DNA from: Clostridia bacterium
GTDB lineage: Bacteria > Bacillota > Clostridia > Oscillospirales > CAG-272
Assembly (NCBI GenBank): GCA_017456985.1
Contig: JAFTIH010000031.1
Location: 64,421 to 128,420, forward strand
DNA: 64,000 nucleotides
Reading direction: 5' to 3'
Both the position numbers and the translations under genes were made by a program. This document shows, one piece after another, positions 1-64,000 of this stretch. The notes beneath the pieces were generated by a model. That model was given only the letters and a program-made list of their open reading frames with translations. It searched no databases and was not told the DNA's origin. Numbering within the stretch: position 1 is the first letter of the stretch; the number at the start of each line of letters is the position of its first letter.

Positions 1-1
1 G

Positions 2-766
2 TTTTCCGCGCTTGGCGGCGATGGGGGAGCAGGGGACTGCTCATATCCCGATATTCCCGAATTCACCACCAGAGAGCTGCTTCTTTTGGAAAAAGAGAGC
101 TCGGGAATGTATTTTTCGGGGCACCTTCTTGACGATTACAGCATCGATATCGCAAGCGGCAAAACAGACTCGCTCGGCGATATTACCGCGGACCTTGAGG
201 AAGGGGCGGAAAACCCCCGTTATCGGGAAGAGAGCCGCGTTTGCGTTTGCGGTATGATTACTGCGAAAACGGTAAAAAATACGAGGAGCGGTGCGCCGAT
301 GGCGTTTTTGACCTTGGAGGACCGCTATGCGGAAATTGAGGTCATCGTTTTCCCCAAGCAGCTTTCCGCCTATACCGATCTGCTTTTAACGGACACGGCG
401 GTCCGTTTAACGGGGAGCCTCACGGTGCGCGAGGACGAGGGCGTCAAGCTTATTCTCTCCTCTGCCGAGCTTTTGAAAAGCAACGCACAAATGCGCACTT
501 CCACGGCAGAACCGACGGAAAAGAAGACTGCCGCTGCCTCGGCGTGCCTTTATTTGCGCGTGAGTGCTTTAGATTCCCCCGTAACGAAGGAGGCACTTGC
601 GATCCTTCGCTTCTCAAAGGGCGACGTTCCCGTGCTTTTGTACGAAAGCACGAGCGGGAAAAAGGTCAGCCCCAAAAACGTAAAAATCGCGCCGAGCGAT
701 CGGCTTCTCGGCGCTCTTCGCGCGCTTCTTGGTGAGGAAAACGTTGTTTTCCGTCAGGGAACGTAA
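2..766 (+). CDS. dnaE: DNA polymerase III alpha subunit (DnaE-type), C-terminal fragment; the 5' end lies outside the window
   Basis: The frame of the 86..766 ORF stays open back to nt 2 (..PEFTTRELLLLEKESSGMYFSGHLLDDY..). It is followed by an OB-fold-like block, GMITAKTVKNTRSGAPMAFLTLEDRYAEIEVIVFPKQ, typical of DnaE C-termini. Confidence 0.8.
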   Translation, partial: FSALGGDGGAGDCSYPDIPEFTTRELLLLEKESSGMYFSGHLLDDYSIDIASGKTDSLGDITADLEEGAENPRYREESRVCVCGMITAKTVKNTRSGAPMAFLTLEDRYAEIEVIVFPKQLSAYTDLLLTDTAVRLTGSLTVREDEGVKLILSSAELLKSNAQMRTSTAEPTEKKTAAASACLYLRVSALDSPVTKEALAILRFSKGDVPVLLYESTSGKKVSPKNVKIAPSDRLLGALRALLGEENVVFRQGT

Positions 767-798
767 AATAAACATTTGTAAAAGGAGAACGTAATATT

Positions 799-1512
799 AT
801 GAGTCCCGAACTGATCACTATACTCTTGAACGTTGCCATGGTCGTGGCGATCCTGCTTCCCGCGCTTCGCGGGTACGGACGAGGCTTTGTCAAGATGACG
901 TTACATCTGTTCCGTTTCGTGATCGCCTTTGTTCTTTCGTCCATATTCGCCAAGCCTCTTGGCATCCTTTTGAAGGATAAATGGCTGGGTGATAAGTTTT
1001 ATAATACCATCTACGAGGCACTGCATTCCTCGGTCGAGCAGATCACGGGCGGTGAATCCATGGTAAACGCGCTCCCTGCAGGTATTCGCGCCATCTTGGA
1101 AACGTTTGGCGTTGACGTGGGAGCCGAGGCGGAGAGCGCCGTTGCGAGCGGGGAAGCGATGATCGAAACCTTTTCCGCAAGCATTGCCGACAAGCTTTCC
1201 AGCTTCGTGGGTGTGGCGATCGCCTTCATTGGTTTGTTCTTGATCTCGCTTCTCGTGCTTTCGCTTTTCTCGGGTCTTCTTTCTGCTCTCGTAGAAAAGC
1301 TTCCCCTGATCGGAACCGTCAATAAGCTTCTCGGCTTCGCCTTCGGCGCTCTGATCGGTGTGATCGTTGCTTGGCTTTTGGCACAGCTCATCGTTACGCT
1401 TCTCGTGACCTTTACCGAGGTGGACTATTCGGGCGCTGTGCTTCTCAACTTCTTCCACGACATCAGCCCCATTCGTTGGCTCTTGCAGCTCTTATCGGGA
1501 GTATGCACTTAA
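799..1512 (+). CDS. cvpA: CvpA-family integral membrane protein
   Basis: The N-terminus LITILLNVAMVVAILLPALRGYGRGFVKMTLHLFRFVIAFVLSSIFAKPLG resembles the CvpA (colicin V production) signature. The protein has several TM helices and an RBS AAAGGAG upstream. Confidence 0.65.
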   Translation: MSPELITILLNVAMVVAILLPALRGYGRGFVKMTLHLFRFVIAFVLSSIFAKPLGILLKDKWLGDKFYNTIYEALHSSVEQITGGESMVNALPAGIRAILETFGVDVGAEAESAVASGEAMIETFSASIADKLSSFVGVAIAFIGLFLISLLVLSLFSGLLSALVEKLPLIGTVNKLLGFAFGALIGVIVAWLLAQLIVTLLVTFTEVDYSGAVLLNFFHDISPIRWLLQLLSGVCT

Positions 1513-1520
1513 ACATCGGA

Positions 1521-1548
1521 TAATTTTTCGTCATTTTTCGTAATTTCG
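1521..1548 (+). promoter_or_regulatory. Phased 10-bp direct repeats (TAATTTTTCG / TCATTTTTCG / TAATTT-CG) just upstream of the clpC-like gene; candidate operator
   Basis: Read directly from the sequence: taatttttcg tcatttttcg taatttcg. It can also be read as CGTCATT-TTT-CGTAATT, a 7-3-7 direct-repeat layout. Confidence 0.3.
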
Positions 1549-1563
1549 CAAAGGTAATTTTTT

Positions 1564-3873
1564 ATGGATAACAGAGTAAGAATGTGTAGCCGCTGTCACA
1601 AGCGGATCGCGGTCGTGTTTATGACACGGATCGAAAACGGCGAGACCAAGCAAGAAGGGCTTTGCCTTGTTTGCGCGAAGGGTCTCGGCATCAAGCCCGT
1701 CGACGATATGCTTGAAAAAATGGGAATTTCCGAAGAGGATATCGACCGTATGTCGGGCGATATCGAGAATATGCTCGACAGTATGCTCCCCGATAACGTC
1801 GGGGACGAAACGGAGGACGGCGGCGCTCCTGCCATCAATTTACCCTCGTTTTTTCAAAATATGGGTTTCCCTATGCCGAACGTCGAGAGAAGAAAAGGCG
1901 GCGCCAAGGGACAAAAGAAGGGTGCCGAGCAGGAGAAAAAGTATAAGTTCCTCGATACCTATTGCCGCAATCTCACCGAGCGCGCCCGCGAAGGAAAACT
2001 CGACGCGATCGTAGGACGGGAGCGCGAATTGGATCGCGTGATCCAGATCCTTTGTCGCAGACAAAAGAACAACCCCTGCCTGATCGGTGAGCCGGGTGTA
2101 GGTAAGACGGCGATCGCCGAGGCGCTTGCCCAGCGGATCGTCAAGGGCGACGTGCCGTATCGCCTGCGCGGTGCGCAGATCTATCTCGTCGATCTGACCG
2201 CCATCGTTGCGGGGACGCAGTTCCGCGGTCAGTTTGAGTCGAGAATTCTCGGACTGATCAACGATGTCAAGGCGGCGGGAAACGTGATCCTCGTGATCGA
2301 CGAGGTGCACAACATCGTCGGCGCGGGCGACGCCGAGGGCAGTATGAACGCGGCGAACATCTTAAAGCCCGCCCTGTCCCGCGGTGAAATTCAGGTGATC
2401 GGTGCCACCACGCTCCAAGAATACCGCAAATATATTGAAAAGGATTCCGCGCTTGAACGCCGCTTCCAGCCCGTCACGGTGGAGGAGCCCTCGGTAGCGG
2501 ATACGATCCGCATTTTGGAGGGGATCAAGCACTACTACGAAATTTATCACGCCGTCCGCATTCCCACGGAGGTCGTGCGTACCGCCGCGATCCTTTCGGA
2601 GCGGTATATTACCGATCGGTTTTTACCCGATAAAGCCATCGACCTTCTCGACGAGGCGGCGGCACACGTTTCGCTGTCCTCGGCAGACCTGAATGAGCGC
2701 CGTGCTCTCGTAGATGATATGAAGGCGCTCGCCGCCGAGAAGGAGCGCGTGGAAGGAAAGCTTGCCGAGAGCGAAGCCGAGGCGCAAGAAGGACTTTATA
2801 AGGCGCTTGCCGACATCAAGGCACGCGAGCTTCAGCTTTCCGAGCGCAGAGGCGTTTTGGATGCCCGCTGTGAGCAGATTGCCTTGACGCCTACCGATAT
2901 TGCCGACGTTATCGAGATCTGGACGGGTATCCCCGCCTCGAGCATCGGCGTGGACGAATACGAGCGCCTTGCGGGACTGCGTGCGCGCATCCTCTCGCGG
3001 ATCGTGGGACAGGATGAGGCGGTAGATGCCGCCGTTCGTGCCATCAAGCGCAAGCGCGCGGGTGTTTCCTATCACCGCGCCCCCGTGTCCTTCATTTTCG
3101 CGGGACCTACGGGTGTCGGAAAAACGGAGCTCGTCAAGGTGATTGCCGAGGATCTGTTCGAGCAACCCGACAGCCTGATCCGTTTAGATATGTCCGAATA
3201 TATGGAAAAGCACGCGGTGTCGCGCATCATCGGCGCCCCTCCCGGCTACGTCGGCTTTGACGAGGCGGGACAGCTGACCGAAAAGATCCGCCGTCGCCCG
3301 TACAGTGTGGTGCTTTTTGACGAGATCGAAAAGGCGCATCCCGACGTTCTCAACATTCTTTTACAGATCCTTGACGACGGTACCGTGACCGATGCGCACG
3401 GCAAAAAGGTAAACTTTGAAAACACCGTCATCGTGATGACGACCAACGCGGGCTCGGAAAGCGCCTCTGCCATCAGCGGCTTTTCCGTCCGTCCCGACGA
3501 GGGCGCCAAGGATAAGACGGAGCGCGCGCTTTCGCAGTTCTTGCGCCCCGAATTCCTCAACCGTGTGGATGCGGTCATCACCTTCCGCCATCTTTCGCGC
3601 GAGGACTTCGTCAAGATCGCGGAAATTCAGCTTGGAAAGATGAAGACGGCGCTTGCAGAGCGCGGGATCACGCTTTCCTATACGCCCGAGGTGCTCGGCG
3701 TTGTTGCCCAAGCATCCTATTCCGAAAAATACGGTGCCAGAAATATGCGCCGCTATATCCAAAAGGAGATCGAGGATCCCCTTGCCGAGCAGATGATCGA
3801 GCATCACAAGGACACCGTGACGGAGGTTTCGCTCTTCGTACAGGACGGTGCGCTTGCGATCGTTTGCCGATAA
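1564..3873 (+). CDS. clpC: Two-ring Clp/Hsp100 AAA+ ATPase (ClpC-like) with an N-terminal four-Cys zinc ribbon in place of the Clp_N repeats
   Basis: There are two Walker A motifs (GEPGVGKTA, GPTGVGKTE), a coiled-coil middle region and the conserved PPGYVGFDEAGQLTE block. The N-terminus reads CSRCHK..x20..CLVCAKG. Confidence 0.85.
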   Translation: MDNRVRMCSRCHKRIAVVFMTRIENGETKQEGLCLVCAKGLGIKPVDDMLEKMGISEEDIDRMSGDIENMLDSMLPDNVGDETEDGGAPAINLPSFFQNMGFPMPNVERRKGGAKGQKKGAEQEKKYKFLDTYCRNLTERAREGKLDAIVGRERELDRVIQILCRRQKNNPCLIGEPGVGKTAIAEALAQRIVKGDVPYRLRGAQIYLVDLTAIVAGTQFRGQFESRILGLINDVKAAGNVILVIDEVHNIVGAGDAEGSMNAANILKPALSRGEIQVIGATTLQEYRKYIEKDSALERRFQPVTVEEPSVADTIRILEGIKHYYEIYHAVRIPTEVVRTAAILSERYITDRFLPDKAIDLLDEAAAHVSLSSADLNERRALVDDMKALAAEKERVEGKLAESEAEAQEGLYKALADIKARELQLSERRGVLDARCEQIALTPTDIADVIEIWTGIPASSIGVDEYERLAGLRARILSRIVGQDEAVDAAVRAIKRKRAGVSYHRAPVSFIFAGPTGVGKTELVKVIAEDLFEQPDSLIRLDMSEYMEKHAVSRIIGAPPGYVGFDEAGQLTEKIRRRPYSVVLFDEIEKAHPDVLNILLQILDDGTVTDAHGKKVNFENTVIVMTTNAGSESASAISGFSVRPDEGAKDKTERALSQFLRPEFLNRVDAVITFRHLSREDFVKIAEIQLGKMKTALAERGITLSYTPEVLGVVAQASYSEKYGARNMRRYIQKEIEDPLAEQMIEHHKDTVTEVSLFVQDGALAIVCR

Positions 3874-3892
3874 AAGATGACTTGCAGTTTGA

Positions 3893-6472
3893 TTGATACA
3901 AGAAAAGGAGGTGCGTGCCGTGCATAAAAAATATGCCGAACAAAATACGGCACGAATGGAGAAGATCCTGAAAAGCTCCGCGCAAACGGGACTTACCGAG
4001 CAAGAAGCACAGCGCCGTCTTCAAAAAGACGGAAAAAACGCCGTTCTTGCGCCCTCTAAAAATGCCGTTGCATCGACCCTTGGCGGTGTATTAAAAAACG
4101 GAACGTTGCCGTTTTTCGCGCTCATCCTGCTTCTTTGTGCTTCCGCCTTGGGAAAAGACATCCTTTTGCCGCTCGGCATTTATCTGTTTTTCCTCGTCGC
4201 CTTCCTGCTTCTTTCGCACAGAAGACGGCAGTGGAGCCTTGCGCATCAGCGCGCGACACTGCCCTTGGTCAAGGTCTTACGCGAGGGAAAGCATCTGCAC
4301 CTTTCTCCCGAGGACCTCGCGGTGGGTGATCTTTTGGAGCTTGCCGCGGGTGACGTTCTTTATACCTACGCGCATATCCTTTCCGACGAGCCGATCACGG
4401 CGTTTTGCAAGAGAGAGGGGAAGGGGGAGCTCTTTTTAAAGCACGGTGGCGATTGCTTCGATGAAACGGACGAGCCCTTTAATTCCTTGCGCCCGGGTGA
4501 CGTCGTGCGCGAGGGGAGGGCGCGCGCCTTCGTGTATGCTCTTACCCCCACACCCGTTTCCCTCGAAAAGCCGCAGGCGCAAACGGTGGATAACCACGGA
4601 AAAATGTGCAGTCTTGCTTCCCGCATTTGCTTCGTTTTCGTCTTTTTGATGCTGGCTGTCGCCTTCCTGCGCGCCTGCCTTTCCTCGGATACTACCCTCC
4701 TTTGCGACACGCTTTTGCTGTCGGGATCCCTTCTTGCTACGGCAAGCGTAGTTTTTCACCCCGTGCTGTTTGACTTGCTCTTTTTTATACGGAATAAAAA
4801 GAACAAAGCGGAGCACGGCGGCTCCTTTGCCTCCGTTGCCGATGCGGAGCTTTTGACTGAGGCAGACAGCTTCGTGCTTTCCTCTCGTTCGATGTTCCGC
4901 TCTGCGCAATACGTTACGAAGCATTTTGAAACGGCAAGCGGCAAACGGATTTCCGATCAAAAGAGAACGACGGTCGAGCTTTCGCTCATTGCCGACGCAC
5001 TTTGTGCGACCGAGAAAAAATGCGAGCTTTCCTTGCGCGAGCAAGCACTTTACGGCTTCAGCGTAACGCGCACGACGGTTCGCTCTCTTACCCTTTACGC
5101 AAAAGCGACGACGGATGACTACACGCACGCCTCCTTCCACGGTACGGCTGACGGAAAGCCTGTTTCTCTCGTTTGGGGGAAGGCGGATGCGCTGATCTCA
5201 GAGCTCAGTTATTTCTCGGAGGACGGAAAAACAAGGCTTCTTGACGCAGGCTCCAAGCGCGATATGTTAGAGGGCGTCGAGCGGCTTTCGACCCACGGAT
5301 ACAGCGTTCTTGCGTTTGCGGAAACGCAGGTCAGAAATACGCCCGGCGGCATCGTGGCATCCTTTCCCGATTTGAAGCTCCTCGGCTTTTTTGCCCTTCG
5401 TAAGGCGTCGGACGAGCAGGCGGAGCGCACCCTTCTTTCCTTGAAGGAAGAGGGAAAAAAGGTCTTCTTTATTCACGACGGCGAGAGTGCGGATTGGCTC
5501 CGCCAGGAGATCCGTCTTCTTTCCGGCGTTCCCGTTTTGGACGGTAGAGCGGAATCCTTCCGCGACGAGCTTGGCTGTTTCGTATCGGACGAGGAGCTTT
5601 CCTTTGCGATCGGAACGCATCTGACCTCGTTACAGCGCGCGCAGGTCGTTCAGGCGCTTGAGGGTCGCGGATATCGCGTTGTCGCTTATGGAGAGAGCTT
5701 TGAAGATCACCGTATGATGTGCGCGGCAACTGCAGCGATGGCACCGCTCAAAAAGAAAGAGAACGCCGCGCCCATCGTTATGCGCAAGGCGTCGTTACAC
5801 TGTGAGGAGCATATTTCCGCCCAAGTGGATTCTGTGCAAAGCGCGTCCAAAATGCTTGGTGGCTTTGGCGTCTTAACGGCGTTCCTTTGTGCTTCCTTGC
5901 TCGGCAGAAGCGTGCTGGCGTTCCTCGGCGTATGCTTCGGGGTCGGCCTTCTTCCCGTCGCGTATTATATGATAGCGGGAATCGTGTTCGATCTTTTGGC
6001 GTTTTGGTGCTATGCCAATTCCTCACCCAAGGAGAATTACGGCGGTTGGAAAACGCTTTTACACGAAAATATCGAGAACGCCAGCCTGTTCGTGGGCTTG
6101 GTGTTCGGCTCCCTCGTTACGGGAATCCTTGCCGTAGTGATGCAAATGAACGCTTCGCACTTTGCCTTTGACTTGGAAGCATTCGTGCTTTTCAGCCTGC
6201 TTTTACTGATGAACGTCGGAATGTGGCGCTTTTCCTCCGCCCGTCATTCGGCAAGCACGCTGTTGTTCCCGTTCGTTTCCGTTTCGCTTTTGTCCCTTGC
6301 CTTCCTTGCTCACCTGTGGAGCGGGGGCGTGTTTGGATTTTCCATGCGGCCCGAGATGTTTTTCTGGGCGCTCTTTCCTACCGCCGCTCTGCTCGCGACG
6401 GGAATTGGTACACAAGCATATTTAAACTATAAAAATAAAGACCATCAAAGTGATGAAAAGGAGAAGTTATGA
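3893..6472 (+). CDS. P-type ATPase homologue with degenerate catalytic motifs (probable pseudo-enzyme); likely true start is GTG 3920, behind AGGAGG at 3906-3911
   Basis: It has a cation-ATPase N-terminus (GLTEQEAQRRLQKDGKNAV), an A-domain-like LAVGDLLELAAGDVLYTYAHIL and about 10 TM segments. No DKTGT is present (the aligned position reads SFVLSSRSMF). There is no TGES, and GDGxND is replaced by GESFED. Confidence 0.6.
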   Translation: MIQEKEVRAVHKKYAEQNTARMEKILKSSAQTGLTEQEAQRRLQKDGKNAVLAPSKNAVASTLGGVLKNGTLPFFALILLLCASALGKDILLPLGIYLFFLVAFLLLSHRRRQWSLAHQRATLPLVKVLREGKHLHLSPEDLAVGDLLELAAGDVLYTYAHILSDEPITAFCKREGKGELFLKHGGDCFDETDEPFNSLRPGDVVREGRARAFVYALTPTPVSLEKPQAQTVDNHGKMCSLASRICFVFVFLMLAVAFLRACLSSDTTLLCDTLLLSGSLLATASVVFHPVLFDLLFFIRNKKNKAEHGGSFASVADAELLTEADSFVLSSRSMFRSAQYVTKHFETASGKRISDQKRTTVELSLIADALCATEKKCELSLREQALYGFSVTRTTVRSLTLYAKATTDDYTHASFHGTADGKPVSLVWGKADALISELSYFSEDGKTRLLDAGSKRDMLEGVERLSTHGYSVLAFAETQVRNTPGGIVASFPDLKLLGFFALRKASDEQAERTLLSLKEEGKKVFFIHDGESADWLRQEIRLLSGVPVLDGRAESFRDELGCFVSDEELSFAIGTHLTSLQRAQVVQALEGRGYRVVAYGESFEDHRMMCAATAAMAPLKKKENAAPIVMRKASLHCEEHISAQVDSVQSASKMLGGFGVLTAFLCASLLGRSVLAFLGVCFGVGLLPVAYYMIAGIVFDLLAFWCYANSSPKENYGGWKTLLHENIENASLFVGLVFGSLVTGILAVVMQMNASHFAFDLEAFVLFSLLLLMNVGMWRFSSARHSASTLLFPFVSVSLLSLAFLAHLWSGGVFGFSMRPEMFFWALFPTAALLATGIGTQAYLNYKNKDHQSDEKEKL

Positions 6473-7308
6473 GCGAATGTAATCATGATTGTAGCACTTG
6501 CAAGAGCAAGTGCGGGGAAGCGGGAGCTGCCGCAAACCCCTTCTACGTTGCCCCCAACGCCCTCAGTAGCGTCAAGCACGTGATCGGTGTCGTCAGCGGA
6601 AAGGGCGGCGTCGGTAAGTCCATCGTTACCTCGATGCTTGCGGTTGCAATGCAAAGAGCAGGGTACAAGTGTGCCATTTTGGATGCGGATATTACGGGTC
6701 CCTCCATTCCGCGCGCCTTTGGTCTGCGCGACGTGGAGATCACGGGCACCGAGGACGGTATGATTCCCCCCACCTCCAAAACGGGCATTGAAATTATGTC
6801 CTTGAACCTTCTCGTGGATGACGAGGCGAAGCCCGTCGTTTGGCGCGGTCCCGTGATCGCGGGAACGGTCAAGCAGTTCTGGAGCGACGTCATCTGGAAC
6901 GACGTGGACTATATGTTCGTGGATATGCCTCCCGGAACGGGTGACGTTCCCCTGACCGTTTTTCAGTCCCTGCCCCTTGACGGCATCGTGATCGTCGGAA
7001 GCCCGCAGGAGCTCGTTTCGATGATCGTGGAAAAGGCGGTCAATATGGCTAAGCTGATGAACGTCCGCATCCTCGGTCTTGTCGAGAATATGAGCTATTT
7101 TGTTTGCCCCGATTGCGGAAAGAAGATCTCCGTTTACGGCGAAAGCGGCATCGACCGTCTTGCCGAGGAGCACCAGCTTCCCGTGATCGAAAAGATCCCG
7201 ATCGATCCCCGCCTTGCCCATATGTGCGATACGGGTACCATCGAGCTGATGCAGGACACCTATATGCAAAACGCTGTGAAAGCCCTTTGTGAGCTTGAAG
7301 GCAAATAA
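6469..7308 (+). CDS. mrp: Mrp/NBP35 (ApbC) family Fe-S cluster carrier ATPase
   Basis: It has the deviant Walker A VVSGKGGVGKS, a CPDCG motif and an N-terminal Cys cluster CNHDCSTCKSKC. An ATGA start/stop overlap links it to the upstream gene. Confidence 0.85.
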   Translation: MSECNHDCSTCKSKCGEAGAAANPFYVAPNALSSVKHVIGVVSGKGGVGKSIVTSMLAVAMQRAGYKCAILDADITGPSIPRAFGLRDVEITGTEDGMIPPTSKTGIEIMSLNLLVDDEAKPVVWRGPVIAGTVKQFWSDVIWNDVDYMFVDMPPGTGDVPLTVFQSLPLDGIVIVGSPQELVSMIVEKAVNMAKLMNVRILGLVENMSYFVCPDCGKKISVYGESGIDRLAEEHQLPVIEKIPIDPRLAHMCDTGTIELMQDTYMQNAVKALCELEGK

Positions 7309-7315
7309 AAAAGAA

Positions 7316-7342
7316 GCGCCCCTCGTCGATGACGAGGGGCGC
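7316..7342. terminator. Bidirectional rho-independent terminator between convergent genes
   Basis: A 12-bp GC-rich stem (gcgcccctcgtc gat gacgaggggcgc) is flanked by an A-run upstream and a T-rich tract downstream. Confidence 0.75.
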
Positions 7343-7358
7343 TTGCGTTTGGTTTGTT

Positions 7359-8309
7359 TTATTGGATATATCGCTCCGTGATATCGAGAAGCCCCTCAAA
7401 GTGGGGAAGCACACAATCCTTGTTTTCAAAGATTTCGGATTGATATACGAATTTTAGATCGAAATTTTTGTCGAGCTGCTCAATGTTAAAATAGACAGCA
7501 TTCTCATGGTTTTCAATTAATCCACTAACGACCGTAATTCGTCGGAAAAATTCAACGTCGACCAAAACGGCCTCGATTTGTCCGACAAAAGAAGGAAGCG
7601 GGGTGCTTTCTATCAAGGAGCGCTTAATTTCGTAAAGCTCCTTTTGTGTTCCAAGGGTATCTTTTCTTGTTCTTAAAGCAAAGAAAAAGAGACCAAAGAT
7701 TGTTGGAAGCTCCAAAAAACACAAAAGCGAAAAATACGTCCAATCCCGATTGGTAAAGTCAGAAAATTCCTTGGATTCTCCTATAAAAGATACGGCTATA
7801 ATGATCCAAAGAAAAGCGAGTGCGATCATGCAAAAGATTAAAATAAGGTTTTTGTTCAGGGTATTCTTGCGCTCGTTTGCCTTGGCTAGAGTGTCTTCCG
7901 TAACGGGACGGGGAGAAAAGGGAAGCTGTTGCTTGATATAGGCGCTGATCTGATAAGGATTCTTTAATCCCATAATATTGTATTTCTTGTCATTGAAAAC
8001 AATGTACAAGGCGTCTACCTGTGCCATCGTGAAGACTACGTCCGAAAGATTCTTCTCGATTTGCCTGAAAAAGCCAAATCTGCCGATGATCTTACCGTTT
8101 TGCACTGTCAAAAACGCTTTAAAATTGTAGAGAAGCGGAATGACACCAAAAGCGCAAATAATTGCAAGCACGGTATATAGAACAGCGATGTCAGCGTCAC
8201 CGAGCTTTCCTTGGGTGAACATATAGAGAAACAATACGGCAAACAAACAAGTTAAAATAAAGAAAACAAAGAATAAGATGTAATGTGTCTTTTTGAAAAC
8301 TGCGGCCAA
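7359..8309 (-). CDS. Hypothetical 4-TM membrane protein (two TM hairpins, each followed by a soluble domain; the first resembles a bacterial PH-like domain); TTG start
   Basis: This is the only long ORF in a strongly AT-rich stretch. RBS TAGGAGGA lies 8 nt upstream of the TTG. Hydrophobic pairs are HYILFFVFFILTCLFAVLFLYMF/IAVLYTVLAIICAFGVIPLLY and LILIFCMIALAFLWIIIAVSFIG/WTYFSLLCFLELPTIFGLFFFAL. Confidence 0.6.
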   Translation of the reverse strand: MAAVFKKTHYILFFVFFILTCLFAVLFLYMFTQGKLGDADIAVLYTVLAIICAFGVIPLLYNFKAFLTVQNGKIIGRFGFFRQIEKNLSDVVFTMAQVDALYIVFNDKKYNIMGLKNPYQISAYIKQQLPFSPRPVTEDTLAKANERKNTLNKNLILIFCMIALAFLWIIIAVSFIGESKEFSDFTNRDWTYFSLLCFLELPTIFGLFFFALRTRKDTLGTQKELYEIKRSLIESTPLPSFVGQIEAVLVDVEFFRRITVVSGLIENHENAVYFNIEQLDKNFDLKFVYQSEIFENKDCVLPHFEGLLDITERYIQ

Positions 8310-8345
8310 TCTATTTTCCTCCTAACGGCAACTTGACTTTATTTC

Positions 8346-8374
8346 ATTATAGCATAACCAATTTAAAAAGTAAA
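8346..8374 (-). promoter_or_regulatory. Putative sigma-A promoter for the 7359..8309 gene (TTTACT-17-TGcTATAAT)
   Basis: The reverse complement reads tttact ttttaaattggttatgc tataat, with an extended -10 TG. Confidence 0.45.
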
Positions 8375-8388
8375 GAGGTTGTATGTAT

Positions 8389-8413
8389 ATGAAAGCTACA
8401 GGAATTGTCAGAA
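8389..8413 (+). repeat. Left copy of a perfect 25-bp direct repeat, atgaaagctacaggaattgtcagaa
   Basis: Checked base by base against 13012..13036. Confidence 0.9.
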
Positions 8414-8436
8414 AAAACACAGGGGGACAATTTTGA
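8389..8436 (+). pseudogene. 15-codon stub identical to the 5' end of spoVT (MKATGIVR then KNTGGQF-stop)
   Basis: The first 25 nt are identical to 13012..13036, the start of the intact spoVT. Similarity ends abruptly after codon 8. Confidence 0.55.
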
Positions 8437-8476
8437 GAAAAATTTGACAAAAACCAGTATTTTTTCCTATACATAG

Positions 8477-8502
8477 AAAAAGCGAGGTGAAATTCACCTC
8501 GC
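8477..8502 (-). terminator. Rho-independent terminator of the minus-strand AraC-to-ASRT operon
   Basis: The stem is gcgaggtga aat tcacctcgc. On the minus strand it is followed by TTTTT, 14 nt after the stop of the 8516..8884 gene. Confidence 0.7.
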
Positions 8503-8515
8503 TTTATTATAAAAT

Positions 8516-8884
8516 TTAGAACGAGTAGCCCTCGACGCTGTAATACGCCATATTGGACTGTCTGACGTCAAGCCTACCGAAGCAAGCGCAGATGGGAAGA
8601 TCACTTTTTACCCATACCGTGTATTGAACGGACTCGCCAAGCTTGAAGCCTTGCTTGCCCATCGGCTGATCAAGGCGGATGCAGGTCGTTCTCATGCCGT
8701 CAAGCATAACTTGGATATTTCCTACCGGGTCTTTGTCTTCAAAAATGAAGGTAAGCTCAATGTGTGCGGTCTTTTTGCCAAGGTTGGTCAGCATCAGCGC
8801 CTCGTGTCCCTCAAAATCAGGATTATCGCCGTGAGGGGGAAGATAGCCGTCGCAGAACACCCAGTTTCTTTTTCCTTTTTGCAT
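8516..8884 (-). CDS. ASRT-family (Anabaena sensory rhodopsin transducer-like) small beta-sandwich protein
   Basis: WVFCDGYLPPHGDNPDFEGHEALMLTN..IELTFIFEDKDPVG..RLDVRQSNMAYYSVEGYS parallels the ASRT pattern I recall (AEGYIPPYG..HETVCILN..ITIYYSDKEPVG..RLDSRQ). Confidence 0.6.
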   Translation of the reverse strand: MQKGKRNWVFCDGYLPPHGDNPDFEGHEALMLTNLGKKTAHIELTFIFEDKDPVGNIQVMLDGMRTTCIRLDQPMGKQGFKLGESVQYTVWVKSDLPICACFGRLDVRQSNMAYYSVEGYSF

Positions 8885-8904
8885 TTTCGTGTCACTCCTT
8901 ATCC

Positions 8905-10101
8905 TTACAAGCCGAAAATTTTAGGAAGTGCCTTGTCGTTGTAGGTCGTCATTCTCTTGGCACCGTCCTTGCCGATCAGGTAGCAATCCTCAATGCGGAA
9001 GGAGCCCCATTCCATCCCCTTAAAGTACGCATCGATGCAGATCGCCATATTTTCCTCGATCACGCGCTTGTTAGCGACGGTAAACGTGGGTGCCTCGCAC
9101 TCCAGCATACCCGTGCTGTGAAGGCTGCCGTAGGGGCAATAGTCGATATAGCCGTACTTGGTAAGATAGTCGGTGTATGCGTTCAAGACAACGTCGCAGG
9201 GCGTGCCGGGCACCATTTTTGCCGAAGCGTAGTTCAGTGCTTCGTATGCGCATTTGACGGCATCCTTGATCTTCTCGGGGATTTTGCCGAGAACGAGGGG
9301 ACTGCAAATAATACCGTTGTAGCCCTCGTAGCAAACGCCTGCCGCAAGGTTGATGATCTCGCTTTCCTTGATTTGACGCATTGTATTTCTGCACATACTG
9401 ATGTAGGAGTTCTCGGGACCCGTAGCGACCATAGGAGCAAAGGACTGCACGTAGCTCTCGGCACCCAGACGCATCATTTCCGCCTCGAACATACCCTCGA
9501 TATGACGCTCGGTCATACCCACCTCGATCCCCGGAACGACGTTCGTGAACATTTCGCTCACCATTGCCCAGTTGGTTTTCAAGCATTCGATCTCGGCAGG
9601 GCTCTTGATGATTCTTTGCTCGTAGTGTACGTCGTCAAAATCTACGATCTCAGCGTCAGCGAAAACCTTTCTTAACTTACTCATAATGATAGCGGGGAAG
9701 ATCAGTCTGCCGATAAATGCTACCCGCTTTACGGTAGGAGAGGTTGCCTTCACCTCGCGGAACAGCTCTTCAAAGTCAAGCTGCCCCTCCGTATTGTATT
9801 CAAAACCGCTGACCTCACCGATCTCGGGCAAAATCGCAATTCTGCTGTTTGGCAGAGCATTTTGCACAAGGCAGTAATCGTAGGACGCCTGACCGCTGCA
9901 AACGATGACCTCGCCCTCGGCGGGGATGATAATGGCAGAGCTCTCGTTCACGGGAGCAAAGCCGCAATAGTAACGTACGATACCGATCTCAAGGAGGTTA
10001 GAGAAGCCGACGAGAACGTCAATTCCTCTTTGTGCCATTTCCTTGCGGATCGCATCGACTCTTGCTTGATATTCCTTGCCTTCGATTTTAGGGTAATTCA
10101 T
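8905..10101 (-). CDS. M24-family metallopeptidase fold protein (Xaa-Pro peptidase/creatinase-like); start taken at ATG 10101 behind AAGGAG
   Basis: It has a creatinase-type N-domain plus a pita-bread C-domain (SPAEIECLK..ERHIEG..FAPMVATGPENS..INLAAGVCYEGYNG..HSTGMLECEAP..IEDCYLIGKDG). Confidence 0.7.
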   Translation of the reverse strand: MNYPKIEGKEYQARVDAIRKEMAQRGIDVLVGFSNLLEIGIVRYYCGFAPVNESSAIIIPAEGEVIVCSGQASYDYCLVQNALPNSRIAILPEIGEVSGFEYNTEGQLDFEELFREVKATSPTVKRVAFIGRLIFPAIIMSKLRKVFADAEIVDFDDVHYEQRIIKSPAEIECLKTNWAMVSEMFTNVVPGIEVGMTERHIEGMFEAEMMRLGAESYVQSFAPMVATGPENSYISMCRNTMRQIKESEIINLAAGVCYEGYNGIICSPLVLGKIPEKIKDAVKCAYEALNYASAKMVPGTPCDVVLNAYTDYLTKYGYIDYCPYGSLHSTGMLECEAPTFTVANKRVIEENMAICIDAYFKGMEWGSFRIEDCYLIGKDGAKRMTTYNDKALPKIFGL

Positions 10102-10117
10102 TTTCGTTATCTCCTTT

Positions 10118-11125
10118 TTAATCAATAAACCGTTTTACGTTTTCGGTGAGAATGCCTTGATATGTTTCTTCGCTGATGCCGTTTTCAAGCGCCATCGCCT
10201 TGACCCCGCGAAGAATATGGGCGTATCCAAGCCCGCCAAAGGTGCGGAGCATGCCTTTCAGACAAATGTCGTTGCAAAGAAGAATTTTATCGCCGTAGCC
10301 CTCGTCAATCAGCATTTTTAAGACTTTTACACGCTCAAGGTCGTACGCAAATCTTCGTTTCTCGGAAACGTAAAACTCCTTTCCGAAATTGTCGAATTCA
10401 ACGTAAACACCCGCGTCAAGAAGCTTGCGAATATAGTCGGGACGGAGCCAAACGTCGACGTGATCGATGCAGATCCTTTCGGGGCGCATCCCCTCGCTCG
10501 TCAGAATTTTGATGATCTCGATGCCGTTTTCCGTGTATAGATCCGTATGCACATGAACGGCTTTGTCCGTCTCTGCACTCACGATGCCTGCGGCATGGAG
10601 AACCTTTTTTTCATTCTCGCTGACGACGGCGCTCGTGCCGATCTCGCCAATGATGCCCGCACGGACATCTGTGCCCTTGATACCGACAAGCAGATCTTGA
10701 CGCATTTCGTCGGCTAACTCTGTAACTGTGGCATCCTTTAAGTAGGGAAAGTGCGATCTTTCATAATAGTGACCGCATCCTGCCACGATATTTATCCCTG
10801 TTTTTTGCGATAACGCTTTGAGTGCGGCAGGGTCCCTTCCAATTTCATCCGGCGTGCAGTCAATGATGCTTTCCCCGCCGTGCTCCTTAAAATAGGCAAG
10901 CTCTTTGCACGCGTCCTCAAAGCTGTCGATGCGGGCGTTATCAAGCACTGCGTAAGGATCAAGGGCAACGTCAGCCCGCGAGAGAATGGAAAAGGGGTCA
11001 TAAAAACTTTGTGGCTCGGTTCCCGTCACCTCTACGCATCCCCGCATATCGATAAAGATATGCTCGTGCGATGCGGTAACACCGAGCGCGGAGGAATCGA
11101 TCTCGCCAAGTACCGTTGTGATCAT
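10118..11125 (-). CDS. Phosphotriesterase-family (PTER/Php-like) amidohydrolase-fold protein
   Basis: The N-terminus is GVTASHEHIFIDMRG (HxH metal motif). It has a TIM-barrel length of 335 aa, with VHVHTD and IDHVD motifs. Confidence 0.7.
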   Translation of the reverse strand: MITTVLGEIDSSALGVTASHEHIFIDMRGCVEVTGTEPQSFYDPFSILSRADVALDPYAVLDNARIDSFEDACKELAYFKEHGGESIIDCTPDEIGRDPAALKALSQKTGINIVAGCGHYYERSHFPYLKDATVTELADEMRQDLLVGIKGTDVRAGIIGEIGTSAVVSENEKKVLHAAGIVSAETDKAVHVHTDLYTENGIEIIKILTSEGMRPERICIDHVDVWLRPDYIRKLLDAGVYVEFDNFGKEFYVSEKRRFAYDLERVKVLKMLIDEGYGDKILLCNDICLKGMLRTFGGLGYAHILRGVKAMALENGISEETYQGILTENVKRFID

Positions 11126-11149
11126 ACGCCTCTCCTTTTGTAAAGTTTA

Positions 11150-11932
11150 TTATAGAACGGTATCGTCGCCGTATTTCTCTATATAGTCTTTTAGGATTTT
11201 GTTGGTCGGCAGGTCCGCATCCCCGACCGTGCTTGAGCAGAAGATCACGCCGTCAAGGGCGCCACTCTTTACCATGGCAAAGTAGCGCGAGAGCTGATCC
11301 TCGAACAAACGAGCGTCCATCGGGCAGTTGTGCTTTCCGTCGTAGTCCCAAAGATAGATGCCGCCCATCAGCTTTTTGCCCTCGGCAAGCGATACGATCT
11401 TCGGCAGATATTCGTCCATTTTTGCAATGTTCTCGCATTCCCAGATCCAGAACGTCACGCCGTCAAAGCATTTAAGATAGGGGCGTAGATCAAGGTCGAG
11501 CTGATGATCATAAAGCACGCACCAAAAATCAAGACCCTTTTCGTTCAGTGCCGTCTTGATCTTTTTTAAGACCTCCGGGGGAAAGCGCTTCATTCGCTCG
11601 GGGGAGAAAAAGTCATCCACCACGCCGCCCGTAACGTTTTGGGTGCTATTGAGGATGGCAAGAATATCCTCCGTATTTCCAAGCTCGGCATCGGGAAGGG
11701 GAGTGCTTGCGTCACCGAGCACCGACCACTTGATCTCGGAGAGGGAAGAAAGCCGCCCTGCCATCGCATCAAAGGGCGGTTTGATGTTTCCACCGTAGGA
11801 AACGACGAAGGCGTTGGGGATCCCGTATTCCTTCGCGAAGTCCTCGGGCGTCATATGGCAGCATAAGCCCGTGCATTCGTTGTGCGAGCCTTCAAGATGT
11901 CCCCAATTCCAAAGCTTGTCCTTTAGCTTCAT
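11150..11932 (-). CDS. Hypothetical protein (260 aa), family not recognised; start at ATG 11932, overlapping the AraC stop (ATGA)
   Basis: The ORF track frame is trimmed to MKLKDKLWNWGHLEGSHNE.., where ATG overlaps the TGA of the upstream regulator. The codon-aligned shadow ORFs on the plus strand fit coding on the minus strand. Confidence 0.55.
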   Translation of the reverse strand: MKLKDKLWNWGHLEGSHNECTGLCCHMTPEDFAKEYGIPNAFVVSYGGNIKPPFDAMAGRLSSLSEIKWSVLGDASTPLPDAELGNTEDILAILNSTQNVTGGVVDDFFSPERMKRFPPEVLKKIKTALNEKGLDFWCVLYDHQLDLDLRPYLKCFDGVTFWIWECENIAKMDEYLPKIVSLAEGKKLMGGIYLWDYDGKHNCPMDARLFEDQLSRYFAMVKSGALDGVIFCSSTVGDADLPTNKILKDYIEKYGDDTVL

Positions 11933-12795
11933 AAGTGTTTCTCCTTTTTGTAAGCGGTAGGAGTCGTTCCCACCTGTTTTTTGAACAGTGAACAAAAATA
12001 TTTTAGTTCGGAAAAGGCAAGCCGAGCGGCAATTTCCGTCACAGGCAGATCCGTTTCCCGTAAAAGCCGCTTTGCTTCCTCGATCTTCATACGGTTAAAG
12101 CAACCGATGAGTGTTTCGCCCGTTTGCTCCTTAAAGGTCTTGCATAGAAAAGAACGGGAATAGTTGACCCGATCGCAAATTTCGTCCAGCGAGAGCTTCG
12201 AGGATAAGTTTTCCTCAAAATACCCAATGACGATCCCGACAAGATCACGGTAAAACGCCTCGTCGCTGAGAATGACGAGCTCCGAGTCCTTTTTTCCCGA
12301 CAGGTGCCGCATCAAGGCGATCAAAAGATAGGAAAGCTGGGAGAGAATTACCTGCTGACCGCCGAAATTCGGATGTTCGATTATCTCCAAAAGATCCTTT
12401 GCATTCATGCGGAAGGTGTGTTGGCTTTCGTCAATTATGACCTTCATGCACGATGCTTGCGTAGCGTCGAGAGAGAATTTCTTGTCCGCAAGGGAACGTA
12501 GCGCCGACGAGGGGCTTTCAAAGCAGATCACGAACGCGCGCGAGCGGTTGCCGTATGGCGAGTGATAAGAATGTGTTTCGTTCGGGGCGATAAGGATCAA
12601 CTCGTTTTCATAGATGACAGATTCCTCATCGTCGATCGAAACGCTGACGTCGCCCTTTTCTACGTAGCATAGCTCATAGAAGGGGTGCCGTTCTTTATAA
12701 TTTTGGTAGCGTCCTTCAAAATCAAGATACTCAAGCGCGCTCAGCTCCTTTATATCAATGACGTTGACGATGCGATGCCTTAAATACGTTTTCAT
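11929..12795 (-). CDS. AraC-family transcriptional regulator (cupin-like sensor plus 2xHTH)
   Basis: The C-terminus LSLDEICDRVNYSRSFLCKTFKEQTGETLIGCFNRMKIEEAKRLLRETDLPVTEIAARLAFSELKYFCSLFKKQVGTTPTAYKK is a classic AraC HTH pair. Confidence 0.85.
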   Translation of the reverse strand: MKTYLRHRIVNVIDIKELSALEYLDFEGRYQNYKERHPFYELCYVEKGDVSVSIDDEESVIYENELILIAPNETHSYHSPYGNRSRAFVICFESPSSALRSLADKKFSLDATQASCMKVIIDESQHTFRMNAKDLLEIIEHPNFGGQQVILSQLSYLLIALMRHLSGKKDSELVILSDEAFYRDLVGIVIGYFEENLSSKLSLDEICDRVNYSRSFLCKTFKEQTGETLIGCFNRMKIEEAKRLLRETDLPVTEIAARLAFSELKYFCSLFKKQVGTTPTAYKKEKHL

Positions 12796-12818
12796 CGGAT
12801 CCTCTCCTTCCTTGTTTT

Positions 12819-12847
12819 ATTATACAGCATTACTTTCGTATTGTAAA
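12819..12847 (-). promoter_or_regulatory. Putative sigma-A promoter of the AraC operon (TTTACA-17-TATAAT)
   Basis: The reverse complement reads tttaca atacgaaagtaatgctg tataat, followed by AAGGAAGGAG and ATG. Confidence 0.5.
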
Positions 12848-13011
12848 TCTATTATTTTCTAAAATATACCAAAATTTTCTTCAAAAAAATATTTGTGTTA
12901 TATTTTCGTGCAAAATGCGAAGCCTCCCTCGTGGAAAGTCAAGAGTATAATTTTCTTTAAACGACAAATACTAGAAATACAAATCTGTAAATCAAGGAGA
13001 TTTTTATATAG

Positions 13012-13036
13012 ATGAAAGCTACAGGAATTGTCAGAA
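13012..13036 (+). repeat. Right copy of the 25-bp direct repeat (the first 25 nt of spoVT)
   Basis: Identical to 8389..8413. Confidence 0.9.
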
Positions 13037-13566
13037 GAATTGACGACCTCGGACGCGTCGTCATTCCCAAAGAGATCAGAAGAACGATGCGCATCCGCGA
13101 GGGCGATCCTCTTGAAATATATACGGACCGAGAGGGAGAGGTGATCTTTAAAAAATATTCCCCCATCGGAGAGCTTGCGGGGTTCGCGACCGAATACGCC
13201 GAAACACTTCATAAGATCTGCGGAATTTCCGTTTTGATCTTTGATCGCGATGCCGTGATCGCGGTGGCGGGCGTTCCCAAACGGGAATACCTCGATAAAA
13301 AGATGTCGGAGGAGCTTGAGGCGATCGTCGAGCGCAGACAGCTTTACGTGCGTCGCACACGCGAGGAGCGGATCGAGCTGACGGACGGGGGAAGCGCGCA
13401 CGTGCTGAACTGTGGGATGCCTATCATTACGGAAGGGGACGTCGTGGGGTGCGTTTGCTCCGTGACGGTACCTGATGGGGAGGAGGGAGGCGGTCTTTCG
13501 CCCGATTCCGAAGCCAAGCTTATTCAAACGGCGGCCGGCTTTTTAAGCAAGCAAATGGAAAGCTGA
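13012..13566 (+). CDS. spoVT: Stage V sporulation protein T (AbrB-family swapped-hairpin N-domain plus GAF-like C-domain)
   Basis: MKATGIVRRIDDLGRVVIPKEIRRTMRIREGDPLEIYTDREGEVIFKKYSPIGEL and the C-terminal TAAGFLSKQME closely follow B. subtilis SpoVT as I recall it. Confidence 0.9.
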   Translation: MKATGIVRRIDDLGRVVIPKEIRRTMRIREGDPLEIYTDREGEVIFKKYSPIGELAGFATEYAETLHKICGISVLIFDRDAVIAVAGVPKREYLDKKMSEELEAIVERRQLYVRRTREERIELTDGGSAHVLNCGMPIITEGDVVGCVCSVTVPDGEEGGGLSPDSEAKLIQTAAGFLSKQMES

Positions 13567-13570
13567 TAAA

Positions 13571-13612
13571 AAAGGACTGTAGCGTGAAGAAAATCACGTC
13601 ATACAGTCCTTT
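13571..13612. terminator. Bidirectional terminator between spoVT and mntP
   Basis: The outer stem is aaaggactgta..tacagtccttt, with an inner cgtga/tcacg pairing. An A-run precedes it and a T-run follows. Confidence 0.7.
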
Positions 13613-13616
13613 TTTG

Positions 13617-14207
13617 TTAAGCGAAGAGTGTTACAAGGTGTTCGATCAGAATTTTAAGACCGATCAGGATGAGGATGATACCGCCCGCAAGCTCAGCGCC
13701 GTATTTCCACCGTTCTCCGATCTTTGCGCCAAGAGAAGCGCCGATGAAGGAGCAAAGGAAGGTAGTAACGCCGATCATCGAGATGGCGAGAACGACGTTG
13801 ACGTTCATAGCAGCAAAGGTAACACCCGCCGCCAGCGCATCAATGCTGGTGGCGATGGCAAAGGCAAGCATCGTGCGCGCGCCCAGCGATGCGTTTTTCT
13901 GTGCCTCCTCCTCGGAGCACTCGCAGCAAGCGCATTCCCGTCTTGCCTCGACGATCATTTTGATACCGAGAAATGCAAGCAGGGCGAAGGCAATGTAAGA
14001 GGAAAAGCGCGCAACGTATTCCGCAACAAAGGAGCCGAGAAGCCAACCGAGGAAGGGCATCAGTGCTTGGAAAAATCCAAACCAAACGCCGCACACAAGC
14101 CCTGTCTTTAAGTAGCTTTCCTTGGTAGAGAGCCCCTTGCAGATGCTGACGGCGAAGGCGTCCATCGCAAGAGCAACGGCGAGCAACAAAATTTCCCAAA
14201 CACTCAT
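13617..14207 (-). CDS. mntP: Manganese efflux pump MntP
   Basis: MSVWEILLLAVALAMDAFAVSICKGL and the repeated ATSIDALAAGV motif are characteristic of the MntP/YebN family. Confidence 0.85.
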   Translation of the reverse strand: MSVWEILLLAVALAMDAFAVSICKGLSTKESYLKTGLVCGVWFGFFQALMPFLGWLLGSFVAEYVARFSSYIAFALLAFLGIKMIVEARRECACCECSEEEAQKNASLGARTMLAFAIATSIDALAAGVTFAAMNVNVVLAISMIGVTTFLCSFIGASLGAKIGERWKYGAELAGGIILILIGLKILIEHLVTLFA

Positions 14208-14276
14208 AAAAACCTCTTTATGTTTTCAAAATCGTATCTTGATTTGCTTTGAAATGATCTTAAATCGTACTTGACC

Positions 14277-14305
14277 ATTGTAGCATAAAAGAAAATCTTT
14301 GTCAA
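14277..14305 (-). promoter_or_regulatory. Sigma-A promoter for mntP (TTGACA-17-TACAAT)
   Basis: The reverse complement reads ttgaca aagattttcttttatgc tacaat, about 70 nt upstream of the ATG. Confidence 0.6.
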
Positions 14306-14341
14306 GACGGAAAAAAAGACGAAAAAACTTGATAAAACCTA

Positions 14342-14370
14342 TTGACTTTAGCACGCTAATGTGCTACAAT
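14342..14370 (+). promoter_or_regulatory. Sigma-A promoter for the yerC-his operon (TTGACT-17-TACAAT), with GCAC-N6-GTGC in the spacer
   Basis: Reads ttgact ttagcacgctaatgtgc tacaat, about 35 nt upstream of the 14405 start. Confidence 0.6.
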
Positions 14371-14404
14371 ACGAATATCATTTTATAAAAGGAAGCAAAA
14401 CGGG

Positions 14405-14701
14405 ATGAATAAACTCAACAAAGAAACCACGCATAAGCTCTTCCGTGCGATCTTATCGCTCGAAACGGTCGAGGAATGCGAAAAGTTTTTTGACGATGCT
14501 TTTACCATTCAGGAGCTTGAGGCGATCGCCCAGCGATTTGACGTGGCTTGCCGCTTGGAAGAGGGGAAGAGCTACGTAGAGATCAATCGCGAAACGGGCG
14601 CAAGCACGGCTACCATCTGCCGTGTCAGCAAGTGCCTTAACTATGGAGACGGCGGCTACCGTATTGCGATCAAGCGCACGGCAAAGGAGACGGAGCAGTG
14701 A
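14405..14701 (+). CDS. yerC: YerC/YecD-family TrpR-like DNA-binding protein, first gene of the his operon
   Basis: LFRAILSLETVEECEKFFDDAFTIQELEAIAQRFDVACRLEEGKSYVEINRETGASTATICRVSKCLNYG matches the YerC/YecD pattern. A GTGA overlap links it to hisZ. Confidence 0.8.
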   Translation: MNKLNKETTHKLFRAILSLETVEECEKFFDDAFTIQELEAIAQRFDVACRLEEGKSYVEINRETGASTATICRVSKCLNYGDGGYRIAIKRTAKETEQ

Positions 14702-15816
14702 TCAACGAATCTCTTTTGAAGCCCGAGGAGCGGGCGATCTACGCGCTTCGCTCGCTGTATAGCAGCTACGGCTATACGCCTTACAAGATGAGCAAATTCG
14801 AGGAGTACGATCTTTACGTCAAGAATAAGGACTCCTTGATTTCCGAGGGAATTATCACCTTTACGGATACGAGAGGGCGGCTTTTGGCGCTTAAGCCCGA
14901 CGTGACGCTCTCCATCATCAAAAATTCCAAGGATATCGGTGACGGCGTTTATAAGGTCTATTATAATGAAAGCGTTTACCGTATCGGCAAGGATTCCCAC
15001 ACCTTTAAAGAAATTATGCAGACGGGTCTTGAATGTATCGGCTCGTTGGATGCCTATCAGGTTGCCGAGGTGGTCGTTTTAGCGCTTGATAGCCTTGCAA
15101 CGCTTGGCGGGGAATATATGCTTGACCTTGCGCACGTTGGACTCGTGGACGCGCTCTTTGCGGCGCAGGGAATCGACGGGGAAACGCGAGAGCGGATCTT
15201 AGATGCCATCAGCAAAAAAAATATGGCAGAGCTGGACGCCCTTGTTCGCGATAAGGCGCTCGGTGCTGACGCCGCCGCGCTTGCCGTGGCGCTTTCTGCT
15301 GAGTACGACAGCTTCGCCGATGCTTCAGCGTCACTTTCTGCGTATGCTACGACGGCTGAAGCTATGGATGCGCTTTCCTCGTTTGGCGAGCTGTGCGCGA
15401 CGCTTTCGGCGCTTGGATACGCCCAAAAGATCCGCATTGATTTTTCGGTCATCAATCCGACGAGCTATTATAGCGGTGTCGTTTTTAAGGGCTACATCAA
15501 GGGCATTCCCGATGGCGTGCTTGCAGGCGGTCAGTACGACCGTATGATGCGCCGTATGGGACGCGCTGACGGCGCAGTCGGCTTTGCCGTGTATATGGAC
15601 GCGCTGGCGCGCTACGGTGAAGAGGTTCCCGCCTACGACACGGATATTCTTCTTTTGAAGAACGGCGCCGCCCCCGCAGACGTTCTGCGTGCCGTTGCCG
15701 CGCTTTCTAAGGGCGGTGTACGCGTGACGGCGCTTTGTGAAAAGGCGCCTGCCATCCGTTATAAGTCGCTTTACAAGATGCAGGGAAAGGAGGCGATCCT
15801 TTGTGGAAATGATTAA
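14698..15816 (+). CDS. hisZ: ATP phosphoribosyltransferase regulatory subunit HisZ
   Basis: It is a HisRS-like paralogue (372 aa) directly upstream of a short-form hisG. Confidence 0.8.
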   Translation: MINESLLKPEERAIYALRSLYSSYGYTPYKMSKFEEYDLYVKNKDSLISEGIITFTDTRGRLLALKPDVTLSIIKNSKDIGDGVYKVYYNESVYRIGKDSHTFKEIMQTGLECIGSLDAYQVAEVVVLALDSLATLGGEYMLDLAHVGLVDALFAAQGIDGETRERILDAISKKNMAELDALVRDKALGADAAALAVALSAEYDSFADASASLSAYATTAEAMDALSSFGELCATLSALGYAQKIRIDFSVINPTSYYSGVVFKGYIKGIPDGVLAGGQYDRMMRRMGRADGAVGFAVYMDALARYGEEVPAYDTDILLLKNGAAPADVLRAVAALSKGGVRVTALCEKAPAIRYKSLYKMQGKEAILCGND

Positions 15817-16438
15817 CGTCGCATTACCCAAGGGACGGCTTGGGGAGAAGGTCTACGATCTTTTTGAGCGTGCAGGATACCCTTGCCCCTCTATTCGCGA
15901 GCCAAACCGCAAGCTGATTTTTGAAAACGAAGAGGTCGGCGTCCGTTATTTCTGGGTCAAGCCCTCCGACGTTGCCATTTACGTCGAGCGCGGTGCCGCC
16001 GATATCGGTGTTGCGGGGAAGGATATCCTTCTTGAATACAGCCCTGACGTTTACGAGCTTTTGGATCTCGGTCTCGGTAAGTGCCGTATGGCGGTTGCCG
16101 CGAAGGTGGGATTTCGCGAAAACCCTGCCAGCACGCTTCGCGTTGCCACGAAGTTTTCTAACATTGCATCCGCCTATTACGCGGAGAAGTGCCGTGATAT
16201 TGACATCATTCATTTGAACGGCTCCATCGAGATCGCTCCCATTCTCGGACTTTCGGACGTGATCGTGGATATCGTGGAAACGGGAAAAACGCTCCTCGAA
16301 AACGATTTGGAGCCCACGGAGACCATCGTACAGATCAGCGCAAGACTGATCGCCAACAAATCCGCATACAAGTTTAAAAACAAAGAAGTTTTGGCGCTGA
16401 AGGAGCGCTTGGCAGAGCTTTTGGAGAAACAGCTATGA
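15809..16438 (+). CDS. hisG: ATP phosphoribosyltransferase, short form; start at ATG 15809
   Basis: Starts MINVALPKGRLGEKVYDLFERAGY. At 209 aa it fits the HisZ-dependent short form. Confidence 0.85.
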   Translation: MINVALPKGRLGEKVYDLFERAGYPCPSIREPNRKLIFENEEVGVRYFWVKPSDVAIYVERGAADIGVAGKDILLEYSPDVYELLDLGLGKCRMAVAAKVGFRENPASTLRVATKFSNIASAYYAEKCRDIDIIHLNGSIEIAPILGLSDVIVDIVETGKTLLENDLEPTETIVQISARLIANKSAYKFKNKEVLALKERLAELLEKQL

Positions 16439-17718
16439 TTAAAATTATGAAATACGAGGACGTGGCAAAAGAAGAGATCTTTGCCAGAAAAAGCCCGACG
16501 GCAGACGTTTCGGACATCGTCCGCGACATCATTGCCAACGTACGTGCGCGCGGCGATGCGGCGCTTTACGAGTATGCCGAGCGCTTTGACAAGGTCACGC
16601 TCACCTCGCTTGAGGTAAGCGAGGCAGAGATCGAAGAGGCGTTCGCCGCGGTCGAGCCGAGATTTCTCGATATTCTGCGCCGCGCGGCAGAGAACATCCG
16701 TGTTTTTCACAGTGCGCAAAAGAAAAACAGCTTCATTATTAACGATAAAAATGGTGTTATTATCGGGCAGAAGGTAATTCCGATCGAAAAGGTCGGACTG
16801 TACGTTCCCGGCGGTACGGCGGCGTACCCCTCCACCGTTTTGATGGACAGCATTCCCGCTAAGATCGCGGGATGCGGTGAGATCTGCATCGTGACCCCGC
16901 CGAGTCGCGACGGCAAGGTGAACCCCGTTATCCTCGCGGCGGCAAAGATCGCGGGCGTTGACCGTATCTTTAAGGTGGGTGGCGCGCAAGCGGTTGCGGC
17001 GCTCGCCTACGGGACGCAAACGCTCCCCAAGGTGGATAAGATCGTGGGTCCCGGCAACGCCTTCGTTGCAGAGGCAAAGCGACAGGTCTTTGGCGAGGTC
17101 GCTATCGATATGATCGCGGGTCCGAGCGAGATCTTGGTGGTCGCAGACGCCAAAAGCAATCCCGCCTTCGTTGCGGCAGATCTTCTTTCCCAAGCAGAGC
17201 ACGATAAAAACGCAAGCGCCGTGCTGGTGACGGACAGCTTCGCCTTTGCAAAGGCGGTCAGCGATGAGCTTGAGCGCCAGATCCCCGCGCTTCCGCGTCA
17301 CGAGATCGCGCGTGCGTCGATCGACGACAACGGTAAGATCATCGTAGCGAATACGCTCACCCTTGCCATCGATATTGCCAACGCCATCGCTCCCGAGCAC
17401 TTAGAGCTTTGCGTGGATAATCCCTTCGATTATCTTGACAGTATCCGCCACGCGGGCAGCATCTTTATGGGTCGCTACTGCCCCGAGGCGCTGGGTGATT
17501 ACTTTGCGGGTCCCAATCACACGCTCCCTACGGGTGGTACCGCTCGTTTTTCTAACCCGCTCTCCGTGGATGATTTTGTGAAAAAGACGCAGTATTCCTA
17601 TTACACGGCGGACGCGTTGCGTGCCGTTGCCGACGACGTTGCCTTTTTTGCAAGCAAGGAAGGACTTGACGCACACGCAAGAAGCGCTACCATCCGATTT
17701 GAGGACGAGAAACAATGA
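16435..17718 (+). CDS. hisD: Histidinol dehydrogenase
   Basis: It is 427 aa, carries SQAEHD and GPNHTLPT motifs, and sits at the expected operon position. Confidence 0.9.
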   Translation: MIKIMKYEDVAKEEIFARKSPTADVSDIVRDIIANVRARGDAALYEYAERFDKVTLTSLEVSEAEIEEAFAAVEPRFLDILRRAAENIRVFHSAQKKNSFIINDKNGVIIGQKVIPIEKVGLYVPGGTAAYPSTVLMDSIPAKIAGCGEICIVTPPSRDGKVNPVILAAAKIAGVDRIFKVGGAQAVAALAYGTQTLPKVDKIVGPGNAFVAEAKRQVFGEVAIDMIAGPSEILVVADAKSNPAFVAADLLSQAEHDKNASAVLVTDSFAFAKAVSDELERQIPALPRHEIARASIDDNGKIIVANTLTLAIDIANAIAPEHLELCVDNPFDYLDSIRHAGSIFMGRYCPEALGDYFAGPNHTLPTGGTARFSNPLSVDDFVKKTQYSYYTADALRAVADDVAFFASKEGLDAHARSATIRFEDEKQ

Positions 17719-18785
17719 GCAGGTTTTTGAGTAAAGAATATGCGGCGCTTAAGGAATATATTCCGGGCGAACAGCCCCAAGACCGCAAGTACATTAAGCT
17801 AAACACCAACGAATCCCCCTATCCGCCCTCCCCGAAAACGCAGGACGCCATCAGTCGGGATGCCGCCGCCAAGCTTTGTCTTTACAGCGACCCCGAGAGC
17901 CGTGCGCTCAAAGAGGGGCTTGCCGACTTGTACGGTGTGACGCCCCGCCAGGTTTTCGTTTCCAACGGCTCGGACGATATTCTTAATTTTGCCTTTATGG
18001 CGTTTGGCAAGGACGTGGGAGCTTGCTATGCCGATATTACGTACGGCTTTTATCCCGTGTTTGCGCAGCTCCATCATATCGATGCGCGCGTGATCCCGCT
18101 TTCGGCGGACTTCACCCTTCCCATAGCGGAATTTTGCCACACGGGACGGCTGGTTGTGATCGCTAACCCCAACGCGCCCACGGGAATTGCGCTTTCTCTT
18201 GCCGAAGTGGAGGAGATCGTGCGCTCCAACCCCGATACGGTGGTGGTGATCGACGAGGCGTATGTAGATTTCGGTGCGGAGTCTGCGCTTGCGCTTTTAC
18301 CGAAGTACGACAATCTTCTCGTCGTGCGGACGTACTCAAAATCCCGCTCTATGGCGGGTGCGCGTCTTGGCTTTGCCTTCGCTTCGGAGGCGATCATAAG
18401 CGACCTTGAACGCATTAAGTACTCGACCAACCCCTATAACGTCAACCGTCTGACCCAGGCGGCGGGTCTTGCCGCCCTTTCGGAGGACGGCTACTATACG
18501 GACAACTGCAAGCGGATCATAGCGACGCGTGAGCGTACCCGAGAGGCGCTTGTGGCGCTTGGATTTACTGTACTGCCGTCCTCGGCAAACTTCCTTTTTG
18601 CCACACACGAAAAAATGACGGGCGAGGAGATCTATCGCCGATTGAAGGAGGATGGGGTGCTCGTGCGCCACTTTACCGCCCCAAGGATCGCAAACTACAA
18701 CCGCATTACCATTGGAACCGATGAAGAGATGACCCAAATGCTTGCCCGCTTAACGAACATTTTGAAAGGAACGCAAACGATATGA
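17715..18785 (+). CDS. hisC: Histidinol-phosphate aminotransferase
   Basis: Class-II aminotransferase with the YSKSRSMAGARLG PLP-lysine motif. Confidence 0.85.
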   Translation: MSRFLSKEYAALKEYIPGEQPQDRKYIKLNTNESPYPPSPKTQDAISRDAAAKLCLYSDPESRALKEGLADLYGVTPRQVFVSNGSDDILNFAFMAFGKDVGACYADITYGFYPVFAQLHHIDARVIPLSADFTLPIAEFCHTGRLVVIANPNAPTGIALSLAEVEEIVRSNPDTVVVIDEAYVDFGAESALALLPKYDNLLVVRTYSKSRSMAGARLGFAFASEAIISDLERIKYSTNPYNVNRLTQAAGLAALSEDGYYTDNCKRIIATRERTREALVALGFTVLPSSANFLFATHEKMTGEEIYRRLKEDGVLVRHFTAPRIANYNRITIGTDEEMTQMLARLTNILKGTQTI

Positions 18786-19372
18786 GAAATGCAGAAATCA
18801 AACGCGCTACGGCAGAAACGGATATCACCTTGGCGCTTTCTTTGGACAAGAAAGGCGACGCCGTGATCAACACGGGCTGTGGCTTTATGGATCATATGCT
18901 GACGCTCTTTGCAAAGCACGGCGCGTTTTCGCTTTCCGTCCTTTGTAACGGCGACACGAAGGTGGATTACCACCACAGTGTAGAGGACGTTGGCATTTGT
19001 CTTGGCAGTGCGTTTGCCAAGGCGCTTGGCGAGCGCAAGGGAATTATGCGCTACGCCGACGTGACGATCCCGATGGACGAAGCCCTCGTTTTGTGCGCCG
19101 TAGACGTTTCGGGTCGCTCGTATCTTGCTTTTTCTGCGGCGATGCCCGCACAAAAGGTGGGAGATTTTGATACGGAGCTTGTCAAGGAGTTTTTTGAAGC
19201 CTTCGTCCGCACGGCGGGCGTGACGCTTCACATCCGTCTTCTTGCAGGCGAGAACACGCACCACGTTATTGAGGCGATCTTCAAGGCGTTTGCAAGAGCG
19301 ATGCGCGCGGCTGTCGCCATTGATGCCTGCAACCCCGACGATATCCCTTCGACCAAGGGTCTGCTTGATTGA
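18782..19372 (+). CDS. hisB: Imidazoleglycerol-phosphate dehydratase
   Basis: Carries the GFMDHMLTLFAKHG, DYHHSVEDVGICLG and NTHHVIEAIFKAFARA motifs. Confidence 0.9.
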   Translation: MRNAEIKRATAETDITLALSLDKKGDAVINTGCGFMDHMLTLFAKHGAFSLSVLCNGDTKVDYHHSVEDVGICLGSAFAKALGERKGIMRYADVTIPMDEALVLCAVDVSGRSYLAFSAAMPAQKVGDFDTELVKEFFEAFVRTAGVTLHIRLLAGENTHHVIEAIFKAFARAMRAAVAIDACNPDDIPSTKGLLD

Positions 19373-19390
19373 TACGGGAGGCATCCTTCG

Positions 19391-20014
19391 ATGATAGCAA
19401 TTCTTGATTACGGTGTCGGCAACCTGTTTTCTCTGACCTGTTCCTTCCGTGCCATCGGCAAAGAGGCGGTCGTGACGAAGGACCCAGCCCGGATCCGCGC
19501 GGCAGAGCGCTTGATTTTGCCAGGAGTAGGCGCGTTTGCGGATGCCGCCAAAAAGCTTCGGGATTCGGGGCTTGACGTTCTTTTGAAGGAAGAGGTTGCC
19601 AAGGGCAAGCCGCTTCTCGGTATTTGCCTCGGTATGCAGCTTTTGTTTGAAAAAAGCTATGAATACGGCGAGCACGAGGGGTTAGGCTTGATCAAAGGCA
19701 GTATTTTGCCCTTTGCCGAGCATATCGGTGAAGAGTACAAGATTCCCCAGATCGGTTGGAATCGCCTGCACCTGACGCAAAGCATTCCGCTTTGGAAGTA
19801 TGTAAACGAAGGGGATTTCGTGTATTTCGTCCATTCCTATTTTGCGCCCAGCTCCGACGCCTACACGGCAGCAGAAGCGGAATACGGTATTCCGTTTAGC
19901 GCGGCAGTCGCCAAGGGCAACGTCTATGGCTGTCAGTTTCATCCCGAAAAGAGCGGAAACGTCGGTCTTTCTATTCTGCGCGGCTTTTGTGAAACGGAGG
20001 GAAGGGTATGCTGA
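19391..20014 (+). CDS. hisH: Imidazole glycerol phosphate synthase, glutamine amidotransferase subunit
   Basis: Starts MIAILDYGVGNLFS and carries PGVGAF, GICLGMQLL and QFHPEKS. Confidence 0.9.
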   Translation: MIAILDYGVGNLFSLTCSFRAIGKEAVVTKDPARIRAAERLILPGVGAFADAAKKLRDSGLDVLLKEEVAKGKPLLGICLGMQLLFEKSYEYGEHEGLGLIKGSILPFAEHIGEEYKIPQIGWNRLHLTQSIPLWKYVNEGDFVYFVHSYFAPSSDAYTAAEAEYGIPFSAAVAKGNVYGCQFHPEKSGNVGLSILRGFCETEGRVC

Positions 20015-20736
20015 TCTTTCCCGCGATCGACCTGTACGGCGGCGCCGCAGTGCGCTTATATAAGGGCGATTATAACCAGATGACCGTTTACAACCCCAGC
20101 CCCCTCGCGGTCGCGCGCGATTTTGAAGAAAAAGGCGCCACCTTTATCCATATGGTTGACCTTGAAGGGGCAAAGGACGGCACGACGCCAAATTTGTCCG
20201 TTGTAGCGGAGATCGCGAAATCGCCGTCCTTGAAGGTGGAGATCGGTGGCGGCATCCGTTCGATGGAAACGGTGGATAAATATCTTTCTGCCGGAGTATA
20301 TCGCGTGATTTTGGGGACTGCCGCCATTACAGACCCCGAATTTTTAAAGGCGGCGCTTGCCAAATACGGCGAGAGAATTGCCGTCGGCGCCGACATTAAG
20401 GACGGCTTCGTTGCCATCAAAGGGTGGCTTGAAACCTCTGCCGTTTCCTGCGAGGAATTTTTTGCGCAAATGCAAGCGCTCGGGGTTAAGACCATCATTT
20501 GCACCGATATTTCCAAGGACGGTGCGATGAAGGGAACCAACCGTGAGCTCTACCGCTCGCTTTCGGAGCGCTTTGCGGTGCAGATCGTTGCCTCGGGCGG
20601 TGTGTCCTCGTTGGAGGACGTTCTTGCCCTTCGCGATATGGGGCTTTACGCGGCAATCGTCGGTAAGGCGTATTACGTGGGCGCGATCGATTTGGAAGCG
20701 GCGATCAAGCTTGCACACAAGGAGAACGCACAATGA
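20008..20736 (+). CDS. hisA: ProFAR isomerase HisA
   Basis: Starts MLIFPAIDLYGGAAVRL and carries the ASGGVSSLEDV motif. Confidence 0.9.
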   Translation: MLIFPAIDLYGGAAVRLYKGDYNQMTVYNPSPLAVARDFEEKGATFIHMVDLEGAKDGTTPNLSVVAEIAKSPSLKVEIGGGIRSMETVDKYLSAGVYRVILGTAAITDPEFLKAALAKYGERIAVGADIKDGFVAIKGWLETSAVSCEEFFAQMQALGVKTIICTDISKDGAMKGTNRELYRSLSERFAVQIVASGGVSSLEDVLALRDMGLYAAIVGKAYYVGAIDLEAAIKLAHKENAQ

Positions 20737-21491
20737 TAACCAAAAGAATTATACCTTGCCTTGACGTGCGCGACGGGCGCGTGGTCAAGGGCGTGAACTT
20801 TGAAGGACTCGCCGACGTTTCTTCTCCCGTCAGCCTTGCAAAATATTACAGCGAATGCGGCGCGGATGAGCTCGTTTTTTACGATATTACCGCATCCGCC
20901 GAGGGGCGCGCCCTCTTCACGGACGTGCTTCGTGAGGTAGCATCAGAGATCTTTATCCCGCTTACGGTGGGTGGCGGCATCAATACCCTTGACGACTTTG
21001 ACCGCGTGCTCAAATGCGGCGCGGATAAGGTGAGCGTCAACTCGGGTGCGATCCGCAATCCCGCTCTGATCGGGGAAGCGGCAAAGCGCTACGGCGACCA
21101 GTGCGTGGTGCTTTCTGCCGACGTGAAGCGCGTTGACGGCGTGTTCCGTGTCTTTGCCAAGGGTGGCAGAGAAAACACGGGAATGGAGGCGATCGAATGG
21201 ATCCGCCGCTGTGTGGATATGGGCGCAGGCGAGGTCGTGGTAAACTCTATTGATACTGACGGTGTCAAGGGCGGCTTTGACCTTGAAATGCTCTCGCGCG
21301 TTTGTGACGCGGTGAGCGTTCCCGTGATCGCATCGGGCGGTGCGGGGTGCATTGCAGACTTCGTAACGCTCTTTCGCGAGGTTCCCGGGGTGGATGCGGG
21401 GCTTGCCGCCTCTATTTTCCATTTCGGTGAAGTAAAAATTTCCGATCTGAAGCGGACGCTTGATGAAAACGGGGTTCCCGTTCGGATATAA
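20733..21491 (+). CDS. hisF: Imidazole glycerol phosphate synthase cyclase subunit
   Basis: Carries [28 protein letters not shown] and ASGGAG. Confidence 0.9.
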
Positions 21492-21508
21492 GAAAGGATC
21501 ATATAGCT

Positions 21509-22168
21509 ATGTTTGATATCGAAAGCTTGAAGTTTGACGAAAAAGGGCTGATCCCCGCCGTCGTGGTGGATGCTTATACGAAAAAAGTGCTTACCGTGGC
21601 GTATATGAGCCGCGAGAGCTTAAAGATCACGATGGAGAAGGGGCTCACCTGCTTTTACAGCCGCTCGCGTGACGAGCTGTGGTTAAAGGGCGAAACGAGC
21701 GGAAATTATCAGCACGTCGTTTCGATCACGGCAGATTGCGATATGGACGCCTTGACCGTGGTCGTGGAAAAGGAAGGTCCCGCTTGCCATCTTGGCACGG
21801 ACAGCTGCTTTGAAAACCTTTTATGGCAGAGCGACGAGCGTCACGAATTCCGCCTTATGGAGCTGTATCGCTTGCTCGAGGACCGCAAGGCGACGATGCC
21901 CGAAAAGTCTTACACGACCTATCTCTTTGAAAAGGGAAGAGATAAGATCTTAAAGAAGATCGGTGAGGAATCCACCGAGGTGATCGTTGCCGCGAAGGGC
22001 GACGATAAAAAGGAAACGATCTACGAGATCGCAGACCTCGCGTATCACGTTATGGTTCTGATGGTGGAAATGGGAATCAGCGTCGAGGACGTGCAAAAGG
22101 AGCTTGGCTCTCGCCACGTGATCGATCACAAGGTCAAGCAAGAGAAAATGGCGGGGGATAACCTTTAA
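21509..22168 (+). CDS. hisIE: Bifunctional phosphoribosyl-AMP cyclohydrolase / phosphoribosyl-ATP pyrophosphatase
   Basis: [27 protein letters not shown] (HisI) is followed by [25 protein letters not shown] (HisE). Confidence 0.9.
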
Positions 22169-22175
22169 GCCGTAT

Positions 22176-22205
22176 AGCACCGCGCAAAGCGCGGTGCTTT
22201 TTTTA
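22176..22205 (+). terminator. Rho-independent terminator of the his operon
   Basis: Stem agcaccgcgc aaa gcgcggtgct followed by TTTTTTT. Confidence 0.8.
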
Positions 22206-22225
22206 TAAAAATTATCAAATAATAA

Positions 22226-22254
22226 TTGACAGGGAAGCATAGAAATGGTATAAT
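22226..22254 (+). promoter_or_regulatory. Consensus sigma-A promoter (TTGACA-17-TGgTATAAT) driving the TerB/ATPase/helicase operon
   Basis: Reads ttgaca gggaagcatagaaatgg tataat, with an extended -10 TG. Confidence 0.7.
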
Positions 22255-22285
22255 TAAAAGAAGCCAAAAGAAGGGGGGAGAGCAA

Positions 22286-23857
22286 GTGCCAAACGAAAAA
22301 GACGATTTTTGGGATATTTCTTCCTTGCTTCCCCCCAAAAAGAAGCCGTCGGTGAAGCCATACGGCGAGGTGGAGCTCCCGTTTGTCGAGCCCGTCACAC
22401 CGCAAGCGACAAAAGAAGAGGAAGCACCCGAGCAGCTCTCGATGAAGCTTTCCCGCCCCATTCACCCCGCTACCGAGGAAAAAACGAGCTATGAGCCCAA
22501 GGACAACCCCTTGATCACACGGGTGTCCGTCTATCGAAAAAGCGCGCATATGCACATTTTCCACGGCTTTCGTGCAGAGGGCGCGGCACTTTTAAAGGAG
22601 CGCGGCACACCTTGTCCTTACGTTCCGTATTTTTCCTTCGTGCCGCAATACAATCAATTAAATCAGATGCAAAGGGCGTTTTATCTATACTTTCGCGATG
22701 AGGCAAATGCGGGGAATTATCTTGACGTCGGTCAAAGCTACGTTTTGCTTTATATCTTTGAAATTATCAATCTGCCCGAGCATATCCCCCCGAAAATCGG
22801 TGTTTTGCGCTTGGCAAAGGTATGGGCGGCGTACCGCGATAAGATGCCCGCGATCGATAAATATATGATCGCTTGGCTTGCCGACTACGCACTTTTGCAC
22901 GGCGTTTCCTGTCCGCGCGCGATTTTGATGCCGTTTCTTGGGGACATTCTGCAACGCGCGCCCTTAAAGGAGTTTTATCTCGGGATCGGGGAGGAGGAAA
23001 AGGATGGGGTGACGGACGCCCTGCTCCTTTTGACCTCAAATTACAAGTACCAGAACAGCCGTTATGCGACGGGGGAGCACGAGGCGCTTTTTCACACCCA
23101 TATCCGCCAGGCGGCGGCTGCTGTTTTACGCCACGTATTTCTGGACGGCGCCCAAAAGCCCCGCTATCAGACGGTCAAAAAGAAATACGAGGCGTTTGCA
23201 GGCGCGCTTTGGGCGGGAGCATCCCGCTTTGAGCTCTCCGTAACCTATTATTCCTTGACGGGGACGGACGACTTGCGCATTTTAATGACGGCGGTCGTCA
23301 AATATGCGGAAAACAAGCTCCGCGCGCACTTGTCGGTAAAGAGCCGTCTCGCCGTTTCCTGCCTGCCCGACGTTTATCGCGCGCTTCTTGATACCTATTT
23401 TGATGCGGCGCTCCCTTCTCCCACCAAGCAAGCACCCCCACGCCCGACGTACGAGGCGCTTTACGATGCTCCGAGCGAGGGTGTTTCCCGCACCGAGGCG
23501 GCGAAAATAGAGGAAAAATCTTGGGAAAACACGTGGCGCTTGATCCCCGAAGAGGAAAAGGACGAGATCTTTTGCGCCCCCTCGACCGAAGTCGCTCCGA
23601 CAGAACCCCAAGCGAAACCCACGGTAGCAGATAACGCACTCACCGAAGAAGAGCGCACCTTTCTCGGCTTTCTCCTGCGCGGAGAAGAGAGCGAGGCGCG
23701 TGCATTTGCCAAATCGTGCGGCGTCACCTACCTTTTGCTCGGTGAGCGCATCAACGAATATTTTGCAGATACGCTGGGAGACGTCGTTCTTGAGCTTTGC
23801 GGCGACGCGTATTTGCCGATAGAAGACTATTTTGAAGAGATCCGCGCCCTTCTTTGA
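22286..23857 (+). CDS. sngA: TerB-N / TerB-C domain protein (Shango SngA-like); start taken at GTG 22286 behind AAGGGGGGAG
   Basis: A Pro/Lys/Glu-rich N-terminus is followed by YVPYFSFVPQYNQLNQMQRAFYLYFRDEANAGNYLDVGQSYVLLYIFEIIN (TerB-N-like). The C-terminal LTEEERTFLGFLLRGEE..CGVTYLLLGERINEYFADTLGDVVLE is TerB-C-like. Confidence 0.65.
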   Translation: MPNEKDDFWDISSLLPPKKKPSVKPYGEVELPFVEPVTPQATKEEEAPEQLSMKLSRPIHPATEEKTSYEPKDNPLITRVSVYRKSAHMHIFHGFRAEGAALLKERGTPCPYVPYFSFVPQYNQLNQMQRAFYLYFRDEANAGNYLDVGQSYVLLYIFEIINLPEHIPPKIGVLRLAKVWAAYRDKMPAIDKYMIAWLADYALLHGVSCPRAILMPFLGDILQRAPLKEFYLGIGEEEKDGVTDALLLLTSNYKYQNSRYATGEHEALFHTHIRQAAAAVLRHVFLDGAQKPRYQTVKKKYEAFAGALWAGASRFELSVTYYSLTGTDDLRILMTAVVKYAENKLRAHLSVKSRLAVSCLPDVYRALLDTYFDAALPSPTKQAPPRPTYEALYDAPSEGVSRTEAAKIEEKSWENTWRLIPEEEKDEIFCAPSTEVAPTEPQAKPTVADNALTEEERTFLGFLLRGEESEARAFAKSCGVTYLLLGERINEYFADTLGDVVLELCGDAYLPIEDYFEEIRALL

Positions 23858-23874
23858 CGCGGAGGAGAGAAACG

Positions 23875-25221
23875 ATGGAAAACCAAAAGATGATTCCCAA
23901 AAGAATTCTTGTGAATCTGCTTTCCGCCCTTTCTGCGGGTGTCGTTCCGCGTACGGGCGCACCCTATATCGCCATTGGCAGAAACGATGAGATCGCGGCG
24001 CTTTTAGAAAGTATGAATACCGTGGCAGACGGCGGCGCCGCCGTCCGTTTCCTCATTGGACGGTACGGAAGCGGCAAGAGCTTTTTAATTCAGCTTTTGC
24101 GCGGATACGCGATGGATCGCGGCTTTCTTTGTGCCGATGCCGACCTTTCGACCGATCAGCGCCGTCTTTGCGGCGGTAACGGGGCAGGGCTTGCGACCTA
24201 CCGTGAGCTGATCCGCAATCTGGCGTCCAAGGCATCACCCGACGGCGGCGCTCTACCCGTGGTGCTGTCAAGACACTACGCGTCCGTTCTTTCTGGGCTT
24301 GCCGAGCGCGGCGTGCTTCCCGAATCTCCCTCTTTTTCCGAGGAGCTTCGCCGAGAGGTCATCGTCGGCTTTTCAAAGCTGGAAAGCAGTGTGGGCGGCT
24401 TTGATTTCTCGCGCGTGATCTGCGAATATTTTCTTGCTTGTGCCGAGGAGAACGAGGACCGCAAGAGCGCTTGTTTAAAGTGGCTGCGCGGTGAATTTGC
24501 CAACAAGACCGAGGCAAAGGCAGAGCTCGGCTTCCGTGTCAGCGGCATCGTGGATGACGAAAACTGGTACGACTATATCAAGCTTTGGGCGATCCTTGCC
24601 CGCCATCTCGGATATGCGGGACTCATCGTTTATATCGACGAATGCATTATTCTTTATAAGATCGTCAACCGCGTTTCCCGCGAAAGCAACTACGAAAAGC
24701 TCCTTACCATCTTTAACGACGCCCTTCAAGGCAGAGCCGAGGGGCTTGGCGTGATCTTTGGCGGAACGCCGCAGTTTTTGGAGGATACGAGAAGAGGCTT
24801 ATTCAGCTACGAAGCCCTTCGCAGCCGTCTTGCGGATAGCCGCTTTGCGGATGCGGGTTACACGACGCTTTCTTCTCCCGTCATTCGCTTGCGCCGTCTT
24901 TCCGATAACGAGCTGTTCGCTCTTTTACAGCGCCTTTCCAAGCTTTTTGCAATGCAAAAGGGAAGTGAGGAGCTTTTGAGCGAAAGCCAGCTTGAGCGCT
25001 TCCTTGCCGTTTGCCTTGCGCGCGCGGGCGCGTCCGAGCTTTTGACGCCGCGCGAAATGATCCGCGATTTTCTGACCCTGCTTAACATTTTAAGCGAAAA
25101 CCCCGACGCTTCCTTTGAAGAGCTGCTTGTCGGCAAGGAAAAGGAGGAGGGCTTTGCCCGTCCCGCTTCCCAAGAGGATAGCGGGCGCGGCGGTATTACG
25201 CTTTCCGATCTTGATTTTTAA
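23875..25221 (+). CDS. sngB: DUF2791/BrxD-like P-loop ATPase (Shango SngB-like); start at ATG 23875 behind GGAGGAGAG
   Basis: LSAGVVPRTGAPYIAIGRNDEIAALL..RFLIGRYGSGKSFL contains the Walker A. LIVYIDEC is the Walker B. Confidence 0.65.
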   Translation: MENQKMIPKRILVNLLSALSAGVVPRTGAPYIAIGRNDEIAALLESMNTVADGGAAVRFLIGRYGSGKSFLIQLLRGYAMDRGFLCADADLSTDQRRLCGGNGAGLATYRELIRNLASKASPDGGALPVVLSRHYASVLSGLAERGVLPESPSFSEELRREVIVGFSKLESSVGGFDFSRVICEYFLACAEENEDRKSACLKWLRGEFANKTEAKAELGFRVSGIVDDENWYDYIKLWAILARHLGYAGLIVYIDECIILYKIVNRVSRESNYEKLLTIFNDALQGRAEGLGVIFGGTPQFLEDTRRGLFSYEALRSRLADSRFADAGYTTLSSPVIRLRRLSDNELFALLQRLSKLFAMQKGSEELLSESQLERFLAVCLARAGASELLTPREMIRDFLTLLNILSENPDASFEELLVGKEKEEGFARPASQEDSGRGGITLSDLDF

Positions 25222-25233
25222 AAAGGAGCACTT

Positions 25234-27474
25234 ATGACGGCAGATAGCGTTTTTGCGCGATTTCCCGCGTTTCTTCGCGAATATATTTATGCGCATGGCT
25301 GGGAAGAGCTCAGACAGACCCAGTTAGATGCCGCACGGGTCATCTTTGAGAGCGAGGATAACCTTCTGCTTGCGTCAAGCACGGCATCGGGTAAGACCGA
25401 AGCGGCGTTCTTTCCCATCCTTGCGGAGCTTTGCAACACGCCCCAATCGGGCGAGGGCGTCAAGGTGCTGTATATCGCCCCCTTAAAGAGCCTGATCAAC
25501 GATCAGTTTGGCAGAATGGAGGACGTGCTTGCCGAGAGCGGCATCCCCGTTTTTCATTGGCACGGCGACGTTGGAAGCTCTCAGAAGACTAAATTTTTAA
25601 AATCTCCCGAGGGGATCTTACAGATCACGCCCGAATCGCTTGAGAGTATGCTCATCAATCGCGCCGCCGACCTCGTGCGTATTTTCTCCTCTCTTCGCTA
25701 CGTGGTGCTAGACGAGATCCATACGCTGATCGGAACGGATCGCGGCAGTCAGGTGCTCTGTCAGCTCACCCGACTTTCCCGCCTTGCGCTTTGCCATCCG
25801 CGGCGCATCGGGCTTTCCGCCACGATTGGCGACCCGACGCAGGCGGCGGCTTGGCTGGGTGAGGGAAGCGGTAGAAAAACGCAAGCTCCGACACCCCCGC
25901 CAGTGAAGCTTCGCTGGCGTCTCGGAATGGAGCATTTCTTCATCCAGAATACGAGCTATCAGCAAGGCACGCACGCCCCCGTTGACAGAAGTGATGCGGC
26001 GCGCGCGGTTGCCGATGCGGGCTACGAATATCTGTACGATGCCCTGCGGGGCAGAAAAGCTCTCGTCTTCTCCAATTCCCGCGAGGAAACGGAGGTCGTT
26101 ACCGCGACGCTTCGGCAAATCGCCAAGGCGCGCGGGGATGCGGACCGTTTTTTGATCCACCACGGCAATCTTTCCGCTGCGCTTCGTGAGGAGGCAGAGC
26201 TCAAAATGAAGGACGAAGCCTTCGACGCCGTCACCTGCGCTACTGTGACGATGGAGCTGGGAATTGACATCGGAAAGCTCTCGCGCGTTGTGCAGATGGA
26301 GGCGCCGAATAGCGTGTCTTCCTTTTTGCAACGGCTTGGACGCTCGGGGCGTCGCGGCGATCCTCCCGAGATGCTGATGATCTTCCGCGAGGAAGAGCCG
26401 CTTCCCAATGCGCCGCTCCCCGAGATCATTCCGTGGGAGCTGCTTCGCGCAATCGCGGTCGTTCAGCTGTATATTGAGCGGCGCTTTATCGAGCCGCCGC
26501 GCGTCAGAAAAATGCCGCTGTCCCTTGCGTTTCATCAAACGCTCAGCACCCTTGCCGCCAGCGGTGAGCTATCGCCCCGTGCACTTGCCGAGCGCGTTCT
26601 CGGCTTGCCGCCGCTCTCTCGTCTTGATAAGGAAAGTTACCGTGCGCTTTTGCTCTCTATGGTACAAAACGACTATTTAGAGATGACCGAGAACGGCGGG
26701 CTCATCGTCGGTCTTGCGGGGGAAAAGCTGGTCGGCAGCTTTAAGTTTTACGCGGTCTTCAAGGACAGCGAGGACTATACGGTAAGAAACGAATCCGAGG
26801 AGATCGGTACCATCACCAACCCCGTACCGCGCGGCGAGCGCTTTGCACTGGCGGGGCGCGTTTGGGAGGTCGAGGACGTTGACGTCCCCCGCCATCTCAT
26901 CTACGTGCATCCCGTGGAAGGAAAGATGGAGATCTCTTGGCCGGGGGACAGCGGGGAGATCCACACCGAGATCCTGCGCCGTATGCGCGCGCTTCTCTTT
27001 GAGGATACAGAGTTTGCCTACTTAATGCCGAATGCCAAGGCACGGCTTGCCTCGGCACGCCGTACGGCGCGGGCAACGGGGATGGAGCGCTCCTCCTTCG
27101 TGGCGCTCGGCGAGAGTGCGGGGTGCCTGTTTCCGTGGTTGGGAACGCGTGCGTTCCGTACCTTAAAGCGGTTCCTTAGCGCAAACGCCGCCATGCTTGG
27201 GATCAGTAACATCGAGTCCTTCGGATGCTACTATATGACCTTCCGTATGACGCCCGGCGCGCGAAACGGGTTTCTTGCGCGGCTTTTGCACGCGATCGAG
27301 AAAAACGGCATCGACCCCGAGCGCTTGATCCCCCTGTCGGAAACACCTATCTCGGATAAATACGACGACTACGTTCCCGCCGAGCTTTTGCGCCGTGCGT
27401 ATGCCGAGGATCGGATGTCGCCCGACGAGGTGATGCGATACTTCGTGGAAGAAAATAAAGGAAAGGGAGAATAA
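25234..27474 (+). CDS. sngC: Lhr-like DEAD/DEAH-box SF2 helicase with a long C-terminal extension (Shango SngC-like)
   Basis: Motif I is SSTASGKTEAAF, Ia is YIAPLKSLINDQ, II is VVLDEIH, III is SAT and VI is LQRLGRSGRRG. About 300 aa follow the helicase core. Confidence 0.75.
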   Translation: MTADSVFARFPAFLREYIYAHGWEELRQTQLDAARVIFESEDNLLLASSTASGKTEAAFFPILAELCNTPQSGEGVKVLYIAPLKSLINDQFGRMEDVLAESGIPVFHWHGDVGSSQKTKFLKSPEGILQITPESLESMLINRAADLVRIFSSLRYVVLDEIHTLIGTDRGSQVLCQLTRLSRLALCHPRRIGLSATIGDPTQAAAWLGEGSGRKTQAPTPPPVKLRWRLGMEHFFIQNTSYQQGTHAPVDRSDAARAVADAGYEYLYDALRGRKALVFSNSREETEVVTATLRQIAKARGDADRFLIHHGNLSAALREEAELKMKDEAFDAVTCATVTMELGIDIGKLSRVVQMEAPNSVSSFLQRLGRSGRRGDPPEMLMIFREEEPLPNAPLPEIIPWELLRAIAVVQLYIERRFIEPPRVRKMPLSLAFHQTLSTLAASGELSPRALAERVLGLPPLSRLDKESYRALLLSMVQNDYLEMTENGGLIVGLAGEKLVGSFKFYAVFKDSEDYTVRNESEEIGTITNPVPRGERFALAGRVWEVEDVDVPRHLIYVHPVEGKMEISWPGDSGEIHTEILRRMRALLFEDTEFAYLMPNAKARLASARRTARATGMERSSFVALGESAGCLFPWLGTRAFRTLKRFLSANAAMLGISNIESFGCYYMTFRMTPGARNGFLARLLHAIEKNGIDPERLIPLSETPISDKYDDYVPAELLRRAYAEDRMSPDEVMRYFVEENKGKGE

Positions 27475-27477
27475 ACG

Positions 27478-28224
27478 ATGCCAATGTACGATGCGCTTGC
27501 ACCCGTGTATGCCGCCCTCAACGGCGAGGTTTACTACGGTCGCATGGCGGACTTCATCCAAAACGCCTTCAATACCCACTTTTCGGGCGAGGTGAGGGAC
27601 GTTTTGGACCTTGGGTGCGGTAGCGGAAATATGACCTTTCCGCTTTTGGAACGCGGCTACAGTATGATCGGGGTGGACGCCTCGGTTTCTATGCTCAGCG
27701 AGGCGCAAAGGCACCCTCGTGCGGGTGAGGTCCTTTGGCTGGAACAGGATATGAGGAGTTTTGAGCTTTACGGCACGGTGGAGGGCGCCGTTTGCACGCT
27801 TGACGGGATCAATCACTTGCTCTCGCGCCGTGACGTTCTCGAATGCTTTCGCCTCGTGCATAATTATCTCGTTCCGAACGGTATTTTCGTCTTTGACGTC
27901 AATTCACCAAGAAAATTTGCAAGGACGTATGGCGACCGCACCTATATTCTTGAGAGTGAAGATGCGTTTTGCGCCTGGCAGAACGATTACGATCCCGTGA
28001 GAGGAAAATGCTATTTTGATATCGACCTGTTTATCAAGGAGAAGGACGGACGGTATTCCCGTCAAAGCCTGACGATCAAGGAACAGCGATATACCGAGCG
28101 ACAGCTCTTGACGCTTTTGAAGGAAGCGGGCTTTGCGGTACTCTCTGTCACCGATGACTACACGGACGACGCGCCGTGTGATGAAACGGAGCGCCTGACC
28201 TTCGTCGTAAAAGCAATCAAATAA
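27478..28224 (+). CDS. Class I SAM-dependent methyltransferase (small-molecule/RNA type, not an obvious DNA MTase)
   Basis: It has SAM motif I, VLDLGCGSGNMTF, and no (D/N/S)PP(Y/F/W) motif. It starts 3 nt after the helicase stop. Confidence 0.7.
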   Translation: MPMYDALAPVYAALNGEVYYGRMADFIQNAFNTHFSGEVRDVLDLGCGSGNMTFPLLERGYSMIGVDASVSMLSEAQRHPRAGEVLWLEQDMRSFELYGTVEGAVCTLDGINHLLSRRDVLECFRLVHNYLVPNGIFVFDVNSPRKFARTYGDRTYILESEDAFCAWQNDYDPVRGKCYFDIDLFIKEKDGRYSRQSLTIKEQRYTERQLLTLLKEAGFAVLSVTDDYTDDAPCDETERLTFVVKAIK

Positions 28225-28244
28225 CGCATAAAAAGGAAAAAACT

Positions 28245-29141
28245 ATGGAACACGCAACGATATTTCGCGCAATGACGCAGGATGGCTCGGCACGCATTAC
28301 CGTGATCAATTCCCGTGCCATCGTGCAAAGGGCGATTGGTCTGCACGCCCCCTCCCATACGGCAACGGCGGCGCTCGGGCGCTTGCTTACCGCCACCTCA
28401 CTTATCGGGTGCCTGATGGGAGAGAAGGAAAGCACCGTGACCGTTGGTATTCACGCCGACGGTGCCATCGGAAAAATGCTTGCCGTTTCGGATTATTACG
28501 GCAACGTGCGCGGCTATGCGGAAAACCCGAAGGCTGACGTGGCACGTAAGCCAAACGGAAAGCTTGACGTTGGCGGGCTGGTCGGAAACGGTACGCTTTA
28601 CGTCGTACGGGACGACGGTGTTTCTCCCACGCCCCATATCGGCACGGTTGCTCTGCAAACGGGAGAGATCGCAGAGGATATTGCCGCCTATTACGCAGAG
28701 AGCGAGCAGATCCCCACGCTGTGTGCGCTGGGCGTTTTGGTCGCCCCCGACGGCTCTTGTCTTGCCGCAGGCGGTGTGATGGTCCAGCTGCTGCCCTTTG
28801 CTGACGGCGGTGTCGTGTCGCTCTTGGAGCGCAACGCAAGTGCACTTACCTCGGTGTCTGAGCTTTTCCGCTCGGGGCTCAGCAATTATGAGATCGCCTC
28901 GCTTGCCTTGCGCGACATCCCCTTTGATCCTTTTGATGAGATCACAGTGGATTATCTTTGCAATTGCAGCAGAGAACGCATGCATGGAGCTCTTGCCAAG
29001 GTAGGGGAAAAGGAGTTAAGACGGATGTTTGACGAGGAAGAGGCGGAGGGACACGGCCGTGTTCTTGAGCTCTCCTGTCAGTTCTGCAACAACAAATACA
29101 GCTTTGATGAAAATGAGCTTTTTGGCTCGGAAGGGAAGTAA
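28245..29141 (+). CDS. hslO: Redox-regulated chaperone Hsp33
   Basis: It has the C-terminal zinc centre CNCS..CQFCNNKYSF, and its N-terminal body resembles Hsp33. Confidence 0.85.
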   Translation: MEHATIFRAMTQDGSARITVINSRAIVQRAIGLHAPSHTATAALGRLLTATSLIGCLMGEKESTVTVGIHADGAIGKMLAVSDYYGNVRGYAENPKADVARKPNGKLDVGGLVGNGTLYVVRDDGVSPTPHIGTVALQTGEIAEDIAAYYAESEQIPTLCALGVLVAPDGSCLAAGGVMVQLLPFADGGVVSLLERNASALTSVSELFRSGLSNYEIASLALRDIPFDPFDEITVDYLCNCSRERMHGALAKVGEKELRRMFDEEEAEGHGRVLELSCQFCNNKYSFDENELFGSEGK

Positions 29142-29145
29142 CGGT

Positions 29146-30375
29146 ATGACGGTATTACACGGAAACGCAATGGTAGGACAGTCGGGAGGACCCACGGCGG
29201 CGATCAACGCAACGCTCTCGGGCGTCATTCGCGGCGTTTTGGAGGCACGCAAGGACATTCCCACGCTTTACGGATTGAGAAACGGCGTAGAGGGACTCTT
29301 GAAAGAAACGCTCGTCGATCTGACGGCTTTGTGTGCTGAGGAGGAAACGCTCCTCACCCTGGAGGATACACCCGCCGCCGCTCTTGGTTCTTGCCGCTAT
29401 AAGCTCCCCAATCCGAGCAAGGATCCCGAAACCTTTGAGCGCATTCTTGCCATCTTCAAAAAATACGACGTGCGTTACTTCTTTTATATCGGCGGCAACG
29501 ACTCTATGGATGCCGTTGCCAAGCTCACGGCGTATTTGGAAACGGTGGATTACGAGATGCGCGTGATCGGTGTTCCCAAGACCATCGATAACGACCTTAT
29601 CGGAACGGATCACACCCCCGGATTTGGTTCTGCCGCAAAATATATTGCGACTACGATCAAAGAAATCATTCGCGATTGCGCGGTATATACCATTCCCGCG
29701 GTGACGATCGTTGAAATTATGGGTCGCGATGCGGGCTGGTTGACCGCCGCGTCCTCGCTCGCTTCGCTGACGGGAGAGGGCCCCGATCTCATTTATCTTC
29801 CCGAACGCGATTTCTCAGAGGAGTCGTTCCTTGCTTCCGTAAAAGAGCGCCTTTCCGTGCATCCCAACGTCGTCGTTGCCGTATCCGAGGGCATTCGCTT
29901 TGCCGACGGCACGTACGTGGGCGCCGCCGCCCAGAGCGGTGCCAAGGACACCTTTGGACACGCTTATCTTGCCGGTACGGGAAAATACCTTGAGGGCGTC
30001 GTAAAGCGCACCCTTGGCTGCAAGGTGCGCGCGGTAGAGCTGAATCTCCCGCAACGCTGTGCCGCCCATCTTTCCTCGGCGACGGATATTGAGGAATCCG
30101 TGCGCACGGGTCGCACGGCAGTTTCTTTTGCCCGCGCGGGTGTTTCGGGACATATGATGGTGGCGCTCCGCAAGGATGCCCCCTACACGATCGAGATCTC
30201 CTCTTCTCCCGTGTCCGAAATTGCCAATATGGTGAAAAAGGTTCCCGACGCGTACATAAACGAGGCGGGGAACGGCGTGACGGATGCCGCTCTTGCTTAT
30301 CTTGCACCCCTCATTCTCGGCGAGCGTGCTCCCGTGTATGAGTGCGGTATGCCGCGGCATTTCGTAATTCAATAA
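29146..30375 (+). CDS. pfk: Phosphofructokinase family enzyme, probably PPi-dependent type; start at ATG 29146
   Basis: Carries GQSGGPTAAINATL, GGNDS (Asp at the position that is Gly in ATP-PFKs), PKTIDNDL and MGRDAGW. The longer track ORF would overlap hslO. Confidence 0.8.
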   Translation: MTVLHGNAMVGQSGGPTAAINATLSGVIRGVLEARKDIPTLYGLRNGVEGLLKETLVDLTALCAEEETLLTLEDTPAAALGSCRYKLPNPSKDPETFERILAIFKKYDVRYFFYIGGNDSMDAVAKLTAYLETVDYEMRVIGVPKTIDNDLIGTDHTPGFGSAAKYIATTIKEIIRDCAVYTIPAVTIVEIMGRDAGWLTAASSLASLTGEGPDLIYLPERDFSEESFLASVKERLSVHPNVVVAVSEGIRFADGTYVGAAAQSGAKDTFGHAYLAGTGKYLEGVVKRTLGCKVRAVELNLPQRCAAHLSSATDIEESVRTGRTAVSFARAGVSGHMMVALRKDAPYTIEISSSPVSEIANMVKKVPDAYINEAGNGVTDAALAYLAPLILGERAPVYECGMPRHFVIQ

Positions 30376-30376
30376 T

Positions 30377-30404
30377 AAAAAAACGGGCTTTTGCCCGTTT
30401 TTTT
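30377..30404. terminator. Bidirectional rho-independent terminator (first obvious terminator after the 22226 promoter)
   Basis: Reads aaaaaaacgggc tttt gcccgttttttt, with an A-run and a T-run on either side. It sits between convergent genes. Confidence 0.8.
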
Positions 30405-30415
30405 ATTGCGTGATG

Positions 30416-30676
30416 TTAAAGAATATCGTCCTCGCTTAACGAAACGGGGGACGGCTTGGGTTTTGGACGGTATTTGACGGGATCAAAGCGGAAGCGACGA
30501 CACCCATCAAAAGGGGAAACGTTCTTTTTATAAGGGCAAGTAACGGTGGTGTCCTCCGAGTCCTCGGCGGTGTCCAAAAGACGCACGAGGGGCGGTGCTT
30601 CGTTCGCACCGTTGCAAGTAAACCGTGCGTGCTGACAATAGGCGCAAGCACGCGTGATGGGGTCTTGTTCTTTCAT
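30416..30676 (-). CDS. Small Cys-rich hypothetical protein (86 aa)
   Basis: ACAYCQHARFTC..x25..TCPYKK..GCRRFRF suggests a zinc-ribbon-like fold. It is the only sizeable ORF between a terminator and the ylbJ-like gene. The family is not recognised. Confidence 0.4.
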   Translation of the reverse strand: MKEQDPITRACAYCQHARFTCNGANEAPPLVRLLDTAEDSEDTTVTCPYKKNVSPFDGCRRFRFDPVKYRPKPKPSPVSLSEDDIL

Positions 30677-30726
30677 CCTTTACCCTCCTTTTTTCGCTAT
30701 GATTGTATCACACTTTTCTTTTTGTG

Positions 30727-31656
30727 TCAATAACATTTCAAAAAAAGCAAGGAAAGGAAAAAAGCGACCGTCCCGCAAGCAAGCTTGACGGGAAGATAAA
30801 GAGCCGTTGATACGTCACACTCCCGAAGACAGTCCTTTGCCTGGAAATAAACGGAAAGCCCCGAAAAGCAGGTGCTAAACGCACAAAGGGGGAGAGCAAA
30901 GGAGAGGGGAAAAGCCTTGCCGATAAATGCCGTCGCGTTGCCGATCTCTAAAAAAGAAAGGAAAAGCGCGTGCAAAAAGTCGTTAGAAAGATAGGGAGCA
31001 AAAAGAGCGCTGACGACGGAAAAGAAGAGCACGTATGCACAAAGATACAGCGCTTGCATCGCGGCGCCCTGAACGGAGGCGGTAAAGGAAAAAACGGGGA
31101 ACGCTTGCTCGGCTTTTGGAAGAAAAGACGGCTTTTTCCTTTTGCTTTTTAAGAGGATAGCTGATAAAATCGATAGGATAAATTGGAGCAGATAAAGAAA
31201 AACACCGTAGACGCTTGATCCTAAAAGCTGTGCGCCCACAAAGCCGATCAAAAAGAAGGGGCTTGCGTTGTTTGCGGTGCAAAAAATACGGCAAAGCTCC
31301 TCTTTTTGCATAGCCCCCAGACGATGGCACCGCGCGGCACTGCGAACACCGATGGGAAAGCCGAACAGGTTTCCCAGCAAAAAACAAGCGCCGCCTTCGT
31401 CCGAAAAGCCGAGAAGGCGGGCAAAGGGATGGGAAAGGCGAAGAAGAACGCGCCGTGTGCCGCGAAAGGACAAAAGCAAATCGGAAAGAACGAGAAAAGG
31501 AAAAAGCGTGGGGATCAGAACCTCGGCGCACAGAGAGAGCGCGGCGCGCATTCCCTCCGTAACACACGCTATCTTGACAAAGGCAAGGACGAAAAAGGCA
31601 AACAAAAAGAGGGTGAAAAAAAGCTCATACGAGTGTCGCCGTCGGTTCGTCTGCAT
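30727..31656 (-). CDS. Polytopic membrane protein, YlbJ-like / nucleoside-recognition (Gate) domain family
   Basis: The N-terminal GMRAALSLCAEVLIPTLFPFLVLSDLL resembles sporulation membrane protein YlbJ. It has about 8 TM segments and is divergent from yqfC. Confidence 0.45.
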   Translation of the reverse strand: MQTNRRRHSYELFFTLFLFAFFVLAFVKIACVTEGMRAALSLCAEVLIPTLFPFLVLSDLLLSFRGTRRVLLRLSHPFARLLGFSDEGGACFLLGNLFGFPIGVRSAARCHRLGAMQKEELCRIFCTANNASPFFLIGFVGAQLLGSSVYGVFLYLLQFILSILSAILLKSKRKKPSFLPKAEQAFPVFSFTASVQGAAMQALYLCAYVLFFSVVSALFAPYLSNDFLHALFLSFLEIGNATAFIGKAFPLSFALPLCAFSTCFSGLSVYFQAKDCLRECDVSTALYLPVKLACGTVAFFLSLLFLKCY

Positions 31657-31728
31657 AAAAAAATCTCCGTTTCATATTCTTCTATCGGAAAAGCTTCCAA
31701 AAAAGAATATGTGCGGGAGGGGACAGTT

Positions 31729-32022
31729 ATGAAAAAGCGGGAAGGGCAAGGGAAAAGACGTCTCGTGTGGGGGGACGTATTTCCCAAAAGCAGGCTTCTT
31801 TTGGCAGATAACGGCGACGGGAAGCGCGTGCGCGTCGAGGGGGCGAAAAAGCTTCTTTTGTGCCTTGAAAAGGAGATCAAGATCCTGCTTTGCGACGAGA
31901 TCCTCCATTTTGTTGGGGAAGGTCTCTCCTGTACGGCGTATGCGAGCGGCGCGCTTGAGGTGGCGGGCACGCTTTTTGAAATTCGTTTTGAGTGCAACGC
32001 AAAAGGAGGGCGTGGACGTTGA
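31729..32022 (+). CDS. yqfC: Sporulation protein YqfC (97 aa); start at ATG 31729 behind GGGAGGGG
   Basis: VRVEGAKKLLLCLEKEIKILLCDEILHFVGEGLSCTAYASGALEVAGTLFEIRFE follows the YqfC pattern. It lies immediately upstream of yqfD. Confidence 0.65.
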   Translation: MKKREGQGKRRLVWGDVFPKSRLLLADNGDGKRVRVEGAKKLLLCLEKEIKILLCDEILHFVGEGLSCTAYASGALEVAGTLFEIRFECNAKGGRGR

Positions 32023-33194
32023 GGATCCCTCTTTTTTACCGTTTGCTCGGTTATCACGTGATAAAAGTGGAAGAAAAAAGCAAAACGCGGCTTGAAAACC
32101 TCTTGTTCGTTGCCCGTATTCCGTTTTTTTACCGTGATGACGGCGCCGTCTTGATCCCGCATAAGGAAAAAGAACGATTAAAGCAAGCCTTAAAGCGGGA
32201 GCGCCTTTCCGTAAGTCTGGGAGAAGTAAGCGGCTTTCCTTGCTTTTTGCGTCAAAACCTTTACAGGATCGGGATTCCGATCGGCGCGCTTTTTGCCGCG
32301 CTTTTGATCTATTTCGGCTCGCATACCGTTTGGCAGGTGTGCGTTTCGGGTACGGAAACGGTATCCCCGAATGCTGTTGTTGAGGGGCTTGCATCCCTTG
32401 GCTTCGGGGTTGGAAGCGCGACGGGAAAAACGGATTTTGAAGCGCTCTCACTTGCCTACCGCTTGCAGGACCCGAGCGTCGCTTGGATGGGCATTTATAC
32501 CCACGGAACGACGGCGTACGTCAAGGTGATCGAAAACAAGCGTCCCCGCGAGGATGTGGGGGACAGCACGCCCTCCCATCTTGTGGCAACGACGGATGCC
32601 GTGATCGTACAGACGAACGTTTTGCACGGTCAGCTTTGCGTCAAAGCGGGAGACGTCGTCCGCGCAGGCGATATGCTTGTCCTCGGTTTTGTAAAAGGCG
32701 CGCACGGCGACGTTTTTTTACAGGCAGAAGGAAGCATCAAGGGAAGAATCAGTGAGTCTTTTTCTATCCCGATCTCCGTCACGGAAATACAAAAAACGGA
32801 GTCAAGGCGCGAAAAAATCGGAATCGAGCTCAATTTTTTCGGAAAAGTTATAAAAATTTTTGAAAAAACGCCCCAAAATGCTTCGGATTATGTTATAATA
32901 AATAGAAATAGAGAATTTCTTCTTCCCACTGGAAAGAAATTGCCCTTTTCCTTACGCTACACCGAGGCGCTTCTTTATACCGAGGATGCACTGACGCTCT
33001 CCGAGAGCGAAGCGCTTTTGGCGGCGCTCGATGCGGCGGATGCCCTGGTGCGGCAAAGGGTGGGCGCGGGTGAACTTCTCAAAAAGGATATCAAAATTCA
33101 AACGCTTGACGGAGAAAAGAGTCTTTTAGTCAGCGTGGAATATACAAAGGATATAGCCGAGCAAAAGCCTATTTCTTTGGGGCTCGGCGGATAG
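32019..33194 (+). CDS. yqfD: Sporulation protein YqfD; probable TTG start at 32019 (RBS AGGAGG at 32004-32009), with an alternative GTG at 31992
   Basis: LRIPLFYRLLGYHVIKVEEKSKTRLENLL.. is followed by a single TM helix and VSGTETVSPNAVVEGL.. typical of YqfD. Synteny with yqfC-phoH supports the call. Confidence 0.7.
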   Translation: MRIPLFYRLLGYHVIKVEEKSKTRLENLLFVARIPFFYRDDGAVLIPHKEKERLKQALKRERLSVSLGEVSGFPCFLRQNLYRIGIPIGALFAALLIYFGSHTVWQVCVSGTETVSPNAVVEGLASLGFGVGSATGKTDFEALSLAYRLQDPSVAWMGIYTHGTTAYVKVIENKRPREDVGDSTPSHLVATTDAVIVQTNVLHGQLCVKAGDVVRAGDMLVLGFVKGAHGDVFLQAEGSIKGRISESFSIPISVTEIQKTESRREKIGIELNFFGKVIKIFEKTPQNASDYVIINRNREFLLPTGKKLPFSLRYTEALLYTEDALTLSESEALLAALDAADALVRQRVGAGELLKKDIKIQTLDGEKSLLVSVEYTKDIAEQKPISLGLGG

Positions 33195-33201
33195 GAGTGC
33201 T

Positions 33202-34224
33202 ATGCGCAAGACCTTGGTTTTTGATGCGGCAGATATGACTGCCGCGGTATTCGGTGCTTGTGACGAATATGCGGATGCGGTGCGGGATGCCTTTGGTGTT
33301 TCGCTTCGGAACGAGCGCGGTGCCGACGGCAAGGACGGTCTTACGATTGAGGGAGATGCGGACGCCGTAGAAAAGGCGGAAGCCGTTTTTAAATATTTAA
33401 AGGTCTTGCTGATGCGCGGAGAGTCGCTTTCCCTGCAAACGGTCACGTACGCCATTTCCTTGGCGCGCGACGGGGAGTTTGATGCCCTCGAAAGCTTTGG
33501 AAACGACGTGCTTGCCATCACGATGCGCGGAAAGCCCATCAAGCCCAAGACGATGGGGCAGAAGAAATATATCGCCGCGATGAAGCGCAACACGGTCGTT
33601 TTCGGCATCGGTCCCGCAGGTACGGGAAAGACCTTTCTTGCCGTGGCGATGGCGACGGAGGCGCTCAGAAAGCACGAGGTCAGCCGCATTATCTTAACAC
33701 GCCCTGCCGTTGAGGCGGGGGAGCGTCTTGGCTTTTTGCCGGGTGATCTACAAAGCAAGATTGACCCGTATTTAAGACCGCTTTACGATGCGCTTTTTGA
33801 AATGCTCGGTCCCGAAAACTATAACCATTATCTTGAAAAGGGAATGATCGAGATCGCACCGCTCGCGTATATGCGAGGCAGAACGCTTGACGATTCTTAC
33901 ATTATTCTCGACGAGGCGCAAAACACCTCTCCCGAGCAGATGAAGATGTTCTTGACGCGTCTTGGCAGCAATGCGAAGGCTGTCATCACGGGCGACCCAT
34001 CGCAAACCGATCTTCCCGCGGGGACGAAAAGCGGTCTTACGATCGCCACGGAGATCTTAAAGGATATTGACGACATTGCCGTGCATACCTTCACGGAGCG
34101 CGACGTTGTGCGTCATAGACTGGTTCAGCAGATCATACTTGCTTATGAAAAATACGGCCGTGAGCACGCTCACGCCCAAAAGAAAAAAGAAAACGGTGCT
34201 AAGACCGCACGAAAGGACGGATGA
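33202..34224 (+). CDS. phoH: PhoH-family ATPase
   Basis: It has the Walker A GIGPAGTGKTFLAVAMA, ILDEAQN and the PhoH C-terminal core. Confidence 0.85.
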   Translation: MRKTLVFDAADMTAAVFGACDEYADAVRDAFGVSLRNERGADGKDGLTIEGDADAVEKAEAVFKYLKVLLMRGESLSLQTVTYAISLARDGEFDALESFGNDVLAITMRGKPIKPKTMGQKKYIAAMKRNTVVFGIGPAGTGKTFLAVAMATEALRKHEVSRIILTRPAVEAGERLGFLPGDLQSKIDPYLRPLYDALFEMLGPENYNHYLEKGMIEIAPLAYMRGRTLDDSYIILDEAQNTSPEQMKMFLTRLGSNAKAVITGDPSQTDLPAGTKSGLTIATEILKDIDDIAVHTFTERDVVRHRLVQQIILAYEKYGREHAHAQKKKENGAKTARKDG

Positions 34225-34739
34225 TTATGAAACACTACACGCCCGACATTCCTAAACTCAGAATTTATTTCTCGGCAGACCCCGAATTTGCAAAAAATTG
34301 CTACGCGGTAAAGAAAACCGTTCGCGAGGCGGTCCGTGCGACGCTGTATTACGAGAAATTCGATCTTGATACCGAAATTTCCGTTACCTTCTGCACGAAC
34401 GAAACGATTCGCGCACTCAACCGCGAGCATCGCGAGCGTGACAGCGCGACCGACGTGCTGTCCTTCCCGATGTACACCGCAGAGGAGATCGCCGAGATCA
34501 TCCCCGAGGAAGAGGAAGAAACGGTGGTGCTTGGCGACGTCGTTCTTTCCTTAGAACGCGCCAAGGAGCAAGCAGAGGAGTTGGGACACGGTTTTCTGCG
34601 TGAGGTGGCGTTTTTGACCATCCATTCCGTACTGCATCTTCTCGGCTACGACCATGAGCTCTCGCCCGAGGAGGACGAAAGACAGTGCGCGCGCCAGAAG
34701 CTGATCCTTGAAGAATTGGATCTTGACCCCACGCTGTAA
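34221..34739 (+). CDS. ybeY: rRNA maturation endoribonuclease YbeY
   Basis: Carries the HSVLHLLGYDH zinc motif. Confidence 0.9.
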   Translation: MIMKHYTPDIPKLRIYFSADPEFAKNCYAVKKTVREAVRATLYYEKFDLDTEISVTFCTNETIRALNREHRERDSATDVLSFPMYTAEEIAEIIPEEEEETVVLGDVVLSLERAKEQAEELGHGFLREVAFLTIHSVLHLLGYDHELSPEEDERQCARQKLILEELDLDPTL

Positions 34740-34762
34740 GTGCTAAGAAAAGGAAAAAGGAT

Positions 34763-35656
34763 ATGACGAAAACAGGCTTTATTGCAATCGTAGGACGCCC
34801 CAACGTTGGAAAGTCCACGCTTTTAAATCAGATTTTAGGGGAGAAGGTCGCGATCGTTTCCAAGCGTCCGCAGACCACGAGAAACCGCATCACGGGGATC
34901 TTAACGCAGGGAGAGGATCAGTTCGTATTCCTTGACACCCCCGGACTTCATCGCCCCAGAACCAAGCTGGGTGATTTTATGGTAAAGACCACGGACAGCG
35001 CCATCGGTGAGGCGGATGCCGCGATACTCGTCGTAGAGCCGCGCGAGGCGGTGGGCGACATCGAGCAGACCGTGATCGACCGCTTAAAAGAAGCGAAGAT
35101 CCCTGCCGTTCTCGCGATCAACAAGATCGACGCCGTGACACCCGTTAACGTTGCCAAGACGATCGCCGCGTACTCCGAGGCGTTTGATTTTGACGCCGTG
35201 GTACCGATGGCGGCAAAGTCGGGTAAGAACGTTTCCATCCTGGTGGATGAGTGCCGCCGCTATCTTGCCGAAAGTCCTTGGTTTTTCCCCGATGATATCG
35301 TGACCGATCAGCCCGAGCGTCAGATCGTTTCGGAGGTGATCCGCGAAAAGATCCTTCGCTTGCTCAGCGAGGAGATCCCGCACGGTACCGCCGTCGTGAT
35401 TGAGGCGTTTGAGGAGAGCGAGCGGCTTATCAAGATTCGCGCCGAGATCTTTTGCGAGAGAGATTCCCATAAGAGAATTCTGCTGGGCAAGCAGGGAAGC
35501 ATGATCAAAACCATCGGCACGTATGCGCGCGAGGACCTTGAAAAGTTCTTTGGCGTCAAGGTGCATCTTGACCTTTGGGTGAAGGTGAAGGAGAAGTGGC
35601 GTGACAGCGCCTTCCAGCTTGCAAACTTCGGATATAATAAAAAGGATTACGAGTAA
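34763..35656 (+). CDS. era: GTPase Era
   Basis: Carries GFIAIVGRPNVGKSTLLN, DTPG, NKID and a C-terminal KH domain. Confidence 0.9.
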   Translation: MTKTGFIAIVGRPNVGKSTLLNQILGEKVAIVSKRPQTTRNRITGILTQGEDQFVFLDTPGLHRPRTKLGDFMVKTTDSAIGEADAAILVVEPREAVGDIEQTVIDRLKEAKIPAVLAINKIDAVTPVNVAKTIAAYSEAFDFDAVVPMAAKSGKNVSILVDECRRYLAESPWFFPDDIVTDQPERQIVSEVIREKILRLLSEEIPHGTAVVIEAFEESERLIKIRAEIFCERDSHKRILLGKQGSMIKTIGTYAREDLEKFFGVKVHLDLWVKVKEKWRDSAFQLANFGYNKKDYE

Positions 35657-35686
35657 ACAAGGCGTAGCGCCGGAAAAGAGATTGCG

Positions 35687-36493
35687 ATGCAACCCATTTT
35701 GCTTTCGGGAGTCGTGGTCCGCACGACCGATTACGGGGAACGGGACCGCATTTTGACCCTATATACGGACGAGCTGGGGCTGATCACAGTGACTGCCAAC
35801 GGCAGCCGCTCGCTCAAAAGCAGATCGCTCGTTGCGACGGAACTGTTTTGTTACAGCAAATTCGTTTTAAATCGACGCGGCGACCGCTATACCGTCAAGG
35901 AGGTCGAGCTGATCGAGAGCTTTTTCGATCTGCGCTCGGACGTCTCAAAAATTGCCCTCGCAGGCTACGTTTGCGAGGTGTTAGCACACGTTGGTACCGA
36001 AAACTTACCCGATCCCGATCTTTTGCGCCTGTGCCTAAACACACTCTTTGCCATCGCTAAGGAGCGCGCACCGCAGGCCCTGATCAAGGGCGCGTTTGAG
36101 ATGCGTGCCGCGAGCATTCTCGGCTTTCGTCCCGAGCTTTCCGTTTGTGCGGAATGCGGGGAAGAGGGGGAGGACGTCGCGCTTGACGTGATGAACGGCG
36201 CCGTCCGCTGTGCCGCCTGTCGCCGTGAAACGGAGCTTTTGGCGTTGCCCCCAAGTGAGGAGGAGGCTCTGCATCCCACTATCCTGTGCCTTTTGACGGC
36301 GGCGGCGCGTGTGTCGCTTTTTTACGTCATCGTGTGTCCGCTTGAGAAGATCTTATCTTTTCGTCTTGAAAACCCCGAGGACGTCAAGAGCTTTGCTTAC
36401 GCCGCAGAAACCTACTTACTCAACCATTTGGAGCGCAGCTTCAAAAATCTTGAATTTTACAAAACCTTGCTTCTTGAAGAAGGGCAAGGGTGA
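35687..36493 (+). CDS. recO: DNA repair protein RecO
   Basis: It has an OB-fold N-terminus (VVRTTDYGERDRILTLYT), the zinc motif CAECG..CAAC, and a position after era. Confidence 0.85.
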   Translation: MQPILLSGVVVRTTDYGERDRILTLYTDELGLITVTANGSRSLKSRSLVATELFCYSKFVLNRRGDRYTVKEVELIESFFDLRSDVSKIALAGYVCEVLAHVGTENLPDPDLLRLCLNTLFAIAKERAPQALIKGAFEMRAASILGFRPELSVCAECGEEGEDVALDVMNGAVRCAACRRETELLALPPSEEEALHPTILCLLTAAARVSLFYVIVCPLEKILSFRLENPEDVKSFAYAAETYLLNHLERSFKNLEFYKTLLLEEGQG

Positions 36494-36501
36494 AACGGAA
36501 T

Positions 36502-38898
36502 ATGGGACTAAAACAAAAATCATTAGAAATTTTAGAGTACGATAAGGTCATTTCGATGCTCTCGGCTATCGCCTTCACGGAGGGCGCGCGGGAGCTTGCA
36601 CGCCGCCTTTTGCCGAGTGCGGATTACGATACCGTCGTATCCCGTCAGAAAAAGACGGCGGACGCCAGACGTCTTCTTTCCCACAAGGGTGTTCCGCCCT
36701 TCGGGAAAGCGGTCAACGTTTGCGAGGCGGTAGAGCGTGCGGAAAAGGGCGGTACGCTCACGATGCACGAGCTTTTGGACGTTGCCGACATCTTTACGGC
36801 GGCGCGTGCGCTTTGGGATTACGTTGACGGCAACCGCCTTTTTCCGACGGTGCTCGATACGACGTTCTCTCGCCTTATCGTCAACCGTCCGCTTGAGGAG
36901 CGCATCCGTCGCACGGTGCTCTCGGACGAGCTCATTTCGGACGAGGCGAGCCCGCTTCTTTCGGATATCCGCAGAAAAATGCGTGCGGCGAATAACCGTA
37001 TTAAGGAAACCTTGCAGCAATTTGTGAGCGGTCAGCGCTCTAAATATTTGCAAGAGAATATCGTCACCCTTCGCGACGGGCGCTACGTTATCCCCGTGCG
37101 TGCCGAATATAAGAACGAGATCAAGGGACTTTTGCACGACACGTCTGCCTCGGGAGCTACGCTGTTTATCGAGCCGATGGGGGTCGTGGAGGCGAATAAC
37201 GAGCTTCGTGAGCTTGCCGCCAAGGAGGCGCGCGAGATCGACCGTATCCTTTTGGAGCTTTCGGGTCTTTGCGCGGAGTCCTCGGGCTCCTTGATCCAGA
37301 ATTATCGCGTGATCACGGAGCTTGCTTTTTGCTTCTCCTGTGCCGCGCTTGCCGAAAAAATGAAGGCGGTATCCCCCATCCTGGTCAAAGAGCCGATGGT
37401 GTCGCTCAAGGGGGCAAGGCATCCCCTTTTGGATCCCGCTACCGTCGTGCCGATCGACGTGTCCCTCGGTGACGGCTTTGACACCTTGGTGATCACGGGT
37501 CCCAATACGGGCGGTAAGACCGTCACGCTCAAAACGCTGGGTCTTTTCGCGCTGATGACGCAGGCGGGACTTCAGATTCCCGCGCGTGAAGAATCCCAAA
37601 TGGGTGTATTTTCCGAGGTTCTTGCCGATATTGGCGACGAGCAGAGCATCGAGCAATCGCTCTCTACCTTCTCGGCGCATATGATGAGCATCGTGGAGAT
37701 CCTTAGCGCGGCAGGCGAAGGAACGCTGGCGCTCTTTGATGAGCTTGGTGCGGGAACCGACCCCGTCGAAGGCGCGGCGCTCGCGATCGCGATCCTCGAG
37801 GCAGTCCGCGCTACGGGGGCACTCGCCGCGTCCACGACGCACTATGCCGAGTTAAAGGCGTATGCGCTAGACACCGAGGGCGTGCAGAACGCGTCCTGCG
37901 AGTTTGACGTGGAATCCCTGCGTCCCACCTATCGTCTCGTGATCGGTGCCCCCGGACGCTCTAACGCCTTTGCGATCTCGGAGCGGCTCGGTATGCCCGA
38001 GCACGTCGTTTCCCGCGCAAAGGGATTGGTTTCCGAGGACGACAAGCGCTTTGAAAACGTGCTTGCACGCTTGGAAGCCGACCGTATCGCGATGGAGCGT
38101 GCCAAGGCGGAGGCAGAGCGCCTGCGGGCAGAATACGAGGCGTATAAGAAAAAAGCGGAGGAAGAGCTCCGTGCGCGCACGGCAGATGCCGAAAAGGAGA
38201 TCCAAAAATCTCTTGAAAAGGCAAGACAGCTGTTAAGCAGTGCGCGTGCAACGGGAGATTTCGTGCTCAAACAGCTCGACGAGGTGCGTAAAAAGCAAGA
38301 GAGCGACCGTTTTGCCGCTTCGCTTGCCGAGGCGCGCCGCGAGATCCGCTCCCGCATTGGAAAAGAGGACGACGCCCAAGCGGCGTTTGAGTATAGCGAG
38401 GTCAACTTGGAGGAGGACTACGTTTTGCCCCGTCCCCTCGCTGTGGGTGACCACGTGTACCTCGTGAGCTTTGGACAGGAGGGCGAGGTCGTATCGCTCC
38501 CTGACAAGGATGGCAACATTCAGGTCAAAGCGGGTATTTTGCGCGCAAAAACGCACGTCTCCAAGGTACGACTGCTTGGTAAGACCAAGCCTAAGGTCAA
38601 GCAGGCGCAGAAAACGCGCGCCGTTTCGGGTATAAAAAGCGCCATCGCAGACGGCTTTAAGCCCGAGATCGACGTGCGCGGTATGACGGGAGACGAGGCG
38701 TGGTGGCGCGTGGATAAGTATATTGACGACGCCTATCTCGCAGGTGTGAACAGCGTTCGCATCATCCACGGAAAGGGAACGGGCGCCCTTCGTGCCGCGC
38801 TTTGGGGCTTTTTCCGCGCCGATAAGCGCATCGCGTCCTTCCGCGCGGGCGTATACGGTGAGGGCGATGCAGGCGTTACCGTCCTAGAACTAAAATAA
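36502..38898 (+). CDS. mutS2: Endonuclease MutS2 (start ATG 36502; the track ORF begins at GTG 36490)
   Basis: Carries the MutS ATPase motif ITGPNTGGKTV, DELGAGTDP and a C-terminal Smr domain (IDVRGM..IIHGKGTGALR). Confidence 0.9.
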   Translation: MGLKQKSLEILEYDKVISMLSAIAFTEGARELARRLLPSADYDTVVSRQKKTADARRLLSHKGVPPFGKAVNVCEAVERAEKGGTLTMHELLDVADIFTAARALWDYVDGNRLFPTVLDTTFSRLIVNRPLEERIRRTVLSDELISDEASPLLSDIRRKMRAANNRIKETLQQFVSGQRSKYLQENIVTLRDGRYVIPVRAEYKNEIKGLLHDTSASGATLFIEPMGVVEANNELRELAAKEAREIDRILLELSGLCAESSGSLIQNYRVITELAFCFSCAALAEKMKAVSPILVKEPMVSLKGARHPLLDPATVVPIDVSLGDGFDTLVITGPNTGGKTVTLKTLGLFALMTQAGLQIPAREESQMGVFSEVLADIGDEQSIEQSLSTFSAHMMSIVEILSAAGEGTLALFDELGAGTDPVEGAALAIAILEAVRATGALAASTTHYAELKAYALDTEGVQNASCEFDVESLRPTYRLVIGAPGRSNAFAISERLGMPEHVVSRAKGLVSEDDKRFENVLARLEADRIAMERAKAEAERLRAEYEAYKKKAEEELRARTADAEKEIQKSLEKARQLLSSARATGDFVLKQLDEVRKKQESDRFAASLAEARREIRSRIGKEDDAQAAFEYSEVNLEEDYVLPRPLAVGDHVYLVSFGQEGEVVSLPDKDGNIQVKAGILRAKTHVSKVRLLGKTKPKVKQAQKTRAVSGIKSAIADGFKPEIDVRGMTGDEAWWRVDKYIDDAYLAGVNSVRIIHGKGTGALRAALWGFFRADKRIASFRAGVYGEGDAGVTVLELK

Positions 38899-38924
38899 AA
38901 GCTATTGCCGAAGCAATAGCTTTT
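38897..38924. terminator. Rho-independent terminator between mutS2 and glcK (convergent)
   Basis: Stem aaaagctattgc cgaa gcaatagctttt. Confidence 0.75.
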
Positions 38925-38967
38925 AGAAGGGGATGGGAGAGGGCGCGATCGTCGCGTTCTTGCGCCG

Positions 38968-39927
38968 TCAGAGTCCAAGACACGCGGCGCCGATAATGCC
39001 CGCGTCGTTGCCAAGCTCTGCGATCACGATCCGCGTTTTTTTCGGGTTGTCGCGCGTGTATTGCTCGCAAAGGACCTTTTCTACCAAGGGGATAAGCAGA
39101 TTGTCCCGCTCGTTGCAGATGCCGCCGCCGATACAAAGGATCTCGGGCTGGAAGATGTTGATGATGTTGGCAATGCCGCACGCGAGATGGTCGATATAGT
39201 ATTCCACCACCATCGTACCGATGGCATCTCCTTGCTTTTTGGCGTTGAATGCCGTGCGCGCGTTGATCTTGCCCGTCGTTTTGTAGTCCTTGATCATCAC
39301 GGTCGGGATATGCTTGGTTTCACATTCCGTGATCTTTTCACGCGTGATGGCGGAAAGCGCGGTCGCAGAGGAATATGCTTCCCAACAGCCGCGTCTGCCG
39401 CAGGAGCAAAGCCTACCGCCGTGCTTAATGACGATATGACCCAGCTCGCCCGCCGCGTGATTGAAGCCGCTATAAATTTTACCGTCAAGAATGACACCGC
39501 CGCCGACACCCGTGCCGAGCGTGATCATCACGGAATTTTTACTGCCGCGAGAAGCGCCTGCAAGAGCTTCGCCGAGCGCTGCGGCATTGGCGTCGTTTGC
39601 CACGTAAACCTCCTTGACGGGAAGGTAACGCTTGAACAAGGCGGCAATAGGGAAGTTGCGAAAAGGAAGATTATTGGCGTACTCGATCACACCCGTTTCG
39701 CTGTTTGCAACGCCGGGAGAGGCAATGCCAACGTAGGAGACCTCGCTGAGCGGAATATTCGATTCCTTGAGCAGTCGCTCCGTGAGCGCCGCCATATCCT
39801 TGATGATCAGCTCACCCTCACGGTTTGCCATCGTGGGGACGCTTCCTTTTTTGAGGATGTTTTTGTTTTCATCGACAATACCGACGGCAATGTTCGTGCC
39901 GCCGAGATCTACACCGACGTAATACAT
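38968..39927 (-). CDS. glcK: ROK-family glucokinase; start at ATG 39927 (AAGGAG upstream)
   Basis: Starts MYYVGVDLGGTNIAVG and carries the ROK zinc motif GHIVIKHGGRLCSCGRRGCWE. Confidence 0.85.
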   Translation of the reverse strand: MYYVGVDLGGTNIAVGIVDENKNILKKGSVPTMANREGELIIKDMAALTERLLKESNIPLSEVSYVGIASPGVANSETGVIEYANNLPFRNFPIAALFKRYLPVKEVYVANDANAAALGEALAGASRGSKNSVMITLGTGVGGGVILDGKIYSGFNHAAGELGHIVIKHGGRLCSCGRRGCWEAYSSATALSAITREKITECETKHIPTVMIKDYKTTGKINARTAFNAKKQGDAIGTMVVEYYIDHLACGIANIINIFQPEILCIGGGICNERDNLLIPLVEKVLCEQYTRDNPKKTRIVIAELGNDAGIIGAACLGL

Positions 39928-40049
39928 AGTATTTTCTCCTTGCACTTTTTAGGTTTTTTACCTTATTATATTTTTATTATAACATTTTGAACCCTTTTGT
40001 CAAGATAAAGACAGTTTTTTAGCGTGATTTTTTTAAACGTGGAGTGGGT

Positions 40050-41075
40050 ATGAAGATTTTAGTTGGACTCAGCGGAGGACTTGACAGCACCTATGCCGCT
40101 TTGCTTCTGAAGGAGGCAGGGCACACGGTAGAGGGTGCCGTTTTGGATATGCATCCGTACAGCGAAACGGAAGAAGCGCGCGCCGCAGCGACACAGCTCG
40201 GGATCCCGTTTCGCGTGATTTTGTGCCGCGAGGCGTTTGAGCGCACGGTCGTCACGGATTTTTGCTCCCAATATCTGCAAGGACGTACCCCAAATCCCTG
40301 TATCCTTTGTAATGAAACGGTAAAATTCCGTATGTTATACGAGGAAGCGATGCGGGATGGCTTTGATCGGATCGCGACGGGGCATTACGCCCGTATTACG
40401 AGCGTAGGCGGCAACGCTTGCGTGGCGATGGGAAAGGATACGAAGAAGGACCAGTCCTATATGCTTTACCGCTTGCCCGCAGAAATCCTTTCGCGGCTTT
40501 TGCTTCCTCTTGGGGATATGACGAAGGACGAGATCCGAGAATCTGCGCGTGCCCGTAATCTTTCCGTAGCCGAGAGGGCGGAAAGCCAGGACATTTGCTT
40601 TATTCGTGGGGAAAGCTATACCGATTTTCTTGCGCGGCGTTGCGGAGAGTTACCAAAGGGGCATTTTATCAGCGAAACGGGGGAAGTCCTTGGGGAGCAC
40701 GAGGGCATCACGCATTATACGGTGGGACAGCGCAAGGGGCTTGCCGTTTCTGCACCTACCAGACTGTTTGTGAAAAGCATAGATCCCGAAACGAGAAATA
40801 TCATCCTTGCGGATAAACCGCCCCGCGCATTGCGGTTTTTGCTGGAACGGGTCGTTTTTTCGGGAATGACTCCAACCGATGATCTATCGTGTAAAGAGTT
40901 GCTTGCACGCGTCCGTTATACCGCCCCCCTCACCCCTGCTTTGCTTTTTCGGGAAGGGGATGCGCTTGGCGTTGCGCTTTGTGAGAACACTTGTGCGGTG
41001 ACTCCCGGGCAATCGGTCGTTTTGTATTCTGGCGATACGATAATGCTTGGCGGTATCGTCAAATCCCTCCTTTAA
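40050..41075 (+). CDS. mnmA: tRNA 2-thiouridine(34) synthase MnmA
   Basis: Starts MKILVGLSGGLDSTYAA (PP-loop) and carries NPCILCN and KDQSYML. Confidence 0.9.
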   Translation: MKILVGLSGGLDSTYAALLLKEAGHTVEGAVLDMHPYSETEEARAAATQLGIPFRVILCREAFERTVVTDFCSQYLQGRTPNPCILCNETVKFRMLYEEAMRDGFDRIATGHYARITSVGGNACVAMGKDTKKDQSYMLYRLPAEILSRLLLPLGDMTKDEIRESARARNLSVAERAESQDICFIRGESYTDFLARRCGELPKGHFISETGEVLGEHEGITHYTVGQRKGLAVSAPTRLFVKSIDPETRNIILADKPPRALRFLLERVVFSGMTPTDDLSCKELLARVRYTAPLTPALLFREGDALGVALCENTCAVTPGQSVVLYSGDTIMLGGIVKSLL

Positions 41076-41236
41076 TACCAAAAAAATCCAAAAATAAACA
41101 GAAAATGGTAAAAACAAGCCAAACTTGCAATTTTTGTGCAAAATGCCGAAGTGTAGAAAATATCCCTCGTTTTTTGTGCATTTTTACCATATAAAAACTA
41201 CCAAAATCAACCAATGCTTTACATAATCATCCCGCC

Positions 41237-41268
41237 AGAAGGTAATTACAAATTACCTTCTTTTTCTG
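41237..41268 (+). terminator. Orphan plus-strand rho-independent terminator, about 160 nt downstream of mnmA
   Basis: Stem agaaggtaat tacaa attaccttct, followed by ttttctgttttctt. There is no T-run on the opposite strand. Confidence 0.6.
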
Positions 41269-41323
41269 TTTTCTTGAAAAAACTCAAAAAGCGCCATAAT
41301 AATGGAGTTTTAAAGGATTTAAA

Positions 41324-41379
41324 AGTAACAAATGGTTACTTATGCGATATAAACAAAGAGTTTTCTTGATAAAACTCTT
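41324..41379. other. Two inverted repeats upstream of the operon promoter (agtaac-N5-gttact at 41324-41340; aagagtttt-N6-aaaactctt at 41356-41379)
   Basis: Read directly. The second has a 9-bp perfect stem without a T-run, so it could be an operator. Confidence 0.4.
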
Positions 41380-41465
41380 GCAAATTGTGAAAAGTATTTT
41401 CCTTTTCTCGCTCCAGTCGCCCGCTTTTGGTGAGGCTCTGTCGTGATTTCCAAGATTTTTCGCAC

Positions 41466-41494
41466 TTGACAATTATAAATATATATGGTATGAT
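41466..41494 (+). promoter_or_regulatory. Strong sigma-A promoter (TTGACA-17-TGgTATGAT) for the 13-kb transport/processing operon
   Basis: Reads ttgaca attataaatatatatgg tatgat, about 85 nt upstream of ATG 41580. Confidence 0.65.
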
Positions 41495-41579
41495 ATTGGG
41501 GTAAAAATGGTGTGACGGTATTGTGTCCGTTAGGAAAAGTCCGCCAACTTACAAACATACTCTGGGAGGAAAGGTATTC

Positions 41580-44500
41580 ATGAAGACATGCTTTACAAAA
41601 GCAACTGCTGTCTTTCTCGCTGTCCTGATGCTTCTTGGCGCGATCGGTATCCCCGTTTCCGCGGCATCCGGCGAGACCTCGTACGAGGAAATATTGGCAT
41701 CCTTGACCGCTGAGTCGTATGCCAATTATTTGCAAGGTGCGAAAAACGACGGCGCAACCAAGGGAAATGGTGATATTTCTCTTGATATTTTCGATTACAC
41801 GACGGAGGATATGACCGCCGGCGCCGCAGTTGAAAGAAGGGAAGAACAGGTCGTAGATCTGAAGGACCCCAAGAACCCCGTGGAGAAAACCGAGGAGCTT
41901 CTCGTGCTTCCCGACATCGGCACGGTATCTTGGACTTTTAATATTTCTGCGGCACAGGCGGGACTTTACGGCATCCGTGTGGAATACGTATCGCTTTCGA
42001 ACTCCACTTCTTCGATTGAGAGAAAGCTGTATATCGACGGCTCCGTTCCGTTCGACGAGGCAAGAGCCTTCTCGCTCTCCAAGGCATGGCAGTATAAGTA
42101 CGCCGTGAGAGATGAGGAAGGGAACTACACCTTTGAAACGGATGCGGGCGACAACGATATCCGTGCGGACATCGAAACGGTTCCCGTGCTCCGTACATAC
42201 GAATGCTCCGATATCGACGGCTTCTACAATGAGCCCTTCCAGTTCTACTTCAAGGAAGGGGAGCGCACGCTTTCTTTCGTGGCAAGCAAGGAGAGTGTGG
42301 CGATCAAGTCCATCACGCTGTTCCCTGTAGAAACGAGCAAAACGCTGGCAGAGCGTCTTGACGAGTGGAAGAACGTTCCGAACGCATCGGCAGACAGCAC
42401 GGTGATCTTCCGTGCGGAAACGCCCGACTTCGTATCGGATAAGGCAGTTTATCCCGCAAACGACCGTTCCTCTGCGATCACCTCGCCGATCGAGGCGTTC
42501 TCGCAGAAGATCAACGTCATCGGTAGCTCGGGTTATAATACGGCAGGACAGTGGGCTTCCTACACCTTTACGGTGAGTGAGGATGGCATTTACAACATCG
42601 TCGCCCGCTTTAAGCAGTCCGCCCTTGAGGGTATGTTTGCCAGCCGTGTTGTGAAGCTCGCAAGCTCCGACGGCTACTACGGTCAGCCTGACGGTACCCC
42701 TACCGCTCCTTATGAGGAGTGCTATTACGCGCGCTTCGACTATTCTGACGACTGGCGCACGGAAGCGATCAGCGGTGCAAACTTTACCGTAGATGCAGAC
42801 GGCAAAAAGACCTTTACCGGCGACACCACGCCCCTTTCCTTCTACTTCAAGAAGGGCGTGACCTATACGCTTCAAATGGAAGTTGGTCTGGGTAGTATGG
42901 CAGAGCTCTTGAACGAGATCGAAACCACGCTGACGATCACCAACGACTGCTATCTTGAAATTTTGAAGCTGACGGGCGCAGACCCCGACGAGTACCGTGA
43001 CTACGGCTTCCGTCGTGTGATGCCTGTTACCATTGAGCAGCTCGGTAAGCAGGGTAAGGCTCTTGAAGAGCAGGCACTTTCCTTGCGTGAGATCTGCGGC
43101 ACCTCGGGTGCAAATATCGCAACCCTCGAAAACATCTCCCGTCTTCTTACCCGTATGTACGAGGATGAGGACGAGATCGCTCCCAACCTTTCCAACCTCA
43201 AATCTTATATCGGTACCCTCGGTACCTGGCTCAACAGCGTAAAGGCGCAGTCCATCGTCGTTGACTACTATCAGATCGCATCGCCCGATGCCAAGCTGCC
43301 CAAGGCAAACGCCAACTTCTTCCAGGCATTCTGGTACGAGCTGCGTTCCTTCTTTGCAAGCTTCTTCGTGCAGTACGACTCGATGGGCGTTTCGGATATG
43401 TCCGACTCCGTTGCTTCGATCAACGTATGGCTTGCATACGGTCGTGACCAGTCGCAGATCTGGAAGAATCTGATCACCAACAAGTTCTCGAACAACCAGA
43501 AGATCGCAGTTGACCTTAAGCTGGTTGCCGGCGGTACGCTTCTTCCTTCCGTTCTGGCAGGGCAGGGACCCGATGCCTACATCGGTCTTGCGGCAAGCGA
43601 CGTTATCAACTACGCGATCCGTAACGCGATCCTCAATATCGAGGAAATGCCCGGCTTTGCGGAAACGGTGGGCTACAACCACACCGAAAGCGTTCTCGTG
43701 ACGGATGAGAACGGCAGACCTTATTATGCAACGCAATATTATATGATGGATGATAACGGCAACAAAACGCCCGTTGCCGCATCGAGCATCAATTTCAATG
43801 ACGCTACGATGGTTCCGATCACCCTCTACGGCAAGACCTACGGTCTGCCTGAGCAGGCAAACCTTCCGATGATGTTCTACCGTAAGGACATCCTCGCAGA
43901 GCTTCAGATCGACGTTCCCCAGACTTGGGACGACATTCTGGCTGCGATCCCCACGCTGCAGGCAAACAACATGCAGATCGGTCTTGGCTATGAGTTTGCA
44001 ACGAATATGTTCCTTTACCAGTTCGGCGGTAACCTTTGGAAGTACACGGACGATCCTCCCGAAAACCTCACCGAGGAAATGAAGGCGGGATACCGCGATT
44101 ACGCAGGTGCGGCGATCGGTCTTGATACGGACGTTGCCCTCAACTCCTTCCAGTTCTGCTGCCGTCTTTACACCGACTACTCCTTCCCGACGGCGTACGA
44201 CGGAGCAAACCGTTTCAGAACGGGTGAAATTCCGCTGATGATCGCGGACTATTGCGCAACGTACAACCAGCTGGTCGTCTTTGCAACGGAAATCCGCGGA
44301 CTCTGGCAGTTCAACAAGATCCCCGGAACGGTTCGCGATGACGGTACCGTCAACAGTGATTCTATCGTCACCGTAACGGCAACCGTTATGCTTCACGGCT
44401 GTGACGACATCGAGTCCACCTGGAAGTATATGATGTGGCAGGCAGGCGGCGAGGTACAGGCTGACTACGGTAACGAAATGGTTGCTCTGGTCGGTCCTGC

Positions 44501-44810
44501 CGCAAAATATGCTACCGCAAACATTCAGGGTATCGGTATGATCTCTTGGAGCGCTGCCGAGAGAAACAGCTTGCTTGAGCAGTTCGATCACCTTGCAGCG
44601 ATCCCCAACTATCCCGGAAGCTATATCATTGCTCGCTATACAAAATTTGCTTTCCTTGATGCGTACAACAATGGCGCGGATCCTGTTACGGCAATTCAGG
44701 ATTACATCACCATTATCAACAAGGAGATCACCCGTAAGAGAGCAGAGTTTGATCAGAAGACCCTGAAGGAGGGTCAGACTCCCGTCGATGCTATGACCGA
44801 AGCGGAGTAA
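41580..44810 (+). CDS. Giant extracellular solute-binding protein (1076 aa): signal peptide, about 520 aa with two CBM-like modules, then a family-1 sugar SBP domain; start at ATG 41580 behind GGGAGG
   Basis: The signal peptide is MKTCFTKATAVFLAVLMLLGAIGIPVSA/AS. CBM-like signatures are GLYGIRVEYVSLSNSTSSIERKLYIDGS and GIYNIVARFKQSALEGMFASRVVKL. The SBP core is INVWLAYGRDQSQIWKNLI..LAGQGPDAYIG..WDDILAAIPTLQANNM. Confidence 0.7.
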   Translation: MKTCFTKATAVFLAVLMLLGAIGIPVSAASGETSYEEILASLTAESYANYLQGAKNDGATKGNGDISLDIFDYTTEDMTAGAAVERREEQVVDLKDPKNPVEKTEELLVLPDIGTVSWTFNISAAQAGLYGIRVEYVSLSNSTSSIERKLYIDGSVPFDEARAFSLSKAWQYKYAVRDEEGNYTFETDAGDNDIRADIETVPVLRTYECSDIDGFYNEPFQFYFKEGERTLSFVASKESVAIKSITLFPVETSKTLAERLDEWKNVPNASADSTVIFRAETPDFVSDKAVYPANDRSSAITSPIEAFSQKINVIGSSGYNTAGQWASYTFTVSEDGIYNIVARFKQSALEGMFASRVVKLASSDGYYGQPDGTPTAPYEECYYARFDYSDDWRTEAISGANFTVDADGKKTFTGDTTPLSFYFKKGVTYTLQMEVGLGSMAELLNEIETTLTITNDCYLEILKLTGADPDEYRDYGFRRVMPVTIEQLGKQGKALEEQALSLREICGTSGANIATLENISRLLTRMYEDEDEIAPNLSNLKSYIGTLGTWLNSVKAQSIVVDYYQIASPDAKLPKANANFFQAFWYELRSFFASFFVQYDSMGVSDMSDSVASINVWLAYGRDQSQIWKNLITNKFSNNQKIAVDLKLVAGGTLLPSVLAGQGPDAYIGLAASDVINYAIRNAILNIEEMPGFAETVGYNHTESVLVTDENGRPYYATQYYMMDDNGNKTPVAASSINFNDATMVPITLYGKTYGLPEQANLPMMFYRKDILAELQIDVPQTWDDILAAIPTLQANNMQIGLGYEFATNMFLYQFGGNLWKYTDDPPENLTEEMKAGYRDYAGAAIGLDTDVALNSFQFCCRLYTDYSFPTAYDGANRFRTGEIPLMIADYCATYNQLVVFATEIRGLWQFNKIPGTVRDDGTVNSDSIVTVTATVMLHGCDDIESTWKYMMWQAGGEVQADYGNEMVALVGPAAKYATANIQGIGMISWSAAERNSLLEQFDHLAAIPNYPGSYIIARYTKFAFLDAYNNGADPVTAIQDYITIINKEITRKRAEFDQKTLKEGQTPVDAMTEAE

Positions 44811-44854
44811 ATTGACGGCTTTGCTGTCCTACATTATAATAAGGAGAGAAATTC

Positions 44855-45799
44855 ATGTCGAATAATGAAAAAAAGCGTCTTGTATCGCGCAAGGATATGA
44901 CGATGGCGCAATGGACATGGAAAGAGATGAAGCGGAACAAGGTTGCGTACATTATGTGCGCTCCCTTCTTCCTCCTGTTCTTCGTCTTCACCGTGCTTCC
45001 CGTTGCACTGTCCATCTTCTTCAGCTTTACGGAATTTAACATGCTGGAGCCTCCGAAATGGGTGGGCTTCGACAACTACATCCACCTCTTTCTCGAAGAC
45101 GATATCTTCGTGATCGCCTGCAAAAACACCTTGATCTTCGCGGCGATCACGGGTCCCGTTTCCTACTTGATGTCCTTCCTCGTGGCTTGGTTCATCAATG
45201 AGCTTTCCCCGAAGATCCGTGCTGTCGTTACGCTGATCTTCTATGCGCCCTCCATCTCGGGCTCGGTCTATATGGTATGGACCATTCTGTTCTCGAGTGA
45301 CTCCTACGGTTACGTTAACGGTACACTGCTTGAACTGAACATCATCGACAGCCCGATCATGTTCTTCCAGAACGCCGATTACGTTATGCCACTTTGTATC
45401 GTCGTCGCCCTCTGGACCTCGCTCGGTACCGCCTTCCTGTCCTTTATCGCAGGTTTGCAGACGGTAGATCGCAGTCAGTACGAGGCGGGCGCCGTTGACG
45501 GTATCAAGAACCGTTGGCAGGAGCTTTGGTACATTACGCTTCCGACGATGCGTCCTCAGCTGATGTTCGGTGCGGTGCTTGCTATCACGGGTGCATTCGG
45601 TTTCGGTGCCGTCGTTACGGCGCTGTGCGGTATGCCCTCCGTTGACTATGCGGCACACACCATCATGCACCATCTGGACGACTATGGCGGAATCCGTTTT
45701 GAGGTCGGTTATGCTTCGGCAATCGCCGTATTCCTCTTCTTGATCATGCTTGGTTGTAACCTCGTAATCAAGAAATTACTTTCGAAGGTGGGGCAGTGA
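44855..45799 (+). CDS. Sugar ABC transporter permease (MalF/LplB-like), pair 1
   Basis: It has six TM segments and the EAA loop YEAGAVDGIKNRWQELWYITLPTMRP. Confidence 0.8.
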   Translation: MSNNEKKRLVSRKDMTMAQWTWKEMKRNKVAYIMCAPFFLLFFVFTVLPVALSIFFSFTEFNMLEPPKWVGFDNYIHLFLEDDIFVIACKNTLIFAAITGPVSYLMSFLVAWFINELSPKIRAVVTLIFYAPSISGSVYMVWTILFSSDSYGYVNGTLLELNIIDSPIMFFQNADYVMPLCIVVALWTSLGTAFLSFIAGLQTVDRSQYEAGAVDGIKNRWQELWYITLPTMRPQLMFGAVLAITGAFGFGAVVTALCGMPSVDYAAHTIMHHLDDYGGIRFEVGYASAIAVFLFLIMLGCNLVIKKLLSKVGQ

Positions 45800-45800
45800 T

Positions 45801-46676
45801 ATGAGCAAGAAATTAAGAACACGCCATCATAAAGTTGTCCTCAACCGTTCCGCAGGCGGTGACGCGGGTATCACCTTCCTCTTGGTGATCCTCGGTGCCT
45901 TTATGTTCCTGCCGATGCTGTATGTTATCATGCAGTCCTTGAAGCCTCTTGACGAGCTCTGGATGTTCCCCCCGCGCTTCTATGTTATGAGCCCGACGCT
46001 CGGTAACTTCGGAGACCTGTTCTCCCTGATGAACGACTCGTGGGTTCCGTTCTCCCGTTACATCTTTAACACCGTGTTTATCACCGCGTGCGGTACCTTC
46101 GGTAACCTGATCGTTGCATCCCTTGCCGCGTACGCACTCGCAAAGATGAAATTCCCGGGCAGAAACTTCTTGTTCCAGATCGTCGTTCTTTCGCTGATGT
46201 TCCACCAGACGGTCAACCAGCTCTCGAACTTCATTATCATGTCCACGCTCGGTATGGTCGATACTTACCTCGCAATCATCGTTCCCGCACTTGCCGGTAC
46301 GATGGGTCTGTACTTAATGAAGCAGTTTATGGAGAGCTCCGTTGCGGATTCCGTTCTGGAGTCTGCCCGTCTTGACGGTGCGTCCGAGTTCCGCATCTTC
46401 TTAACGATCGCAATGCCGATGGTTAAGCCCGCGTGGTTAACGCTTTTGATCGAGTCCTTCAAGACCCTTTGGAATACGGGTGCATCCATCTACATCCACT
46501 CCGAGGAACTCAAGACCTTTAACTACGCAATCAACCAGGTCGTTACGGCAGGTGTTCAGCGTGCAGGTGCTTCGGCGGCTGCTACCGTTGTCATGATGAT
46601 CGTACCGATCACCGTATTCGTTCTCAGCCAGAGCCAGATCATCGAAACGATGGGTAGCTCGGGTATGAAAGACTAA
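45801..46676 (+). CDS. Carbohydrate ABC transporter permease (MalG-like), pair 1
   Basis: It has the EAA loop LESARLDGASEFRIFLTIAMPMVKP and starts 1 nt after the upstream stop. Confidence 0.8.
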   Translation: MSKKLRTRHHKVVLNRSAGGDAGITFLLVILGAFMFLPMLYVIMQSLKPLDELWMFPPRFYVMSPTLGNFGDLFSLMNDSWVPFSRYIFNTVFITACGTFGNLIVASLAAYALAKMKFPGRNFLFQIVVLSLMFHQTVNQLSNFIIMSTLGMVDTYLAIIVPALAGTMGLYLMKQFMESSVADSVLESARLDGASEFRIFLTIAMPMVKPAWLTLLIESFKTLWNTGASIYIHSEELKTFNYAINQVVTAGVQRAGASAAATVVMMIVPITVFVLSQSQIIETMGSSGMKD

Positions 46677-46686
46677 GGAGGGAATT

Positions 46687-49014
46687 ATGAAAAACAAGAA
46701 AATAGTATCTCTCCTGCTCGTGCTGCTCGTGGCGGTGCTGGTGCTTGGCGCTATGCCCGTTTCCGCGGCAGAGCCCTTCCAGACCTATACCTATTCGTCC
46801 GACGGCTTTGCTCTGTATTCTCCTGCGGCGTATTCTACGCCCAGAACCTTTGACTACCGTGACATTTTTGCAGGTTATACCGGTGCGGTCATCGATTTCG
46901 ACAAGCCCACCGATATTACGACGGATGATGCAGGGAACATCTACCTTGCAGACTCCGGAAACAACCGCATCGTCGTGATGTCCGGTGAGGACTATAAGGT
47001 CAAGACGATCATTCAGAACTTCGACAACAACGGCTACGCGGACTCCTTCAACGAGTGCCGCGGTGTGTTCGTCGATGATGAATACGTTTACGTTTGTGAT
47101 ACCAACAACGAGCGAATCGTTATGTTCGACCGTTACGGTAATTTCACTTCCTCTGCGCGCGTCATCGGTAAGCCGAGCGGCACGCTCTTCGGTGCAACGA
47201 CGCAATACAACCCCGTTGCGGTTGCCGTTGACCAGTATGAGAGAATCTTCGTCATTTCCTACACCACCTACGAAGGTGTCATCGTGATGACGAGCGACGG
47301 TATCTTTACGGGTTACATCGGCGCTCAGAAGGGTGACTACAGCGCGATGGAGATTCTCCTTCGCCGCTTCCAGTCCGCAGAACAGCGTAAAAATTCCAAG
47401 CAGAACACCTCTACGGAGTTCAACAACATCTCGATCGACAGCGACGGCTTCGTTTACGTCACCACCAACACGATCGACGAAAACAAGCAGCAGGCTGCGA
47501 TTGAAAGCAAAGAGGCTGACTACGCTCCCGTTAAGAAGTTAAACTCTGCAGGTGCGGAGATCATGAAGCGCAACGGCTTCTTCGCCCCCGGCGGTGAGGT
47601 TGAGGTGCAGTCGGGTCTCGGCGTCCAAAAGGACAGTGATGAGATCACGGGCGCTTCGAGCATCGTTGACGTTGCCATCGGCGACGAGGGCACTTGGACG
47701 ATTGCCGACGCAAAGCGTAGCAAGGTATTTACCTACGACCAGAACGGTATTCTTCTGTTCGCTTTTGGCGACAAGGGTATTCAGCGCGGTAACATTCAAA
47801 CGATCTCCGCGATCACCTATCAGGGAAATAACCTGATCATCCTGGATAAGGATGCCAAGAGCTTTACCGTATTTACCAGAACGGTTTACGGCGATCTGCT
47901 TATTGACGCCCTTCGTTGCGAAAACGATCGCAGATATGAGGAATCCGTTGATGCTTGGCTGAGCGTCTTGCAGTATAACAACAACTTTGACTCCGCCTAC
48001 ATCGGTGTCGGTAGAGCGTATTATCGCCAGGGTGACGCGACCTTCGTTTCCCCCGACGGTCAGACCTACTACAAGCAAAGCTCCGTAGCCGTTTACGGCG
48101 GTGCCGACGGTAAGGAGATCGTAGCCTATACGGTTGACGGCACGCCCGAAGGGGAAGTCATTGACGTCAACAACGATTACGATAAAACGGGTTACGACCT
48201 TGCCATGGATTACCTCTCTGCGGCATACGACGACCAGAACTGGTCTAACGCTTACAAGGAAGTCCGCAAGGAATGGATCTCTAAGTTTATCCTTTTGATC
48301 TTGATCGTTGCCGTTGTACTCGTCGTGCTTCTTGCTAAGTTCTTGAAGTTCGCAGGCAACTACAACGCAAAGGTAGCACTTCTTGGCGTACAGCGCAAGA
48401 CCTTCCGCCAGGAGCTGATGTACGTGTTCCACCTGGTGTTCCATCCGTTTGACGGCTTCTGGGACCTCAAGCACGAAAAGCGCGGCTCCGTTCGAGCTTC
48501 TCTCGTGATCTTGGCGGTTGTCATCCTCAGCTTCTACTACCAGTCCATCGGTACGGGCTACGTAATGAACCCCGAGGGAACCTACTCTACGATCGTGGCA
48601 CAGTTCCTTTCCGTGATGCTCCCCTTCATTCTGTGGGTCATCTCCAACTGGTGTCTTACGACACTCTTTGAGGGTGAAGGCTCCTTCAAGGATATCTTCA
48701 TTGCAACCTCGTACGCACTGGCACCTCTGCCTTTGTTCCTGATCGTTTCTACCATTATGTCCAACTTCGTGACGCTTGAAGAATCTGCAATCGCTTCGAT
48801 GCTCGTCGTCATCGCCTTCGTCTGGGCAGGTCTTCTGATCTTCTTCGGTACGATGGTCACGCACGACTATTCCTTCACGAAGAACCTGTTTATGTGCCTT
48901 GCAACGATCGTTGGTATGGCAGTGATTATGTTCGTCGGCTTCTTGTTCTCGAGCCTCATCGGAAAAATGGTTTCCTTTGTGTCCTCGATCATCTCGGAAA
49001 TTTCGTATCGGTAA
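46687..49014 (+). CDS. Signal peptide - NHL-repeat beta-propeller - TPR-like segment - TM - Yip1-domain membrane protein (775 aa)
   Basis: NHL-like repeats are DDAGNIYLADSGNNRIVVMS and DDEYVYVCDTNNERIVMFD. The TPR-like segment is AWLSVLQYNNNFDSAYIGVGRAYYRQGD. The C-terminal 5-TM block FHPFDGFWDLKHEKRGS.. is typical of bacterial Yip1-domain proteins. Confidence 0.6.
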   Translation: MKNKKIVSLLLVLLVAVLVLGAMPVSAAEPFQTYTYSSDGFALYSPAAYSTPRTFDYRDIFAGYTGAVIDFDKPTDITTDDAGNIYLADSGNNRIVVMSGEDYKVKTIIQNFDNNGYADSFNECRGVFVDDEYVYVCDTNNERIVMFDRYGNFTSSARVIGKPSGTLFGATTQYNPVAVAVDQYERIFVISYTTYEGVIVMTSDGIFTGYIGAQKGDYSAMEILLRRFQSAEQRKNSKQNTSTEFNNISIDSDGFVYVTTNTIDENKQQAAIESKEADYAPVKKLNSAGAEIMKRNGFFAPGGEVEVQSGLGVQKDSDEITGASSIVDVAIGDEGTWTIADAKRSKVFTYDQNGILLFAFGDKGIQRGNIQTISAITYQGNNLIILDKDAKSFTVFTRTVYGDLLIDALRCENDRRYEESVDAWLSVLQYNNNFDSAYIGVGRAYYRQGDATFVSPDGQTYYKQSSVAVYGGADGKEIVAYTVDGTPEGEVIDVNNDYDKTGYDLAMDYLSAAYDDQNWSNAYKEVRKEWISKFILLILIVAVVLVVLLAKFLKFAGNYNAKVALLGVQRKTFRQELMYVFHLVFHPFDGFWDLKHEKRGSVRASLVILAVVILSFYYQSIGTGYVMNPEGTYSTIVAQFLSVMLPFILWVISNWCLTTLFEGEGSFKDIFIATSYALAPLPLFLIVSTIMSNFVTLEESAIASMLVVIAFVWAGLLIFFGTMVTHDYSFTKNLFMCLATIVGMAVIMFVGFLFSSLIGKMVSFVSSIISEISYR

Positions 49015-49031
49015 GAAAGGGAGGAATGAAA

Positions 49032-52000
49032 ATGAAAAAAATAATTTCTTTTGTACTCGCCCTGATTACCTTGATCAGCTGTTTTTCCGTGATGTCGGTT
49101 CCCGCATCTGCGGCAACGGTTGACACCTCCAAGGACTATATGCAGGTCCTGAAGGATGCATACAACTACAAGTACAAAACCGGCTATGAATACCTGACGG
49201 ATCAGGTCGCTAAGGGCAATATGCAGCTTTACGCCCGTGCAAACGGCTTCGAGCTGTATTGTAACCCCTTCACGGGTGAGGTCGCTTACGTCAATATTGC
49301 GACGCAAAAGGTCCTTACCACCAACCCCCACGATTTCTCTACCATTCACGAGATGCTTGGCGGTTCGGTCAACCCTAACCCCGCAAAGAACGATACCTTT
49401 ACCGATCTTCTTTCGCAGATCGAAGTTACGTTCACCGACAACGAGGGTCAGCTTCGCCGCTTTACCAGCATCGTGGAGGCTGCTTCCCGCAACCAGATCG
49501 TTGTTAAGTATATGAAGAACGGTCTGCGTGTCGAGTACACGATGGGTCGTTTGAATACGACTTACCTGCTTCCCGGTGTTATCCTGGAAGAGGATTTCAA
49601 GGCAAACATCATGACCCCCATCGAGGAATATCTCGCTTGGGTCGAGAGCAAGGTCGGTATGGATTCCAAGGAATACGAGGAAGTTTATGCCACCATTATG
49701 AAGCTCGATTCCTGGTACCGTCCTTCTACGTATGAAACGGAAACGGTCACCTCTCTGCGTGATGACCTCGCAAAGAAGTACCCCGTTTACAAGCCTGATC
49801 CTAACGACCCCGAGAACACGGGTAAGACCATCTACTATTTGGATGAGAACTCGGAGCAGGGCATTACGGACAGAGAGCGCGTTACGCTTGAGAATCTGCT
49901 GAAAGCTTACTGCCCCGACCTTGACCACGATATGCTGGATGAGATGCACGCAAAGACAGGCTATACGCCTGACGTAAACGAAACTCCCGTTTTCCGCGCA
50001 GCAATCGAGTACGTCCTTCAGGACGATGGCCTTTCCGTTCGTCTTCCTGCCAGCAGCATTCGTTTTGATGAAACAAAATATACGCTTGAGCACGTCAAGA
50101 TCCTGCAATATTTCGGTGCAGGCAACTTAAACAACGACGGTTACGTGTTCTATCCCGACGGTAGCGGTGCGATCATCGAATTCGGTGATTTCTATTCCAA
50201 GACCAACGCGGACAACAGAGAGTCCTTTACACTCTCCAGCTCCGTTTACGGTGAGGATCACGCTTATTACAAGATCGACGTCAATGCGAAGCACTCCGAG
50301 GTCATCCGCGTTCCCGTATTTGGTATCGTGGAGCAGCAGGAGAACAACGCTTACAGCGATGGTTACTACGACAGCGGCTTCTTCGCAGTTCTTGAGGACG
50401 GCGATGCTTTGGCGGACATTGCAACCTTCTTCGGCGGCGGTCAGTTCAACTTTGCTGCAGCTTACGCTATGTTCTATCCGCGTCCTTCGGATGCTTATAA
50501 CCTGGCAGACGCGATCTCGGTAGCGGACAACAAGGAAATGACGATCGTTTCCGATAAGAAGTACACGGGCTTCTACAAGCTCAAGTACACGATGCTCTTT
50601 GATGACAGTGAGCTTATGAAGAGCACCGCTGAAAAGTCGAATCGCTTCTTTGCAAGCTATTCGGGTATGGCTGCGGTCTATCGCGATTACCTGAAGAGAG
50701 CGGGCGTGATCTCGCAGCTCACCGAGGAAGAGGTTACCGAAAACAAGATTCCTCTTTACGTAGAAACGCTTGGCTCGGTAGAAACGGTGAAGAAGATCCT
50801 CTCCATTCCCGTTACTGTGGACGTTCCCTTGACGAGCTTTGATGACATCGAAACGATGTACAATCAGCTTGCCAAGAAGAATATCACGAACCTTAACTTT
50901 AAGCTGACGGGTTACGCAAACGGCGGTCTTGATTCCAAGTACCCTGAAAAGGTAAAATGGGTTCGTGCCGTCGGCGGTAAGAGCGGCTTTGCCGATCTGC
51001 AAGAGTTTGCGGCGGAGAAGGGCGTTGGAATCTATCCTGAGTTTGAATTTTCGTACGCTTCTGCTGATAGCGGTTTAAGACTGAAAAAGTACGCGGCACG
51101 TGCCGTTGATGACCGTTATGCTACTAAGCAGGTTTACGACCCTGTATATCAGAAGTTCGATTCCTTCTTCGACGTTTGTGTTTCCCCCGATTCGATCTAC
51201 GAGCTTGTTGGTAAGTTTATGAAGAAGTATTCCAAGTACGAGCCGACGGGTATTTCGGTCTCCACGCTTGGCGGTGACTTGAACTCTAACTTCAACAAGG
51301 ATAATCCTCTCAACCGTCAGGATGCTGAGGATTATATCAAGGATTCGCTTAAGATGCTGAACGAGGAGTATTCCAGCGTTCTGGCTGAGGGTGGTAACAT
51401 CTATTCCGTTGAATATCTTGACCATATTCTCAACCTGCCCCTTGATGCAAGTAACTACAAGTACGAGAGTAAATCTGTTCCGTTCCTCGGTATGGTTCTT
51501 CACAGCTATATCAACTACACCGGTAACGTTATGAACGAAGCCGGAGATAGCACGTATCAGATGCTGAAGGCAATCGAAAACGGCTCGTTCCTGTACTATA
51601 TGCTGATCTATCAGAACAGCACGTTGCTTAAGGAGGACGAGGAGCTCAGCAAATACTATTCCGTTCGTTTTGATATCTGGTTCAACACCATCGTTGAGCA
51701 GTATAACACGCTGAACGGTGCGGTTGGTGATTTGCAGCTGTATGAGATCGTTGATCACGAGTTCCTGATCGGCGAGCGCGTTCTTAAGCCCTCTGAGCTT
51801 GATGCGATCGTAAACTCTCTGGATGCAAAGATCGCGAGCGATCTTGAGGTACAGTATAAGGCGCTTGTATCCAAGCAGCGCGCAGAGCTTCGTTTGAAGC
51901 AGATCGCCCAGAACTTGATCTTAGCAGGGAACACTACCCTCGATGATCTGAAGCAGAAAGTGCTTTACGTTCTTGGCGGTACGCTGAACGCGTCGCAGGT

Positions 52001-52481
52001 GGCAATTCTCGAAGTTCTTCTTGCAGAATATGCACAAAACGGCTCCTTCGCTGAGGATTACTATAATAAGACGATCAGCGTGGTGCTTGACAGAGCAGTT
52101 CTCGAAGCAAAGATCACTGCGATCACGGGTGTTGCCGTAACGGATGCCCAAAAGAAGATCCTTGATGATTTCGCGGCACGCTACAGCGTTGCAGCAGATT
52201 ATACGCTTACCATCGACACCTTCGGTGCAAGCGTTTCGCTTAAGAACAACACCACGACCTCTTTTGCACAGGATAATGACTATAAGGAAACGGACTACAC
52301 GGAAAGCTCCGGACGTATCGTTCTCGTAACCTATGCTAAGGGGGATTCTACGGTTCATTTCGTTTTGAACTACAATAGCTTTGACGTTGCTGTCCGTTTG
52401 AAGGGCGTGAACGGTGAGGAAGCCTTTACGGTTCCCGCAAACGGTTTCTGCCGCATCAACGGCACGGTCCTTGCAGACTAA
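49032..52481 (+). CDS. Large exported protein of unknown function (1150 aa), possibly lipid-anchored, possibly a glycan-processing enzyme; start at ATG 49032
   Basis: The N-terminus MKKIISFVLALITLISC fits a lipobox (L-I-S-C), and an alternative SPase I site follows (PASA/A). There are no TM segments after that. A central segment (YVETLGS..LTGYANGGLDSKYPEKVKW..GIYPEFEF) is reminiscent of a glycosidase-like barrel. No catalytic motif was identified. Confidence 0.55.
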   Translation: MKKIISFVLALITLISCFSVMSVPASAATVDTSKDYMQVLKDAYNYKYKTGYEYLTDQVAKGNMQLYARANGFELYCNPFTGEVAYVNIATQKVLTTNPHDFSTIHEMLGGSVNPNPAKNDTFTDLLSQIEVTFTDNEGQLRRFTSIVEAASRNQIVVKYMKNGLRVEYTMGRLNTTYLLPGVILEEDFKANIMTPIEEYLAWVESKVGMDSKEYEEVYATIMKLDSWYRPSTYETETVTSLRDDLAKKYPVYKPDPNDPENTGKTIYYLDENSEQGITDRERVTLENLLKAYCPDLDHDMLDEMHAKTGYTPDVNETPVFRAAIEYVLQDDGLSVRLPASSIRFDETKYTLEHVKILQYFGAGNLNNDGYVFYPDGSGAIIEFGDFYSKTNADNRESFTLSSSVYGEDHAYYKIDVNAKHSEVIRVPVFGIVEQQENNAYSDGYYDSGFFAVLEDGDALADIATFFGGGQFNFAAAYAMFYPRPSDAYNLADAISVADNKEMTIVSDKKYTGFYKLKYTMLFDDSELMKSTAEKSNRFFASYSGMAAVYRDYLKRAGVISQLTEEEVTENKIPLYVETLGSVETVKKILSIPVTVDVPLTSFDDIETMYNQLAKKNITNLNFKLTGYANGGLDSKYPEKVKWVRAVGGKSGFADLQEFAAEKGVGIYPEFEFSYASADSGLRLKKYAARAVDDRYATKQVYDPVYQKFDSFFDVCVSPDSIYELVGKFMKKYSKYEPTGISVSTLGGDLNSNFNKDNPLNRQDAEDYIKDSLKMLNEEYSSVLAEGGNIYSVEYLDHILNLPLDASNYKYESKSVPFLGMVLHSYINYTGNVMNEAGDSTYQMLKAIENGSFLYYMLIYQNSTLLKEDEELSKYYSVRFDIWFNTIVEQYNTLNGAVGDLQLYEIVDHEFLIGERVLKPSELDAIVNSLDAKIASDLEVQYKALVSKQRAELRLKQIAQNLILAGNTTLDDLKQKVLYVLGGTLNASQVAILEVLLAEYAQNGSFAEDYYNKTISVVLDRAVLEAKITAITGVAVTDAQKKILDDFAARYSVAADYTLTIDTFGASVSLKNNTTTSFAQDNDYKETDYTESSGRIVLVTYAKGDSTVHFVLNYNSFDVAVRLKGVNGEEAFTVPANGFCRINGTVLAD

Positions 52482-52498
52482 GAAGGGAGGGATAGAAT

Positions 52499-53479
52499 AT
52501 GAATCAGGCACAAAATAACGTTTCTGCCCCTGTGGTAGAGGCTCCTGTCAAAAAGAAAAAGCCCGTTTCGCTGACGAAGAGAAAAGCGCGCGCGGGTTGG
52601 CTGTTCGTTCTCCCCTTCGTCGTCGGCTTGCTTGTTCTTTACATCCCGATCATTTTAGACTCGATCTGCTTCTCGTTCTTTGAGATCATTCCTACGACGA
52701 GCGGCTACTCCTTGCAGTTCCAGGGAATCAAGTTCTATCATCAGGCGCTCTTCGTCAACGCAACCTTCACCACCACCCTTGTGGCGGGTATCAAGCAGCT
52801 GCTCGTTGACACGCCTATGATCCTGATCTTCTCGCTCTTCATTGCAGTCGTTCTGAACCAGAAAATGATGGGACGCGCTGCATTCCGTGCGATCTTCTTC
52901 ATCCCGGTCGTTCTTTCGACCGGTTTGATGGAGACCATCAACGCATCGGATACGCTGTCCGATTATATGGGCGGCGGCTCCGGTGGCGGTATCTCGGACG
53001 GTTCGGGAACAAACGCTTCCTCGGAGATCGTTTCTGCCGTGGATATTGAGCGCTTGTTTGAGGGATTGAAGATCGGTACGGGATTAGTCGAGTACGTTTC
53101 CAATGCAGTAAACAGTATTTATGATATTGTAAACCGTTCCGGCGTTCAGATGCTGATCTTCCTTGCAGGCTTGCAGGGAATCTCGCCCTCCATCTACGAG
53201 GCGAGCAGCATTGAGGGCGCTACGGCGTGGGAAACGTTCTGGAAGATCACCTTCCCAATGATCAGCCCGATGATCTTGGTAAACGCTATCTACACCATTA
53301 TCGACTCGTTTACCAGCCAAAGCAACGTCGTGATGTCGTTTATTGCGGGTATTTACCAAAACTCCCAGGCAACGGCAACGGCAATGTCTTGGATCTACTT
53401 CATCGTCATTATGGCAATCATCGGCTTGTTCGTTCTGATTGCTTCGTCGTTCGTCTTTTATCAAAGACGCGATTCGTAA
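52499..53479 (+). CDS. Sugar ABC transporter permease (MalF-like), pair 2
   Basis: It has the EAA loop YEASSIEGATAWETFWKITFPMISP and six TM segments. Confidence 0.8.
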   Translation: MNQAQNNVSAPVVEAPVKKKKPVSLTKRKARAGWLFVLPFVVGLLVLYIPIILDSICFSFFEIIPTTSGYSLQFQGIKFYHQALFVNATFTTTLVAGIKQLLVDTPMILIFSLFIAVVLNQKMMGRAAFRAIFFIPVVLSTGLMETINASDTLSDYMGGGSGGGISDGSGTNASSEIVSAVDIERLFEGLKIGTGLVEYVSNAVNSIYDIVNRSGVQMLIFLAGLQGISPSIYEASSIEGATAWETFWKITFPMISPMILVNAIYTIIDSFTSQSNVVMSFIAGIYQNSQATATAMSWIYFIVIMAIIGLFVLIASSFVFYQRRDS

Positions 53480-53494
53480 GAAAGGAGGTACCGT

Positions 53495-54565
53495 ATGGAT
53501 AACACGCAAAAAGCGCCTAAGGTTATGCGCGAAAGCAAAAACAGAATTCGCGTGGAGTTTGAGGACAGAACGCCCTTTTGGCAGCGTATGAAGTCCAAGA
53601 TCTTCTCGATGTACTTCTTGACCAACGTTGTTTGGTACCTCTTCCGCTTCATTCTGATGATTGGCGTTTCGTACGTCATTCTGTTCCCGTTCTTTTCCAA
53701 GATCGCGGGCTCGTTTATGTCCCCCTCCGATTTCGTTGACCCTACGGTCTGCGTTATTCCGAAAAGCCCGACGCTTGATATTTACAAAGCGATCATCCTT
53801 GAAAACGGCTATCTTTCCGCTCTTTTCAATACGATCGTCCTGTCCTTGTCCACCGCACTGATCCAGACGTTTGTCGCAGCTTTGGTTGGCTACGGACTTT
53901 GTAAGTTCAAGTTCAAGGGCAACTCCGTGGTTATGATCTTCGTTATCATCACGATGATCATTCCTCACGAGACCATCCGTCTTTCTATGATGCAGCACTT
54001 CCGTTACTTTGATATCGGCGGTGTGCAGGGACTTAATATCCCCGGTCTTATTCAGGGTATCGTAGGAATTTTTGGCGGACACATCGAGATCAATTTGATG
54101 GAATCCTTTGCACCGCTGATCCTTTTGTCGGTCTTTGGTCTTGGCTTCAAGAACGGTCTTTACATCTTTATGATGCGCCAGTTCTTTACGGGTGTCCCGG
54201 ATGAGCTTGAAGAATCGGCATACGTGGACGGCTCCAACACCTTCCGCACCTTCTTCCAGATCATTCTCCCGCTCTCCATCCCGATGATGGTTACCATCTT
54301 CCTCTTCGCCTTCTGCTGGCAGTGGACGGATGACTTCTACACCGGTATCTTCTTTACAGGTGACGGTCCGATCCGCTTGATGCCGGATATCCTAGAGATT
54401 CCGAAGAGCTTGGAGACCGCCGCAAGCTACGCGGCACAAAAGCTGTACTATACAGCGATCAACAATACCTGCGGTATTATGATCATACTGCCTCTGGTCA
54501 TTCTTTACCTGTTCTGCCAGAAGTTCCTGGTACAGGGTATCGAAAGATCCGGTCTTGTTGGCTAA
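53495..54565 (+). CDS. Carbohydrate ABC transporter permease (MalG-like), pair 2
   Basis: It has the EAA loop EESAYVDGSNTFRTFFQIILPLSIP. Confidence 0.8.
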   Translation: MDNTQKAPKVMRESKNRIRVEFEDRTPFWQRMKSKIFSMYFLTNVVWYLFRFILMIGVSYVILFPFFSKIAGSFMSPSDFVDPTVCVIPKSPTLDIYKAIILENGYLSALFNTIVLSLSTALIQTFVAALVGYGLCKFKFKGNSVVMIFVIITMIIPHETIRLSMMQHFRYFDIGGVQGLNIPGLIQGIVGIFGGHIEINLMESFAPLILLSVFGLGFKNGLYIFMMRQFFTGVPDELEESAYVDGSNTFRTFFQIILPLSIPMMVTIFLFAFCWQWTDDFYTGIFFTGDGPIRLMPDILEIPKSLETAASYAAQKLYYTAINNTCGIMIILPLVILYLFCQKFLVQGIERSGLVG

Positions 54566-54576
54566 AAAACAAACTA

Positions 54577-54611
54577 TGCCCTTGCATCGCTTTGCTTTGC
54601 AAGGGCATTTT
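54577..54611 (+). terminator. Rho-independent terminator ending the 13-kb operon
   Basis: Stem tgcccttgc..(13 nt)..gcaagggca followed by tttt. Confidence 0.6.
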
Positions 54612-54636
54612 AAAAACAGAAAACAAGGAACGCCTT

Positions 54637-56025
54637 ATGCTACCAAAAGAATTTCTTTCTCGTATGGAACGGATCCTAGGAAATTCCTATCCCGAATTTC
54701 TTGCAGCGCTTTCCGAAGAAGCCAATGTTCACGGTATTCGCCGAAATGCGGAAAAAATTGAACACGAGACACTTTCGTCCGCCTTAGAAGGGCATATCAC
54801 ACCCCTTTCTTATTACGCCGATGGCTTTATCTCGGATATTGAAAAGATCGGACATCATCCTTTGCATCACGCGGGGGCGATTTATGCCCAGGACCCCGGT
54901 GCTATGGCACCGCTTTCCGCTCTCTCTATCAAGCGTGGGTGGTGGGTTGCCGATCTTTGTGCTGCCCCGGGTGGCAAGAGCACGCAGATTGCCGCTGCCG
55001 TTGGGGATGAAGGCTTTGTGCTGTCCAACGAGATCAGCGCATCCCGTGTCAAGGCACTCGTCAGTAATATTGAGAGAATGGGCGTCCGTAACGTCCTCGT
55101 TACCAATACGGATACGAAAACGCTTTCGTGTAGCTATGGTAGCGTGTTTGACCTCGTTGTGGCAGACGCGCCTTGCTCGGGGGAAGGCATGTTCCGTAAG
55201 TACGACTATGCACAAACGGAGTGGAGCGAGGAGCTGATCCCCGTTTGCGCCGCAAGACAAAAAGAGATTTTAGACAATGCTGCACCAATGGTAAAACCGG
55301 GGGGATATTTGCTTTATTCCACTTGCACATTTTCAGTGGAAGAAAATGAAGAAAACGTCGATGCGTTTTTAAGTCGTCACCCCGAGTTTACCGTTTTATC
55401 GGTTCCCGATACGCTTTGCGCGGTAACGGATGATGGAATTGCGTTTGATGGCGCCCGCCATCCCGAGGCTTTAAAAAAGGCGAGAAGGTTTTATCCGCAT
55501 CGCTCACGCGGTGAAGGGCAGTTTATGTGTCTGATGCAAAAATCTGTCGAAGATGATCGTGCTTGCATGCCAAGAAAGCCGTATGAAGCTATGGAAGCCC
55601 TTACGCGCGAGGAAACAAAGCTTGCCGAAAGGTTGTTTTCCGACACGTTAGAAGCACCGCTTGAAGAGCTTCTACCCTATCATATTCTCAAAAAACATAG
55701 GGATATGCTATATCTGGTCGGGAAAAACTGGAGTTATCCCACACACGGTGCATATCGGTGCGGCGTTGCCGTAGGAACCTTCCAAAAGGGAAGAATTGAG
55801 CCACATCACCAGTATTTTTCCGCGCTGGGCAGATTTTTCAAGCGAAGAATTGATCTTTCACTCGATGATCCTCTTCTGGGTGCCTATTTGCACGGCGAAA
55901 CAATCCCGACGAAGGTGGTTGGCGGCTATGCTGTCGTTAGCGTTTGCGGGGCTCCGATCGGCGGTGTAAAATGCAGTGACGGCGTCGCCAAGAATCATTA
56001 TCCCAAGGGGCTTCGGACATTATAA
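54637..56025 (+). CDS. RsmB/RsmF (NOL1/NOP2/Sun) family RNA m5C methyltransferase; start at ATG 54637
   Basis: Carries CAAPGGKSTQIA, DAPCSGEGMFRK and YSTCT motifs, with a PUA-like C-terminal extension. Confidence 0.8.
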   Translation: MLPKEFLSRMERILGNSYPEFLAALSEEANVHGIRRNAEKIEHETLSSALEGHITPLSYYADGFISDIEKIGHHPLHHAGAIYAQDPGAMAPLSALSIKRGWWVADLCAAPGGKSTQIAAAVGDEGFVLSNEISASRVKALVSNIERMGVRNVLVTNTDTKTLSCSYGSVFDLVVADAPCSGEGMFRKYDYAQTEWSEELIPVCAARQKEILDNAAPMVKPGGYLLYSTCTFSVEENEENVDAFLSRHPEFTVLSVPDTLCAVTDDGIAFDGARHPEALKKARRFYPHRSRGEGQFMCLMQKSVEDDRACMPRKPYEAMEALTREETKLAERLFSDTLEAPLEELLPYHILKKHRDMLYLVGKNWSYPTHGAYRCGVAVGTFQKGRIEPHHQYFSALGRFFKRRIDLSLDDPLLGAYLHGETIPTKVVGGYAVVSVCGAPIGGVKCSDGVAKNHYPKGLRTL

Positions 56026-56031
56026 AAAGGA

Positions 56032-56069
56032 AAGACCGCTCGACGTTTTTGTCAAGCGGTCTTGTTTTT
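56032..56069. terminator. Terminator hairpin shared by the convergent rsmF-like and cysE genes
   Basis: Stem aagaccgct..(14 nt)..agcggtctt followed by gttttt. It overlaps the cysE stop. Confidence 0.55.
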
Positions 56070-56979
56070 ACTCTTTATTGATGGAATCACGCTTCAAGGT
56101 CAGCTCCTGGGTTGCGGCAAAAACCTTCGTATTGGGCGGTATGGGCTTGGTTACGAAGCAATTACCGCCGATGACGGAATTGGCGCCAATGACGGTATTT
56201 CCGCCGAGGATGGTTGCTCCCGCGTAGATGGTGACGTTATCCTCTACGGTGGGGTGGCGGCGCACGCCCGCAAGGCTCTGACCGCCGCGCGTCGAAAGCG
56301 CGCCAAGCGTTACGCCCTGATATACCTTCACGTTCTTACCGATCACGCAGGTTTCACCGATAACGATGCCAGTACCGTGGTCGATAAAGAAATTCTCGCC
56401 GATCGTTGCACCCGCGTTAATGTCAATTCCCGTTAAGCCGTGTGCGTATTCCGTCATAATGCGGGGAAGAAGCGGTACCTTGGCAAGGTAAAGCTCGTGG
56501 GCAAAGCGATACACGGAGATGGCGTAGAAGCCGGGGTAGCAAATGATGATCTCTTCCTTGCTTTGGGCGGCAGGGTCTCCGATAAAGCCTGCATTCACGT
56601 CCTTTTGCAGCATCGTTTGTATTGTGGGAAGCTGTTCAAAAAAGCCGTCGCAGATCGCCACTGCCTTTTCTTCAAACTCTGAAAAATCCTTTTCGGGAGC
56701 AAAGAAAGAAAACGCAAGCACGATTTGGCGCTTTAAACGGTAATACGTTTCGTATAACAGACGGTCAAGCGCGTCCTCCGAGGTCAAAACGGAGCTCTCG
56801 CCCTCTTCAAAGAAGCCGGGGAAAAGGATACGGTGCAGGTTCAAAATGATTGCAATGATCTCACTGCGGTTGGGCATAGGGCGGTGGGTCGAAGCGCGCA
56901 TCGGAAGCTCGGGGCTTTGATAGTTGGAAAGCAGTTCCGCCATTGCGCGGTCAAGGTTGCTTTTGCTACTGTTTTTCAT
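56068..56979 (-). CDS. cysE: Serine O-acetyltransferase (long form)
   Basis: It has the hexapeptide-repeat C-terminus GATIGENFFIDHGTGIVIGETCVIGKNVKVYQGVTLG and lies directly downstream of cysK. Confidence 0.85.
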   Translation of the reverse strand: MKNSSKSNLDRAMAELLSNYQSPELPMRASTHRPMPNRSEIIAIILNLHRILFPGFFEEGESSVLTSEDALDRLLYETYYRLKRQIVLAFSFFAPEKDFSEFEEKAVAICDGFFEQLPTIQTMLQKDVNAGFIGDPAAQSKEEIIICYPGFYAISVYRFAHELYLAKVPLLPRIMTEYAHGLTGIDINAGATIGENFFIDHGTGIVIGETCVIGKNVKVYQGVTLGALSTRGGQSLAGVRRHPTVEDNVTIYAGATILGGNTVIGANSVIGGNCFVTKPIPPNTKVFAATQELTLKRDSINKE

Positions 56980-56988
56980 AACTTCTCC

Positions 56989-57915
56989 TTACTCAAAAAG
57001 CGGGGTAGAGAGATAATGTTCTCCCGTATCAGGTAAAACGACAACGATGTTCTTATCTTTAAATTCTTCTTTTTTCGACAGTAAAATTGCGGCAGACAAC
57101 GCAGCGCCCGACGAGATTCCTACGAGGACACCCTCGCAGCGTGCCATTCTCCGCGCGGCGTCGTACGCATCTGCCTCGGTAACGATCAAAACCTCGTCAA
57201 GCAACTCTCGTGAGAGTGTTTCGGGAACGAAATTTGCACCGATGCCTTGAATGCCGTGTGCTCCCGCGTGCCCTTGGGAAAGCAGGGGAGAAGCGGCAGG
57301 CTCCACGCCATAGACTAAAATTGCGGGATTTTTTTCTTTCAGGTAGCGCGCGCAACCGCTAACGGTTCCGCCCGTACCGATTCCTGCTACGAGGACGTCG
57401 ATTTTTCCGTCAAGATCTGCCCAGATTTCGGGACCCGTCGTCAAATAATGCGCCGTCGGGTTTTGGGGATTCGCAAACTGATCGGGAATATACGATCCAC
57501 CGATTTCCTTGGCAAGAAGCTTTGCTTTTTCGATGGACCCCTTCATACCAAGAGCTCCGGGTGTCAAAACGACCTCGGCGCCGTAAGCGCGCATCAGCTT
57601 TTGTCGCTCGATGCTCATCGAATCCGGCATCACGATCACAACGCGGTACCCACGTGCGGCACCAATGGCAGCAAGGCCGATTCCCGTGTTTCCCGAGGTA
57701 GGCTCAATAATCGTGGATCCTTTTTGCAAAAGTCCTTTATCTTCCGCATCGCGGATCATTGCAAGGGCAATACGGTCCTTCGCGCTGGAGGCGGGATTGT
57801 AGCACTCAAGCTTAGCATAGAGATGTGCCATACCATCACACGCGCTCTCTATCCGATGCAAAGCAAGTAAAGGGGTTTTGCCTACAAGGGCATCAATATT
57901 TTCGTAAATCGCCAT
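56989..57915 (-). CDS. cysK: Cysteine synthase A (O-acetylserine sulfhydrylase); start at ATG 57915 behind AAGGAG
   Basis: Carries GKTPLL, the PLP-lysine region NPASSAKDR, and SGNTGIGLA. Confidence 0.9.
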
Positions 57916-57948
57916 AGCTTCTCCTTGATCCATAGGGAATTCTTTTTT

Positions 57949-57977
57949 ATTATAGCAACGAGAACGAAAAAAGTCAA
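57949..57977 (-). promoter_or_regulatory. Sigma-A promoter of cysK-cysE (TTGACT-17-TATAAT)
   Basis: The reverse complement reads ttgact tttttcgttctcgttgc tataat. Confidence 0.65.
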
Positions 57978-58006
57978 GAAAAAGGCGGGTTTTCTTGCGT
58001 TTTTCC

Positions 58007-58035
58007 TTGCTTTTTTATCAATAATATGCTATACT
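58007..58035 (+). promoter_or_regulatory. Putative sigma-A promoter of smpB (TTGCTT-17-TATACT)
   Basis: Reads ttgctt ttttatcaataatatgc tatact. Confidence 0.5.
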
Positions 58036-58071
58036 AATCGTGTCATCATTCAGAAAGGGGTGAGAAAAAGA

Positions 58072-58548
58072 GTGGCAGAACAAGCAAAAGGAAAAATGAT
58101 AGCCCAAAATAAAAAGGCATATCATGATTATTTTGTAGAAGACACGTACGAAGCGGGAATTGCCCTGTCCGGCACGGAGGTGAAGTCTGTGCGTGCGGGC
58201 AGAGTCAATTTAAAGGATTCCTATTGTAGCTTCAAAGATGGAGAGCTATATGCCCTCGGTTTTCATATCAGCCCTTATGAGCACGGAAACCGCTTTAATA
58301 CCGATCCTATGCGGGAAAAGAAACTTCTGCTCCATCGGCAAGAGCTTCGCAAGCTGCTTGGTCTTTTAACGCGTGACGGCTACACGCTCGTTCCGCTTTC
58401 GCTCTATTTTTCTCGCGGAAAGGTGAAAATGGGGCTTGGTCTTTGTAAAGGTAAAAAGCTTTACGACAAGCGAGAATCCATCGCAAGAAGTGAAGCTTCC
58501 CGTATGATGGAGCGTACCGTAAAAACAAAGCAGTATAAGGAAGATTAA
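58072..58548 (+). CDS. smpB: SsrA-binding protein SmpB (GTG 58072; alternative ATG 58096)
   Basis: Carries [34 protein letters not shown] and [11 protein letters not shown]. Confidence 0.9.
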
Positions 58549-58551
58549 AAA

Positions 58552-58577
58552 ACACAGAGCAATCGCTCTGTGTTTTT
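58552..58577. terminator. Bidirectional terminator between smpB and the IMPase-family gene
   Basis: Stem acacagagc aatc gctctgtgt, flanked by A- and T-runs. Confidence 0.75.
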
Positions 58578-58580
58578 GCA

Positions 58581-59372
58581 TTAGGAAACCGTTTTCTTTA
58601 AAACCGAGAAAGCCTGATCATAAAGCTCGGCAGAGGCTGCAAACACGGGAGACGGTCTGGAAAAATCAATTTCATTTCCGTCCATATCCGTAATCTTGGC
58701 GCCCGCTTCCTTGATTAAAAGCTGACCCGCGGCAATATCCCAAGGAGATAGCATAAATTCGAAGAAAATATCATTTCTTCCTGCGGCAAGATAAGCAAGG
58801 TCCAGTGCCGCAGAGCCGAGGCGTCGCACGTCGCTTGTGACGTTAAAAAACGCCTTAACGGTATCGAACGTCTTTTGCGTCAGATCCTTGTAATAAGGAG
58901 CGGTTCCGTACGCCACGATAGCGTAGGCAAGATCACGTGCCTTCGTATGGATCGGCTTTCCGTTGCAACGGGCGCCGCCACCGCGCGTTGCGGTAAAAAG
59001 CTCGTTCTGATAAGGATCAAGAACCGCCGCAAAAACAGCTTCGCCGTACGAAAAAGCAGCGAGAGAGATCGCGGAGTGGTGATAGTCGTGAACAAAGTTC
59101 GTCGTTCCGTCAATGGGGTCCATAATAAAACAAAGCTCATCTTGAAGGACGGCAGGGTCGTTATCCTTTTCCTCTGCAATAAAGGATGCTTGCGGATAGC
59201 GCGCTTTGAGCTGGTCGATCAGATATTTTTGTACGGCAACGTCATAAACAGTCACCAGATTGGCGGGATCCGCGCCTTTTTCCGCCACGCTGTCGCCGCA
59301 AAGGTTAGCATCCGTCATAATACGCCCTGCTTCATAAAGAATAGGGGATAGCGTTTTTTCAAAATCAAGCAT
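58581..59372 (-). CDS. Inositol monophosphatase family protein
   Basis: Carries the FIMDPIDGTTNFVH and WDIAAG motifs. Confidence 0.85.
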   Translation of the reverse strand: MLDFEKTLSPILYEAGRIMTDANLCGDSVAEKGADPANLVTVYDVAVQKYLIDQLKARYPQASFIAEEKDNDPAVLQDELCFIMDPIDGTTNFVHDYHHSAISLAAFSYGEAVFAAVLDPYQNELFTATRGGGARCNGKPIHTKARDLAYAIVAYGTAPYYKDLTQKTFDTVKAFFNVTSDVRRLGSAALDLAYLAAGRNDIFFEFMLSPWDIAAGQLLIKEAGAKITDMDGNEIDFSRPSPVFAASAELYDQAFSVLKKTVS

Positions 59373-59383
59373 AATGACCTCAG

Positions 59384-59941
59384 TTACAGGAGTTTTTCAT
59401 TATACTGCGCTCTGGCACCGCCGATGAATTTGGGGCGGACGCGTGCGGCGATGATGGGCGCACAACCGATCGATTTGACGGCAAGGCGCACAGGGACCGC
59501 CACTCGCTTTAAGTGCATACCGATCAGCGTCCCTCCAATATCCAGTCCTGCATCGGCAGAAATGAATTCTACGGCGATAGGGTCCTCAAAAGCGGCGTAT
59601 GCCGCCGTCGCAAAGGAACCGCCTGCCTTGGGTGCGGGGACGACGTTGACCTCATCTGCAAAGGGAAATGCGCGTCTTTCGACGATTAAGGCACGGTTGA
59701 GGTGCTCGCAGCACTGCGCGGCAAGAAAAATTCCGCGCGCCGAGAGAACGGATAAGATCGCATCCAAGACGACCTTAGCAACGTCGGGCGCGGAATCCGT
59801 ACCGATCTTTGCGCCGCATACCTCACTGGTGGAGCAGCCGACTACCAGTATCTGGCCTGCCCGTAAACCGCCTACGGTGCAAAGCTCCTCGACGGCAGAT
59901 TTTGCTTCTTGTGCAATGCGTTCTTTTTCTATCGTTGTCAT
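59384..59941 (-). CDS. TIGR01440/UPF0340 (YwlG-like) family protein; start at ATG 59941
   Basis: ILVVGCSTSEVCGAKIGTDS..FLAAQCCEHLNRALIVERR matches B. subtilis YwlG as I recall it. Confidence 0.75.
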   Translation of the reverse strand: MTTIEKERIAQEAKSAVEELCTVGGLRAGQILVVGCSTSEVCGAKIGTDSAPDVAKVVLDAILSVLSARGIFLAAQCCEHLNRALIVERRAFPFADEVNVVPAPKAGGSFATAAYAAFEDPIAVEFISADAGLDIGGTLIGMHLKRVAVPVRLAVKSIGCAPIIAARVRPKFIGGARAQYNEKLL

Positions 59942-60183
59942 AACGTAACCTTCTTTTTCGTTTTTCGTCCTTATTTTACCACCTTTTTGCAGAAAAGTCA
60001 ATCGATATGTTCTTAAAACACAAAAAAAGAACGACTTCCCATCAAAAAAATCTGCTTTTTTCTTGCTTTTCTCGCCGCTTTATGATAAAATAAATGAAGA
60101 TAGGATTTTGGAAAAACCACCTGTTTTGCATAAAGATTCCCATACTTGCTAAATAATGGAACAAATTACGCAGGGAGGCTTTT

Positions 60184-60963
60184 ATGCAAAAATCATCGCT
60201 TTGCCGCGTCGCAAAAGAAAAGGCGCGCGCCATCTTACGCAAAGAACGGCTTTCTTTTCCGCTTTTCCTTTTGTGCCTGCTCGTTTTTTTATCTATAGTG
60301 GGGGGAACACTTCTGCTTTGGCGCGGCATATTCTTTTTTGTGATGCTCGGTGTTACCAACATCACGAGCGCCGCACTCGTTGCCTTCGTCTTGTTTTGTC
60401 TTGGACTTTGTCTACTTTTTGCCCCACTATGGAAGGGGATAAAGGCTACACTTTTTCAGCAACTAGTTCTTGGCAGAATGGATTACAAAACCGTTTTTCT
60501 TTATTTTAGCCACCCGAAACGCTATTTTTTTGCCGTGCGCCACGCACTTGCGAAATTATTACAGATACTTGGATTTCTTGCAGTATTCGGACTGGTTGCA
60601 AGGCTTGGCAAAGCGGTTGCGCAAACGCTATTTTCTGTTGAGAGAGTAGCGGCGGCATGCTTTGTTTTGTGTGTCAGTATCCTGCTTTTATTTTTGCTTT
60701 TGCTTTTTTACTTTGTTTTGCGCAGCAATTCTTTTTTGGTAGGTGCGGCACATCTTTGTGCGCCGCTGCTTTCAGATCGACAGCTTCGCGCGCTTTCTAA
60801 AAGCAAGATGCAGGGCGGACGCCGTGCGCTTTTCCGCTTGGAGCTTTCCTTTCTTCCGCTGTTCCTTTTATCGGCACCGCTTTTGTTTTTCCCGCTTGTT
60901 TTTCTGTTCCCGTATTACCTGATGTCCCGCGTTTGTTTATCCTATCATTTACTTTCAAATTAA
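60184..60963 (+). CDS. Hypothetical polytopic membrane protein
   Basis: It has an RBS GGGAGG, six or more hydrophobic segments and a Leu/Phe-rich composition. The family is not recognised. Confidence 0.5.
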   Translation: MQKSSLCRVAKEKARAILRKERLSFPLFLLCLLVFLSIVGGTLLLWRGIFFFVMLGVTNITSAALVAFVLFCLGLCLLFAPLWKGIKATLFQQLVLGRMDYKTVFLYFSHPKRYFFAVRHALAKLLQILGFLAVFGLVARLGKAVAQTLFSVERVAAACFVLCVSILLLFLLLLFYFVLRSNSFLVGAAHLCAPLLSDRQLRALSKSKMQGGRRALFRLELSFLPLFLLSAPLLFFPLVFLFPYYLMSRVCLSYHLLSN

Positions 60964-60988
60964 AATTCCCATCGGAGGATCATAGCAT

Positions 60989-62944
60989 ATGTGTCAATGT
61001 CATAACACAAAAAAAGAAAAGGTATTTATTACAACGGCAATTGCTTACAGCTCCCGTAAGCCTCATTTTGGAAACACCTATGAGATCATTATGTCGGATG
61101 CTTACGCCCGTTTCCAGCGTCAGATGGGGAAGGACGTTTTCTTTCTGACGGGCACGGATGAGCACGGTCAGAAGATCGAAAACCTTGCCGCGGAGGCGGG
61201 AATTGCTCCCAAGGCGTACGTTGACGGTGTCGCGGGCGAGATCAAGCGCATCTGGGATCTGATGGGCGCTTCTTACGATAAATTCATCCGCACGACGGAC
61301 GAAGATCACGTCAAGAGCGTGCAGCACATCTTTAAGAAGCTGTACGACCAGGGTGACATCTACAAGGGCTACTATGAGGGCTGGTACTGCACGCCCTGCG
61401 AGTCCTTCTTTACGGATATTCAGGCGGCAGACGGCAAATGCCCTGACTGCGGCCGCCCCGTAGAGCGTACGAGAGAAGAGGCGTATTTCTTTGCTATGAG
61501 CAAGTATGCACCCCGTCTGATCGAGCACATTGAAACGCATCCCGAGTTTATCGAGCCCGAATCTCGCAAGAAGGAAATGGTCAACAACTTTTTAAAGGCG
61601 GGGCTTCAGGATCTTTGCGTGTCGCGCTCTTCATTCAAGTGGGGAATCCCCGTTCCGTTTGATGAGAAGCACGTCATTTACGTTTGGATCGATGCGCTTT
61701 CCAATTATATCACCGCGCTTGGCTTTGATCCCGACTTAACGGAGCAACCCGAGCTTTATGAAAAATGCTGGCCTGCCGATGTACATATCATCGGTAAGGA
61801 TATCCTGCGCTTCCACACGATCTATTGGCCCATCATCCTGATGGCGCTGGGGCAGCCGCTTCCCAAAAAGGTCTTCGGTCACCCCTGGTTCAACTCGGGT
61901 GCCGATAAAATGTCCAAGTCGCGCGGCAACGTCATCTACGCAGACGAGCTTGCTGAGTACTTCTCGGTTGACGGTGTCCGTTACTTCGCCCTTGCCGAAA
62001 TGCCCTATAACGCTGACGGATCGATCACTTACGAAAACGTGATCAACAGCTATAATACGGATCTTGCCAATATTCTCGGCAACCTCGTTAACCGCACGCA
62101 CGCCATGACGATGAAGTATTTTGGCGGCGTGATCCCTGCGCCCACCGCTCCCGGTGAATTTGACGAGGAGCTCAAAGCAACGCTTGCCAAGGCGGTTCGC
62201 GAGTCCCGCGAGCTGATGGACACCTTCCACGTTTCGGACGCCCTGCACGCAATTTTTGAGGCTTTACGCCGTGCAAACAAGTATATCGACGAGACGACCC
62301 CTTGGGTCCTTGCCAAGGACGAAAGCAAAAAGGAGCGCCTTGGAACCGTTCTTTACAATCTTTTGGAAACCATCCGCACCGCAGCTGTTCTTTTGACGCC
62401 TTTTATCCCTCATACGGCACAGCGCATTTTTGACCAGCTTGGCACCAAGATGACCGCCTACGAGACGACCGCGGCGTTCGGTGCGCTGGAATGCGGCGCT
62501 TCCCTTGGAGAAGGCGCAGTTCTTTTCGCCCGTATTGATGAGAAAAAGTTCTTTGAAGAGATCGAGGCGAAGCAAAAGGCTGCCGAAGCGGCGACAACGA
62601 CGATCCCCGAGCCCGAACACGAGGAACCGATCGGCATTGATGCTTTCGGTGCTGTAGAGCTGCGTACTGCCCAGATCCTTGCGTGCGAAAAGGTCCCCAA
62701 GGCAAAGAAGCTCTTAAAGCTCCAAGTCGATCTTGGGTATGAAAAGCGCCAGATCGTCTCGGGAATTGCAAAATTCTACGAACCCGAGGCGCTGATCGGC
62801 AAAAAGGTTATCATCGTTGCCAACCTCAAGCCCGCTACGCTTTGCGGCGTAGAAAGCCACGGTATGCTGCTCGCATCGGGTGAGGAAGAGGTCCGTGTTG
62901 TGTTCTTGGATCCCGAAACACCTCTTGGTGAGCGTGTACACTAA
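60989..62944 (+). CDS. metG: Methionine--tRNA ligase with a C-terminal tRNA-binding (EMAP-like) domain
   Basis: Carries a HIGH-type motif (PHFGNTYE), KMSKS, a CPxC..CPDC zinc knuckle, and a C-terminal VELRTAQILACEKVPKAKKLLKLQVDLG. Confidence 0.9.
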   Translation: MCQCHNTKKEKVFITTAIAYSSRKPHFGNTYEIIMSDAYARFQRQMGKDVFFLTGTDEHGQKIENLAAEAGIAPKAYVDGVAGEIKRIWDLMGASYDKFIRTTDEDHVKSVQHIFKKLYDQGDIYKGYYEGWYCTPCESFFTDIQAADGKCPDCGRPVERTREEAYFFAMSKYAPRLIEHIETHPEFIEPESRKKEMVNNFLKAGLQDLCVSRSSFKWGIPVPFDEKHVIYVWIDALSNYITALGFDPDLTEQPELYEKCWPADVHIIGKDILRFHTIYWPIILMALGQPLPKKVFGHPWFNSGADKMSKSRGNVIYADELAEYFSVDGVRYFALAEMPYNADGSITYENVINSYNTDLANILGNLVNRTHAMTMKYFGGVIPAPTAPGEFDEELKATLAKAVRESRELMDTFHVSDALHAIFEALRRANKYIDETTPWVLAKDESKKERLGTVLYNLLETIRTAAVLLTPFIPHTAQRIFDQLGTKMTAYETTAAFGALECGASLGEGAVLFARIDEKKFFEEIEAKQKAAEAATTTIPEPEHEEPIGIDAFGAVELRTAQILACEKVPKAKKLLKLQVDLGYEKRQIVSGIAKFYEPEALIGKKVIIVANLKPATLCGVESHGMLLASGEEEVRVVFLDPETPLGERVH

Positions 62945-63738
62945 TGATGCTATTTGACGCACACGCCCACTATTGGGACGATCGGTTTGTAAGCGAGTGG
63001 GAAGGCGGCGTGGATGCGCTGCTTTCCGCGCTTTTTGCGGAGAACGTCTGTGGTATCGTCAACGTAGGAACCAATATGCAAACCACGCTTGCCGCGATCG
63101 AGCAAGCAAAACGGTATCCAAGGATGTACGTCGCAGGCGGCATCCATCCCGGGGATATTCCCGATGACGCCGCGGCAGATACGCTGGCCTTGGAATGGAC
63201 GCCCCTCTTACAGAATCCCGAAAACAAGATCGTAGCGCTTGGCGAGATCGGACTTGACTACCATTACGAGCCCTTTGATAAACGTCGTCAATGGGAGTTT
63301 TTCGAAGCACAAATGCTTCTTGCCAAGGAGCTCTCTCTCCCCGTGGTCATCCACGATAGGGAAGCACACGGAGATTCTTTTGATATGATCCGACGCCACA
63401 AGGACGTTCGCGGTGTTTTCCACAGCTATAGCGGAAGCGCGGAAATGGCAAAAGATCTTGTATCCCGTGGCTATATGATCTCCTTCTCGGGAACGCTGAG
63501 CTTCAAGAATGCGCGCGTCGTCAAGGAAGCCGCAAGTATTCTTCCGCGCGACTCTGTGATGATCGAAACGGACGCCCCGTACTTAACGCCCCATCCCTTT
63601 CGCGGCAGGCTCAACCATTCGGGGTATCTCGTCCACACCGCACAGGCACTTGCCGACGTCTGGGGATGCTCCCTATGCGAAGCAATTACGCAAACAACGG
63701 AAAACGCAAAACTTTTTTTCGCTCTTGACTCTCTTTAA
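62944..63738 (+). CDS. tatD: TatD-family metal-dependent hydrolase
   Basis: Starts MMLFDAHAHY and carries GEIGLDYHY, VVIHDREAH and ETDAPYL. Its start overlaps the metG stop. Confidence 0.85.
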   Translation: MMLFDAHAHYWDDRFVSEWEGGVDALLSALFAENVCGIVNVGTNMQTTLAAIEQAKRYPRMYVAGGIHPGDIPDDAAADTLALEWTPLLQNPENKIVALGEIGLDYHYEPFDKRRQWEFFEAQMLLAKELSLPVVIHDREAHGDSFDMIRRHKDVRGVFHSYSGSAEMAKDLVSRGYMISFSGTLSFKNARVVKEAASILPRDSVMIETDAPYLTPHPFRGRLNHSGYLVHTAQALADVWGCSLCEAITQTTENAKLFFALDSL

Positions 63739-63747
63739 AAGCAGAAA

Positions 63748-63780
63748 AACCTTTTCGTCTTTTGGCGAAAAGGTTTTTTT
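63748..63780 (+). terminator. Rho-independent terminator after tatD
   Basis: Stem aaccttttcg tcttttgg cgaaaaggtt followed by a T-run. Confidence 0.75.
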
Positions 63781-63852
63781 ATACCGCTTTTTACCGCGGT
63801 TAAGCCATCGGTTTTCTCATAAAATATACGCAACAAAGAAAGGAGAAGCGTT

Positions 63853-64000
63853 ATGAGAAGACTATGTTTATTTTTGGCTTCTGCCGTGCTGTTTCTGTCG
63901 TTTTTCAACGTTAGAGCCGCAGAAAATGAATACCATTTCTATTTAAAAAGAGCGCGTGATCACGCGTCCCCTACGACGGACGAGCGTTTTTTGGCGCTTT
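63853..64000 (+). CDS. 5' part of an exported protein, possibly a PdaA/PdaB-like polysaccharide deacetylase (runs off the window)
   Basis: RBS AAAGGAGAAG precedes the start. The signal peptide is MRRLCLFLASAVLFLSFFNVRA/AE. YHFYLKRARDHASP resembles the WGFKR..H.PP motif near PdaA N-termini. Only 49 codons are visible. Confidence 0.4.
   Translation, partial: MRRLCLFLASAVLFLSFFNVRAAENEYHFYLKRARDHASPTTDERFLAL

Follow-up and report, generated by a model that had tools for sequence, protein, structure and literature searches.

A truncated start of spoVT ahead of the intact gene as a probable remnant of serine recombinase integration in a Clostridia genome

In a Clostridia bacterium, the first 25 nt of spoVT occur twice in direct orientation, once in the intact gene and once as a stub 4.6 kb ahead of it. 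We propose, with a probability of roughly two in three, that the left copy is the eroded attL remnant of an element which was integrated at the 5′ end of spoVT by a large serine recombinase (LSR). The repeat lies in a 64,000-nt stretch of contig JAFTIH010000031.1 (here called the window), and was first pointed out in a reading of the sequence alone, which saw in it either a duplicated att core or the trace of a recombination that captured a cassette. The first alternative derives the left copy from site-specific integration at the start of spoVT. This part gains support from the adjoining module, which forms part of attL in other genomes, although the junction itself is missing from the window. 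The identification of the 25-mer as the att core does not hold, for reasons given below. The window retains, at most, a remnant that has lost its recombinase.

The 25-mer ATGAAAGCTACAGGAATTGTCAGAA is found as an exact match on the plus strand at 8389-8413 and 13012-13036. No comparable repeat was obtained in 100 shuffles, and the whole 1.8-Mb assembly contains only these two copies, in agreement with the perfect 25-bp direct repeat originally described. The right copy constitutes the first 25 nt of an intact spoVT gene (13012..13566, plus strand), which encodes a 184-aa protein with MazE_antitoxin and SpoVT_C domains. The left copy lies upstream of this gene in the same orientation, matches it at 25/25 nt, and opens the 15-codon ORF MKATGIVRKNTGGQF, the stub recognised earlier. 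Synonymous choices within these 25 nt (GCT, GTC, AGA) are the species' own, relatives differing at 1–6 of the 25 positions. Identity falls off on both sides of the repeat (89% over a 38-nt extension), and perfect agreement with the resident gene sits directly beside diverged bases, a contrast that weighs somewhat against the proposal.

The two copies are set in different surroundings. Upstream of the right copy, a promoter and leader (12945..13011, plus strand; GTATAA at 12945-12950, 17-nt spacer, ATACTA at 12968-12973, RBS AAGGAG at 12994-12999) align with the conserved spoVT upstream region of five other genomes (G045, G133, G120, G182 and G016); by resemblance, the promoter may be of forespore type (sigma F/G-like). 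It does lie inside the bracketed segment, as the sequence-only reading had it, but because promoter and leader are those conserved in the genus, nothing marks them as foreign. The left copy has no spoVT promoter, and adjoins that of a membrane-protein gene on the opposite strand. The RBS-like AAAGAGG ascribed to it is present at 8372-8378, but overlaps the −35 box of this strong minus-strand promoter (TTTACT-17-TG-TATAAT, 8374-8346; 10/12 matches in a promoter scan, extended −10).

Comparison with the closest species, G047 and G045, reveals an empty site. In both, the order is ATPase-Mrp-spoVT-MntP-TrpR-HisZ (loci L052 and L054), with Mrp directly preceding spoVT at a spacing of 158 nt and 107 nt, respectively, and a single copy of the spoVT 5′ end; neither of these operon-less relatives carries the second copy. 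The DNA between Mrp and spoVT in the window is consequently accessory. On its left it is flanked by the conserved Mrp/NUBPL-type P-loop ATPase gene (6469..7308, plus strand; PF10609, E=1.9e-90). Strains 98.3–98.5% identical retain the same structure as the window. The bracketed segment had been considered accessory, and so it is, but the extra DNA amounts to ~5.7 kb and takes in a gene outside the repeats. This gene (7359..8309, minus strand) encodes a 316-aa membrane protein that matched nothing in a Pfam search, has a low GC content of about 0.39, and is separated from Mrp by a bidirectional hairpin terminator serving both strands (7314..7344; 14-bp stem in a terminator scan). A homologue adjoins spoVT in G016, where ATTATAGCATAA from the promoter is also kept ahead of it. 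In G026 (locus L091) a homologue is cassette cargo; its 3′ end carries a hairpin of the module type, and beyond its 5′ end lies a promoter of the spoVT type. The gene in the window, too, is probably cargo that came with an earlier cassette of this kind, although neither a stub nor a module can be recognised on its left side.

Between the repeats lies a five-gene operon on the minus strand (8516..12795), delineated by Pfam and by gene calls on metagenome contigs. It encodes an AraC regulator (12795-11929), an unknown protein of 260 or 281 aa (11932/11995-11150), a phosphotriesterase-family (PTE) protein (11125-10118), an M24/creatinase-like peptidase (10125-8905) and an ASRT-family protein (8884-8516). 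The same unit is present in other Clostridia MAGs, at 50–86% amino acid identity and away from spoVT. The ASRT gene ends just past a hairpin, GCGAGGTGAAATTCACCTCGC (8479-8505, plus-strand coordinates), which a terminator scan identifies as the intrinsic terminator of the operon. It was thought to be the operon's own. The hairpin does terminate the operon, but it is an element of a module associated with spoVT and not of the operon itself; 19 loci carrying homologous operons elsewhere lack this module.

The module is conserved well beyond this species. It is about 180 nt long, and comprises the palindrome GTTATAATA, a small hairpin and a distal segment ending in the hairpin described above. We found it in 36 of 251 sampled genomes of the order, representing 24 genera, and in at least 16 families it follows a spoVT stub that ends at nt 32-37. 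In about 20 of the 30 loci fetched, a stub with the translation MKATGIVRRIE... precedes the module by about 100 nt. Six of those loci have an intact spoVT 0.8–1.6 kb beyond the module, and in all five inspected the cargo is one opposite-strand gene that ends at the hairpin, the layout seen in the window. An array of four stubs is present in G037, one cassette of which is also an AraC-regulated operon. An insert followed by a rebuilt or intact spoVT 5′ end, the arrangement singled out in the sequence-only reading, is therefore widespread among the gut Clostridia loci compared.

The distal part of the module is retained in the window at 8431..8508 (plus strand; nhmmer, E=7.2e-15 against the window and 2e-13 against the genome, at a single site), and is 83–97% identical to that of copies from other families. 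A distal-module profile from which the window had been left out matches 8441-8505 (E=8.7e-16), again as the genome's only site. With an HMM of the full module, two colinear matches are obtained, 8378-8411 (model positions 15-48, E=6e-4) and 8431-8508, with about 71 positions absent between them. Alignment and HMM place the joint of this deletion at 8412..8430 (plus strand), where 19 nt replace the corresponding positions of long-form copies, namely spoVT nt 26-37, the core GACGA, the palindrome and the first hairpin. About 52 nt of module, including the junction, have been deleted. In keeping with this, a profile of the junction and palindrome finds no match in the window; the core and the P′ palindrome are both absent. 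Homology of the left copy to spoVT accordingly stops at nt 25 and not at the crossover typical of the family, and we regard the copy (spoVT nt 1-25) as the truncated B half of an attL-type stub, as indicated by identity and HMM. Because the window lacks the core and palindrome junction, the attL assignment rests on the flanking 78 nt, in which the hairpin lies downstream of the stub with opposite-strand cargo ending there, and on the stub itself.

How such stubs arise is suggested by genomes in which elements occupy spoVT. In G035, G517, G439 and G503, attL reads ..ATAGACGAT|TAGGTTATAATAGG..AAACACTGG.., and attR reads ACTTGACATAATGG|GACGACC.., with spoVT resuming from codon 11/12. The elements of G439 and G517 contain three tandem LSR genes (Resolvase, Recombinase and Zn_ribbon_recom domains), which end about 155 nt before attR. 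Homology to spoVT within this family (class 2) reaches nt 32-37, and the shared core GACGA corresponds to nt 31-35 (13042-13046 in the intact gene of the window). The core thus lies outside the 25-mer, which makes the 25-mer a truncated attL remnant rather than an att core. A second LSR class (class 1) cuts spoVT at codons 31–33; its stubs are found in G004, G007, G001, G010 and G031, and in G014 the LSR is fused in frame to spoVT. The class-1 core, GGCGATCC in the window, lies at about 13102-13109. Core positions were deduced from the attL/attR pairs of G035, G439, G517 and G014. With two classes of LSR cutting the gene, the 5′ end of spoVT is a general LSR hot spot. The gene is truly split in G014, G035 and G517; in G439, a class-2 element landed in a class-1 stub and left spoVT intact. 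One caveat concerns the autonomous elements of G517, G439 and G035, which share the proximal module with the cassette copies, then diverge, and have no distal hairpin segment. Since the window retains the distal segment, its link to the LSR runs via cassette copies that carry both parts.

Counterparts of the recombinase end were sought closer to home. Neither the window nor the rest of its genome contains an attR or an LSR at the other end, such as is present in G439 and G517. The earlier statement that no integrase or recombinase lies between or beside the repeats is upheld by gene calls, Pfam and a genome search; across the genome (93.6% complete), searches with PF07508 and PF00239 returned zero matches, with no LSR gene or fragment, and the one match to PF00589 is on another contig. 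A donor element carrying the five-gene operon was looked for, and none was found.

In the scenario we prefer, an LSR-bearing element would have integrated into spoVT at GACGA, within codons 11–12, thereby forming attL. Its left end would be the ~180-nt module, with the adjoining cargo reading toward the hairpin and terminating there. What survives in this lineage would be the AraC-regulated operon together with the stub and a portion of the module, the recombinase end having gone, with an intact spoVT and its normal promoter now following the cargo. Later, a single deletion removed the ~52 nt of the scar, and the stub's promoter was lost as well, so that only the RBS-like sequence and 25 nt remain. 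The 316-aa gene would have been delivered earlier. The operon itself presumably came as cargo of the element. The intact spoVT may have been regenerated when a circle bearing its promoter and 5′ end was inserted by a single crossover, or else by repair with an intact allele as template. Lacking a core, a partner site and a recombinase, the scar is now inert. Its persistence is explained by the hairpin, at which the operon terminates; in addition, a 25-bp repeat probably offers too little length for homologous loop-out to be efficient.

It is also conceivable, if unlikely, that the whole block (stub, module, operon, and spoVT promoter with 5′ end) was imported ready-made, by homologous or homology-facilitated recombination or by a single-crossover circle with about 100 nt of spoVT homology. 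The scar would then have been made elsewhere, with no LSR acting in this lineage; import and local integration differ only in where the recombinase step took place. The hairpin segment is 97–100% identical across families, which implies horizontal spread, and the G037 and G036 cassettes agree exactly in sequence ahead of the spoVT −35 box, which implies that promoter-bearing ends travel too. A search of 37 genomes of the genus found the distal module only in this one, and the genome's lack of an LSR is likewise as import would have it. However, the species-specific synonymous choices in the 25 nt fit a stub made from the resident gene, and no donor with the operon beside spoVT was found.

The literal version of the original proposal, in which one integration of exactly 4.6 kb duplicated a 25-bp att core and supplied the spoVT promoter and 5′ end, is disfavoured and, in our judgement, improbable. 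It would account for the perfect repeat, the fairly abrupt loss of identity and the accessory content between the copies, but not for a family core beyond the 25-mer, the internal deletion relative to the module, the extra gene outside the bracket, a genus-conserved promoter at the right copy where the left has none, or the missing integrase. Least probable of all is that the left copy is retained as a small peptide, a small RNA or regulatory site at the start of spoVT, or a decoy landing site: an RBS-like sequence and ATG are kept in all stubs, even those without a promoter, long-form modules have the layout of a small-RNA gene (extended −10 box TGTTATAAT, terminator about 125 nt downstream), the G439 insertion into a stub spared spoVT, and the region has a stronger fold than its shuffled versions (z=−4.3), but the window has lost both the TGTTATAAT box and the recombination core and so retains neither a putative RNA promoter nor a decoy site, stub peptides vary in length and sequence, no Rfam family reached threshold, and the folding signal comes mostly from the terminator hairpin.

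Elements that interrupt sporulation genes by means of LSRs are known, namely skin in sigK (SpoIVCA), SPβ in spsM (SprA/SprB) and gin in gerE (PMC5025042, PMC5499854, PMC5595907). As in those systems, a specific codon of a sporulation gene is targeted here, and in G014, G035 and G517 spoVT is interrupted, the recombinase gene lying at that end of the element which adjoins it. In the window, by contrast, spoVT is whole, and all that is left of the element is a scar with its cargo; nor do skin, SPβ and gin offer a counterpart to the repeated arrays of stub, cargo and intact gene. An intervening element like skin was rejected for the window, where spoVT has its promoter and no interrupted frame, as was one with its own recombinase, there being none between or beside the repeats. 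In Bacillus, spoVT belongs to the forespore (sigma G) genes; excision restricted to the mother cell, as in skin, could not rescue it. Our literature search turned up no publication that connects spoVT with an attB or an intervening element.

Integron and CALIN arrays likewise assemble small accessory cassettes at one fixed platform, and an integrase is often lacking in the vicinity. The spoVT cassettes differ in having their own promoters and regulators, in running opposite to the platform gene, and in repeating that gene's own start, with no intI and no attC-type sites recognised. Searches with PF00589 gave no match on the array contigs of G037, G036, G230 and G026, nor near the window, and this origin was rejected, the repeated unit being a spoVT stub plus module and not attC. 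A transposon target-site duplication was rejected too; there are no terminal inverted repeats and no transposase gene, and the left copy falls within a module conserved elsewhere.

Phage 21 and e14 at icd, and SXT/R391 at prfC, insert into a gene end and bring along a replacement. There too, a conserved gene remains functional, with a dead copy of its end alongside. Those elements, however, rely on tyrosine integrases, and their replacement end is contained in attP, whereas the autonomous elements of G439, G517 and G035 bring none and disrupt spoVT, and the scar in the window is further truncated. Serine recombinases normally duplicate only the 2-bp crossover, so a duplication of roughly 100–170 nt, covering promoter and 5′ codons, needs an extra step. 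Integrative elements, and derivatives of them without recombinases, are known to accrete in tandem at a single gene end, as do the CIMEs with ICESt1/ICESt3 at the 3′ end of fda and the islands stacked at tRNA and tmRNA genes. Repeated use of an attB in this manner yields direct repeats of the gene end that part recombinase-less accessory blocks, much as in the four-stub array of G037. At spoVT the target is instead the 5′ end of a protein-coding gene, promoter included, and there the element family has left accessory genes stacked ahead of an intact spoVT in many gut Clostridia.

The duplicated spoVT start in the window is a decayed member of a cassette pattern centered on that gene's 5′ end, a finding that explains both the five-gene accessory operon between Mrp and spoVT and the spoVT-start fragment adjoining it. 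The 25-mer ATGAAAGCTACAGGAATTGTCAGAA lies on the plus strand at 8389-8413 and again at 13012-13036. These are its only copies in the whole 1.8-Mb assembly (49 contigs, 93.6% complete), and no shuffle of the window reproduced the repeat, so the exact duplication described in the sequence-only reading stands. The right copy begins the intact spoVT gene (plus strand), whose 184-aa product has MazE_antitoxin and SpoVT_C domains; the left copy opens a 15-codon plus-strand ORF, a stub. Between them, on the minus strand, lies an operon encoding an AraC regulator, a 260/281-aa protein without assigned function, a phosphotriesterase-family protein, an M24/creatinase-like peptidase and an ASRT-family protein, with a hairpin terminator at its end (8479-8505). 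Left of this bracketed segment are a Mrp/NUBPL ATPase gene and a minus-strand gene for a 316-aa membrane protein (7359-8309; GC ~0.39, no Pfam match). The strong minus-strand promoter of the latter, TTTACT-17-TG-TATAAT (8374-8346), lies in the bases upstream of the left copy and overlaps what had earlier been taken for that copy's ribosome-binding site. A separate 25-nt direct repeat, AGGAGCTTGAGGCGATCGTCGAGCG, relates 13310-13334 in spoVT to 14511-14535 in the TrpR-like gene at 92% identity; the coding sequence is GC-rich, and the similarity may be due to chance.

The empty site that the sequence-only reading had proposed to look for is provided by G047 and G045, the nearest species of the genome collection (SpoVT 80% and Mrp 85-86% identical). 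Their gene order is ATPase-Mrp-spoVT-MntP-TrpR-HisZ, with a Mrp-spoVT gap of 158 nt and 107 nt, respectively, and one spoVT start each, which means that the window carries ~5.7 kb of extra DNA. The two 25-mers are not the limits of this DNA, as had been supposed, since the 316-aa gene is extra too and lies outside the bracket. Upstream of Mrp, the window encodes an 859-aa protein (3893-6472) whose sole match on record is a weak one to Cation_ATPase_N; its identity to the G047 and G045 counterparts is 46-48%, next to 85-86% for the adjoining Mrp, and it may be a fast-evolving or degenerate relative of P-type ATPases. Upstream of the right copy, 70 nt can be aligned with the region preceding spoVT that is conserved in five relatives (G045, G133, G120, G182, G016); they read GTATAA, 17 nt, ATACTA, then ..AAATCTGTAAATCAAGGAGATTTTTATATAG, then ATG. 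The left copy lacks this promoter and leader (GTATAA-17-ATACTA). Because the 25 nt carry the host species' own synonymous choices, with relatives differing at 1-6 positions, the codon usage fits a stub made from the resident spoVT gene. The region upstream of spoVT is variable even between close species. For example, G133 equals G047 and G045 in closeness to the window species by SpoVT identity; in place of Mrp, genes for an MFS transporter and a 169-aa membrane protein lie upstream of its spoVT (locus L053, G133:C32, 1-2476), together with a weak module-type hairpin match at 1516-1558. Within the species, identical Mrp or SpoVT is encoded on five metagenome contigs from at least three samples. 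All five have the full arrangement, two of them with 98.3-98.5% identity to the window over 7300-13100, and none is a strain-level empty site, excision or deletion variant; the structure is thus fixed in the sampled population.

When 8310-8515 was used as a DNA query, strong matches (83-97%) to 8425-8505 were obtained in other families of the order, always beside spoVT. In the genome G037, four same-orientation stubs precede spoVT and related sequence follows each; further copies were found in G036, G230 and G026. In these copies, spoVT homology extends to nt 32-37 and is followed by a palindrome, GTGTTATAATAACAC, then a small hairpin around ATAAACACTGG, then a distal hairpin segment, ..TTTTGA.AAAAACAGCATATTTTGACCTATACATAGCAAAAGCGAGGTGAATTTCACCTCGCTTTT. 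We refer to this conserved ~180-nt sequence as the module, and to the stubs before it as class 2. A distal-segment profile, built with the window left out, matched 8441-8505 (E=8.7e-16) as its sole site in the genome. A full-module HMM built from 13 long-form copies matched in two colinear pieces, 8378-8411 (model positions 15-48, E=6e-4) and 8431-8508 (positions 120-203, E=7e-15), between which ~71 model positions are replaced by 19 nt, and the junction/palindrome profile had zero matches in the window. From these three results, we infer that the left copy is a module copy with a ~52-nt internal deletion that removed spoVT nt 26-37 and the palindrome; the diagnostic class-2 junction is among the deleted sequence. 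The module was not found at 19 loci of other MAGs carrying homologues of the window operon, indicating that the hairpin belongs to the spoVT-associated module and not to the operon. IMG/VR viral contigs held no exact match to the hairpin. In long-form modules (e.g. at loci L096, 1409-1590, and L099, 1408-1585), an extended -10 box, TGTTATAAT, precedes the hairpin terminator by ~125 nt, and there is an internal hairpin whose stem varies by paired substitutions (AAACCC/GGGTTT vs AAAAAC/GTTTTT). Small RNA genes are laid out in this way; the module matched no known RNA family in Rfam at the family's gathering score.

Class-2 junctions in other genomes connect the module to large serine recombinases (LSRs). 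In G035, spoVT is split between contigs. The left contig carries the stub and proximal module, ..ATTGACGAT|TAAGTTATAATAGG..AAACACTGG.., and ends shortly after; close to the start of the right contig, spoVT resumes at codon 12 in ..TCTTGACATAATGG|GATGATTTGGG... The bin yielded no overlapping contigs with which to complete the element. The right junction, ACTTGACATAATGGGACGACCT, also occurs in G439, G517 and G503, with matching left junctions at contig ends in the same genomes, and in G439 and G517 three tandem LSR genes (Resolvase, Recombinase, Zn_ribbon_recom) end ~155 nt before it. The bases common to attL and attR are GACGA (spoVT nt 31-35, codons 11-12), giving a reconstructed class-2 attP of ..ACTTGACATAATGG-GACGA-TTAGGTTATAATAGG... 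The 25-mer, earlier proposed as the att core, spans nt 1-25 and is therefore not the core. The proximal module is shared by the autonomous elements seen, whereas the distal hairpin segment kept by the window is not, so the link from the window to the LSRs runs via cassette copies having both parts.

We put a probability of about two in three on the reading that the left 25-mer is the remnant attL of a class-2 serine-recombinase element, with the AraC operon as cargo and the recombinase end lost. An element of this class would have inserted at the spoVT start, producing attL; the operon would be the cargo adjoining its left end; and the recombinase end would since have been lost. The spoVT gene is intact behind its normal promoter. 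A serine recombinase does not by itself duplicate a promoter and first codons. Plausible routes to an intact gene after a retained attL are repair from an intact allele and insertion, by a single crossover, of a circle that brought in the promoter and start of spoVT. The scar now has no core, no partner site and no enzyme; it is expected to be inert, in agreement with the three strains sampled. As the sequence-only reading had stated, no recombinase lies between or beside the repeats. The genome as a whole has zero serine recombinase matches and one tyrosine match, on another contig (C3:13865-14392), an unusually small set of site-specific recombinases. The structure in the window is an inert scar, neither an active excisable element nor, as the sequence-only reading further suggested, an insertion that rebuilds the spoVT 5′ end.

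A SpoVT search of relatives also revealed extra N-terminal SpoVT stubs in several species of the genus. In six genomes (G004, G007, G001, G010, G014, G031), the stub ends at codon 33 (..REGDP) and is followed by a conserved ~55 nt, TATAACATTGACA..ATACATAG; we term these stubs, cut at codons 31-33, class 1. In G014, the C-terminal part of an LSR (Recombinase and Zn_ribbon_recom) is joined in frame to spoVT at these GDP codons. This 542-aa open frame (locus L036, G014:C1, 3-1631) continues into spoVT from codon ~31 with no stop, and the recombinase would, in the integrated state, be fused to the C-terminal 150 SpoVT residues; no intact spoVT was found in the G014 genome (88% complete). The reconstructed class-1 attP has an inverted repeat, GTGTCAATGTTATCAGT / ACTGACAACATTGACAC, around GGCGACCCG. 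In G004 and G007, a stub with full promoter is followed by a small cargo gene, then a second promoter and intact spoVT. We considered whether 8446-8480 in the window (TTGACA..ATACATAG) might be an eroded class-1 (codon-33) P′ arm. A six-arm profile gave no match at E<100, so the left copy has no class-1 arm, and the resemblance is to the distal segment of the class-2 module. A Xer/dif-like interpretation of the junction palindrome yielded no convincing match by eye, and LSR genes were then found at attR. A repeat intrinsic to the operon is ruled out, since direct repeats around the homologous operons elsewhere (L059, L062, L063, L073) amount to one weak 19-nt AT-rich pair.

Of 251 genomes sampled from the order, 36 have the distal segment, at 1-6 copies each; they represent 24 of 139 genera and no fewer than 16 families. 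It is frequently found at contig ends, and its hairpin is 97-100% identical between families. At ~20 of the 30 loci fetched, a stub reading MKATGIVRRIE[AE][RC]VII.. precedes it by ~100 nt, and in six of these stub loci intact spoVT follows 0.8-1.6 kb beyond. In all five loci inspected, the cargo is one gene on the opposite strand, ending at the hairpin, which is also the layout of the window operon; the genes themselves are unrelated. G037 has four cargo sets, with genes for MocA (oxidoreductase), EamA (transporter) and AraC (regulator); for an Abi_2 protein; for DUF4190 and GH30 (glycosidase) proteins; and for DeoR (regulator), Fe-ADH and HAD (hydrolase). The G037 cassettes are all free of recombinase genes, and the array contigs of G037, G036, G230 and G026 have zero tyrosine or serine recombinase matches. 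In the four-stub array of G037 (locus L088, G037:C22, 3496-14940), the promoter remnant shrinks with distance from spoVT. A cassette of G026 carries one relative of the 316-aa gene as cargo, with a module-type hairpin at that gene's 3′ end and a spoVT-type promoter beyond its 5′ end, and another relative directly adjoins spoVT in G016; because of these placements, the 316-aa gene of the window is probably an older cassette. No donor of the window operon was found in genome and metagenome collections, where the best matches have 68-70% aa identity and none is next to spoVT.

Stubs may have a role of their own. In G439, a class-2 element with three tandem LSR genes (locus L143, G439:C76, 2620-9800) sits inside a class-1 spoVT stub, not the gene. 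Its right junction leads into spoVT codons 12-33, a class-1 arm and an Abi-like cargo gene, with intact spoVT 2 kb on (start 9739). Stubs can thus serve as landing sites, and leftover stubs may be decoys, this being the one decoy-type insertion seen. A broader proposal, which we advance tentatively and consider rather unlikely, is that the spoVT start is a dedicated gene-capture platform in gut/rumen Clostridia of the order. At least two classes of serine-recombinase element would insert, at codons 11-12 and 31-33; each round would leave a stub and cargo before a regenerated spoVT, building arrays of up to four cassettes, and stubs with a working attB would act as decoys that absorb later insertions and spare the essential forespore regulator. 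The window would then hold an old, disarmed cassette.

More generally, the spoVT 5′ end is a hot spot for serine-recombinase elements in many families of uncultured gut Clostridia, a pattern that is apparently undescribed. It gathers recombinase-free accessory cassettes, including operons for sugar and amino-acid catabolism, Abi-like genes and glycosidases. With the stub plus hairpin module as a simple marker, accessory genes that vary between strains can be located in metagenomes, and natural attB/attP pairs with their recombinases become available for a group without genetic tools. Full-text literature searches returned nothing tying spoVT to an attB or an intervening element. The pattern in the window is close to one in which integrative elements and their recombinase-less derivatives accrete in tandem at a single gene end. 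To our knowledge, the intervening elements described so far interrupt genes of the mother cell, from which they can be excised at no cost to the germ line; spoVT, in contrast to those host genes, is expressed in the forespore. Among described systems, those that come nearest are the intervening elements of sporulation genes that use a serine recombinase, namely skin (in sigK), SPbeta (in spsM) and gin (in gerE) (PMC5025042, PMC5499854, PMC5595907).

Follow-up and report, generated by a model that had tools for sequence, protein, structure and literature searches.

Layout of the sngABC locus

Within the window, a 64,000-nucleotide stretch of DNA from a Clostridia bacterium (GCA_017456985.1 JAFTIH010000031.1:64421-128420), three adjacent co-directional genes, sngA, sngB and sngC, are found behind the his operon and a single promoter, with gaps of 17 nt between sngA and sngB and 12 nt between sngB and sngC (Table 1). 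The terminator after hisIE insulates this operon against transcription from upstream, and the promoter that follows is the sole promoter-like plus-strand site between 21000 and 31000. A previous sequence-only reading had described both the terminator and the promoter, which were found as described, and its gene sizes of 523, 448 and 746 aa were confirmed; the start that it had placed at 22226 was not, since this position belongs to the -35 box. A mechanical ORF list likewise opens gene 1 at a TTG within that box. The actual start is the GTG at 22286, which is preceded by the sequence AAGGGGGGAG and provided with the ribosome-binding site GGGGGGAG, and an independently made gene call for the public, identical contig likewise has 523 aa for gene 1. 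No operator-like palindrome was seen on reading the promoter region by eye. The same promoter architecture is found 31-37 nt 5′ of sngA in the related loci L003, L004, L005, L010, L025 and L090, and 58 nt 5′ of it in L007, and the sngA promoter is kept in 8 lineages despite differing upstream genes.

Table 1. Features of the locus and its flanks, in window coordinates
Feature	Position	Strand	Remarks
hisIE	21509-22168		last gene before the terminator of the his operon
his operon intrinsic terminator	22176-22206	+	stem-loop 22176-22198, 10 pairs (8 GC), 3-nt loop, then T-run
promoter TTGACA-17-TGgTATAAT	22226-22254	+	sigma-A/sigma-70 type, extended -10; 12/12 consensus matches + TG
sngA	22286-23857	+	523 aa, GTG start
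sngB	23875-25221	+	448 aa, ATG start
sngC	25234-27474	+	746 aa
class I SAM-dependent methyltransferase	27478-28224	+	248 aa; Methyltransf_25/23/11 matches; start 3 nt past sngC stop
hslO (Hsp33 chaperone)	28245-29141	+	HSP33 1.1e-76, NF001033 4.2e-72
pfp (PPi-dependent phosphofructokinase)	29146-30375	+	NF010675 1.3e-144; start 4 nt past hslO stop

Intergenic gaps range from 3 to 20 nt, and neither a promoter nor a strong terminator was found on the plus strand between 22254 and 30375. Because the methyltransferase gene starts so close to the sngC stop codon, the transcription unit probably does not end at 27474. The three-gene operon that had been proposed stands, although its end does not, and the unit probably runs on into the methyltransferase gene and hslO, together with pfp, which is probably its last gene in this genome. 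The gap between sngC and the methyltransferase gene was between -14 and +30 nt in all ten clade loci measured. Such a probable co-transcription with the methyltransferase-hslO pair is unlike the situation of the validated Shango copies. The pair itself occurs in over 40 species without the Shango trio, and its conservation across trio-less Clostridia indicates that it is not part of Shango; judged by its sequence, the 248-aa methyltransferase is a predicted small-molecule-type enzyme outside the system. As had been anticipated, the locus occupies a core-genome slot flanked by hisIE and hslO, with housekeeping neighbours and no mobile-element genes, and its G+C content is host-like.

The SngA, SngB and SngC proteins

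All three proteins matched the PADLOC SngA, SngB and SngC profiles almost from end to end and above any other defence family, in agreement with the Shango identity previously assigned to them, and every motif that had been quoted for the three genes was read in the translations. The SngA match had an E-value of 1.4e-41 and covered positions 81-526 of the 528 in the profile. The TerB_N and TerB_C assignments of gene 1, whose absence had been preset as a reason for rejecting the reading, were both obtained above the Pfam cut-offs: TerB_N at residues 111-206 (5.6e-9, 36.5 bits against a cut-off of 25), as a partial match to profile positions 48-136 of 207, and TerB_C at residues 405-520 (5.2e-10, 40.2 bits against 26.3). 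The YVPYFSFVPQYNQ block was read in the same translation. The N-terminus carries a DDFWDIxxLxPKK motif (residues 5-19) in a disordered Pro/Lys/Glu tail that extends to about residue 60, followed by a folded alpha/beta core that includes TerB_N, a linker at 430-448 and an acidic winged helix inside TerB_C, the C-terminal domain having a pI of 4.15. Except for a local wHTH, no significant fold match was found when the AF2 model of SngA (pLDDT 86.5) was compared with PDB and BFVD. SngA resembles the TerB protein of the tellurite-resistance (ter) cluster in TerB_N and TerB_C, which accompany TerB in some proteins. However, it lacks the core TerB domain, for which nothing was found in residues 1-130 and 227-425 even at E up to 10, as well as a membrane segment, and no ter genes were found among the called genes near the locus. 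No TM helix was found in SngA, SngB or SngC, and SngA is soluble, with the DDFWDI motif first, whereas hydrophobic helices stand at the N-terminus of two plasmid-encoded SngA proteins, from B. thuringiensis and Sulfitobacter.

SngB matched the PADLOC SngB profile with 1.9e-157 and the BrxD profile with 1.2e-41. The proposed membership of gene 2 in the DUF2791/BrxD-like family was borne out by a match to the same Pfam family under its name BrxC_BrxD (1.7e-140, positions 1-410 of 414), so that its sequence identifies SngB as a predicted BrxD-type P-loop ATPase of this family. The Walker A motif is GRYGSGKS (K68) and the Walker B motif LIVYIDE (D255/E256); among 15 homologues G67, D255 and E256 never vary, and at least 90% have K68. 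No solved-structure relative of SngB was found by sequence or profile search.

SngC matched the PADLOC SngC profile with 3.1e-236 and the BrxHI profile with 3.1e-129, and the Pfam DEAD and Helicase_C families above their cut-offs. Its motifs GKT (K54), DEIH (160-163), SAT (195-197) and QRLGRSGRR (366-374) are invariant across 59 homologues, with QRxGRSGRR as the motif VI consensus. The best match in a PDB sequence search was Lhr (5v9x, 2.2e-31), and with the AF2 model (pLDDT 80.6) the top Foldseek match was the Lhr core of the same entry, with the full length of the model covered (E 1.1e-28, TM 0.69). MrfA/YprA (6znp) is, beside M. smegmatis Lhr (PDB 5v9x), among the closest solved folds. All 746 aa of the model can be superposed on the core of Lhr with its four domains, which identifies SngC, at the level of the model, as an Lhr-core-type SF2 helicase with two RecA domains, a winged helix and a C-terminal domain. 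The Lhr-like C-terminus ascribed to gene 3 is upheld by this full-length fold match and by a weak WH_Lhr match in the C-terminal part, although the Pfam DEAD_assoc profile, which had been suggested as a check, gave no match in SngC. SngC differs from Lhr in that the long C-terminal extension is missing and in that SngA and SngB invariably accompany it. It is not an orthologue, because the NCBIfam scores were far under their cut-offs, with 112 bits against an equivalog cut-off of 1496 for Lhr (PRK09751) and 211 bits against 850 for the ligase-associated Lhr-like helicase (TIGR04121). SngC, BrxHI, DruE and DpdJ have been placed in a defence-specific SF2 clade (PMC12278908). Additionally, no recognisable nuclease domain was found in SngA, SngB or SngC by Pfam or in the fold searches with SngA and SngC, and no recognisable toxin domain was present in any of the three.

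Inheritance of the trio and other Shango copies

The Shango trio is found directly 5′ of the methyltransferase-hslO pair in at least 11 lineages, all of which belong to one HslO clade. Conservation of a housekeeping kind among relatives, which the sequence-only reading had listed as an argument against itself, was found in part: within this clade, 9 of the 10 GTDB species that could be evaluated carry the trio, which co-diverges with hslO, and L090 and L094 provide two more hslO-linked copies. With hslO taken as the host marker, neighbour-joining trees of SngB+SngC and of the methyltransferase plus HslO had 7 of 8 bipartitions in common, most with bootstrap values of 89-100, and the clade member L029, which lacks the trio, shares the downstream hslO-pfk synteny with the trio loci. 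Mean pairwise identities were 0.65 for SngB, 0.64 for SngC and 0.64 for HslO, and SngA diverges about twice as much as SngB and SngC. In the closest pair (L004/L005), dN/dS was 0.21 for SngA, 0.08 for SngB, 0.09 for SngC and 0.05 for HslO, and none of the three Shango ORFs is truncated in any lineage that could be evaluated. The trio entered the chromosome directly 5′ of methyltransferase-hslO once, in the ancestor of this clade of gut Clostridia, and descended vertically from then on, with strong purifying selection acting on it.

Such core-gene-like evolution is unusual, considering that typical Shango copies move between genomes. Plasmid-borne trios adjoin a relaxase, IS110 transposases, an integrase and an HNH endonuclease, and the trio is also found in E. 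coli genomic islands; more distant copies are solitary among housekeeping genes (ireB-ribF, ilvA, ruvAB). Protection from phages by Shango was previously demonstrated in E. coli and P. aeruginosa, the validated systems being proteobacterial, and the E. coli and P. aeruginosa PA14 systems (Millman et al. 2022; Johnson et al. 2023) consist of the same three genes in the same order. In the P. aeruginosa hotspot cDHS1, about 12% of systems are Shango or BREX. The gene content that had been given for Shango (a TerB-like protein, an ATPase and a helicase) agrees with the literature. Whereas the validated copies reside in variable hotspots of defence genes or in islands inserted at tRNAs, the present copy occupies a core slot that is fixed. 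Identity between SngC and its counterpart on a proteobacterial plasmid is 35%, and BLAST found nothing between SngA and proteobacterial SngA, which are connected by profiles only. The description of the locus as a clean model copy could not be maintained, because the source organism is uncultured and metagenome-assembled, which does not make for an easy model.

Proposed mechanism and alternative explanations

It is considered very likely that sngABC represents a complete, intact and expressed Shango copy with vertical descent, which would act by the mechanism set out here, and phage protection by this Clostridial copy may be presumed. SngB and SngC are homologues of BrxD and BrxHI of Type-2 BREX, a tightly linked dyad in which BrxD, by classification an AAA+ ATPase of the ORC/Cdc6 type, is proposed to act as loader or activator of the helicase (PMC12839542); a homologous adjacent pair of ATPase and Lhr-like helicase is found in BREX Type-2 (and Type-6). 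By comparison of the sequences, we infer that the roles of loader, helicase and sensor could be divided among SngB, SngC and SngA. SngB probably forms oligomers and either loads the SngC helicase onto nucleic acid or activates it there. Lhr translocates with 3′-to-5′ polarity and prefers RNA:DNA hybrids; SngC probably tracks 3′-to-5′ on single-stranded DNA in a similar manner and, by its likeness to Lhr, could strip away RNA:DNA hybrids or intermediates of replication. SngA is probably the sensor or adaptor that sets where and when this motor engages, with its invariant N-terminal FW peptide, on a flexible tether, as a possible docking element for partner proteins or the membrane, and its acidic C-terminal winged helix as a docking element rather than a DNA-binding one. 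Since no killing domain is present, protection would be achieved by interfering directly with the replication or processing of phage DNA and not by cell suicide. A mechanistic analogue could be Hachiman HamAB, in which an SF2 helicase senses nucleic acid or genome integrity in a defence complex that is expressed constitutively; however, Hachiman has the nuclease effector HamA, unlike the Sng proteins.

The core-like behaviour of the trio is atypical of defence systems, and a housekeeping role fits it equally well. The trio could be a domesticated DNA repair, R-loop or replication-stress module in the manner of Lhr or MrfA, expressed along with the redox chaperone Hsp33, with phage defence absent or secondary, an explanation that is unlikely but deserves some weight. 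It would account for a single acquisition followed by co-divergence with hslO, for a conservation of SngB and SngC that equals that of HslO, for their dN/dS of 0.08-0.09, for the distant solitary copies among housekeeping genes and for the tight packing with the methyltransferase gene and a stress chaperone behind one conserved promoter. It is also in line with the lack of an effector domain, with the repair helicases Lhr and MrfA being the nearest solved folds to SngC, and with a search in which each of the 8000 SngC candidates scored fell below an E-value of 1e-20, the 120 best of these 8000 without exception being at least 63% identical. However, the NCBIfam scores against the Lhr and repair-helicase families fall far short, the best profile matches of the trio are defence families, and the trio also travels on plasmids and in E. 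coli islands. Additionally, the faster divergence of SngA is what is expected of a sensor in an arms race, and L029 lacks the trio at the site, which indicates that it is dispensable there.

The two remaining explanations are both highly improbable. The first, in which the trio would be a fragment or satellite of BREX with BrxD, BrxHI and the adjacent methyltransferase as modification enzyme, draws on the BrxD and BrxHI profile matches, the Pfam name of the ATPase family and the proximity of the methyltransferase gene to sngC; nevertheless, the SngB and SngC models outscore those of BrxD and BrxHI by far, the BrxD equivalog gave 142 bits against a 350-bit cut-off, and the methyltransferase pairs with hslO where the trio is missing. 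It is effectively refuted. The gene calls for the 10 kb to each side of the locus include no PglZ, PglX, BrxC/PglY or PglW; BREX has a pglZ, pglX and brxC/pglY core (with pglW in Type 2), in place of which this locus has the TerB_N/TerB_C partner. The second, that a decaying or silent relic is kept only for the promoter of methyltransferase-hslO, agrees with the sole promoter-like site of the whole block lying 5′ of sngA, where deletion of the trio would remove it, but it conflicts with the full-length ORFs, with catalytic motifs that are invariant in SngC and invariant or nearly so in SngB, and with dN/dS values of 0.08-0.21, which contradict a relic and indicate that selection acts on the Sng proteins themselves.

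Layout and family assignment of the Shango locus

The genes sngA, sngB and sngC lie closely spaced on the plus strand behind the hisIE terminator (see the table), and their lengths are identical in an independent gene call on the same public contig (ENA ERZ28653984 scaffold_111, 178 kb, uncultured Clostridia bacterium). The terminator, promoter and three packed genes described in the sequence-only reading are all present, and every motif quoted there was found in the translations. Its start coordinate, 22226, is the TTG of the -35 box, at which the mechanical ORF list opens, and was replaced by the GTG of gene 1. The host-like composition it had proposed was borne out, since the G+C of the locus (0.50-0.60) falls within that of the window (0.42-0.60).

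Features of the Shango locus and of other genes discussed, in window positions
Feature	Position	Strand	Details
hisIE	21509-22168		ends in strong terminator
his terminator	22176-22198		directly upstream of the Shango promoter region
promoter	22226-22254	+	TTGACA-17-TGgTATAAT; 12/12 matches
sngA (gene 1)	22286-23857	+	GTG start; 523 aa; preceded by ribosome-binding site GGGGGGAG
SngA DDFWDIxxLxPKK motif	22298-22345	+	residues 5-20
SngA TerB_C end	~23640-23854	+	residues ~453-523
sngB (gene 2)	23875-25221	+	448 aa
sngC (gene 3)	25234-27474	+	746 aa
methyltransferase	27478-28224		248 aa, class I SAM-dependent
hslO	28245-29141		Hsp33; pair with methyltransferase spans 27478-29141
pfp	29146-30375		
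86-aa ORF	30416-30676	-	conserved, no family match; syntenic in two relatives' loci (L003, L006)
second promoter, upstream of 86-aa ORF	30702-30730	-	near-consensus extended -10, TTGACA-17-TGnTACAAT; 11/12 matches
ORF, ~1090 aa	41340-44591	-	overlaps the next
ORF, ~1090 aa	41523-44810	+	
two ABC-transporter permease genes	44855-46676		
NHL-repeat protein	46687-49014		775 aa
DUF5696 protein	48894-52481		1195 aa; full-length match, 1.1e-140

Against PADLOC models, gene 1 matched SngA with an E-value of 1.4e-41 (profile positions 81-526 of 528), gene 2 matched SngB at 1.9e-157 and gene 3 matched SngC at 3.1e-236. The Pfam matches all exceeded gathering cut-offs, with TerB_N and TerB_C in gene 1, BrxC_BrxD over the full length of gene 2 (1.7e-140), and DEAD and Helicase_C in gene 3. 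Shango has been defined as exactly this trio, and its activity against phages has been validated (Millman et al. 2022, bioRxiv 10.1101/2022.05.11.491447; Johnson et al. 2023, PMC10250203). Therefore, since the profile matches and the published definition agree, the proposed Shango identity is supported, and the locus is a known kind of system, readily identified by standard tools. The comparative genomics of Ter-domain proteins that had been invoked (Anantharaman et al. 2012) is supported only through its citations in Johnson et al. 2023 and Millman et al. 2022. A BREX fragment was rejected, because gene 2 and gene 3 reached only 1.2e-41 and 3.1e-129 with the BrxD and BrxHI models and the neighbours are housekeeping genes. 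A decaying relic was likewise discarded, given dN/dS values of 0.08-0.21 across the Sng proteins between two relatives' loci (L004/L005); the catalytic motifs of SngB and SngC are intact.

In the window, the methyltransferase gene starts 3 nt past sngC and is followed by hslO and pfp, and no further promoter or strong terminator was found on the plus strand between 22254 and 30375. Among the clade of gut Clostridia that carry the trio upstream of the methyltransferase-hslO pair, the spacing from sngC to the methyltransferase gene ranged from -14 to +30 nt (10/10 loci measured), with overlapping stop and start codons in four of them, and that from the methyltransferase gene to hslO from -4 to +101 nt (10 loci). 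Additionally, an extended -10 promoter is kept upstream of sngA in eight lineages whose upstream genes differ, at 31-37 nt (58 nt in L007); the -35 box, the extended -10 box and an A-tract are all that the aligned upstream regions share, and no conserved operator was seen on reading them. As read from the sequence, a single sngA-sngB-sngC-methyltransferase-hslO(-pfp) transcript is predicted, and an operon fusion of the trio with hslO is probable.

Inheritance with hslO and copies elsewhere

The trio lies directly upstream of the methyltransferase-hslO pair in ten relatives' loci (L003-L008, L010, L025, L090, L094). A slot between hisIE and hslO had been put forward, of which the downstream side holds in all of these loci and the hisIE side does not, as the upstream flank varies and hisIE is common to L003 only; an exact-protein look-up of HisIE returned four contigs, and both places listed carry the trio. 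The HslO tree of the retrieved GTDB species representatives groups the trio-bearers in one clade, in which 9 of the 11 members have the trio, one is cut by its contig end and one (L029) is without it. No trio remnants adjoin hslO in 70 trio-less species, even at E 0.01, and a scan of metagenome contigs for HslO turned up no close relatives, the best match being 57% identical. In L090, the gene next to sngA on its upstream side (6760-7848, minus strand) has a weak nSTAND3 NTPase match and might be another defence-type gene.

The same groupings emerge from trees of SngA, SngB, SngC, the methyltransferase and HslO, and neighbour-joining trees of concatenated SngB and SngC and of methyltransferase and HslO (11 taxa) have seven of eight bipartitions in common, most with bootstrap values of 89-100. 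Mean pairwise identity and dN/dS (L004/L005) were 0.64 and 0.05 for HslO, 0.65 and 0.08 for SngB, 0.64 and 0.09 for SngC, 0.50 and 0.10 for the methyltransferase, and 0.40 and 0.21 for SngA, which evolves at roughly double their rate (median identity in the L003-like group 0.60, versus 0.83 for SngC). Together, these comparisons indicate that the trio was acquired once and then inherited vertically under strong purifying selection. Transfer of the whole trio-methyltransferase-hslO block was rejected, since the hslO-pfk synteny downstream is common to the trio-less L029 and the methyltransferase-hslO pair is a chromosomal constant. The methyltransferase was also rejected as a Shango component resembling a BREX modification enzyme, because the pair is kept in more than 40 Clostridia without the trio (HslO search, one genome per GTDB species) and its matches are small-molecule methyltransferases only, the best in NCBIfam being a daptide methyltransferase far under cut-off. 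Such pairs (loci L011-L082), which include Lachnospiraceae and Oscillospiraceae MAGs, are independent of Shango.

Deep vertical inheritance at housekeeping-level constraint is atypical of defence systems, as is the probable operon fusion with hslO. In E. coli, Shango copies are found in genomic islands, some inserted at tRNA genes, whereas the copy in the window is chromosomal and vertically inherited; those of P. aeruginosa occupy a variable hotspot (Johnson et al. 2023, PMC10250203). SngB homologues were found on 696 plasmids, 542 of them conjugative, and a search of 50,697 phage records with SngB gave no match. The annotated plasmid trios adjoin mobile or defence-type genes, namely a relaxase and IS110 transposases in C. 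estertheticum and, in B. thuringiensis, an integrase with an HNH endonuclease; the Sulfitobacter trio lies on a conjugative plasmid. The Sng trees place the two Firmicute plasmid copies (C. estertheticum, B. thuringiensis) as outgroups of a tight cluster of chromosomal copies from gut Clostridia, in which the more distant trios also stand alone among housekeeping genes (ireB-ribF, ilvA and ruvAB, for instance). Every one of the 8000 SngC candidates scored had E <1e-20, with identities of at least 63% throughout the best 120. Closely related trios of other gut Clostridia occupy a second and a third conserved chromosomal site, after ireB-ribF (L087, L093) and before ilvA (L083-L086). Since the ireB-ribF setting was seen in two assemblies, vertical inheritance is suggested at that site as well.

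The clade comprises at least 11 lineages with vertically inherited copies, with HslO identity from 95% down to 53%, and is an unusually deep natural dataset. The series separates the constrained parts (SngB, SngC, the N-terminal FW motif and the core of SngA) from a fast-evolving candidate sensor, namely SngA as a whole and above all its tails and linkers.

Predicted structures, proposed mechanism and a possible alternative function

From end to end, the SngC model (pLDDT 80.6) fits the four domains of the Lhr core 5v9x (Foldseek E 1.1e-28, TM 0.69); MrfA, Hel308/Hjm and Brr2 come next, and the model contains no extra nuclease domain. An Lhr orthologue was ruled out by NCBIfam scores far under cut-offs. 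The DEAD_assoc profile that had been suggested for gene 3 was not matched, and a Pfam scan of its C-terminus at E up to 10 gave only a weak sub-threshold WH_Lhr match. For SngB, sequence and profile searches against the PDB found no solved relative.

The SngA family counts 1835 representative clusters (50% identity, E up to 0.001), and literature up to mid-2026 still calls the role of the TerB-type protein of Shango unclear. The SngA model (pLDDT 86.5) had no significant fold match in the PDB or the viral BFVD, and Pfam scans of two of its segments (residues 1-130 and 227-425) at E up to 10 revealed no hidden domain. A local match of about 70 residues is a winged helix (LysR DNA-binding-domain probability 0.95), and the SngA profile gave only a marginal MarR wHTH match against the PDB (E 0.004). 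The TerB_C end is modelled as this winged helix; to our knowledge, TerB_C has not been described as one. Since the domain is acidic (pI 4.15; 16 D/E versus 6 K/R), a DNA-binding role was downgraded and we read it as a protein-docking element. At the N-terminus, F8 and W9 of the DDFWDIxxLxPKK motif are invariant in 81 homologues, and the next 50 or so residues form a Pro/Lys/Glu tail modelled with low confidence, a disordered tether. In the plasmid copies of B. thuringiensis (L092) and Sulfitobacter (L176), SngA instead opens with hydrophobic TM-like helices. The motif may serve in membrane binding or in docking to a partner.

All three proteins lack transmembrane segments, and neither sequence nor predicted structure reveals a recognisable nuclease, toxin, effector or membrane segment in the trio. 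The range of models is thereby narrowed towards direct interference by an ATPase-loaded Lhr-type helicase. BrxD has been classed as an ORC/Cdc6-type AAA+ ATPase and proposed to load or activate the helicase (2026 comparative study, PMC12839542), and a defence-specific SF2 clade of SngC, BrxHI, DruE and DpdJ has been reported (PMC12278908). SngB and SngC appear to be counterparts of the BrxD-BrxHI dyad of BREX. On these grounds, we tentatively propose that SngB would load SngC, a motor of the Lhr type, onto intermediates of phage replication or recombination. SngA could act as sensor or adaptor, and immunity might result from direct interference rather than suicide.

The core-like behaviour of the trio raises the question of whether it doubles as a genome-maintenance module. 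The main rival, that in this lineage it is primarily a genome-maintenance or stress module, is rather unlikely: core-like evolution, the repair-helicase fold of SngC and the linkage to hslO would fit it, whereas the profile scores favour defence families, mobile copies occur elsewhere and SngA is fast-evolving. In its fullest form, to which we give a similarly low probability, the trio of a large group of gut Clostridia would be no transient defence island but a core module domesticated long ago. It would be transcribed together with the Hsp33 operon and serve mainly to maintain the genome under stress, acting on replication intermediates or R-loops. On this view, the Shango systems of other genomes would have been mobilised from a housekeeping machine for DNA surveillance, and they would counter phages only incidentally, through recognition of aberrant replication intermediates. 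Beside the preferred defence reading, the deep vertical inheritance and the probable fusion with hslO offer an alternative function open to testing and a dataset useful for comparison.

Elsewhere in the window, the two overlapping opposite-strand ORFs, neither with a Pfam match, adjoin the ABC-transporter permease genes, and the NHL-repeat protein, which also carries a Yip1 domain, precedes the DUF5696 protein.

What the first reader, a model, noticed from the sequence alone, without database searches (positions are those of the whole stretch)
41466..54611. 13-kb single-promoter operon: one giant SBP, two MalFG-type permease pairs, no ATPase, plus two large uncharacterised exported proteins
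Seen in the sequence: a strong promoter (TTGACA-17-TGgTATGAT) is followed by seven genes with gaps of 44 nt or less, and by one terminator at 54577-54611. The order is:
- SBP (1076 aa)
- permease
- permease
- NHL/TPR/Yip1 protein (775 aa)
- 1150-aa exported protein
- permease
- permease
All four permeases have EAA loops. There is only one recognisable SBP. There is no nucleotide-binding subunit, no regulator and no recognisable glycoside hydrolase motif.
Established knowledge: Firmicute sugar importers often borrow a shared MsmX/MsmK-type ATPase.
Inference: this is a composite capture, processing and import machine for an unidentified polymeric substrate. The second permease pair may be served by one of the two large proteins instead of a classical SBP. 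The unbroken absence of TTA/CTA/TCA codons over at least 1000 codons of the SBP gene (deduced from the codon-aligned open antisense frame) suggests strong codon optimisation and high expression.
Basis: partly seen in the sequence, partly recalled or inferred. Interest (0 to 1): 0.6.

Follow-up and report, generated by a model that had tools for sequence, protein, structure and literature searches.

The report
Twin sugar-importer operon with GH129-like partner
This is a real seven-gene operon for taking up complex sugars; the same gene cassette occurs in fixed order in hundreds of gut and plant-degrading Gram-positive bacteria and is annotated, but never tested biochemically, in the xylan locus of Caldicellulosiruptor bescii, and here it lacks the second binding protein that distant copies usually carry.

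Summary
One strong promoter, seven + strand genes with gaps of 1-44 nt, one terminator, four permeases with EAA loops, one giant binding protein, and no ATPase or regulator.

The block is not unique. The order SBP / permease pair A / NHL-TPR-Yip1 / DUF5696 / permease pair B is kept in 85 of the 120 related loci I read. Nearly all the other loci are cut by contig ends.

Its Caldicellulosiruptor homologue is published as xloEFG-X-GH129-axoFGE (Athe_0174-0181), a xylan-induced operon under XynR (Rodionov 2021). An msmK deletion severely impaired that organism's growth on oligo- and polysaccharides.

- **"No glycoside hydrolase" does not hold at fold level.** The 1151-aa protein is DUF5696, and its model matches GH129, GH101 and GH31 structures. 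The canonical GH129 catalytic acids do not appear to be kept.
- **ATPase.** The genome holds one orphan MalK/UgpC-type ATPase.
- **Second binding protein.** A second, ordinary SBP sits beside 13 of 20 distant cassettes. It is absent here, and no spare SBP was found elsewhere in the assembled genome.
- **Codons.** The codon claim is partly supported.

The scan has flagged this cassette in at least 106 other genomes. Earlier follow-ups called it undescribed; the C. bescii papers correct that. The substrate here is unknown.

The parts
41466..41494 (+). Sigma-70-type promoter, TTGACA-17-TGgTATGAT (extended -10)
   Evidence: 11 of 12 positions, TG present; sequence read.
41580..44810 (+). Giant exported solute-binding protein, 1076 aa, XloE-like. 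It has an N-terminal hydrophobic signal or anchor without a lipobox, two beta-sandwich modules (about 60-250 and 320-436), a four-helix stalk (440-555) and a MalE-like family-1 SBP domain (about 610-1076).
   Evidence: AF2 model with pLDDT 82.6. Foldseek matches to oligosaccharide SBPs. Profile hit to Lin1841 (5ysb), E 2e-11. Homologues carry PF13416/PF01547. Lipobox-like motif in only 4 of 68 family members.
44812..44840 (+). Promoter-like site TTGACG-17-TATAAT in the gap between the SBP gene and permease A1. Its -10 box ends only 14 nt before the ATG, so function is doubtful.
44855..45799 (+). Permease A1 (MalF/UgpA type, XloF-like), 314 aa
   Evidence: Best match of the XloF-position genes in the Caldicellulosiruptor loci.
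45801..46676 (+). Permease A2 (MalG/UgpE type, XloG-like), 291 aa
46687..49014 (+). NHL beta-propeller / TPR ectodomain, then one TM helix (535-553), then a Yip1 5-TM domain (604-752); 775 aa. Homologue of Athe_0177 ('X', NHL repeat-containing protein).
   Evidence: Pfam Yip1 at 3e-16, NHL at 3e-9, TPR weak. Hydropathy. In 11 loci it is split into a propeller protein with signal peptide and C-terminal TM helix plus a separate 5-TM Yip1 protein.
49026..52481 (+). DUF5696 protein, 1151 aa, with an N-terminal hydrophobic anchor or signal. GH129/GH101/GH31-like N-domain, (beta/alpha)8 barrel and C-terminal beta-sandwich, plus a lineage-specific helical insert (922-1053). Homologue of Athe_0178/Csac_2415.
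   Evidence: PF18952 at 1e-140. AF2 pLDDT 86.8. Foldseek 5opq at 6e-23 and 5wzp at 6e-20. 26% identity to the C. bescii protein, E 6e-50. Identity of that protein established.
52499..53479 (+). Permease B1 (MalF/UgpA type, AxoF-like), 326 aa, with a Gly/Ser-rich segment before the EAA loop that is probably an extracytoplasmic loop
53495..54565 (+). Permease B2 (MalG/UgpE type, AxoG-like), 356 aa
54576..54612 (+). Intrinsic terminator: 11-bp stem followed by UUUU
   Evidence: -20.8 kcal/mol, z -4.7; sequence.

Best explanation
**What it is.** The block is one operon. It encodes a member of a widespread, fixed-order Bacillota cassette. The only studied example of that cassette is xloEFG-X-GH129-axoFGE in the xylan degradation locus of Caldicellulosiruptor (Anaerocellum) bescii.

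**Shown here**
- It encodes two CUT1-type ABC importer membrane channels, permease pairs A and B. Each permease has an EAA loop for docking an ATPase.
- It encodes one giant exported binding protein, built from two beta-sandwich modules, a helical stalk and a MalE-like oligosaccharide-binding domain.
- It encodes a membrane protein with an outward-facing NHL propeller/TPR domain fused to a Yip1 5-TM domain.
- It encodes a membrane-anchored or secreted DUF5696 protein with a GH129/GH101-like fold.

**Inferred**
- Both channels are powered by the genome's single orphan MalK/UgpC-type ATPase. This follows the C. bescii case, where the CUT1 systems lack ATPase genes and the msmK deletion severely impaired growth on oligo- and polysaccharides.
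- The giant binding protein captures oligosaccharide at the cell surface and delivers it to pair A.
- The propeller-Yip1 protein and the DUF5696 protein work with pair B. The four genes travel together as a module. They trim, hold or hand over a second class of fragments from the same glycan.
- The imported oligosaccharides are finished inside the cell by the organism's signal-less GH10, GH43, GH3 and GH13 enzymes.
- In this lineage the ordinary second SBP was lost. Pair B must therefore be fed by the giant SBP or directly by the accessory proteins.

The substrate in this organism is not established. Xylo- or arabinoxylo-oligosaccharide is the leading guess only by analogy.
For: **Operon anatomy:**

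**Domains:**

**Conserved gene order**
- All 20 loci taken from 16 relatives show it: 18 with the full set in this order, one cut by a contig end, one rotated.
- Of 80 species-representative loci, 55 are complete and the rest are cut by contig ends.
- The 20 phylum-level loci span 32-65% GC.
- In total, 85 complete cassettes are in this order.

**Family size**
- DUF5696 was found in 32 of 401 sampled genomes of the phylum.
- It comprises 5602 clusters at 50% identity.

**Two modules:** the order YDcd-Sab occurs in 3 loci, and YDcd occurs alone in others.

**Propeller and Yip1** are fused in 103 loci and split in 11.

**Link to the literature**
- Csac_2415 and the C. bescii protein are DUF5696 members.
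- Rodionov 2021 lists Athe_0174-0181 as XloEFG, an NHL protein, 'GH129' and AxoFGE. All are induced on xylan and Avicel within the XynR/AraR regulon. The paper also reports the msmK deletion phenotype.
- XDL transporter genes (Csac_2412, 2417-2419) are upregulated on xylan-rich biomass in C. saccharolyticus.
- The 2025 XynR/XylR paper lists XynR operator probes for Athe_0174 in its binding-assay methods.

**Own genome**
- One orphan UgpC/MalK-type ATPase, 480 bits, lies beside a Tex-like gene.
- Only one other CUT1 system exists, and only three family-1/8 SBPs.
- The GH10, GH43, GH3 and GH13 proteins lack signal peptides.
Against: - No experiment on any member shows transport, binding, enzymatic activity or a physical complex. 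The C. bescii names are predictions from context and transcriptomics.
- The substrate cannot be carried over. The window's DUF5696 is only 26% identical to the C. bescii protein. One relative carries six paralogous cassettes, which implies that specificity has diversified. The flanks here are housekeeping genes.
- No LacI- or cre-like operator lies near the promoter.
- DUF5696 does not match the Pfam GH129 model.
- No conserved acid sits at the predicted ends of barrel strands 4 and 6. A low-confidence profile alignment puts the likely GH129 nucleophile motif opposite S-V-S-T. It may therefore not be a hydrolase.
Confidence: 0.6

Rival explanations
1. The block is two independent ABC importers that merely sit side by side: the giant SBP with pair A, and pair B with its helper proteins. 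They would be regulated and would function separately. This is how the C. bescii literature names them (XloEFG and AxoFGE).
For: - The two halves can change order (YDcd-Sab in 3 loci), and YDcd occurs without Sab within 20 kb in others.
- Most distant cassettes give pair B its own ordinary SBP (13 of 20).
- A promoter-like site at 44812-44840 matches 11 of 12 positions.
Against: - 85 complete loci keep the two halves contiguous in the same order, with gaps of a few bases.
- In C. bescii all eight genes sit in one operon with one regulatory site and rise together on xylan.
- In this genome no SBP is available for pair B other than the giant one.
- The internal promoter-like site lies after the SBP gene, not between the two halves. 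Its -10 box ends 14 nt before the ATG, which leaves no room for a leader that includes the ribosome-binding site.
Confidence: 0.15
2. DUF5696 is not an enzyme. It would be a GH-shaped carbohydrate-binding pseudo-enzyme that, together with the NHL-Yip1 protein, acts as the substrate receptor for permease pair B. It would replace the classical SBP in lineages such as this one.
For: - Pair B is intact in all complete cassettes of this order, yet only 3 of 100 such loci have a second SBP nearby.
- The own genome has no spare SBP.
- No conserved acid lies at the predicted ends of barrel strands 4 and 6. Positions 755 and 757 vary between D and N, and both are N here.
- A weak profile alignment places S-V-S-T opposite the likely GH129 nucleophile motif.
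- Earlier scan note e1-3995556 reached the same view.
Against: - Three acids are kept in 97-98% of 122 sequences: D378, D411 and E851. The motifs PDGSG and YGxD are strictly kept. This pattern is typical of an active site.
- Most distant cassettes have a normal SBP for pair B as well as DUF5696, so DUF5696 is not simply an SBP substitute.
- The giant SBP could serve both channels.
- The residue mapping rests on a predicted model and on a 10%-probability alignment.
Confidence: 0.25
3. The cassette here is specifically a xylo-/arabinoxylo-oligosaccharide importer, as predicted for its C. bescii homologue.
For: - The homologous operon is xylan-induced and XynR-controlled.
- The own genome encodes one intracellular enzyme each of GH10, GH43 and GH3.
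- It has only two CUT1 systems in total.
Against: - Identity to the C. bescii proteins is low (26% for DUF5696).
- Paralogous cassettes in single genomes imply different specificities.
- Genes flanking the cassette in other genomes vary: AraC regulators, GH3 and others.
- The genome also has four GH13 genes.
- No xylan genes lie next to the operon.
Confidence: 0.25

Closest known systems
xloEFG-X-GH129-axoFGE operon of the xylan degradation locus of Caldicellulosiruptor (Anaerocellum) bescii, Athe_0174-0181 (= Csac_2419-2412). Sources: Rodionov et al. 2021, PMC8579813; the 2025 XynR/XylR study, PMC12285236; Blumer-Schuette et al. 2017, PMC5658599.
   Same: - All seven genes are homologous and in the same order: giant SBP, two permeases, NHL(-Yip1) protein, DUF5696 ('GH129'), two permeases.
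- There is no ATPase gene in the operon.
- A separate MsmK-type ATPase is encoded elsewhere in the genome.
   Different: - The C. bescii operon continues with a second, ordinary SBP (AxoE) and with xylanase genes, and it is under XynR/AraR. Here there is no second SBP, no adjacent glycoside hydrolase gene and no LacI-type operator.
- Identity is low (26% for DUF5696).
- The DUF5696 protein here is about 400 aa longer, with a helical insert.
- Functions in C. bescii are themselves predictions.
CUT1-family ABC sugar importers of Firmicutes with a shared ATPase (MalEFGK2 type; MsmX of B. subtilis; MsmK of S. pneumoniae and C. bescii)
   Same: - MalF/MalG-type permeases with EAA loops.
- A family-1 SBP domain.
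- An orphan MalK/UgpC-type ATPase.
   Different: - Two permease pairs share one operon with a single SBP.
- The SBP is 1076 aa, with extra modules and no lipobox.
- Three extra conserved surface or membrane proteins are present.
GH129 and GH101 glycoside hydrolases (ZgGH129 3,6-anhydro-D-galactosidase, 5opq; NagBb alpha-N-acetylgalactosaminidase, 5wzp; EngBF/SpGH101)
   Same: The overall three-domain fold of the DUF5696 model matches: Foldseek E 6e-23 and 6e-20, TM-score on the target 0.60-0.64.
   Different: - No match to the Pfam GH129 model.
- No significant match between sequence profiles.
- The canonical catalytic positions do not appear to be conserved.
YknWXYZ of Bacillus subtilis, in which a Yip1-family membrane protein acts as an accessory to an ABC transporter
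   Same: A Yip1-type polytopic membrane protein is genetically tied to an ABC transporter.
   Different: YknYZ is a MacB-type exporter and has no propeller ectodomain. The role of Yip1 is unknown in both cases.

Membership tests
CUT1 (MalEFGK-type) ABC carbohydrate importer | Two membrane subunits of the BPD_transp_1 family, each with an EAA loop | tested here: met
   All four permeases hit PF00528 (A2 at 24.4 bits, just under the 26.4-bit cut-off) and MalF/G, UgpA/E and GlcT/U models. The EAA-type loops were read.
CUT1 (MalEFGK-type) ABC carbohydrate importer | Family-1 extracytoplasmic solute-binding protein | tested here: met
   C-terminal domain of the 1076-aa protein: profile hit to 5ysb at E 2e-11; Foldseek matches to oligosaccharide SBPs with TM-score on the target 0.7-0.8. 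There is only one such protein for two permease pairs.
CUT1 (MalEFGK-type) ABC carbohydrate importer | MalK/MsmK-type ATPase dimer | tested here: inconclusive
   None in the operon. One orphan UgpC/MalK-type ATPase lies at contig C33:37338-38471. Its pairing with these permeases cannot be tested with these tools.
XDL-type twin-importer cassette (xloEFG-X-GH129-axoFGE) | Gene order: giant SBP, permease pair, NHL(/Yip1), DUF5696, permease pair | tested here: met
   The Caldicellulosiruptor loci L120 and L133 show the same order and the same best hits. The locus tags were linked through.
XDL-type twin-importer cassette (xloEFG-X-GH129-axoFGE) | Second, ordinary SBP (AxoE) next to the second permease pair | tested here: not met
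   Absent from the window and from 97 of 100 order-level loci; present in 13 of 20 distant loci. No spare SBP was found in the own genome.
XDL-type twin-importer cassette (xloEFG-X-GH129-axoFGE) | Xylan induction under a XynR (LacI-type) operator | tested here: inconclusive
   No LacI- or cre-like palindrome lies near the promoter.
Glycoside hydrolase family 129 | Match to the family's sequence model (PF11308) | tested here: not met
   No hit even at E up to 10. No PF11308 match anywhere in the own genome.
Glycoside hydrolase family 129 | GH129/GH101-type fold: N-terminal domain, (beta/alpha)8 barrel, C-terminal beta-sandwich | tested here: met
   Foldseek against the PDB: 5opq at 5.8e-23, 5wzp at 5.7e-20, followed by GH101, GH31 and GH36 structures. 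Model pLDDT is 86.8.
Glycoside hydrolase family 129 | Conserved catalytic Asp nucleophile and Glu acid/base | tested here: inconclusive
   A 10%-probability hhalign alignment puts the likely GH129 'IDCD' motif opposite 'ISVST', and 'SEGGND' opposite 'xxGGNxY'. Position 788 is acidic in only 47% of 122 sequences. The acids kept in 97-98% of sequences are D378, D411 and E851. No structural superposition was available.
Yip1 family (PF04893) | Five-TM Yip1 domain | tested here: met
   Pfam E 3.1e-16, covering positions 2-171 of the 173-position model. Five hydrophobic segments lie at 604-752.
Gram-positive lipoprotein SBP | Lipobox cysteine after the signal peptide | tested here: not met
   The N-terminus MKTCFTKATAVFLAVLMLLGAIGIPVSAAS has no lipobox. 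A lipobox-like motif occurs in only 4 of 68 family members.

The most novel reading that the evidence does not exclude
The NHL-Yip1 / DUF5696 / permease pair B module would be an ABC importer fed without a classical binding protein. A membrane-tethered, GH129-shaped protein, either catalytic or a pseudo-enzyme, would be held by the propeller-Yip1 scaffold and pass glycan fragments straight to the channel.

The S2-less cassettes of this gut Clostridia lineage would then be natural proof that a type I ABC importer can work with an enzyme-like receptor in place of an SBP.
Probability: 0.15. Interest if true: 0.75.

Novelty: new member of a known kind. Interest (0 to 1): 0.5.

Why it matters
- **It is very common.** The cassette occurs in hundreds of species-level genomes of gut, rumen and plant-degrading Bacillota. 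DUF5696 alone comprises 5602 clusters at 50% identity.
- **It matters to this organism.** It is one of only two CUT1 sugar importers in this 1.8-Mb genome, so it probably carries a large share of its carbohydrate diet.
- **Its core parts are untested.** Three of its fixed parts have never been tested: the giant unanchored binding protein, the propeller-Yip1 membrane protein and the GH129-shaped protein.
- **There is now a way to test it.** The link to the genetically tractable C. bescii operon Athe_0174-0181 gives a direct experimental route. It also corrects earlier notes of this scan that called the module undescribed.
- **This lineage poses a specific question.** Because the second binding protein is missing here, one can ask how a second ABC channel is fed.

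Tried and rejected
- **Codon bias.** I first assumed the lack of TTA/CTA/TCA was only genome-wide bias, because all seven genes are poor in them. One search rejected this. The three codons make up 8.5 per 1000 genome-wide. The SBP gene holds the third-longest run in the genome without them, after PFOR and a 1412-aa surface protein. Only 7 of 92 genes of 700 codons or more have none.
- **Sequence-level link between DUF5696 and solved structures or GH129.**
  - The profile against PDB sequences gave only spurious interferon-gamma hits.
  - hhalign against four GH129 proteins matched only the C-terminal beta-sandwich, at 23% probability.
  - A forced alignment of the core reached 10% probability.
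- **Domain clues in the longest DUF5696 relatives.** Pfam on the 1600-1976-aa relatives found nothing besides DUF5696.
- **A conserved partner gene in the flanks.** None is universal. An extra SBP occurs in 16 loci, AraC in 9 and GH3 in 6; the rest is housekeeping synteny.
- **Operator search near the promoter.** No LacI- or cre-like site was found.
- **Literature.** Searches for DUF5696 and PF18952 gave no papers. VanFossen 2009 is not held.
- **N-terminal modules of the SBP.** They could not be searched separately, because fold searches take whole models only.

Full report
**1. Observation**

The region holds seven + strand genes:

| Gene | Coordinates | Length |
|---|---|---|
| SBP | 41580-44810 | 1076 aa |
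| Permease A1 | 44855-45799 | 314 aa |
| Permease A2 | 45801-46676 | 291 aa |
| NHL/TPR/Yip1 | 46687-49014 | 775 aa |
| DUF5696 | 49026-52481 | 1151 aa |
| Permease B1 | 52499-53479 | 326 aa |
| Permease B2 | 53495-54565 | 356 aa |

- Every gene has a Shine-Dalgarno sequence. The gaps are 44, 1, 10, 11, 17 and 15 nt.
- The promoter TTGACA-17-TGgTATGAT lies at 41466-41494.
- The terminator is an 11-bp stem at 54576-54608 followed by UUUU, with -20.8 kcal/mol and z -4.7.
- A second promoter-like site, TTGACG-17-TATAAT, lies at 44812-44840 in the gap after the SBP gene. Its -10 box ends 14 nt before the next ATG, so I doubt that it works.
- No ATPase or regulator gene lies inside the block.

**2. 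What the proteins are**

- **Permeases.** All four are BPD_transp_1 proteins of MalF/UgpA or MalG/UgpE type with EAA loops.
- **Giant SBP.**
  - It has no Pfam hit itself, but its homologues carry SBP_bac_1 and SBP_bac_8.
  - A family profile hits the sophoro-oligosaccharide-binding protein Lin1841 at E 2e-11.
  - The AF2 model (pLDDT 82.6) shows two beta-sandwich modules, a four-helix stalk and a MalE-like domain. That domain superposes on oligosaccharide SBPs.
  - It has a hydrophobic N-terminus but no lipobox. This holds for the family, where only 4 of 68 members have a lipobox-like motif.
- **NHL/TPR/Yip1 protein.** The 775-aa protein consists of a signal peptide, an NHL propeller and TPR region, one TM helix and a Yip1 5-TM domain.
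- **DUF5696 protein.**
  - The 1151-aa protein matches PF18952 at E 1e-140.
  - Its model (pLDDT 86.8) is closest to GH129 structures: 5opq at 6e-23 and 5wzp at 6e-20. GH101, GH31 and GH36 follow.
  - The block therefore does contain a glycosidase-shaped protein.

**3. Conservation**

- The order S-a-b-Y-D-c-d is found in all 20 loci taken from 16 relatives. One relative has six copies.
- It is found in 55 of 80 species-representative loci from uncultured gut and rumen Clostridia. The other 25 are cut by contig ends.
- It is found in phylum-level loci from 32% to 65% GC.
- Over the 120 loci, 85 are complete in this order, 3 are permuted to YDcd-Sab and 1 is rotated.
- Y-D-c-d also occurs without S-a-b nearby. 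The cassette therefore consists of two modules.
- The propeller and Yip1 parts are fused in 103 loci. In 11 loci they are split into a propeller protein with its own C-terminal TM helix and a separate 5-TM Yip1 protein. This argues that they act together.
- DUF5696 comprises 5602 clusters at 50% identity. It is present in 32 of 401 sampled genomes of the phylum.

**4. Literature link**

- A search with a distant cassette member identified named relatives in Caldicellulosiruptor, Paenibacillus, Gracilibacillus and others. Cluster look-up gave Csac_2415, Calkr_0158, Calkro_2392 and the C. bescii protein ACM59330.
- Rodionov et al. 2021 (PMC8579813) describe the xylan degradation locus operon xloEFG-X-GH129-axoFGE-xynF... 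Their data sets list:
  - Athe_0174-0176 as XloEFG;
  - Athe_0177 as 'NHL repeat-containing protein';
  - Athe_0179-0181 as AxoFGE.
- All are induced on xylan and Avicel and assigned to the XynR/AraR regulon.
- The same paper shows that CUT1 systems there lack ATPase genes, and that deleting msmK severely impaired growth on oligo- and polysaccharides.
- The 2025 XynR/XylR paper lists XynR operator probes for the Athe_0174 site in its binding-assay methods.
- C. saccharolyticus transcriptomes tie XDL transporter genes (Csac_2412, 2417-2419) to xylan.
- All functions of the transporters, 'X' and 'GH129' are predictions. I found no biochemistry.
- The window's DUF5696 is 26% identical to Athe_0178 over 601 residues, E 6e-50.

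**5. The ATPase and the missing second SBP**

- The own genome (1.8 Mb, 93.6% complete) has one MalK/UgpC-type ATPase, scoring 480 bits. It lies beside a Tex-like gene and away from any transporter.
- The genome has only one other CUT1 system, on contig C2.
- It has three SBP_bac_1/8 proteins: the giant one, the C2 lipoprotein beside its own permeases, and a PotD-like one beside a PotA-like ATPase.
- An ordinary SBP of 420-660 aa lies directly next to the cassette in 13 of 20 phylum-level loci, but in only 3 of 100 order-level loci.
- The lineage of this window has therefore lost it, while pair B stays intact in every complete cassette.
- Pair B must be fed by the giant SBP or by the accessory proteins.

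**6. Is DUF5696 an enzyme?**

- Over 122 sequences, the acids kept in 97-98% are D378, D411 and E851. They come with the invariant motifs PDGSG, YGxD, N791/Y793 and ExG.
- The acids at 580, 672 and 674 are kept in 84-88% of sequences.
- The predicted ends of barrel strands 4 and 6 carry no conserved acid. Positions 755 and 757 switch between D and N, and both are N here.
- Sequence profiles do not connect the family to GH129 with confidence.
- A 10%-probability alignment puts the likely GH129 nucleophile motif opposite S-V-S-T.
- I conclude that the fold is GH129-like. Membership in GH129 is not shown, and catalysis is open.

**7. Codon claim**

- TTA, CTA and TCA together make up 8.5 per 1000 codons in 990 likely genes. 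They make up 3.7 per 1000 in the other six operon genes and none in the SBP gene.
- The SBP gene has the third-longest run in the genome without them, behind a pyruvate:ferredoxin oxidoreductase gene and a 1412-aa surface protein gene.
- This fits high expression. It also matches C. bescii, where xloE transcripts exceed those of its permeases.
- The antisense ORF at 41340-44591 is a by-product.

**8. Substrate**

- The flanks here are housekeeping genes: mnmA upstream and an RsmF-like methyltransferase downstream.
- The genome encodes one GH10, one GH43, one GH3 and four GH13 proteins, all without signal peptides.
- This fits an oligosaccharide scavenger. It allows xylo-oligosaccharides but does not single them out.

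**9. Earlier scan notes**

- The cassette has been flagged 124 times in at least 106 genomes.
- Those follow-ups agree on the conserved order and on the GH129-like fold.
- They state that no description exists. The C. bescii papers contradict that point.

**10. Verdict**

Noticed in passing
window 41356-41379: A perfect 9-bp inverted repeat, AAGAGTTTT-6-AAAACTCTT, lies about 90 bp upstream of the -35 box of the operon promoter. It could be a binding site for an unlinked regulator.
   Followed up: no
window 44812-44840: A promoter-like site, TTGACG-17-TATAAT (11 of 12), lies in the 44-nt gap between the SBP gene and permease A1. Its -10 box ends 14 nt before the ATG.
   Followed up: partly
window 41340-44591 (- strand): A 1083-aa antisense ORF lies opposite the SBP gene. 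It is a shadow frame (GC1 > GC3) created by the absence of TTA, CTA and TCA codons.
   Followed up: yes
own genome, contig C33:22346-26582: A 1412-aa exported protein gene lies next to the pyruvate:ferredoxin oxidoreductase gene. It has the longest run in the genome without the three rare codons, so it is probably a very highly expressed surface protein.
   Followed up: no
L120:3662-6521 (Caldicellulosiruptor genome G172): The permease A2 (xloG-like) gene is split into pieces of 189 aa and 215 aa, with about 1.6 kb between them. This may be an insertion element that inactivates this copy.
   Followed up: no
genome G026 (loci L015, L027-L030): One 1.8-Mb relative carries six DUF5696 cassettes. 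This suggests diversification onto different substrates.
   Followed up: partly
proteins P0065, P0105, P0107, P0119 (1839-1976 aa): Some DUF5696 proteins carry about 900 extra C-terminal residues with no Pfam match.
   Followed up: partly
L117:10525-17403: Downstream of one cassette lies a run of several tandem SBP-like genes of about 440-455 aa.
   Followed up: no
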